This document shows, piece after piece, positions 1-20,000 of a stretch of DNA of 20,000 nt (positions are counted from its first letter, which is position 1; every line of letters starts with the position of its first letter). The position numbers were made by a program, and so were the translations under genes. The stretch comes from an uncultured virus (IMG/VR IMGVR_UViG_3300042467_002820). Taxonomy: Duplodnaviria > Heunggongvirae > Uroviricota > Caudoviricetes. The notes beneath the pieces were generated by a model. That model made no database searches, was not told where the DNA came from, and saw only the letters and a list, made by a program, of their open reading frames with translations. The stretch lies in the IMG/VR virus record IMGVR_UViG_3300042467_002820. The stretch is one strand, 5' to 3'.

Positions 1-2
1 TG

Positions 3-938
3 GCATCGCTGAACACTATCAAAGCAAACAAGGCTGGAGATACTTTTACCGGAAATGTCACGCTAGACGCTGTCAGTCTTGTTTACGACACCGGTTCGTT
101 TAACACCACAATCTCGGCAGCTACCGCCTCAGCGGCTCGCGCAATTACTTTTCCAGATCTAAGCGGCACTGTTCTTGTTAGCGGTAATGCGAATATCGTC
201 AATGCCGATGTTTCCGTTAGTGCTGCTATTGCCTACAGCAAGCTTGCGCTGACTGGCAGCGTTGTAAACGCTGACATTGGTGCTAGTGCTGCCGTCGCCT
301 ACAGCAAGTTGGCGCTAACAAATAGCATTGTCAATGCTGATATTGCGAGCAGCGCTGCTGTTGCTTACAGCAAGCTCAACCTGAGCAGCAGTATTGTCAA
401 TGCTGATATTGCTTCTGGTGCAGCGGTCGCTTACAGCAAATTGGCGCTCAGTAACAGCATTGTCAACGCCGACATTTCTTCAAGCGCTGCTATTGCCGAT
501 AGCAAACTTGCCACTATTTCTACTGCGGGCAAGGTTAGCGGTGCAGCAATTACCAGCGGTACGATTGGAGGCAGCACTGCAATTAACACTAGTGGCGCAA
601 TCGCAACATCAAGCACGCTTAATGTTACAGGTCAAACCACGCTTAAAGAAATCAAGGAAACTATTTATGACCTGACTGGTACTGCTATTGATCCCGCAAA
701 CGGAACGGTTCAGTACAAGTCATTGAGTGGTAACACTACATTCACCGAAGCACTGGAGAGCGGGCAGTCAGTATTGCTTCGGCTTGAGAACGGAAGTAGT
801 TATACGGTGACGTGGCCAACAATTACTTGGGTATCGGCGGGCGGCAATGCGGCTCCCGTACTTACCGCAAAAGATGTGCTGGTATTTTGGAAAATCAGCA
901 CAACCCTGTATGGTGCTTATGTCGGGAGTTATGTCTGA
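3..938 (+). CDS. Tail fibre/tail-associated protein, 5'-truncated by the window edge
   Basis: Frame is open from base 3 to TGA at 936-938, so the ORF track start at 309 is internal. Ser/Ala/Thr-rich with IVNAD..SAA.AYSKL repeats; C-terminal VTWP..TW...APVLT..D.LVFW block typical of phage tail proteins. Confidence 0.75.
   Translation, partial: ASLNTIKANKAGDTFTGNVTLDAVSLVYDTGSFNTTISAATASAARAITFPDLSGTVLVSGNANIVNADVSVSAAIAYSKLALTGSVVNADIGASAAVAYSKLALTNSIVNADIASSAAVAYSKLNLSSSIVNADIASGAAVAYSKLALSNSIVNADISSSAAIADSKLATISTAGKVSGAAITSGTIGGSTAINTSGAIATSSTLNVTGQTTLKEIKETIYDLTGTAIDPANGTVQYKSLSGNTTFTEALESGQSVLLRLENGSSYTVTWPTITWVSAGGNAAPVLTAKDVLVFWKISTTLYGAYVGSYV
192..521 (+). repeat. Five tandem 66-nt (22-aa) coding repeats, consensus SIVNADI.SSAAVAYSKLAL..
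   Basis: Read directly from the translation: NIVNADVSVSAAIAYSKLALTG / SVVNADIGASAAVAYSKLALTN / SIVNADIASSAAVAYSKLNLSS / SIVNADIASGAAVAYSKLALSN / SIVNADISSSAAIADSKLATIS. Confidence 0.9.
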
Positions 939-2230
939 TGATTAGTAAGCTCTTGCTGTTGGCCGCAACCGGCGAACTCACCAAAGATTATTGGATTGCA
1001 CGTCTTTCGACAGCAAGCAACGATGAATACGTTAGTGGCATAGCAGTGACCGCAAATAATGATATTTATTTTTGCGGCAGATATCCGACAAGCCCTGGTT
1101 ATGCGTTAATTGGAAAAATGGACAAAAATGCTAATCTTAGCTGGCAGCGGTCTTTGGGTTCTGGCGGATTTTACTCTTATGCCGCTGTTGGCATAGCTTT
1201 GGACAGCTCTGAAAACTCATATATCGCACTAAATGAAAGCGGAGGTGGCACACTTGCTGTTGTCTGCAGCTACTCTTCTTCCGGCTCCATTAGATGGCAG
1301 AGAAGAATTACAAATGCCTACATAAATGCTATAGCAACAAATTCAAGTGGCGATACATACATTGCCGGCTATACTGGCAGCTTTGGCGCGGAAGAAGCTT
1401 ACATAGCAAAATACAATTCGTCTGGCGTGCTGCAGTGGCAAAAAATCTTATCAATGGACGAAGGCCAAAGCTCGCTTTATAGGGCAATTACTCTTGACGC
1501 TAGCCATAATCCTGTTGTGTGCGGAAATTATGCTCCTAGCACTTTTAATCGTTTTTTAACAGTTAAATACAATTCATCTGGCGCTCTTCAGTTCCAGCGA
1601 AGTGTTCATACAACTGATGCAAACTGGACAGCAACGGCTATCGCAACAGACGCTTCTTCCAATGTATTTGTTTTTGGCAAAGGAAATGACGCGTTAGGCG
1701 CAATTAAATACACAAGCAATGGCACTTATTCGGCATCTACGATTATTAACCGAACAATTAACAGTGTTGCCGCCGCTGCAAAAGACTCTTCTGGTAATAT
1801 ATATATCGTTTCAACAGATAATATAGGTACTTATTTTTCGGGCACAGAAAGACGCAACGATTTTTATGCTGTAAAATATGACAACAGTCTTTCAGTGCAG
1901 TATCAACGTTATTTGGGTACCACAAATTCGGAAACGGCCTATGCAATAGCTGTGCAGCCATTCAGTTTGTATTTGGCAGGCGCAGCATTTACATCTTTTG
2001 TTTTTGGGCCGACCGCCCCTAATGGCTTAGTCGCTCATTTGCCATTAAATGGCTCCGGAACTGGTACGTATGGCTCGTATTACTACAACAGCGCAAGTTG
2101 GAGCACTGCGTCTATGACTCTTCTTTTTAATACAACATCAATTAGCGACAACTCGGTAACGCTTACCGAAGCCGCATCGACCCTTGCCGACTCCGCCGTT
2201 ACACTAACAGTAACGAAAACTGACGTGTAA
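938..2230 (+). CDS. Beta-propeller repeat virion protein (putative receptor-binding/tail protein)
   Basis: ATG at 938 overlaps the upstream TGA (TGATG). Repeated blades 'IA.DSS.N.YI.G...KYNSSG.LQWQ' resemble SBBP-type propeller repeats; visibly AT-richer than the downstream genes. Confidence 0.7.
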   Translation: MISKLLLLAATGELTKDYWIARLSTASNDEYVSGIAVTANNDIYFCGRYPTSPGYALIGKMDKNANLSWQRSLGSGGFYSYAAVGIALDSSENSYIALNESGGGTLAVVCSYSSSGSIRWQRRITNAYINAIATNSSGDTYIAGYTGSFGAEEAYIAKYNSSGVLQWQKILSMDEGQSSLYRAITLDASHNPVVCGNYAPSTFNRFLTVKYNSSGALQFQRSVHTTDANWTATAIATDASSNVFVFGKGNDALGAIKYTSNGTYSASTIINRTINSVAAAAKDSSGNIYIVSTDNIGTYFSGTERRNDFYAVKYDNSLSVQYQRYLGTTNSETAYAIAVQPFSLYLAGAAFTSFVFGPTAPNGLVAHLPLNGSGTGTYGSYYYNSASWSTASMTLLFNTTSISDNSVTLTEAASTLADSAVTLTVTKTDV

Positions 2231-2685
2231 TGCTCGCTTTTCTCGCTGACCCGCAAACGCCCATCGGGCGCCAGCAGCTCCAAGAGCGGTATCCGCGCGT
2301 CAGTTTTCCAGCCGACCTCGAAAAAGCTGACCTCGCCTCCTACGGCGTGATCAGCATCCGCGAAGTCCCAATGCCCGAGTGCGATTACCGCACCGAGCGC
2401 GTGGTGCAGCTTCCGGTTGAACAGGTCGAAGGCATTTGGACGCAGCGCTGGGACGTGCAGCCGCTGTCGAGCGAAGAGCAACAGATCATCGTCGACAACC
2501 ATGCCAATGGCGTCCGCCGAGAGCGCAATGCACGTCTAACCGCTTGCGACTGGACCCAGCTCCCCGATACCGGTCTCGATGCTCAAGTTCGTATCAACTG
2601 GGCGAAGTACCGCGCTGAACTGCGCAACGTTCCATCGCAAACCGGATTTCCGTGGAACGTGACTTGGCCACAGCAGCCTGAGTAA
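2230..2685 (+). CDS. Tail fibre assembly chaperone-like protein
   Basis: TAATG coupling to the upstream gene. C-terminal 'VRRERNARLTACDWTQLPD...WAKYRAELRNVPSQTGFPWNVTWPQQP' is the characteristic phage tail assembly chaperone motif. Confidence 0.8.
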   Translation: MLAFLADPQTPIGRQQLQERYPRVSFPADLEKADLASYGVISIREVPMPECDYRTERVVQLPVEQVEGIWTQRWDVQPLSSEEQQIIVDNHANGVRRERNARLTACDWTQLPDTGLDAQVRINWAKYRAELRNVPSQTGFPWNVTWPQQPE

Positions 2686-2708
2686 CCTGTACTTACGGCA
2701 CTGAAGTC

Positions 2709-3293
2709 ATGATCTACCCCGCTACCTACAACCTGACGATTCTGCAAAACGCAACTTGGAAAGGTTCGTTTCGTGCCACGCAGAACCGTCAAACGCTCAG
2801 CAGTATCAGCATTGCAGGCGGTACGCCTACTTTTAACTGTGATTGCCACGGCTTAACGGCTGGCGACAAGGTTGTATTTACAGGTGGCACCACAATTCCA
2901 TGTGGCTTGACGCTTAATACGATCTACTACGTCATCTCTGCGGGTCTTACCACAGGTGCTTTTCAAGTCAGCGCTAGCAGCGGCGGTAGCAGCATCAGCG
3001 TCACTGGCACAGCAACTGGCACGTTTTACGTCGCCGAGCCCGTCAACTTAACCAGCTACGGCATCGACGCTGACATCCGTGGATTGATCGACAACAGTTC
3101 GATTGCAACATTCACGCCATCAATTACGACTGCTGCCGATGGTTTGTTTGAATTGCTGCTGCCAAAAGAAACCGCATTGACGCTTGCAGAAGGCCGCTAC
3201 GGCTGGGATTTGTCGCTGACTACCTCCGGCGGTGAGCGTTACTATTGGCTTACAGGTGTCGCCACCGTACAGCGCACGTACTCACGGAATTGA
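2709..3293 (+). CDS. Virion structural/baseplate-like protein
   Basis: 'PATYNLTILQNATW...VNLTSY...ADIR...YGWDLSLT...YWLTG' is a BppU-N-like pattern, interrupted by an 'HGLTAGDKVVF...LTLNTIYYV...FQVS' insert. Confidence 0.55.
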   Translation: MIYPATYNLTILQNATWKGSFRATQNRQTLSSISIAGGTPTFNCDCHGLTAGDKVVFTGGTTIPCGLTLNTIYYVISAGLTTGAFQVSASSGGSSISVTGTATGTFYVAEPVNLTSYGIDADIRGLIDNSSIATFTPSITTAADGLFELLLPKETALTLAEGRYGWDLSLTTSGGERYYWLTGVATVQRTYSRN

Positions 3294-3296
3294 TCC

Positions 3297-4937
3297 ATGT
3301 CTGACGTACAAATTGCGGTTATTGACCAGCAGGATACGCAAATCGTGCTGGCGGTACCTGGCGTGCAAGGCGCTACCGGCAGCTCAATTCCATCTGGCGG
3401 CACAGCAGATCAGGTGCTGCGCAAGAACAGCAGCACCAATTACGACGCCAACTGGTCGCAGGTGACCTCGGCGATGATCGCCGATGGAACCATCGTTAAT
3501 GCAGATGTCAACAACGGCGCTGCCATCGCTGGCACCAAGATCAGCCCGGATTTTGGCGGTCAAGCTGTTACGACCACAGGTCAGGTTAATGCTGCACGTG
3601 TCAACGTCACTGCAAACACAGCACCCAGCAACGGCATTTATCTACCTGCCTCAAACACCGTAGCGGTAGCAACTAATGGCACTGGGAGGTTGTTTGTTGA
3701 TGCGAGTGGCCGCGTAGGGGTGGGCACTACGAGCCCTGCAAGCGGACGCGCGCTGACATTGGATAACGCTTCTAATTACTATGGATTAGAGTTGCAAGTA
3801 GGCGGCACAAGTATTGGAAGTTTAATCCAAGAATCAACGGGCCTTCTTTATTTGGGCACTACAACTGCAGGCGGCGCTCTTGTATTGAGAAGTGGTAATC
3901 AAGCAGAAGCCGCCCGCATCGACTCCAGCGGCAGATTAGGCATAGGGACTAGTTCGCCTGGGTTTAAACTTACAATTGAAGACAGCGCAACACCTCGAAT
4001 TAGAATTGGCGATGGTGTCAGGCATCTAAACGTAGACGGTGGTTCTGCAAGTCAAAACGCAGCTATTGGCACAGATTACAGCGGTTCGTTTGGAATCTAC
4101 ACCAATGGCGCTGCAAATACTCGTCTTCATATAACCTCGGCAGGGCTTGTAGGGATTGGCACTACTGACGCTAGAGGCGTATTGCGGCTTGCAGGTTCAT
4201 CTGCAAATGCTTTTCCAAACAACGGCGGTCTGTTGTGGCTTACCGATACGAACGCTGCAACGGACTACAAAAACTGGAGTGTAAGTTCTATCAATGGAGA
4301 CTTTGGAGTAGCAAGAGGAAGTGACGCCTTTAATACGGGTCAAAACGCATACAAGATCACTGGATCGGCGACGCAAGGATATGTAGGCGAACACATCTGG
4401 TACACAAACAATTCAAGCGAGAAAGTCCGAATCTCAAACTCGGGGCAGCTCTTGGTTGGTACGTCTAGTGCGCTTAGCGGCCCCTACTGGACCAATTTGG
4501 CAAACTTGCAGGTAGCCGGTTCGTATGGCGTCGGACATTTTGCTACTTTTGTTAATTCAACTTCTGGCGCGGGCCTGGTTTTTCAAAAGAGCAGAAATGC
4601 TTCTGTCGGTGGCAATACCATCGTCAGTAATAACGATTTATTGATGGATATTTCCATTGAAGGAAACGATGGAACAGGATTTAAGCAAGCTGCGGTGATT
4701 CAATGCCAAGTAGACGGCACCCCTGGCGCTAACGACATGCCAGGCAGATTAGTGTTCTCCGTTACTGCTGATGGGGCGTCATCACCTACCGAAGCGATGC
4801 GGATCAAGAACTCCCGCATCCTTAATTTTGCCAACACGCCCACTTATGCTGACAACACAGCAGCCAAAGCCGGTGGATTGGTAGACGGTGACGTTTATCG
4901 CAAGTCGGATGGCACCTTGATGATCGTCTACACCTGA
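3297..4937 (+). CDS. Modular tail fibre protein
   Basis: Repeated 'R(I/L)..(S/A)G.(V/L)G(I/V)GT' fibre junction motifs, an IVNAD repeat and a 'DMPGRLVFS.TADGASSPTE.MRI' block. No C-terminal S74 chaperone is evident. Confidence 0.85.
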   Translation: MSDVQIAVIDQQDTQIVLAVPGVQGATGSSIPSGGTADQVLRKNSSTNYDANWSQVTSAMIADGTIVNADVNNGAAIAGTKISPDFGGQAVTTTGQVNAARVNVTANTAPSNGIYLPASNTVAVATNGTGRLFVDASGRVGVGTTSPASGRALTLDNASNYYGLELQVGGTSIGSLIQESTGLLYLGTTTAGGALVLRSGNQAEAARIDSSGRLGIGTSSPGFKLTIEDSATPRIRIGDGVRHLNVDGGSASQNAAIGTDYSGSFGIYTNGAANTRLHITSAGLVGIGTTDARGVLRLAGSSANAFPNNGGLLWLTDTNAATDYKNWSVSSINGDFGVARGSDAFNTGQNAYKITGSATQGYVGEHIWYTNNSSEKVRISNSGQLLVGTSSALSGPYWTNLANLQVAGSYGVGHFATFVNSTSGAGLVFQKSRNASVGGNTIVSNNDLLMDISIEGNDGTGFKQAAVIQCQVDGTPGANDMPGRLVFSVTADGASSPTEAMRIKNSRILNFANTPTYADNTAAKAGGLVDGDVYRKSDGTLMIVYT

Positions 4938-5440
4938 TGCCTGCGCCAGTTAAATCGCCTGATCCAAGCGAACTCTGGTGCTGTGGCTGTCAGCAGTTTT
5001 TACCGTTTGACAGCTTCTGGCCAGATAAGCATGCAGGCGCATACCGCGTGGGTCCAGACGGCAATCGTCGCAGCGCACGTTGCAAGGAATGCCGCAACAA
5101 GGAATACATCAAGATTGACCCACGCAAAAAGCTGTTGTACAACGCAAACAACAGAGCCAAGGATCGAGGGCTTGACTGCGACTTGACCGTTGACGACATC
5201 GTGATTCCTGAACTGTGCCCTGTGCTTGGCATCCCGCTTCAAGCAACAGTCGGTCAAGGCAGGGTTTCGATGAAAGACAACTGGAACGCACCGACGTTGG
5301 ATCGCATTGATTCCAATGGTGGCTACACCAAAGGCAACGTCATGGTCATTTCGGCTAGGGCGAACTTCCTTAAGAACGACGCCACACTGGAAGAAATGCA
5401 GGCAATTCTTCGCTACATGGAGAGTCACCAGCCACGGTGA
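4937..5440 (+). CDS. HNH-family endonuclease with N-terminal Zn finger
   Basis: TGATG coupling; CxxC...CxxC, then 'CPVLGIPL...PTLDRIDSNGGYTKGNVMVISARANFLKND'. Confidence 0.8.
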   Translation: MPAPVKSPDPSELWCCGCQQFLPFDSFWPDKHAGAYRVGPDGNRRSARCKECRNKEYIKIDPRKKLLYNANNRAKDRGLDCDLTVDDIVIPELCPVLGIPLQATVGQGRVSMKDNWNAPTLDRIDSNGGYTKGNVMVISARANFLKNDATLEEMQAILRYMESHQPR

Positions 5441-5458
5441 CGAGTCCCCTTCACTTCT

Positions 5459-5608
5459 ATGTCTGACACCACTGCCTACGAGGACTACTGCGAAGCCAGC
5501 CTTGACCTGAGCAATCAGGATGATGTTGGCGAAGCTGGAGCTATTGCAGCCCTGGATTCCTTGCACGCCAACAACAGCGAAGGCTTGCAGCGTCTTGCTG
5601 ACAGCTAG
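5459..5608 (+). CDS. 49-aa acidic hypothetical protein (cassette-like)
   Basis: ATG 5459 to TAG 5606-5608 (MSDTTAYEDYCEASLDLSNQDD...), bracketed by two AGTCC..(T/G)TCACT motifs. Confidence 0.55.
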   Translation: MSDTTAYEDYCEASLDLSNQDDVGEAGAIAALDSLHANNSEGLQRLADS

Positions 5609-5626
5609 CAGTCCACGTCACTGCTG

Positions 5627-5686
5627 GGTCTTATTAAAGGCTCAGCGGTGCATGTGAATAAGGGTCGGTCTTATTAAAGGCTCAGC
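5627..5686. repeat. Perfect 20-bp direct repeat GGTCTTATTAAAGGCTCAGC, two copies with a 20-bp spacer
   Basis: Copies at 5627-5646 and 5667-5686. Confidence 0.95.
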
Positions 5687-5771
5687 ACCCTTAGCCGTAT
5701 GTCACCAGGCGGGCAACCGGCCTATTCAACTGGTTGCACAACCAATAACCTGAACCATCGCCACTTCACTC

Positions 5772-6095
5772 ATGGCCACCACCTTCACCTGGAAGATTTC
5801 TCAGCTTGAAAGGGAGACCCTGGACGGCTATGTGTTCACCGCCCACTATGTGGTGGACGCCAACGACGGCACCTACAACTCTGGGGCCTACGGGTCGCTT
5901 GGTCTAGAGCGCCCTGAAGGTGAAATGATCCCCTTCGCTGACCTGACCGAAGAGCTGGTGGTCGGCTGGGTCAAAGAGAAGCTGACCGCCGAGAAGGTGG
6001 CAGAAATCGAGGCTGCGCTGCAGGCTCAGCTCGATGAGCAACACGCACCCAGCAAGGCAGCTGGTGTTCCTTGGAATGCTGCTCAGGCCGCTTAG
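5772..6095 (+). CDS. Small acidic tail-associated hypothetical protein, paralog A
   Basis: 'TFTWKISQLERETLDGYVFTAHY...GAYGSLGLERPEG.MIPFADLT.E.VVGWVKEKL...GVPW'; clear paralog of 7123-7455. Confidence 0.8.
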   Translation: MATTFTWKISQLERETLDGYVFTAHYVVDANDGTYNSGAYGSLGLERPEGEMIPFADLTEELVVGWVKEKLTAEKVAEIEAALQAQLDEQHAPSKAAGVPWNAAQAA

Positions 6096-6193
6096 TCGCG
6101 GTATCTACGCTGCGAGCGTTGTGCTAGGCATGGAGTGGGCCAGCGCGGTTGCACCCGCCTGACCCGTGATCAGATCCAGCTGTATTGGACCCG

Positions 6194-7087
6194 ATGGCCG
6201 AAGCCTATCGCTCGCAGACCGCTGCGCCCGTTTGCGCTCACACAGTTTCCGAAGTGTGGGCGATGTTCTTGCAAGAGCGCAGCATCTCGCTCTGCCCCAC
6301 CAGCCTCACTAGCGACTACCGGCAGGTGACGAAGTGGATGGGGCGCTGCCCAATCCAAGACCTTGCCCAAGGGCGGCAGGTGTTGATCTGGGTGCTGCAG
6401 CAGAAGCCGATCCTCACCGCTAGGCGCGTGTGCATGTATGTGCGCAGCATGTACCGCTGGGCGTGCGCTGAAGACGTTGGCCTGATCAGCGGCAACCCGG
6501 TCGCCAACTTCAGGATGCCCAAGGCGCCGCAGAAAAGCTGCGAGATCACCGTGATCCCTCGGCACGAGATCGCGCTGGTGCTCACAGCACTGACTGCAAA
6601 GCTCACCTACCGCGAAGTGGATTGGTCGCTATTTGCAGAGTTCATGCTGCAGACCGCCATGCGCACTGGCGAGGTCCGGGCCATGTGCTGGGACGACATC
6701 CAAGACGGCCGAGTGCTGGTGCATCGCAACTACACGCTGACGCACGGCCTGAAGGAAAGCACGAAAACCAACAAGAAGCGGTGGGTTCCGTTGAACTCCA
6801 AGTGCAAAGCGATCTTGCAAAACCTGCCCCGTGAGGACAGGTTCGTCTTCCCGTGGAACCGCCTCGCATTTCAGAGCTACTTTCGCAAGAAGCTTGCTCC
6901 GCTACACATGGCAGGACTGATTTCCCACCTTTATCGGCCGTACGACTGTCGCCACACGGCGATCAGCCGCTGGATCGAGGCAGGAATTCCGGTGCCACAG
7001 GTGGCAGCGTGGGCAGGAAACACAAGTGAAGTTATCTTTAAGCATTACTGCAACACCACGCAGGAATACGAAATCCCTGAGCTTTGA
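6194..7087 (+). CDS. Tyrosine recombinase lacking an arm-binding domain
   Basis: ATG at 6194. Catalytic motifs 'AMRTGEV' (R), 'STKT' (K), 'PYDCRH' (YxxR variant of HxxR) and 'AGNTSEVIFKHY' (Tyr nucleophile); about 297 aa. Confidence 0.9.
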   Translation: MAEAYRSQTAAPVCAHTVSEVWAMFLQERSISLCPTSLTSDYRQVTKWMGRCPIQDLAQGRQVLIWVLQQKPILTARRVCMYVRSMYRWACAEDVGLISGNPVANFRMPKAPQKSCEITVIPRHEIALVLTALTAKLTYREVDWSLFAEFMLQTAMRTGEVRAMCWDDIQDGRVLVHRNYTLTHGLKESTKTNKKRWVPLNSKCKAILQNLPREDRFVFPWNRLAFQSYFRKKLAPLHMAGLISHLYRPYDCRHTAISRWIEAGIPVPQVAAWAGNTSEVIFKHYCNTTQEYEIPEL

Positions 7088-7122
7088 GTTCGGGGACTAA
7101 AGTGACCCAGAGGAGCAATTCC

Positions 7123-7455
7123 ATGGCCACCAAATCCACCCCCGCACCCCAGCCCGTCGTCACCTGGGACATCGCCAACCTCGAGCGTGAGGTGAGCGAC
7201 GGCTACGTCTACACCGCCCACTGGACCGTCAGCTCCACCCTTGGTGAGTTCTCTGCCGGTGCCTACGGCTCTGTCGGCCTTGAGCGTCCCGAAGGCGACC
7301 TCATCCCGTTCGACCAGCTCAGCAAGGAGCAGGTGGTCGGCTGGGTCAAGGAGAAGCTCGGTGCCGAGCAGGTCGCAGCCACCGAGGCCGCCCTCGCGTC
7401 ACAGATCGCTGAACAGCAGGCTCCCAAAAAAGCAAGCGGCCTGCCCTGGGCTTAA
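7123..7455 (+). CDS. Small tail-associated hypothetical protein, paralog B
   Basis: GAGGAG upstream of ATG 7123; 'VTWDIANLEREVSDGYVYTAHW...GAYGSVGLERPEGDLIPF...VVGWVKEKL...GLPW'. Confidence 0.8.
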   Translation: MATKSTPAPQPVVTWDIANLEREVSDGYVYTAHWTVSSTLGEFSAGAYGSVGLERPEGDLIPFDQLSKEQVVGWVKEKLGAEQVAATEAALASQIAEQQAPKKASGLPWA

Positions 7456-7480
7456 ACTCCAACCGTCCAAAGGACCGCAC

Positions 7481-7651
7481 ATGAAAGAACAGCTCGTTCA
7501 ACTCATCGACGCTTACGCTGCTGCACGCGCCAGCGGCAACGGCACCCTTCAGCAGTTCGCTGCCCAGCAACTGTCGGCCTTCTTAGAGGCCATCGAGGTG
7601 ACCGCCAAGCAGCAGGCCGCTGACGAAGAAGGCGATGGCGGTCAAGAGTAA
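7481..7651 (+). CDS. Hypothetical protein (56 aa)
   Basis: AAGGA upstream of ATG 7481; MKEQLVQLIDAYAAARASGN... Confidence 0.65.
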   Translation: MKEQLVQLIDAYAAARASGNGTLQQFAAQQLSAFLEAIEVTAKQQAADEEGDGGQE

Positions 7652-7772
7652 GACCGGCACCGCTCGCATCGAGCACCAGCCCGGCCCACACAAGACCACC
7701 CGCCAGGGGTTCGGCCAACAAAGCCGGCCCCGGCGCCGTGGAAAGAAGCCCCTCAGGGGGCAAGGCCGGTAA
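7635..7772 (+). CDS. Small highly basic protein (45 aa)
   Basis: MAVKSKTGTARIEHQPGPHKTTRQGFGQQSRPRRRGKKPLRGQGR*; the ...RGQG(R/K) end resembles small basic cyanophage proteins (from recall). Confidence 0.7.
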   Translation: MAVKSKTGTARIEHQPGPHKTTRQGFGQQSRPRRRGKKPLRGQGR

Positions 7773-7924
7773 TGGACCCGGCCGTCCGCGAAAACTGGCG
7801 CAAGATCAGGGACGCGCTAGAAGCGGCAGGAAAAACTGACAACTGGTACTACAAGCGCGCTGTTGCCATCCTCGCCGGGAGGCCCGATCCTCTCGGCGAT
7901 GGGCCAACACTTCCCGGTGGTTAG
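7772..7924 (+). CDS. Hypothetical protein (50 aa)
   Basis: TAATG coupling; MDPAVRENWRKIRDALEAAGKTDNWYYKRAVAILAG... Confidence 0.65.
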   Translation: MDPAVRENWRKIRDALEAAGKTDNWYYKRAVAILAGRPDPLGDGPTLPGG

Positions 7925-7948
7925 GATCCTTTGGTTGCAAGGCGGCGC

Positions 7949-8212
7949 ATGGAGCGAGAAGTATCCCACGCTGAGATCTACAGGGAGCTCGGTGTGCTCC
8001 AAGGCAAGATGGACGCCATCCTGCTGAGCCAAACACGAGACGACGACGAGAAAAAGAACATCTTTGAGCGCATTGGAAAGCTCGAGACACGCATGGCGCA
8101 GGTGGTGCTTGTAGCTGTCATTGCAAGCTTGGTGCTGCCGCCCTTGGCATCATTCATGGGCCAGCACCTGCAGCTCAACCTCAAACCGACGACTGCCGTC
8201 ATCAACAGATAG
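7949..8212 (+). CDS. Coiled-coil plus single TM protein (XhlA/holin-like)
   Basis: Heptad-like N-terminus followed by hydrophobic 'VVLVAVIASLVLPPLASFM'; lies upstream of the endolysin. Confidence 0.55.
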   Translation: MEREVSHAEIYRELGVLQGKMDAILLSQTRDDDEKKNIFERIGKLETRMAQVVLVAVIASLVLPPLASFMGQHLQLNLKPTTAVINR

Positions 8213-8235
8213 GGCTAGCCTGAAGGAGACCTGCC

Positions 8236-8388
8236 ATGCCCGGCAACATGGATCCCAACACCGTCGCGATCATTGCGATCGTCGTCGCGGCAGCCTCTGA
8301 AGCCATTGCTCTGAGCCCCCTGCGCGCCAACAGCGTTGTTCAGCTCGTTCTGCAGTTCCTGCGCCTTGCATTCCCAAAAAAGCGCTGA
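8236..8388 (+). CDS. Putative holin (46-50 aa)
   Basis: AAGGAG RBS; in-frame ATGs at 8236 and 8248; MDPNTVAIIAIVVAAASEAIALSPLRANSVVQLVLQFLRLAFPKKR with a basic C-terminus, directly before the endolysin. Confidence 0.6.
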   Translation: MPGNMDPNTVAIIAIVVAAASEAIALSPLRANSVVQLVLQFLRLAFPKKR

Positions 8389-8394
8389 GCGCCC

Positions 8395-9570
8395 GTGAGC
8401 AACGCCGCCCCGATCAGTCTCGAGCAGCTGTTCCGCTACTACAAAGCCCTGCCCCATCAGGCGGCGGCCGTCGTAGAGCTGCAGAACGACTTGCGCGAAA
8501 ACGGCTACGCCGCCGCGATGCGTCGCGATAGGCCGTGGTTTGCTACGTGGAGCCAAGACGGCAAGCAGGCTGACCTGGCTCCGGCGCTTGCCATCATCAA
8601 GTCATTCGAGGGCTGTCACCTCGAGGCGTACCCAGATCCGCTGCACGGCTGGAACGTGGCCACGATCGGCTACGGCACCACCCGCTACAACGACGGGCGC
8701 AAGGTGCAGAAGGGCGACAAGATCAACGCGATCGAGGCCGACATGCTCCTGCGCCAGGAGGTCGATCGCATTGCCGCCAAGCTGGGCACCACCGTCCCCT
8801 TCTGGAAGGAGATGGGCGACTGTCAGAAGTCCGCGCTGATCTCCTTTGCCTACAACCTTGGCTCAGGCTTCTACGGCACCGAGGGCTTCAAAACCATCAG
8901 CGGTGCATTGCGCGACAAGCGCTGGAAGGATGTGCCCGCAGCGATGTTGCTCTACCGCAATCCCGGCACCAGCGTTGAAGCCGGCCTGAAGCGCCGCCGC
9001 AAGGCCGAAGGCGATCTCTGGCTTCAGGACATGGACGAGATGCCGGAGGAGCCGGTGCGTCTCGGCGTGCCCTACTTCAGCCAGCGCGACAACAAGTCCG
9101 GCCAGGGTTACCGCGAGTGCTTCTCGTCGAGCTGCGCAATGATCGCCGCCTTTTATGGCAAGGTCAAAACCGACGACGAGTACAACGCTGCTCGTGCGAA
9201 ATACGGCGACACCACCGAGCCCATTGCGCAGGTGAAGACACTGCAGTCGCTGGGGCTCAATGCGCGTTTCACTCAGAAGTGCTCGATCGCCCAGCTCGAG
9301 GCTGAGATCCAAGCCGGCCGGCCCATCGCTGTTGGCTGGCTGCACCATGGCACAGCCGCAGCGCCTACCGGTGGCGGCCACTGGACCGTGGCGATCGGTT
9401 TCAACCCGACGCAGATCGTTCACAACGACCCCTACGGCGAATGCGATCTGCTGAACGGCGGCTACCTCAACGCCAACGGCGCCGGCATCGGTTACAGCCG
9501 CAAGAACTGGCTGCGCCGGTGGGAAATCGAAGGCCCCGGCACTGGCTGGGCCGTACTGGTCTCAAAGTGA
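8395..9570 (+). CDS. Endolysin: GH24 lysozyme domain fused to a C39-like peptidase domain
   Basis: 'FEGCHLEAYPDP...TIGYGTT' (GH24 E/D/T), 'ALISFAYNLG', 'GLKRRRKAEGDLW'; then 'VPYFSQRDN...ECFSSSCAM...GGHW...NDPYG' (Cys-His-Asp). Confidence 0.9.
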   Translation: MSNAAPISLEQLFRYYKALPHQAAAVVELQNDLRENGYAAAMRRDRPWFATWSQDGKQADLAPALAIIKSFEGCHLEAYPDPLHGWNVATIGYGTTRYNDGRKVQKGDKINAIEADMLLRQEVDRIAAKLGTTVPFWKEMGDCQKSALISFAYNLGSGFYGTEGFKTISGALRDKRWKDVPAAMLLYRNPGTSVEAGLKRRRKAEGDLWLQDMDEMPEEPVRLGVPYFSQRDNKSGQGYRECFSSSCAMIAAFYGKVKTDDEYNAARAKYGDTTEPIAQVKTLQSLGLNARFTQKCSIAQLEAEIQAGRPIAVGWLHHGTAAAPTGGGHWTVAIGFNPTQIVHNDPYGECDLLNGGYLNANGAGIGYSRKNWLRRWEIEGPGTGWAVLVSK

Positions 9571-9636
9571 CGTTTTGCGACTGAATCGAGACTCGGGCCC
9601 GGCGGCCGGTATCTTGGGGCATCACCCGCGACCCGC

Positions 9637-10155
9637 ATGATCCTTCACGACCTCGAAATCAAGCGCTTCTGCGAAGAAGAGCGGATGATCGTCCCGTTCG
9701 ACCTCGACCAGCTCAACCCGGCCAGTTACGACCTGCTGCTGGGCAACGAGATCATGATCGAGAGCGCCACCAGCGATGAGCTGATCCGCGTCGACATCAG
9801 CGACTGCGATGAGGACAACCCCTGCCTGCTGAAGCCCGGCCAGTGGATCCTTGCGGAGACCTGGGAGACGTTCAACATGCCCAACGATGTGGCAGGGTTC
9901 TTCTTTCTCAAGTCGAGTCGCGCTCGCGAAGGTCTGGAGCACAGCCACGCCGGCTTCGCCGACCCGCAATGGAACGGCTCCAAGCTGACGCTGGAGCTCA
10001 CCAACGCCCGGCAGTTGCGGCCGCTCAAGCTGTGGCCCGGCAAGAAGATCGGTCAGATGGTCTTCATGCTGACGGCAGGGATCCCGGACATCTCCTACGC
10101 CGAAAAAGGACACTACAACCTGCAGCCCCGCGTGATGCCGTCATGGGAAGCCTGA
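9637..10155 (+). CDS. dcd: dCTP deaminase
   Basis: 'LNPASYDL', 'KSSRAREG', 'AGFADP.WNG..LTLELTN', 'IGQMVF', 'Y..KGHY..Q'. Confidence 0.9.
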   Translation: MILHDLEIKRFCEEERMIVPFDLDQLNPASYDLLLGNEIMIESATSDELIRVDISDCDEDNPCLLKPGQWILAETWETFNMPNDVAGFFFLKSSRAREGLEHSHAGFADPQWNGSKLTLELTNARQLRPLKLWPGKKIGQMVFMLTAGIPDISYAEKGHYNLQPRVMPSWEA

Positions 10156-10874
10156 TTGACTCCCGTTTCCGCGTCGATGCCCTCAACTGGACGATGGCGC
10201 CCGAGCAGCTCGTCTGGCAGGCTATGCACCAGGACTACTACGAGGGCTCGGTGCTTGATTGCGTTGCTCCGGAAGACCAGGAGGCTGGCCGGCTGGTGGT
10301 GAAGCACCTGCTAGCCGGTGAGCGCGGCCACTACGGCCCGCTCGAGCACCCGAGCATCACACTGGGCGTCGCAGGCTTTCCGCATTCGGTGATGCAGCAG
10401 GCACGCACGCATCGCGTGGGTATCAGCTTTGACGTGCAGTCGATGCGCTACACCGGCAAGCGGATTTGCAAGGTGGCAGAAGGCAAAGCTGATGTTGAGG
10501 ACGTGTTCTATTTGCGCCCGCTGGGCGAGTACCGTGATAGGCAGGGTAAAAAGTACATCTACACGGAGTCTCAACGAGAAGCCGACCTTGAAATGTGTTT
10601 CGGCGCCGCACAGGTTTACTGGAACCGCCTGAGGGTCGGCTGGGCCGAAGAACACGCTCGCGGCATGATCCCCTTCGACTTCCGCCAAAACTTCGTCGTC
10701 ACCTTCAACCTGCGCTCGGCGCTCCACTTCATGGATCTGCGCTCCAAGGCTGATGCACAGCCTGAGATCCAGGCCATGTGCGATCTGATGTGGCCAGTAA
10801 TCCACCGGTGGACACCGGAAATCGCCGCCTGGTACGAGCGCACTAGGCTGCACAAAGCCCGCCTGGCCCCATGA
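10143..10874 (+). CDS. thyX: Flavin-dependent thymidylate synthase
   Basis: 'GHYGPLEH', 'QQARTHRVGISFDVQSMRY', 'EEHARG', 'FNLRSALHFMDLR...AQPEI'; likely start ATG 10143, overlapping the end of dcd. Confidence 0.92.
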   Translation: MGSLIDSRFRVDALNWTMAPEQLVWQAMHQDYYEGSVLDCVAPEDQEAGRLVVKHLLAGERGHYGPLEHPSITLGVAGFPHSVMQQARTHRVGISFDVQSMRYTGKRICKVAEGKADVEDVFYLRPLGEYRDRQGKKYIYTESQREADLEMCFGAAQVYWNRLRVGWAEEHARGMIPFDFRQNFVVTFNLRSALHFMDLRSKADAQPEIQAMCDLMWPVIHRWTPEIAAWYERTRLHKARLAP

Positions 10875-11173
10875 GATTCGCCTCTCGCGACGGCACAGTC
10901 ACGTTTGAGGAAGGGCTCGAGACTGCCTACGAGCTGTTTCGTGATGGTCGCATCTTGGATGCGGCCATGATGTTCCTCGTCTATGCAGACCCCGACGCGA
11001 TCGGCATCGTCGGCGAGAGCGAATACGACGCTCTCGCTGCGCATTTCAAAGAAATGATGGCGTACGTAAAGCTGTACCAGATGATCTGCGACGAGCTCGC
11101 GCAGCCACTGCTCAGCGAAGACGGCAAGCCGGCCTACATGGTCGGGCCGGCAGCCGAGGACGACGAATACTAG
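10871..11173 (+). CDS. Acidic hypothetical protein (100 aa)
   Basis: ATGA coupling to thyX; convergent with the integrase. Confidence 0.6.
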   Translation: MRFASRDGTVTFEEGLETAYELFRDGRILDAAMMFLVYADPDAIGIVGESEYDALAAHFKEMMAYVKLYQMICDELAQPLLSEDGKPAYMVGPAAEDDEY

Positions 11174-12270
11174 ATCTGATCAGCCACGGCCCTCGCCATA
11201 GCCTGCGCCCCATCCTCGAGCAGGTGCGCATAGCGGCTGGTGGTCAGCGGGCTGGCGTGACCAAGCAGATTGCCGACCTGCGGCAGCGTCAGGCCGACCT
11301 TGGTGATCGCCACCGAGGCCCAGTGGTGCCTCAAATCGTGGCATTTGAGATCCTTGATTTCGGCAAGCACCATCAGCTCTTCCCATAGGTTCTGATACCC
11401 CACCAGATAGCCATCGTCCTGCCCTGCGATAATCCATTGTGTATTCGATCTGAGTCTCAGTTCTCTCAAGATGAGAATTCCTGCAGGAGGAATATGCACT
11501 ACACGTTTTTGGCCAGTGTGCTCACCAGTTTTGTGATGCTCGGCGGGAATCGCCAGCAAGCCTGCCTTCTCGTCGAACCACTCCCATCTGGCACGGCAGA
11601 TTTCGCTCACGCGGCACCCCGTCAGCATCAGCAGTCGCACCAGTTGAGCGAACCGCCAGCGCAGTGGCGAGGTGGCTATCGCGCCCAGTGCGGCCACCAG
11701 CCGCTGCCGCTCTTCGCCTGACAGATAACGCCGCCGCTTGCGCTCGGTGTTGGCCGGCACCTTGGCGCAAGGATTGTCCGCTCGCAGGCCCCACAGGATC
11801 GACAGGTTGAACGCCTTGCGCAGCACCGCCAGCGTCCGGTTGGCCTGGATGGGCCGGATGCGCGAGAGCAGCCGCATCACGTCGGCGCTGGTGATCATCT
11901 GCACCTTCTGGCGGCCCAGTTTCGGGATGATGTGAACGTCCCAGATGCTCTGGTAGTTCTTCGCCGTGCCCGGCCGCAGTTTGGGATAGTGCTCGGCCAG
12001 CAGGCGCTGGTACAGATCGGTCATGTCAGGGCCGCGGCGCAGCTCCTGGCGGGCGCTGGTGGGTGCATGCCCACGCGCCACGGCGGCAAGGATCTTGTGC
12101 GCCTCTTCGCGGGCCAGTGTGCGGTTGAGGATGTCAGCCCGACCGATCTTGTGATGCTGCTGCTTGCCGCTCGGTTCGCGGTAGCGCAGGTACCAGGTTT
12201 CGACCCCGCTCGGCAGCACCAGCAGGCCCAGTCCGGTGACCTTTGAATCGGGCTTCCACTCACGTTTCAT
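11170..12270 (-). CDS. int: Phage integrase (tyrosine recombinase with N-terminal arm-binding domain)
   Basis: GGAGG upstream of ATG 12270. Arm domain 'DSKVTGLGLLVLPSGVETWYLRYR...KIG'; catalytic 'LTGCRVSEI', 'HKTG', 'HDLRH', 'LLGH...TT.RYAH'. Confidence 0.93.
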   Translation of the reverse strand: MKREWKPDSKVTGLGLLVLPSGVETWYLRYREPSGKQQHHKIGRADILNRTLAREEAHKILAAVARGHAPTSARQELRRGPDMTDLYQRLLAEHYPKLRPGTAKNYQSIWDVHIIPKLGRQKVQMITSADVMRLLSRIRPIQANRTLAVLRKAFNLSILWGLRADNPCAKVPANTERKRRRYLSGEERQRLVAALGAIATSPLRWRFAQLVRLLMLTGCRVSEICRARWEWFDEKAGLLAIPAEHHKTGEHTGQKRVVHIPPAGILILRELRLRSNTQWIIAGQDDGYLVGYQNLWEELMVLAEIKDLKCHDLRHHWASVAITKVGLTLPQVGNLLGHASPLTTSRYAHLLEDGAQAMARAVADQI

Positions 12271-12281
12271 GCGTCCCTCCA

Positions 12282-12507
12282 TTCGCGCACTATTCGCGCA
12301 GATTTGCGCGAATTTGCGGTAAATTGCGCGAATCAGCCGAAAAACGCAATAGCGGATCTTGTTGATGAATCAGATGTTTAATGAGTTTGCGTGAAGTTGC
12401 GTGAGACTTCCGAAAGAGACTTTTAATCAGTTGATCAGGCTGATTTTTGTGAGTGAAAACAAGGGGTTAGGCAGTAGCAGAAATCACGTTCGCGCAGTAT
12501 TCGCGCA
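12282..12507. other. attP-like region: arm-type repeats, IHF-like sites and a tRNA-Lys anticodon-like core
   Basis: TTCGCGCA at 12282, 12293, 12489 and 12500; inverted TGCGCGAA at 12305 and 12325; WATCARNNNNTTR match at 12368-12380; GACTTTTAATCAGTTG at 12418-12433. Confidence 0.75.
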
Positions 12508-12514
12508 AGCTTTC

Positions 12515-12588
12515 GGGCCCATAACTCAACGGTAGAGTGGCGAACTTTTAATTCGCAAATCTCGGTTCAACTCCGAGTGGGCCTACCA
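12515..12588 (+). tRNA. trnK: tRNA-Lys (anticodon TTT) with encoded CCA
   Basis: Acceptor GGGCCCA/TGGGCCT, D arm ACTC-AACGGTA-GAGT, anticodon arm GCGAA-CTTTTAA-TTCGC, T arm CTCGG-TTCAACT-CCGAG, discriminator A then CCA. Confidence 0.93.
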
Positions 12589-12666
12589 ACCAAAACCCGC
12601 AGTGATCCCAAAGAAATCGTTGCATCCCGTCACGGTCGCTACCGTGGTGCAAGCCGCGGCGCCACT

Positions 12667-12900
12667 GTGCCGACCTACCTGCTCGAGGTGGCCGCCAAGG
12701 TTGTTGTGCATAGCGACGAGGACTCCATCGAGGAGTTCATCGAGAACACCTATGCGCGCATTGTCGAGTTCGTCCCCAGCGACGAGCACATCGTCGATAT
12801 CGAGCTGGATGCCTTTCCCCTACCCCAGGAGCCAGGTGGATCATCAGATCTCGGAGACGGAGCTGATCACGAGGAAGGAGGCGAGGCTGCGGTTTCGTGA
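12667..12900 (+). CDS. Acidic hypothetical protein
   Basis: Likely GTG start (MPTYLLEVAAKVVVHSDEDSIEEF...); GC3-rich codon usage like neighbouring genes. Confidence 0.55.
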   Translation: MPTYLLEVAAKVVVHSDEDSIEEFIENTYARIVEFVPSDEHIVDIELDAFPLPQEPGGSSDLGDGADHEEGGEAAVS

Positions 12901-13162
12901 TCAGATCCACCTGGCCTGGGACCACCGATGCGCATACTGCTCGGACCAGCTTGGCCGCAGTCCGACGCTCGATCACGTCATCCCCAAGGCGCACGGTGGC
13001 CTAACTGTCAGGGAAAACCTGGTCAGCTCATGCTGGCACTGCAATATCTCGAAGGGCCAGTCCCCTTGGATTGACTGGTATCGCAAGCAACCCTTCTGGT
13101 CCGCCGCCAACGAGTGGGCGATCGCGCAGTGGCTTGCTGGTGGTGCTAATTTGTCGGCCTAG
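12836..13162 (+). CDS. HNH endonuclease (small, Zn-binding)
   Basis: 'CAYC...TLDHVIPKAHGGLTVRENLVSSCWHCNISKG...W.DWY'; likely GTG start at 12836. Confidence 0.85.
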   Translation: MDHQISETELITRKEARLRFRDQIHLAWDHRCAYCSDQLGRSPTLDHVIPKAHGGLTVRENLVSSCWHCNISKGQSPWIDWYRKQPFWSAANEWAIAQWLAGGANLSA

Positions 13163-13183
13163 ACCTTTTCTGAGGATCTAGGC
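13157..13183. terminator. Hairpin between convergent transcription units
   Basis: GCCTAGA-CCTT-TTCT-GAGG-A-TCTAGGC overlapping the HNH stop; no clear U tract. Confidence 0.45.
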
Positions 13184-13258
13184 GGTACCGTAGCGGCCGG
13201 CTGCGGTGAGCCCTGTGGCGCGTGAGCCCTGGGCACCGGCCATCACATTCATGCCAAA

Positions 13259-13329
13259 GGGAAGCGGCTGGACTTGAACCAGCACTGAGTTCGGATTGTC
13301 TCCGCTGCCTCTGCTTGGGCTACGCTTCC
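13259..13329 (-). ncRNA. tRNA-like element with an aberrant anticodon arm
   Basis: Minus strand reads GGAAGCG-TA-GCC..GGC-A-GCGGAGACAATCCGAACTCAGT-GCTGG-TTCAAGT-CCAGC-CGCTTCC-C: perfect 7-bp acceptor stem and T arm, non-canonical anticodon loop, no CCA. Confidence 0.7.
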
Positions 13330-13365
13330 GGCCCGATGCCGAAGCAGAGCGGGAACCCGATCAGC

Positions 13366-13536
13366 TTATCGCGCCAGCAAATGGTCTAGATACAGCTCCG
13401 CTTGCCACATGTCGCTCGAGTAGCGACAGTAGCCATGGGCGCAGCTGCGGTAGTAGATCTCGAAACCCGGGCGATCCAGCGTCTCGATGTAGCCGCCGTC
13501 GCGTTCGGTGCGGCTGATCACTTCCGGGTCGGACAT
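13366..13536 (-). CDS. Hypothetical protein (56 aa)
   Basis: MSDPEVISRTERDGGYIETL...YYRSCAHGYCRYSSDMWQA; overlaps the end of the upstream gene. Confidence 0.6.
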   Translation of the reverse strand: MSDPEVISRTERDGGYIETLDRPGFEIYYRSCAHGYCRYSSDMWQAELYLDHLLAR

Positions 13537-13856
13537 GCCTTGAAAACCGAGCACTGCGCGGCGAATCTCCCACCAGTCTGGCGGGCTTCCGGCCAGCCGA
13601 ATCCGCATTGTGCGTTAATGCCCTCCCAGTGGATGCACTGCCAGCACATCGGTCGATCGTCAACGCGCTTGCTCAGCTTGCGTTTCAGATCGGCGTAGAT
13701 CCGCTCAGCCCTGAAGATTGCCTCCTCGGCATTGCTGGTCTCAAGACTGGCTTTTGTTTGGTGCTCAGGGCTGGCACCAAGCTTGATGCGAACATGCCAG
13801 ACGGTGCCCTGCTGATGCAGGACCATCCGCCCGGCATGAAATCGCATCATCCCCAT
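13518..13856 (-). CDS. Hypothetical protein: arm-DNA-binding-like N-terminus plus Cys-rich C-terminus
   Basis: 'VWHVRIKLG.....KASLETSN.EEA..RA..IY' followed by 'CWQCIHW...CGFGWPE...FAAQC'. Confidence 0.6.
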   Translation of the reverse strand: MGMMRFHAGRMVLHQQGTVWHVRIKLGASPEHQTKASLETSNAEEAIFRAERIYADLKRKLSKRVDDRPMCWQCIHWEGINAQCGFGWPEARQTGGRFAAQCSVFKACPTRK

Positions 13857-14413
13857 AAGGCCGCGTCGATCTTGCGACGGAATTGTTCAAGGCTGCCATC
13901 ATTTTGAATGACAACATCAAATCCGTCCCAGTCGTCGAGAGCACCTTCTGAGGGGTGGTCGGTGTTGCGCTGCGCTGATGGGCGGATAATCTTCCACATC
14001 TGCCCGCCGATCGCCTTGACCGCTTCGGCCTCGTTGGCAAACCGCACGTCGTCTGTCACGACGGTGTCATGACGTCGAACCCGTGCTTCCCAGCAGCGAA
14101 TCCACAGATCGTCAGCGATCTGCTGGCGGCCCCACTCGGTGCCGATCGTTTGTAGTAGCCAGCGGGCCGTGCAGCCGATCTCCGGGATGTGCTTGTGCTT
14201 ATCGACCCAGACCAGCTTGAGCGCTTCGTCCTCGCGGTAGCCGAAACCCTCTAAGAAGGTCACCGCCATGCGCTTGAGCGGCTCAGCAAAGCTGATCGGC
14301 TGGAAGCCACTATGGACGAGCACCGTTGCAGTGAAAGTTTTGCCCGACTGTGGCGCCGGGCTGTAGATGCCGATCACCTGCTGCGGCCGGTCGCGGTCGT
14401 AGTCGTTGTTCAT
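13847..14413 (-). CDS. Deoxynucleoside monophosphate kinase
   Basis: P-loop-like 'SPAPQSGKT', 'SFAEPLK', 'RWLLQTIGTEWGR', 'VTDDVRFANEA', 'HPSE' (T4 gp1-like family); ATGA-coupled start at 14413. Confidence 0.88.
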   Translation of the reverse strand: MNNDYDRDRPQQVIGIYSPAPQSGKTFTATVLVHSGFQPISFAEPLKRMAVTFLEGFGYREDEALKLVWVDKHKHIPEIGCTARWLLQTIGTEWGRQQIADDLWIRCWEARVRRHDTVVTDDVRFANEAEAVKAIGGQMWKIIRPSAQRNTDHPSEGALDDWDGFDVVIQNDGSLEQFRRKIDAALWG

Positions 14414-14622
14414 CGATCGAACGCCTCCGGGTCGATGCTCTGTACATCCCACCAAGCTTGCCGCGCCTCCTCGGCACCGCGCTGGCAGAATTCCTGCCAC
14501 AGGCCGGTGTAAGTGGAGTTCAGTGGGTGGCCGCTGGGCAGCCTGTCTCGGCCAGATTGTTCATAGAGGTGATCGAGGAACTCAGCCTTCATCTGCTCGA
14601 TCTTGGGGTGGCAGTCAAACAT
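14410..14622 (-). CDS. Hypothetical protein
   Basis: MFDCHPKIEQMKAEFLDHLYEQSGR...HPLNSTYTGLWQ; overlap-coupled at both ends. Confidence 0.6.
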   Translation of the reverse strand: MFDCHPKIEQMKAEFLDHLYEQSGRDRLPSGHPLNSTYTGLWQEFCQRGAEEARQAWWDVQSIDPEAFDR

Positions 14623-14812
14623 CGTGTCCAGCAAGCAAACGTGCATGGGCCATTGCCTTCGAGTGTGTGTCGAAGGACGGGCCCCAGGTAACAGTGGCGC
14701 CATCGAAGCACCACGGTTGGAACGCTAGCCCCAGTCCGCGGTCGACAGGATGGACGCCATAGCAGGGATGGTTCTGGCCTTTCCAGACGCCCTGCTCGGA
14801 TTGAATCACCAT
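14615..14812 (-). CDS. Hypothetical protein
   Basis: MVIQSEQGVWKGQNHPCYGVHP...FQPWCFDG; overlap-coupled. Confidence 0.5.
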   Translation of the reverse strand: MVIQSEQGVWKGQNHPCYGVHPVDRGLGLAFQPWCFDGATVTWGPSFDTHSKAMAHARLLAGHDV

Positions 14813-14964
14813 TGATCCTCCAAGCCAAGCACTTCGACATGGCAGTCGGGGTGCAGCTCGGCGGCCATCCAATGGGCGTTGGTGGCGGTGACGGCCCAGG
14901 CCAGCCAGACCCAGCTATCACCATCGGGTCGGGTCAGGCGGATGCGGTAGAAGCCGGGGGTCAT
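14806..14964 (-). CDS. Hypothetical protein (52 aa)
   Basis: MTPGFYRIRLTRPDGDSWVWLAWAVTATNAHWMAAELHPDCHVEVLGLEDQW*; ATGA-coupled. Confidence 0.55.
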   Translation of the reverse strand: MTPGFYRIRLTRPDGDSWVWLAWAVTATNAHWMAAELHPDCHVEVLGLEDQW

Positions 14965-15140
14965 GATTTGTCAGGCAAGGGGATTAGGCGCCACTCGGTG
15001 ACCTCTCTGTTCCAGTCTTCCCAAGTGTCTTGGTTGCACCAGCCACCGCACATTTGGCTCATGCGGCACGCCGGGAACCATTCGTTGTCAGAGCTGTTGC
15101 GCACCCAGTACCAGCGGTGCTCGATCAGCGGATCGGTCAT
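14961..15140 (-). CDS. Trp-rich hypothetical protein
   Basis: MTDPLIEHRWYWVRNSSDNEWF...EVTEWRLIPLP; ATGA-coupled. Confidence 0.55.
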   Translation of the reverse strand: MTDPLIEHRWYWVRNSSDNEWFPACRMSQMCGGWCNQDTWEDWNREVTEWRLIPLPDKS

Positions 15141-15226
15141 GGCAGGATTTTCTTGCAGAGGCAGATGAAGGCGATGCAGATCAGCCAGTAGGCGCCTGCG
15201 AGGTAGAGGGCGGTAGAGAGGGTCAT
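15137..15226 (-). CDS. 29-aa single-TM microprotein
   Basis: MTLSTALYLAGAYWLICIAFICLCKKILP*; ATGA overlaps at both ends. Confidence 0.5.
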   Translation of the reverse strand: MTLSTALYLAGAYWLICIAFICLCKKILP

Positions 15227-15474
15227 TCGGCGAGCTGCTCCAGTGCGCGGCGGATGGTGTCTTGGCAGTCAAGAAATGCCGTTGGATTAGGGCCAGTAGC
15301 GATATGCGCTAGGGCATCAAGTGCCTGCTTTTTCAAGCTTGGCGGCTCGGGCTGGGATAGGGCGGCTCGGGCGCGGTCCAGCACCTTAGCGTTGGGGCCA
15401 TCCGGGCTCGCATAGCACTGCCATCCTTCCAGTTGTTTCACCAGCTCAGCGCAAAGTGCTCGGAAGTCAGTCAT
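15223..15474 (-). CDS. Mosaic hypothetical protein (PSLK.QAL...IRRALE family)
   Basis: MTDFRALCAEL...RARAAL.QPEP + PSLKKQAL...DTIRRALEQL. Confidence 0.65.
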   Translation of the reverse strand: MTDFRALCAELVKQLEGWQCYASPDGPNAKVLDRARAALSQPEPPSLKKQALDALAHIATGPNPTAFLDCQDTIRRALEQLAE

Positions 15475-15796
15475 CGGGAAGGGCCTCTAGGGCGCGGCGG
15501 ATGGTGTCGGCAGCTCCTTCCTTGAGGTAGCCCCTGTCGAAACTGATGTGCAGCTCATCAAGCGCCTGCTCCTTCAGGCTCGGGGGCTTGGGCCGGCGTG
15601 CGGCGCGGAGTTCGTCGTGCGCCCAATAGGTCTGCTTGCTTTTGACCCACTCACAGCACGCCTCCAGCTCCTGGTCTGCGCCCCATTGGGCGGCCTTGGT
15701 GGCAACATCAGTTGCCCACTGATCGACAGGATATGCCTTGGCGCCTAAGTACCACTGCAATACCAGCTCCGGCGGTGGGGTGATGGGGTGAGTCAC
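15467..15796 (-). CDS. Mosaic hypothetical protein (THPITPPPEL family)
   Basis: GTG start with GTGA overlap; paralog of 18487-18858. Confidence 0.7.
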   Translation of the reverse strand: MTHPITPPPELVLQWYLGAKAYPVDQWATDVATKAAQWGADQELEACCEWVKSKQTYWAHDELRAARRPKPPSLKEQALDELHISFDRGYLKEGAADTIRRALEALPDD

Positions 15797-16182
15797 GCCT
15801 CCACCTCCGCCGGCATCAACATCTGCCGGATCCGAGTAGCCGTGAACGGCCCGCGTGCAATCCGTCCCCAGATCACGCGCATCGCCACCACGGCCTCTTG
15901 ATCGGCCATGCAGCTGCCGCATTCATCCAGCGCCTTGGTTACTGCCTGGTGAGTCTCGCGGTACAGCTGCGGGTCGGGCTGCATCAGCGCATCACGCCAT
16001 GCAGCGACCTCACCAAGCGACTGCACACCGAAGTTCTTGAGCTTCATCAGGTCGGCCGTGGTGGCCAGCATGATCTGCTCAGCGGTGAAGTAGCCGCCCC
16101 GCAACAGGCTGTTGATCGTGCGGGTTTGCATGTAGCGCATGGTTTCCGGGATCAGCCGAAAATCGTCTTCAGTTGGGTGCAT
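15793..16182 (-). CDS. Protein with an RNA polymerase alpha-CTD-like domain
   Basis: 'RTINSLLRGGYFTAEQIMLATTADLMKLKNFGVQSLGEV' aligns by eye with the alpha-CTD pattern 'R..N.L...I.....L......LL...NFG.KSL.E'. Confidence 0.7.
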   Translation of the reverse strand: MHPTEDDFRLIPETMRYMQTRTINSLLRGGYFTAEQIMLATTADLMKLKNFGVQSLGEVAAWRDALMQPDPQLYRETHQAVTKALDECGSCMADQEAVVAMRVIWGRIARGPFTATRIRQMLMPAEVEA

Positions 16183-16390
16183 TGATCGAGTTCAGATGGT
16201 CAATCAGTTCTTGGCGCGACTGCCACATGGGACGGCCGTCAATCTTGCGCTCCATTTCGGTGATGGCGCGATGCAGGCCCTTCAGATACCAAAACCGGCT
16301 GATCGCAGCGACCTTGGGCGCCTGCTCCAGCAGCTGCTCCCAGATCTTGTCGGGGCAGCTATCCCAATCGATGTCATCACGCACGGTCAT
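16169..16390 (-). CDS. Hypothetical protein
   Basis: MTVRDDIDWDSCPDKIWEQLL...; start position uncertain. Confidence 0.45.
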   Translation of the reverse strand: MTVRDDIDWDSCPDKIWEQLLEQAPKVAAISRFWYLKGLHRAITEMERKIDGRPMWQSRQELIDHLNSINAPN

Positions 16391-16565
16391 CCACGGCTGC
16401 AGTGCCTGCTGGAGTGTCATCGAACGGGTCAAGCCATTGGATGCGGTCGTACCAGGGTCCATACTCTGCAAAGGCTTTGCTTTTGGCATCGGAGAAATTG
16501 GTGGCAGCAACGAAATCGAAGATGTTCGATTCGGGGATGGTGAAGTGGTAGTGGCGTTCAGTCAT
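16377..16565 (-). CDS. Hypothetical protein (62 aa)
   Basis: MTERHYHFTIPESNIFDFVAATNFSDAK...; ATGA-coupled. Confidence 0.6.
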   Translation of the reverse strand: MTERHYHFTIPESNIFDFVAATNFSDAKSKAFAEYGPWYDRIQWLDPFDDTPAGTAAVDDRA

Positions 16566-16771
16566 AGGTTTTGGAAAGCACGAAACGCGAGCGCGGCCTG
16601 GGCTTGTTCAGCCGGTGTCATTTTTTCTAATGCGGCTTTGAAGCCCCTGTAAAACGCGACGACGACCAAGCCAGGAAAGAAGAGGGCCAGCAGTCCGCCA
16701 ACAGCCAAGCAAACGCGGAGCTTCAGGGAGGTGGATCCGCCGATAAGGCTCATTGCTTCAGTGTCAGTCAT
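16562..16771 (-). CDS. Small membrane protein
   Basis: Hydrophobic 'VCLAVGGLLALFFPGLVVVAFY'; ATGA-coupled. Confidence 0.55.
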   Translation of the reverse strand: MTDTEAMSLIGGSTSLKLRVCLAVGGLLALFFPGLVVVAFYRGFKAALEKMTPAEQAQAALAFRAFQNL

Positions 16772-16890
16772 TCGCAAACAGGGAAAGCCCCAGCGGCGGA
16801 ATGGTGAGCAACGCGGCAGCTAACCGCGTGGTCGTGGACGATCAGGGCGATCGTGGCCACGGGGATGAGCAAGAACAGCAGTCGTTTCAT
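16768..16890 (-). CDS. 40-aa signal-peptide/TM microprotein
   Basis: MKRLLFLLIPVATIALIVHDH...; its stop overlaps the next ATG. Confidence 0.45.
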   Translation of the reverse strand: MKRLLFLLIPVATIALIVHDHAVSCRVAHHSAAGAFPVCE

Positions 16891-16949
16891 GTCTGGTGGG
16901 GTGGACGAGTCAATGATGCCGGGCGCCACCGAGCAGTGGGCATGAGTTG

Positions 16950-17426
16950 TCACACTTCGTAAAGGTCGCAGTCGCCGGCGAAGCTGGTGCCCTCCTCCAG
17001 TGGGTCCGGGAAGCCCAGTCCGCAGCTGCCGCCGCACCAGTGCCGGCACTCGCTGCAGTCCTTCCACGGCCGCCGCTTGAGTTTCGGAAATGCCCTCGCC
17101 CAACTGATGCCACGCCGCACCTGGCTGATTGCCTGCCGGCTCACACCAAGCTCCCGCGCCAGCTTCACATCCGAGATCTGCCGGTCGGTCAGCGCACGCT
17201 TCACCTGCTCACGGGTCAACTTTTTCGGCGCTAGGCGGCCCGGCTTGCGCTTCCGCGGTGGCTTGCGATCAGGTCCGATCGTCGTCCACCGCTCGCCGCA
17301 GTCGTTGCATTGCCACCGGCGGCGCACCAGGCCATCAAGACGTGGCCTGCTTTCACGAACGAATCGGTTGTTGTGCTCACAGACAGGCGTGCCTACCGTT
17401 AAAGAATCGCTGCTGTTGGAATCCAT
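16950..17426 (-). CDS. Zn-ribbon + HTH + Cys-rich putative transcription regulator
   Basis: 'VRESR...RRRWQCNDCGERWTT' (NrdR-like Zn ribbon), 'KLARELGVSRQAISQVRRG.SW' (HTH), 'CSECRHW...CGLGFPD...FAGDC'. The true start may be downstream of 17426. Confidence 0.7.
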   Translation of the reverse strand: MDSNSSDSLTVGTPVCEHNNRFVRESRPRLDGLVRRRWQCNDCGERWTTIGPDRKPPRKRKPGRLAPKKLTREQVKRALTDRQISDVKLARELGVSRQAISQVRRGISWARAFPKLKRRPWKDCSECRHWCGGSCGLGFPDPLEEGTSFAGDCDLYEV

Positions 17427-17619
17427 GCAATTTGGTAGCTGGCTTCAAGCGCAAATGAGTACAGAAGAAAAGTGGACGATCGAAACGATCGCCCGCAAAG
17501 AGGAGCCTCGTACAGCAATGCTGTACAGGTTGTGCTGTCAGCAGCAGTTCCAGCTCCAGCAGGCCGTCAACGAGATTGCCCGGCTGGAGCTACTGCTGAT
17601 GGATCACTCAAACAGCTGA
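17425..17619 (+). CDS. Small helical protein, the only plus-strand gene inside the leftward block
   Basis: MQFGSWLQAQMSTEEKWTIETIARKEE...QQQFQLQQAVNEIARLE; fills the gap between two minus-strand genes. Confidence 0.55.
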   Translation: MQFGSWLQAQMSTEEKWTIETIARKEEPRTAMLYRLCCQQQFQLQQAVNEIARLELLLMDHSNS

Positions 17620-17912
17620 ATTGCCTGCTCGTAGGTCGGTGCCTGGACGTGCCGGCTGAGCACCGTGCCATCAGGCTGCGGCATCTCGACCACAAACGTT
17701 GGCATCTCGTCGCGCCACAGCCGCATCAGCTCGTTCACCTCATCCACCAGCGTGCCGGCCTGTTCGTAGGTCCAGCTGCGGCGGGCAATGTTGAAGTGAG
17801 CCAGCGTTTCGATGCGATCACACCAGCGGATCAGCGTCACGGCATCCGGCGCCACCGGTGGCGACATCTGCTCCTTGTAGATCTCGCGCAGGCGGTTGAG
17901 TGGATGGGTCAT
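17604..17912 (-). CDS. Hypothetical protein
   Basis: MTHPLNRLREIYKEQ...; ATGA-coupled. Confidence 0.6.
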   Translation of the reverse strand: MTHPLNRLREIYKEQMSPPVAPDAVTLIRWCDRIETLAHFNIARRSWTYEQAGTLVDEVNELMRLWRDEMPTFVVEMPQPDGTVLSRHVQAPTYEQAIQLFE

Positions 17913-18115
17913 CGCCGGCCGAGGTAGTAGGTCCAGTCCTTCTTGAGGCCGCCGAATTCGTTCAGATCGCCCACGGCGGTCTTCTTGCCGCACACATCAC
18001 AGCAGCGCAGCGTGTAGGTAGCAATGTGCGTCGCCGGGCCGACGAAGCGCTCGTCGATGTAGAAGCCGCCGAGCTTGCGGCCGCAGGGTTGGCAAAGTTT
18101 TTCGGGTGTCTTCAT
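17909..18115 (-). CDS. Small Zn-finger protein
   Basis: MKTPEKLCQPCG...CCDVCG...EFGGL; ATGA-coupled. Confidence 0.6.
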   Translation of the reverse strand: MKTPEKLCQPCGRKLGGFYIDERFVGPATHIATYTLRCCDVCGKKTAVGDLNEFGGLKKDWTYYLGRR

Positions 18116-18258
18116 TGCTTTGGTTGGTTGAGCCCCCACTCAGCCGCAAGATAAGCGACGTGGAAGGGAATGGTCTCAGGAGAGATAACGCCTTCATGCA
18201 CCATGTCGACGGCGTCTTCGATCCAGTGCTCGACGAGCTCGAGGGGTGGTTCGGTCAT
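18112..18258 (-). CDS. Hypothetical protein (48 aa), truncated relative of the PPPEL family
   Basis: MTEPPLELVEHW...AYLAAEWG resembles PPPELV..W...AAQWG. Confidence 0.55.
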   Translation of the reverse strand: MTEPPLELVEHWIEDAVDMVHEGVISPETIPFHVAYLAAEWGLNQPKQ

Positions 18259-18494
18259 GACCTGCCCTCCAGCTCGGCGGCGATGGCGAGGAGTTCGTCG
18301 CGCACTTTGCATCGATTACGGATGGCGGCAAGTGACAGCGATCCCTCGTCGATGTCGTTTGGCTCTGGCGCAACCTGATCCGCAGCAGCTCGCAGGGCGG
18401 CGGCGAGACAGAGCCTGTGGATAAGGTGATTGATAAGAGGGGAGCCGCTGCAAGCACCCAGTACCGCCTGCGCAGCGGGTGAAAGTTCAGTCAT
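18255..18494 (-). CDS. Hypothetical protein (MTELSPAAQAVL family)
   Basis: ...LAAALRAAADQVAP...RDELLAIAAELEG; ATGACTGA overlap. Confidence 0.65.
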   Translation of the reverse strand: MTELSPAAQAVLGACSGSPLINHLIHRLCLAAALRAAADQVAPEPNDIDEGSLSLAAIRNRCKVRDELLAIAAELEGRS

Positions 18495-18858
18495 CAAGTT
18501 GCTCCAGTGCGCGGCGGATGATGTCTGCTTGGCCTGAGCAAATCCCCTCTGGCGGGACGTCATCGGCCATTTTGACGGCTTCAGAAAGTGCTTCCAACGC
18601 CTGCTCCTTCAAGCTCGGCAGATTGGGACGCATCGCCTCTTTTAATGATTCACCTACTGGAGTAATCCGTAGATACGGTTCATTCAGAGCATTATGATCC
18701 AGCCACTTTGCATCTTCTGCAAGTTGTTGGTCAGCGCCCCATTGGGCGGCGCGGATGGCGATGAACTCTGAATACCCGTAATGCTCAAAGTGAGTGCCTA
18801 TAGCATCTTGATTCCACTCACGCACCAGCTCCGGCGGTGGGGTGATGGGGTGGGTCAT
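18487..18858 (-). CDS. Mosaic hypothetical protein (THPITPPPEL family)
   Basis: MTHPITPPPELV...AAQWGADQ...PSLKEQAL...DIIRRALEQL. Confidence 0.7.
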   Translation of the reverse strand: MTHPITPPPELVREWNQDAIGTHFEHYGYSEFIAIRAAQWGADQQLAEDAKWLDHNALNEPYLRITPVGESLKEAMRPNLPSLKEQALEALSEAVKMADDVPPEGICSGQADIIRRALEQLDD

Positions 18859-19067
18859 TGCTCGGTCTCCTGCTCCAGTTGAGAAGCGATCTTGTCAGCC
18901 CATGCCATCAGATCACGAACGCGAACCATCTGACTGCCATCTTCAGGACCTTCAATGACACGCCAATGGCATGACGACGTGTCCCTGATGGCGTTCTCGA
19001 TGACAGCGCGAATCAGTTGAGCGCTGGTAGCGTGAAACTCCTGAAGCTTGGAACTGTAGTCAGTCAT
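18855..19067 (-). CDS. Hypothetical protein (70 aa)
   Basis: MTDYSSKLQEF...; ATGA-coupled. Confidence 0.6.
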   Translation of the reverse strand: MTDYSSKLQEFHATSAQLIRAVIENAIRDTSSCHWRVIEGPEDGSQMVRVRDLMAWADKIASQLEQETEQ

Positions 19068-19705
19068 TGCTCAGCCTCCTGCTCAAGCGCAGTCGCCGCA
19101 ACCAGATCGCCGTCGTGCTGCTCCCGCAACCACGCCGCCACCTCGCGGATCGCGGCGCGGGCCATGTCGCTCTCGACTACACCCCTTGCGTCGCTTTCAG
19201 TGGACGGCCAGTAATGCTTTTCATCCTCCAGCGCAATCGCCGTACTCACCCGCTCCACCAGCGAACTCCCAATTTGGCTTGAATTAGGAGTTGGCTTGGA
19301 GTTGGGCGCCAGCAGGTCCCTGACGTGCTGCGCTTGCTCTGGCGTCAGTTGCAGCGGTTCATTGATCTCGTAGACCTTTGATGCTGGGCGCTTGGGCAAC
19401 CTGGCGGCCGCACGGATCTGCTCTGGCGTGGCATTGCGAATCAAGTCCATGCACGCATGAAACCGGCGGTTGTTCTCTTCCTCGTCGATCGGCTCAAGCT
19501 GCTGCTGCGCGGCCTTCAGCGCCTCGACCCGGCTCGCCAGAGCCAAGATGTTGGCGCTGGTTTCGACGATGTGCTTGTGAGCCGCCGCCTCCAGCGCCTC
19601 GACCCTGGCGCGGAGTTCAAGAATGCAGGGCGCCCATGGCTGGCTGCCGTGGCTGCACCTTTCCAGTTCGTGCCACTGCTCGGGCGTTGCTTGGTGGTCA
19701 ATCAC
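19064..19705 (-). CDS. Mosaic hypothetical protein
   Basis: GTG start (MIDHQATPEQW) with GTGA overlap; internal repeat LRARVEALEAA / LASRVEALKAA; C-terminal 'SLVERV..AI...ARAAIREVAAWLR...LEQEA'. Confidence 0.65.
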   Translation of the reverse strand: MIDHQATPEQWHELERCSHGSQPWAPCILELRARVEALEAAAHKHIVETSANILALASRVEALKAAQQQLEPIDEEENNRRFHACMDLIRNATPEQIRAAARLPKRPASKVYEINEPLQLTPEQAQHVRDLLAPNSKPTPNSSQIGSSLVERVSTAIALEDEKHYWPSTESDARGVVESDMARAAIREVAAWLREQHDGDLVAATALEQEAEQ

Positions 19706-19881
19706 AGCCGCACCTCTAGATCCAGCCAGTAGCCGCATCTGCCGTCCATGGTCATGCTCTGGTTGACGTGCAACGACTCGACCAAAAGCCCAGTGTCGTC
19801 GGTGAACTCACGCAGGGCTTGATTGATGCGTTCGCGCAGGGCCTTCTTGGCGGCTTTCGCTTCGTCGATTGTCATGGTCAT
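19702..19881 (-). CDS. Hypothetical protein (59 aa)
   Basis: MTMTIDEAKAAKKALRERINQALREFTDDTGLLVESLHV...; ATGA-coupled. Confidence 0.55.
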   Translation of the reverse strand: MTMTIDEAKAAKKALRERINQALREFTDDTGLLVESLHVNQSMTMDGRCGYWLDLEVRL

Positions 19882-19985
19882 GAGATCAGAAGGGCAATGG
19901 TGGCAACTAGGAGGACCGGGATCCCGACAATGACTGCTGTGGCTTGAAGCAGGAACAGCGCGTCTGCTTTTGTGAAGCTCGTCAC
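19878..19985 (-). CDS. 35-aa single-TM microprotein
   Basis: GTG start; MTSFTKADALFLLQATAVIVGIPVLLVATIALLIS*. Confidence 0.45.
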   Translation of the reverse strand: MTSFTKADALFLLQATAVIVGIPVLLVATIALLIS

Positions 19986-20000
19986 GCCGCCACCTCCACC

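Follow-up and report, generated by a model that had tools for sequence, protein, structure and literature searches.

Conserved in-frame codon words at the module junctions of a cyanophage tail-fibre gene: a probable role in homology-dependent exchange, and comparison with the adjacent tyrosine recombinase

The core sites of tyrosine recombinases comprise inverted arms of ~9-13 bp around a 6-8-bp overlap. Shufflons and related inversion systems, e.g. R64 Rci/sfx, Mu Gin, P1 Cin and p15B Min, employ inverted sites and silent cassettes and operate within one genome; a Bifidobacterium prophage shufflon is a further example (in the accessible part of PMC6109161). For the gp37/gp38 genes of T-even phages, the accessible part of PMC3157838, drawing on Tetart et al. 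1996 and 1998, describes short conserved motifs between hypervariable segments and chimeras arising by exchange in or near these motifs, with no dedicated site-specific enzyme. For the cyanophage isolate S-LBS1, its authors proposed lysogeny; no integration followed mitomycin C treatment, according to the accessible part of PMC6157547.

The window considered here is the whole 20,000-nucleotide stretch analysed, from an uncultured virus (IMG/VR IMGVR_UViG_3300042467_002820). A preliminary description had proposed that palindromic TAG-N9-CTA sites in its tail-fibre gene, together with a nearby arm-less tyrosine recombinase, constitute a system for shuffling fibre modules. The fibre gene and its sites are as follows.

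3297..4937, + strand: modular tail-fibre gene, 546 aa, matching PHROG families phrog_18345 (E 1.3e-51) and phrog_9942 (E 5.7e-49)
3661..3675, + strand: class-A word variant TAGCGGTAGCAACTA (VAVATN), phase 1
3672..3738, + strand: 67-bp island with 97% identity to the near-identical phage record G001, in otherwise unalignable fibre DNA
3715..3729, + strand: class B/C-type word TAGGGGTGGGCACTA (VGVGTT), identical in G001 and locus L084
3937..3951, + strand: word TAGGCATAGGGACTA (LGIGTS), also in S-H1 and L084
4136..4804, + strand: module block with 97% identity to locus L064
4150..4164, + strand: class-C word TAGGGATTGGCACTA (VGIGTT)
4453..4467, + strand: class-D word variant TGGTTGGTACGTCTA (LVGTSS); consensus of relatives TAGTTGGCACGTCTA
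4750..4764, + strand: class-E word variant TAGTGTTCTCCGTTA (LVFSVT)

The fibre sites are accounted for by five stereotyped 15-nt codon words (classes A TAGCCATCTCGACTA, B TAGGTCTGGGGACTA, C TAGGGATTGGCACTA, D TAGTTGGCACGTCTA and E TAGTGTTCTCCACTA), each coding the first strand (hydrophobic-x-hydrophobic-x-T/S-T/S/N) of a repeated module; word positions coincide with module starts, with divergent modules on either side, in agreement with the proposed location at module junctions. In relatives class A is mostly TAGCCATCTCGACTA (VAISTN), and class C is the commonest word; class D, as we read the words, is offset by one codon from class C, the core TTGGCAC being common to both. The gene has a GC content of 0.51 and a GC3 of 0.48, compared with ~0.6 and 0.7-0.8 in neighbouring genes.

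A recount in the window reproduced the coordinates previously given for all motif copies, including one further perfect copy at 15297-15311. The perfect copies (starting at 3661, 3715, 3937, 4150, 6093 and 15297) number 6 against 1.26 expected, a total reached in 0/200 dinucleotide shuffles, and the four in the fibre gene share codon phase 1 of ORF 3297-4937 with the one-mismatch copies at 4453 and 4750, again as described. Synonymous-codon shuffling of the fibre gene gave a mean of 0.96 copies, and at least four in 196/20,000 shuffles (P = 0.0098); this enrichment, and the biased codon use at the words (below), bear out the view that the protein does not force the palindrome. One-mismatch copies in the window are not enriched as a class (40 found, 41.1 expected), and those at 4453 and 4750, previously counted among the sites, owe their interest solely to homology with perfect words in relatives.

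Carriers of this fibre gene family are freshwater and estuarine Synechococcus siphoviruses and T7-like podoviruses. Their words are conserved at the DNA level, including at synonymous sites. In 45 fibre ORFs there are 140 motif sites in 78,213 bp (1.79/kb), all but 4 in phase 1, compared with 124 in 655,403 bp of other DNA (0.19/kb); each fibre gene has 2-11 words, in one reading phase. The first word codon is xTA in 62/67 Val and 105/114 Leu cases, whereas outside the words, in the same genes, the values before codons starting with G are 130/676 and 109/600; the fifth, where an A-starting codon follows, is xCT in 102/107 Thr and 41/41 Ser cases (elsewhere in the same genes, 144/837 and 109/869). 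At amino-acid-identical degenerate codons the identical-codon fraction is 0.68-0.90 in the words and 0.33-0.58 in the 12-codon flanks. Conservation covers all five word codons rather than the TAG and CTA bases alone, and in classes A and E extends beyond the 15-mer; these 3+3 bases are all that the classes have in common, and the TAG-N9-CTA form is absent from 58/133 class-D words, in most cases owing to a T at the start of codon 6, with codons 1-5 still conserved. Between very divergent modules, the words and their short flanks are nearly the sole DNA homology. In the more distant fibres of S-CBP2 and RN05-S the peptide is retained and the words are lost, and a lake variant codes LVFSTT as CTCGTCTTTTCTACGACC. 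The words are undescribed in the cyanophage literature covered by a limited search, including the accessible parts of PMC6157547 and PMC4646655.

Mosaic breakpoints fall at the words, as had been anticipated. Shared blocks of ≥150 bp and ≥95% identity have 19 distinct internal ends, all of them between -50 and +64 relative to a word (25% expected at random); these 19 are the informative ends, and come from loci that are not phylogenetically independent. G001 is identical to the window over 4750-20000 (0/15,251 mismatches) and diverges upstream, perfect identity starting at the first base of the class-E site, which is also where a site-specific event would place the boundary. The spacer of site 1 differs between the window and G001, which nevertheless have the patch to the right of it in common. 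The block shared with L064 reaches from 14 bp upstream of the class-C word to 40 bp past the class-E word. In four lake runs, with junctions mapped on assembled contigs, matching to the window starts at 4740, and lake-metagenome contigs branch at 3670/3672, 3709, 3717, 3738, 3904, 4153, 4706-4710 and 4745-4747. Blocks of 97-100% identity end at words where the neighbouring modules are unalignable, and exchange has therefore occurred at or beside words; the fibre gene of the window is a patchwork of exchanged modules. As in T-even-type fibres, short conserved DNA motifs lie between divergent segments, and junctions lie at or near the motifs.

Downstream of the fibre gene are HNH, DUF7936 and recombinase genes, and a second integrase lies further along the window.

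4937..5440, + strand: HNH/endonuclease-VII-like gene overlapping the fibre stop; phrog_3322 (E 1.3e-33)
5772..6095, + strand: DUF7936 copy A (PF25590, E 5.8e-34), 99% identity to locus L010
6093..6107, + strand: intergenic TAG-N9-CTA, its TAG being the stop codon of DUF7936 copy A
6138..6164, + strand: conserved leader hairpin or imperfect palindrome upstream of the recombinase
6185..7087, + strand: two-domain, chimeric tyrosine recombinase, junction near 6674; probable start ATG 6194
7085..7099, + strand: degenerate TGA-N9-CTA at the recombinase stop
7123..7455, + strand: DUF7936 copy B (PF25590, E 8.5e-33)
11170..12282, - strand: second integrase, with arm-DNA-binding domain (PF13356, PF14659, PF00589)
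12515..12588, + strand: tRNA-Lys(ttt), adjoining the arm-type integrase

The recombinase (297-300 aa) is arm-less, as first described: it matches PF00589 (47.9 bits, cut-off 27.1; E 1.6e-12) and no arm-domain profile, in the same search in which the second integrase matches PF13356. Residues R157, R253, H254, W273 and Y285, which we take to be the catalytic Arg...Arg-His...His/Trp...Tyr set, are invariant in 24/24 aligned homologues, Y250 occupying the usual first-His position. In the predicted structure the catalytic domain (residues 121-280) has pLDDT values mostly of ~70-94 and is preceded by only four helices, of low pLDDT; in a Foldseek search the model's top match was the Tn1549 integrase (E 9.7e-10). 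An NCBIfam search gave only weak partial XerC/XerD matches and no match to TIGR02249 (IntI). Alignment and model together predict an intact two-domain tyrosine recombinase. The only isolate with a close homologue is S-LBS1 (71.5% identity). Compared with L010, DNA identity falls from ~95% to ~65-70% near 6674, inside a box coding RTGEVRA where there is no motif; the recombinase itself is thus chimeric, with its crossover at a motif-free junction.

DUF7936 on both sides of the recombinase was found in 0/52 related loci. The leader hairpin has three covarying pairs in 25 sequences and also precedes unrelated genes, i.e. it is not recombinase-specific. A copy of the 6093 type, which in the window lies in the promoter/leader region, occurs in 14/80 related loci, 86-101 bp upstream of the recombinase start (at -86, -92 or -101) and with variable spacers. 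The copy at the recombinase stop, earlier listed as a degenerate site, is to judge from relatives a chance occurrence (stop+N9+CTA in only 2/56 distinct relatives). The HNH gene is sporadic, being present among 80 loci only in L081 and L089, and overlaps the fibre stop in G001 too; the 7B11-B annotation has three endonuclease VII genes near the fibre. The tRNA-Lys gene and the arm-type integrase are probably a classical attachment module.

The explanation we favour, and consider probable, is homology-dependent exchange at conserved in-frame linker words, the palindrome being incidental and the recombinase not the driver. Phages would swap modules in frame by homology-dependent recombination at the word patches, perhaps during co-infection or with resident phage DNA; we infer that the mechanism is homologous recombination. 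In its palindromic form the motif is most likely an accident of frozen codons, GTA/TTA and ACT/TCT having been inherited from an ancestor and retained because whole words are conserved. The recombinase is an optional gene, which precedes or follows the fibre-linked DUF7936 gene, and an ordinary crossover made it chimeric and so generated the DUF7936-recombinase-DUF7936 layout; this nearby, motif-free crossover near 6674 counts in favour of homology-dependent exchange. Homologous recombination alone leaves unexplained the frozen synonymous sites of the words beside drifting flanks, and the keeping of xTA and xCT across different classes. The core words, at 15-17 nt, are short for RecA-type exchange.

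That TAG-N9-CTA is the recognition site of the adjacent arm-less recombinase, which would use it to exchange, excise or insert fibre modules in frame, possibly in trans on co-infecting phages and with class-specific 9-bp spacers keeping register, is the least probable of the readings weighed here. The enzyme is predicted to be catalytically intact, its gene adjoins a fibre of this family in 26/31 loci with 4 kb of upstream sequence, breakpoints lie on the sites, with one identity boundary exactly at TAG, and class-specific conserved spacers would fit a homology rule for overlap regions; the Tn1549 integrase, its best structural match, tolerates heterologous spacers. However, the words are distributed independently of the recombinase. 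Among 45 viral loci picked by the class-E word, with the recombinase sought up to 6 kb downstream, the 38 without it have 1.64 sites/kb and the 7 with it 1.79 sites/kb; both podoviruses and siphoviruses without it carry the words at like density, and in-phase words are present in isolates without a close homologue (S-CBP3, 5; S-H1, 4; S-CBP4, 2; 7B11-B, 2). Equal motif density in phages without the recombinase is an outcome that the preliminary description had itself named as refuting, and a role for the enzyme is unsupported; what survives of the proposed shuffling system is its DNA-level part, i.e. sites, junctions and breakpoints. Nor do the sites correspond to the tyrosine-recombinase core sites they had been taken for, in that only TAG/CTA is shared as arms, the spacer is 9 bp rather than 6-8, and many class-D words lack the form while keeping the rest of the word; further points against the recombinase model are the extended conservation of classes A and E, the differing spacer beside a shared patch at site 1, the chance copy at the recombinase stop, and the weak NCBIfam matches. 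A shufflon of the Rci/sfx type was rejected, all fibre sites being in one ORF, phase and orientation; there are no silent C-terminal cassettes, the sole minus-strand ORF within the fibre gene being 4197-4394 (65 aa), and inverted repeats there are short, not organised around motif sites and, by our own estimate, at chance level. An integron (IntI/attC) was likewise rejected for want of the TIGR02249 match.

It is unlikely, but less so, that some other constraint at the nucleic-acid level conserves the words, breakpoints being secondary. Rare codons might slow translation at module starts, aiding folding or trimer registry: in the phage's other genes the word codons are the rarest (GTA 6% of Val, TTA 2% of Leu; ACT 14% of Thr, TCT 6% of Ser), and synonymous conservation is local. 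Within fibre genes, however, xTA makes up 18-21% of Val/Leu codons outside words, and common codons in the words (GGC, GTG, TTC) are equally frozen. Alternatively, the words may be a candidate target of the fibre-linked HNH/endonuclease-VII-type nuclease, cuts triggering gene conversion; the overlap with the fibre stop and the 7B11-B annotation fit this, but the HNH gene is missing from most loci. That the words reflect only the common descent of a repeated structural motif and the choice of related phages, with no recombination role and breakpoints made by alignment, is quite improbable. In its favour, the loci sampled are non-independent, HSP ends are bound to fall at edges of conserved patches, and S-CBP2, RN05-S and the lake variant keep the peptide in other codons; against it, long near-identical blocks end at words beside unalignable modules, and flanks whose peptides are just as well conserved show synonymous drift. 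Very doubtful, too, is the proposal that the words are dedicated in-frame exchange signals whose synonymous sites are preserved because a trans-acting enzyme, moving among freshwater cyanophages, reads them, whether the recombinase or a fibre-linked HNH nuclease; if so, the trading of tail-fibre modules by siphoviruses and podoviruses would be a programmed process, not an accidental one.

It is the tail fibres that determine which hosts a phage can infect, and cyanophages shape the Synechococcus populations of fresh and coastal waters. The locus shows, at nucleotide resolution, the assembly of a fibre from modules with in-frame words as junctions, the same words being common to unrelated phage morphotypes of the same waters. 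Their strong synonymous conservation raises the question of what maintains them, and on this concrete case the long-standing idea that linkers are retained by phages for modular exchange can be tested. The locus also cautions that a recombinase gene beside a repeat-bearing host-range gene is no proof of action on that gene.

The recombinase has the two-domain fold of the Tn1549 integrase, lambda Int core, XerA/XerH, IntI and Cre structures, with 11-20% sequence identity and no family-level sequence match; unlike in the solved structures, its N-terminal domain is modelled with low confidence. The locus of its closest isolate homologue, S-LBS1 integrase A12, has the same order of fibre, recombinase and DUF7936, and places this block between head and tail genes; by contrast, the window phage also has an arm-type integrase with a tRNA-Lys gene. 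As with shufflons, Gin, Cin and Min, a recombinase gene lies beside a host-range gene with crossover sites inside coding sequence, but in the window the sites are co-oriented in one ORF, without cassettes, and the words occur without the recombinase. Unlike in T-even phages, the words here are 15-nt codon words frozen at synonymous sites, 2-11 per gene and in one phase, spanning Synechococcus siphoviruses and T7-like podoviruses, with exchange deduced from sequence comparison. In common with the T-even distal fibre/adhesin genes, as far as these are described in the accessible part of PMC3157838, conserved motifs separate divergent segments and exchange yields chimeras.

The window comes from a siphovirus-like phage of Synechococcus. 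At the DNA level its closest isolates are S-LBS1, S-CBS3 and S-CBS1, and it has fibre segments in common with several T7-like cyanopodoviruses. The GC content is 0.40-0.51 in the fibre region, compared with about 0.6 in the remainder. The genes are ordered as follows.

Gene order in the window
3-938 and 812-2230, +, two fibre-like ORFs
2230-2685, +, tail-fibre assembly chaperone
2709-3293, +, ORF
3297-4937, +, target fibre
4937-5440, +, HNH/endonuclease-VII-like gene
5772-6095, +, DUF7936 copy A
6185-7087, +, tyrosine recombinase
7123-7455, +, DUF7936 copy B
8395-9570, +, endolysin
9637-10155, +, dCTP deaminase
11170-12282, -, second integrase, with an arm-DNA-binding domain
12515-12588, +, tRNA-Lys(ttt), full gene, adjoining the arm-type integrase

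The arm-type integrase and tRNA-Lys(ttt) are probably the classical attachment module of the phage; this module was not found in the flanks of the 80 related viral loci retrieved with the tyrosine recombinase as query. A second, weaker tRNA-like Rfam match lies at 13259-13329 on the minus strand. The HNH/endonuclease-VII-like gene, the start of which overlaps the fibre stop codon (ATGA), is sporadic in relatives (L081, L089), a homing-endonuclease-like pattern, and other lake contigs part from the window at 5452, just beyond its end. A small conserved ORF (5461-5610, ending ...RLADS) lies immediately 5' of a terminator-like hairpin at 5605-5627, beyond which a 20-nt direct repeat, GGTCTTATTAAAGGCTCAGC, occurs twice at a distance of about 43 bp (5605-5690 in all). 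An intergenic word, GTAGTC(C/A)..TTCAC or TAGTGTCCCCG, recurs right after gene ends in many loci (e.g. window 5447-5462; L056, L060, L065) and could mark a phage promoter or terminator.

The preliminary description had proposed that TAG-N9-CTA palindromes in the target fibre and the tyrosine recombinase together form a system for shuffling fibre modules. Its motif coordinates are all correct, and the motif is indeed in excess: there are six perfect copies in the window, where 1.26 are expected, and none of 200 shuffles had as many as six. Under the codon-shuffled null it had suggested, i.e. within-gene synonymous shuffling, the mean is 0.96 copies and the probability of at least four is 0.0098. 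The four perfect fibre copies (3661, 3715, 3937 and 4150) and two one-mismatch copies (4453, 4750) share one codon phase, as it had also stated, and this is phase 1. One-mismatch copies as a class are not enriched (40 in the window, 41 expected), and those at 4453 and 4750 are variants of classes D and E of the words described below. Beyond the fibre copies and that at 6093, the sole further perfect copy, at 15297-15311, is unconnected with the fibre words, and nothing marks it as other than a chance occurrence. The 6093 copy, just 5' of the recombinase leader, recurs in 14 of the 80 loci with varying spacers, and a copy is also present at one unrelated leader, in locus L262. The TGA-N9-CTA at the recombinase stop, which had been read as a degenerate site, is a chance occurrence, a stop codon followed by N9 and CTA being present in 2 of 56 distinct relatives.

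An upstream fibre ORF of the target-fibre family is present in 45 of the 80 loci. These ORFs contain 140 sites in 78,213 bp (1.79/kb), compared with 124 in 655,403 bp of other DNA (0.19/kb); all fibre sites except four are in phase 1, and they sort into five stereotyped words.

Codon words of the fibre family, with the peptide motif of each
Word A: TAGCCATCTCGACTA, VAISTN
Word B: TAGGTCTGGGGACTA, V/LGLGTS
Word C: TAGGGATTGGCACTA, V/LGIGTT
Word D: TAGTTGGCACGTCTA, LVGTSS/T
Word E: TAGTGTTCTCCACTA, LVFSTT

The preliminary description was right that the DNA of the words is not dictated by the protein, as is apparent from their codon choice. Codon 1 is xTA in 93% of Val and 92% of Leu, compared with 19% and 18%, respectively, where Val and Leu precede a G-starting codon in the rest of these fibre genes; codon 5, when before an A-starting codon, is xCT in 95% of Thr and 100% of Ser, compared with 17% and 13% elsewhere. 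These same-context shares rule out context-dependent codon bias as the source of xTA-G and xCT-A. Likewise, where degenerate codons encode the same amino acid, the fraction in which the codon itself is identical is 0.68-0.90 within words, compared with 0.33-0.58 in their flanks. Within the fibre gene, the only internal DNA repeat is the word itself, at 17 nt.

The palindrome is probably not itself the conserved unit. Across 501 distinct contexts conservation covers every one of a word's five codons. The major allele at third positions stands at 0.8-1.0 in four main classes out of five; in the fifth, class A, one codon is at 0.59, and a small GVG set is much looser. The motif is perfect in 367 of these contexts, with 80 having TAG only, 26 CTA only and 28 neither. 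When aligned, A, B/C and E are in register (hydrophobic-x-hydrophobic-x-T-T), and the GTA/TTA and ACT/TCT codons that they have in common differ at first positions alone, which is the expectation for paralogous words with frozen synonymous sites. Class D is one codon out of register relative to class C, with which it shares the core TTGGCAC, and thus its TAG...CTA is not positionally homologous; here the motif is perfect in 75 of 133 words, its loss arising mostly from codon 6 being TCN rather than AGT or ACT, with TTAGTTGGCACGTCT retained.

In the mosaic structure of the fibres, breakpoints fall at the motif, a check that the preliminary description had asked for. G001, a 55.8-kb viral record, matches window 4750-20000 without a mismatch over 15,251 bases, the first base of perfect identity being the T of the class-E site; 5' of 4750 it is unalignable save for islands at 3672-3738 (97%) and 3904-3931 (93%). 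Locus L064 is 97% identical over 4136-4804, a block extending from 14 bp 5' of the class-C word to 40 bp 3' of the class-E word. Across all fibre pairs, blocks with a minimum length of 150 bp and a minimum identity of 95% have 19 distinct internal ends; every one falls between -50 and +64 relative to a word, compared with 25% expected at random, and all seven left ends lie at -20 to -1. In four of four lake-water metagenome runs, matching of assembled contigs starts at 4740, with loose ends at 3670/3672, 3709, 3717, 3738, 3904, 4153, 4706-4710 and 4745-4747; being contigs, these show which variants exist and where they branch, and say nothing of molecules or of rates. One lake variant encodes LVFSTT in quite different codons. 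Runs with partial word shares did not count towards habitat. Contig joints 3738->4134 and 5452->6371, considered as excision products, are instead other fibre or locus variants; their shorter side spans 18-33 letters, separated from the longer one by unknown sequence.

Whether the recombinase acts on the words is a separate matter. It matches PF00589 without an arm domain in profile searches, has only weak partial XerC/XerD matches in NCBIfam and no match in a PDB sequence search; R157, R253, H254, W273 and Y285 do not vary across 24 homologues. In its model (mean pLDDT 67) the catalytic domain is confident, the N-terminal four-helix domain poorly resolved, and Foldseek puts the Tn1549 integrase first, ahead of an S. 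aureus integrase, lambda Int, XerA/XerH, IntI and Cre. The distribution of the words, as read from the sequences, speaks against it as the agent of exchange. Among 50,697 isolate records a close homologue is present in S-LBS1 alone (71.5% identity, with the next matches at 24-26%), a phage that has three words; S-CBP3 has five, S-H1 four, and S-CBP4 and 7B11-B two each, while S-CBP2 and RN05-S have lost the words and kept the peptide motifs. Scanning viral contigs with the class-E word yielded 47 loci that extend 4 kb or more downstream, seven of them with the recombinase; after removal of two duplicates, site density is 1.79/kb in the seven positive and 1.64/kb in the 38 negative loci, the latter being incomplete contigs in which the gene could sit elsewhere, an escape that the complete isolate genomes do not offer. 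The word sites are also unlike core sites in shape, and there are neither inverted sites nor silent cassettes. A search for a bacterial prophage copy, using one genome per prokaryote species, turned up only two MAG contigs and nothing that was obviously an integrated copy; in the S-LBS1 paper (PMC6157547) lysogeny is deduced from the recombinase homologue, yet integration was not observed.

The recombinase gene is itself a chimera of two lineages with a junction near 6674. Its first part has 96-97% protein and about 95% DNA identity to locus L010, where the recombinase is downstream of DUF7936; from about 6674 identity to L010 falls to about 65-70%, and the C-terminal part has 85-92% protein identity to loci with the recombinase upstream of DUF7936. 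A single crossover inside the gene thus accounts for the two flanking DUF7936 paralogues, an arrangement absent from all 52 related loci with sufficient flanking sequence (17 downstream of DUF7936, 28 upstream, 7 without DUF7936 nearby). The crossover took place within a conserved coding box that contains no TAG-N9-CTA.

The recombinase leader (6120-6193) has a -10-like box, then a hairpin or imperfect palindrome at 6138-6164 (GGCCAGCGCGG, 6 nt, CCGCCTGACC; 11-bp arms, a 6-nt centre and three covarying pairs), and a second small hairpin of variable loop directly 5' of the start codon. The palindrome was considered as the recombinase's own core site and rejected, only 31 of 52 pattern-bearing viral loci having a downstream recombinase. 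A shared regulatory leader is more likely, since the same extended leader precedes unrelated genes in at least seven other loci (L222, L230, L236, L252, L261, L262, L265), including small ribbon-helix-helix-like (as read from sequence) and HNH-like genes, and others. The pattern occurs once in G001. Rfam gave no match at the fibre or this leader, which is a candidate new cis-regulatory element.

DUF7936 follows the target-fibre family in 40 of the 47 class-E-word loci, recombinase present or not, and is downstream of the fibres in S-CBP3, S-H1, S-CBP2, S-CBP4, 7B11-B and S-LBS1; it may be a fibre partner. Its model is confident (pLDDT 88.4; three strands and one long helix), but neither structure nor sequence gave a relative of known function: Foldseek returned nothing at E <= 0.001, profile matches to the PDB had E values of 0.14 or weaker, and an Atlas search gave DUF7936 clusters and no others.

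Overall, a recombinase-driven shuffling system is not supported. A dedicated enzyme acting on the words retains a small probability, because of the frozen synonymous sites and the recurrence of xTA...xCT-A in the shifted class-D register. The finding is a genuine and fairly clear case of fibres evolving in modules via conserved in-frame DNA words. The closest case is that of the T-even fibre genes, with recombination between conserved motifs (PMC3157838).
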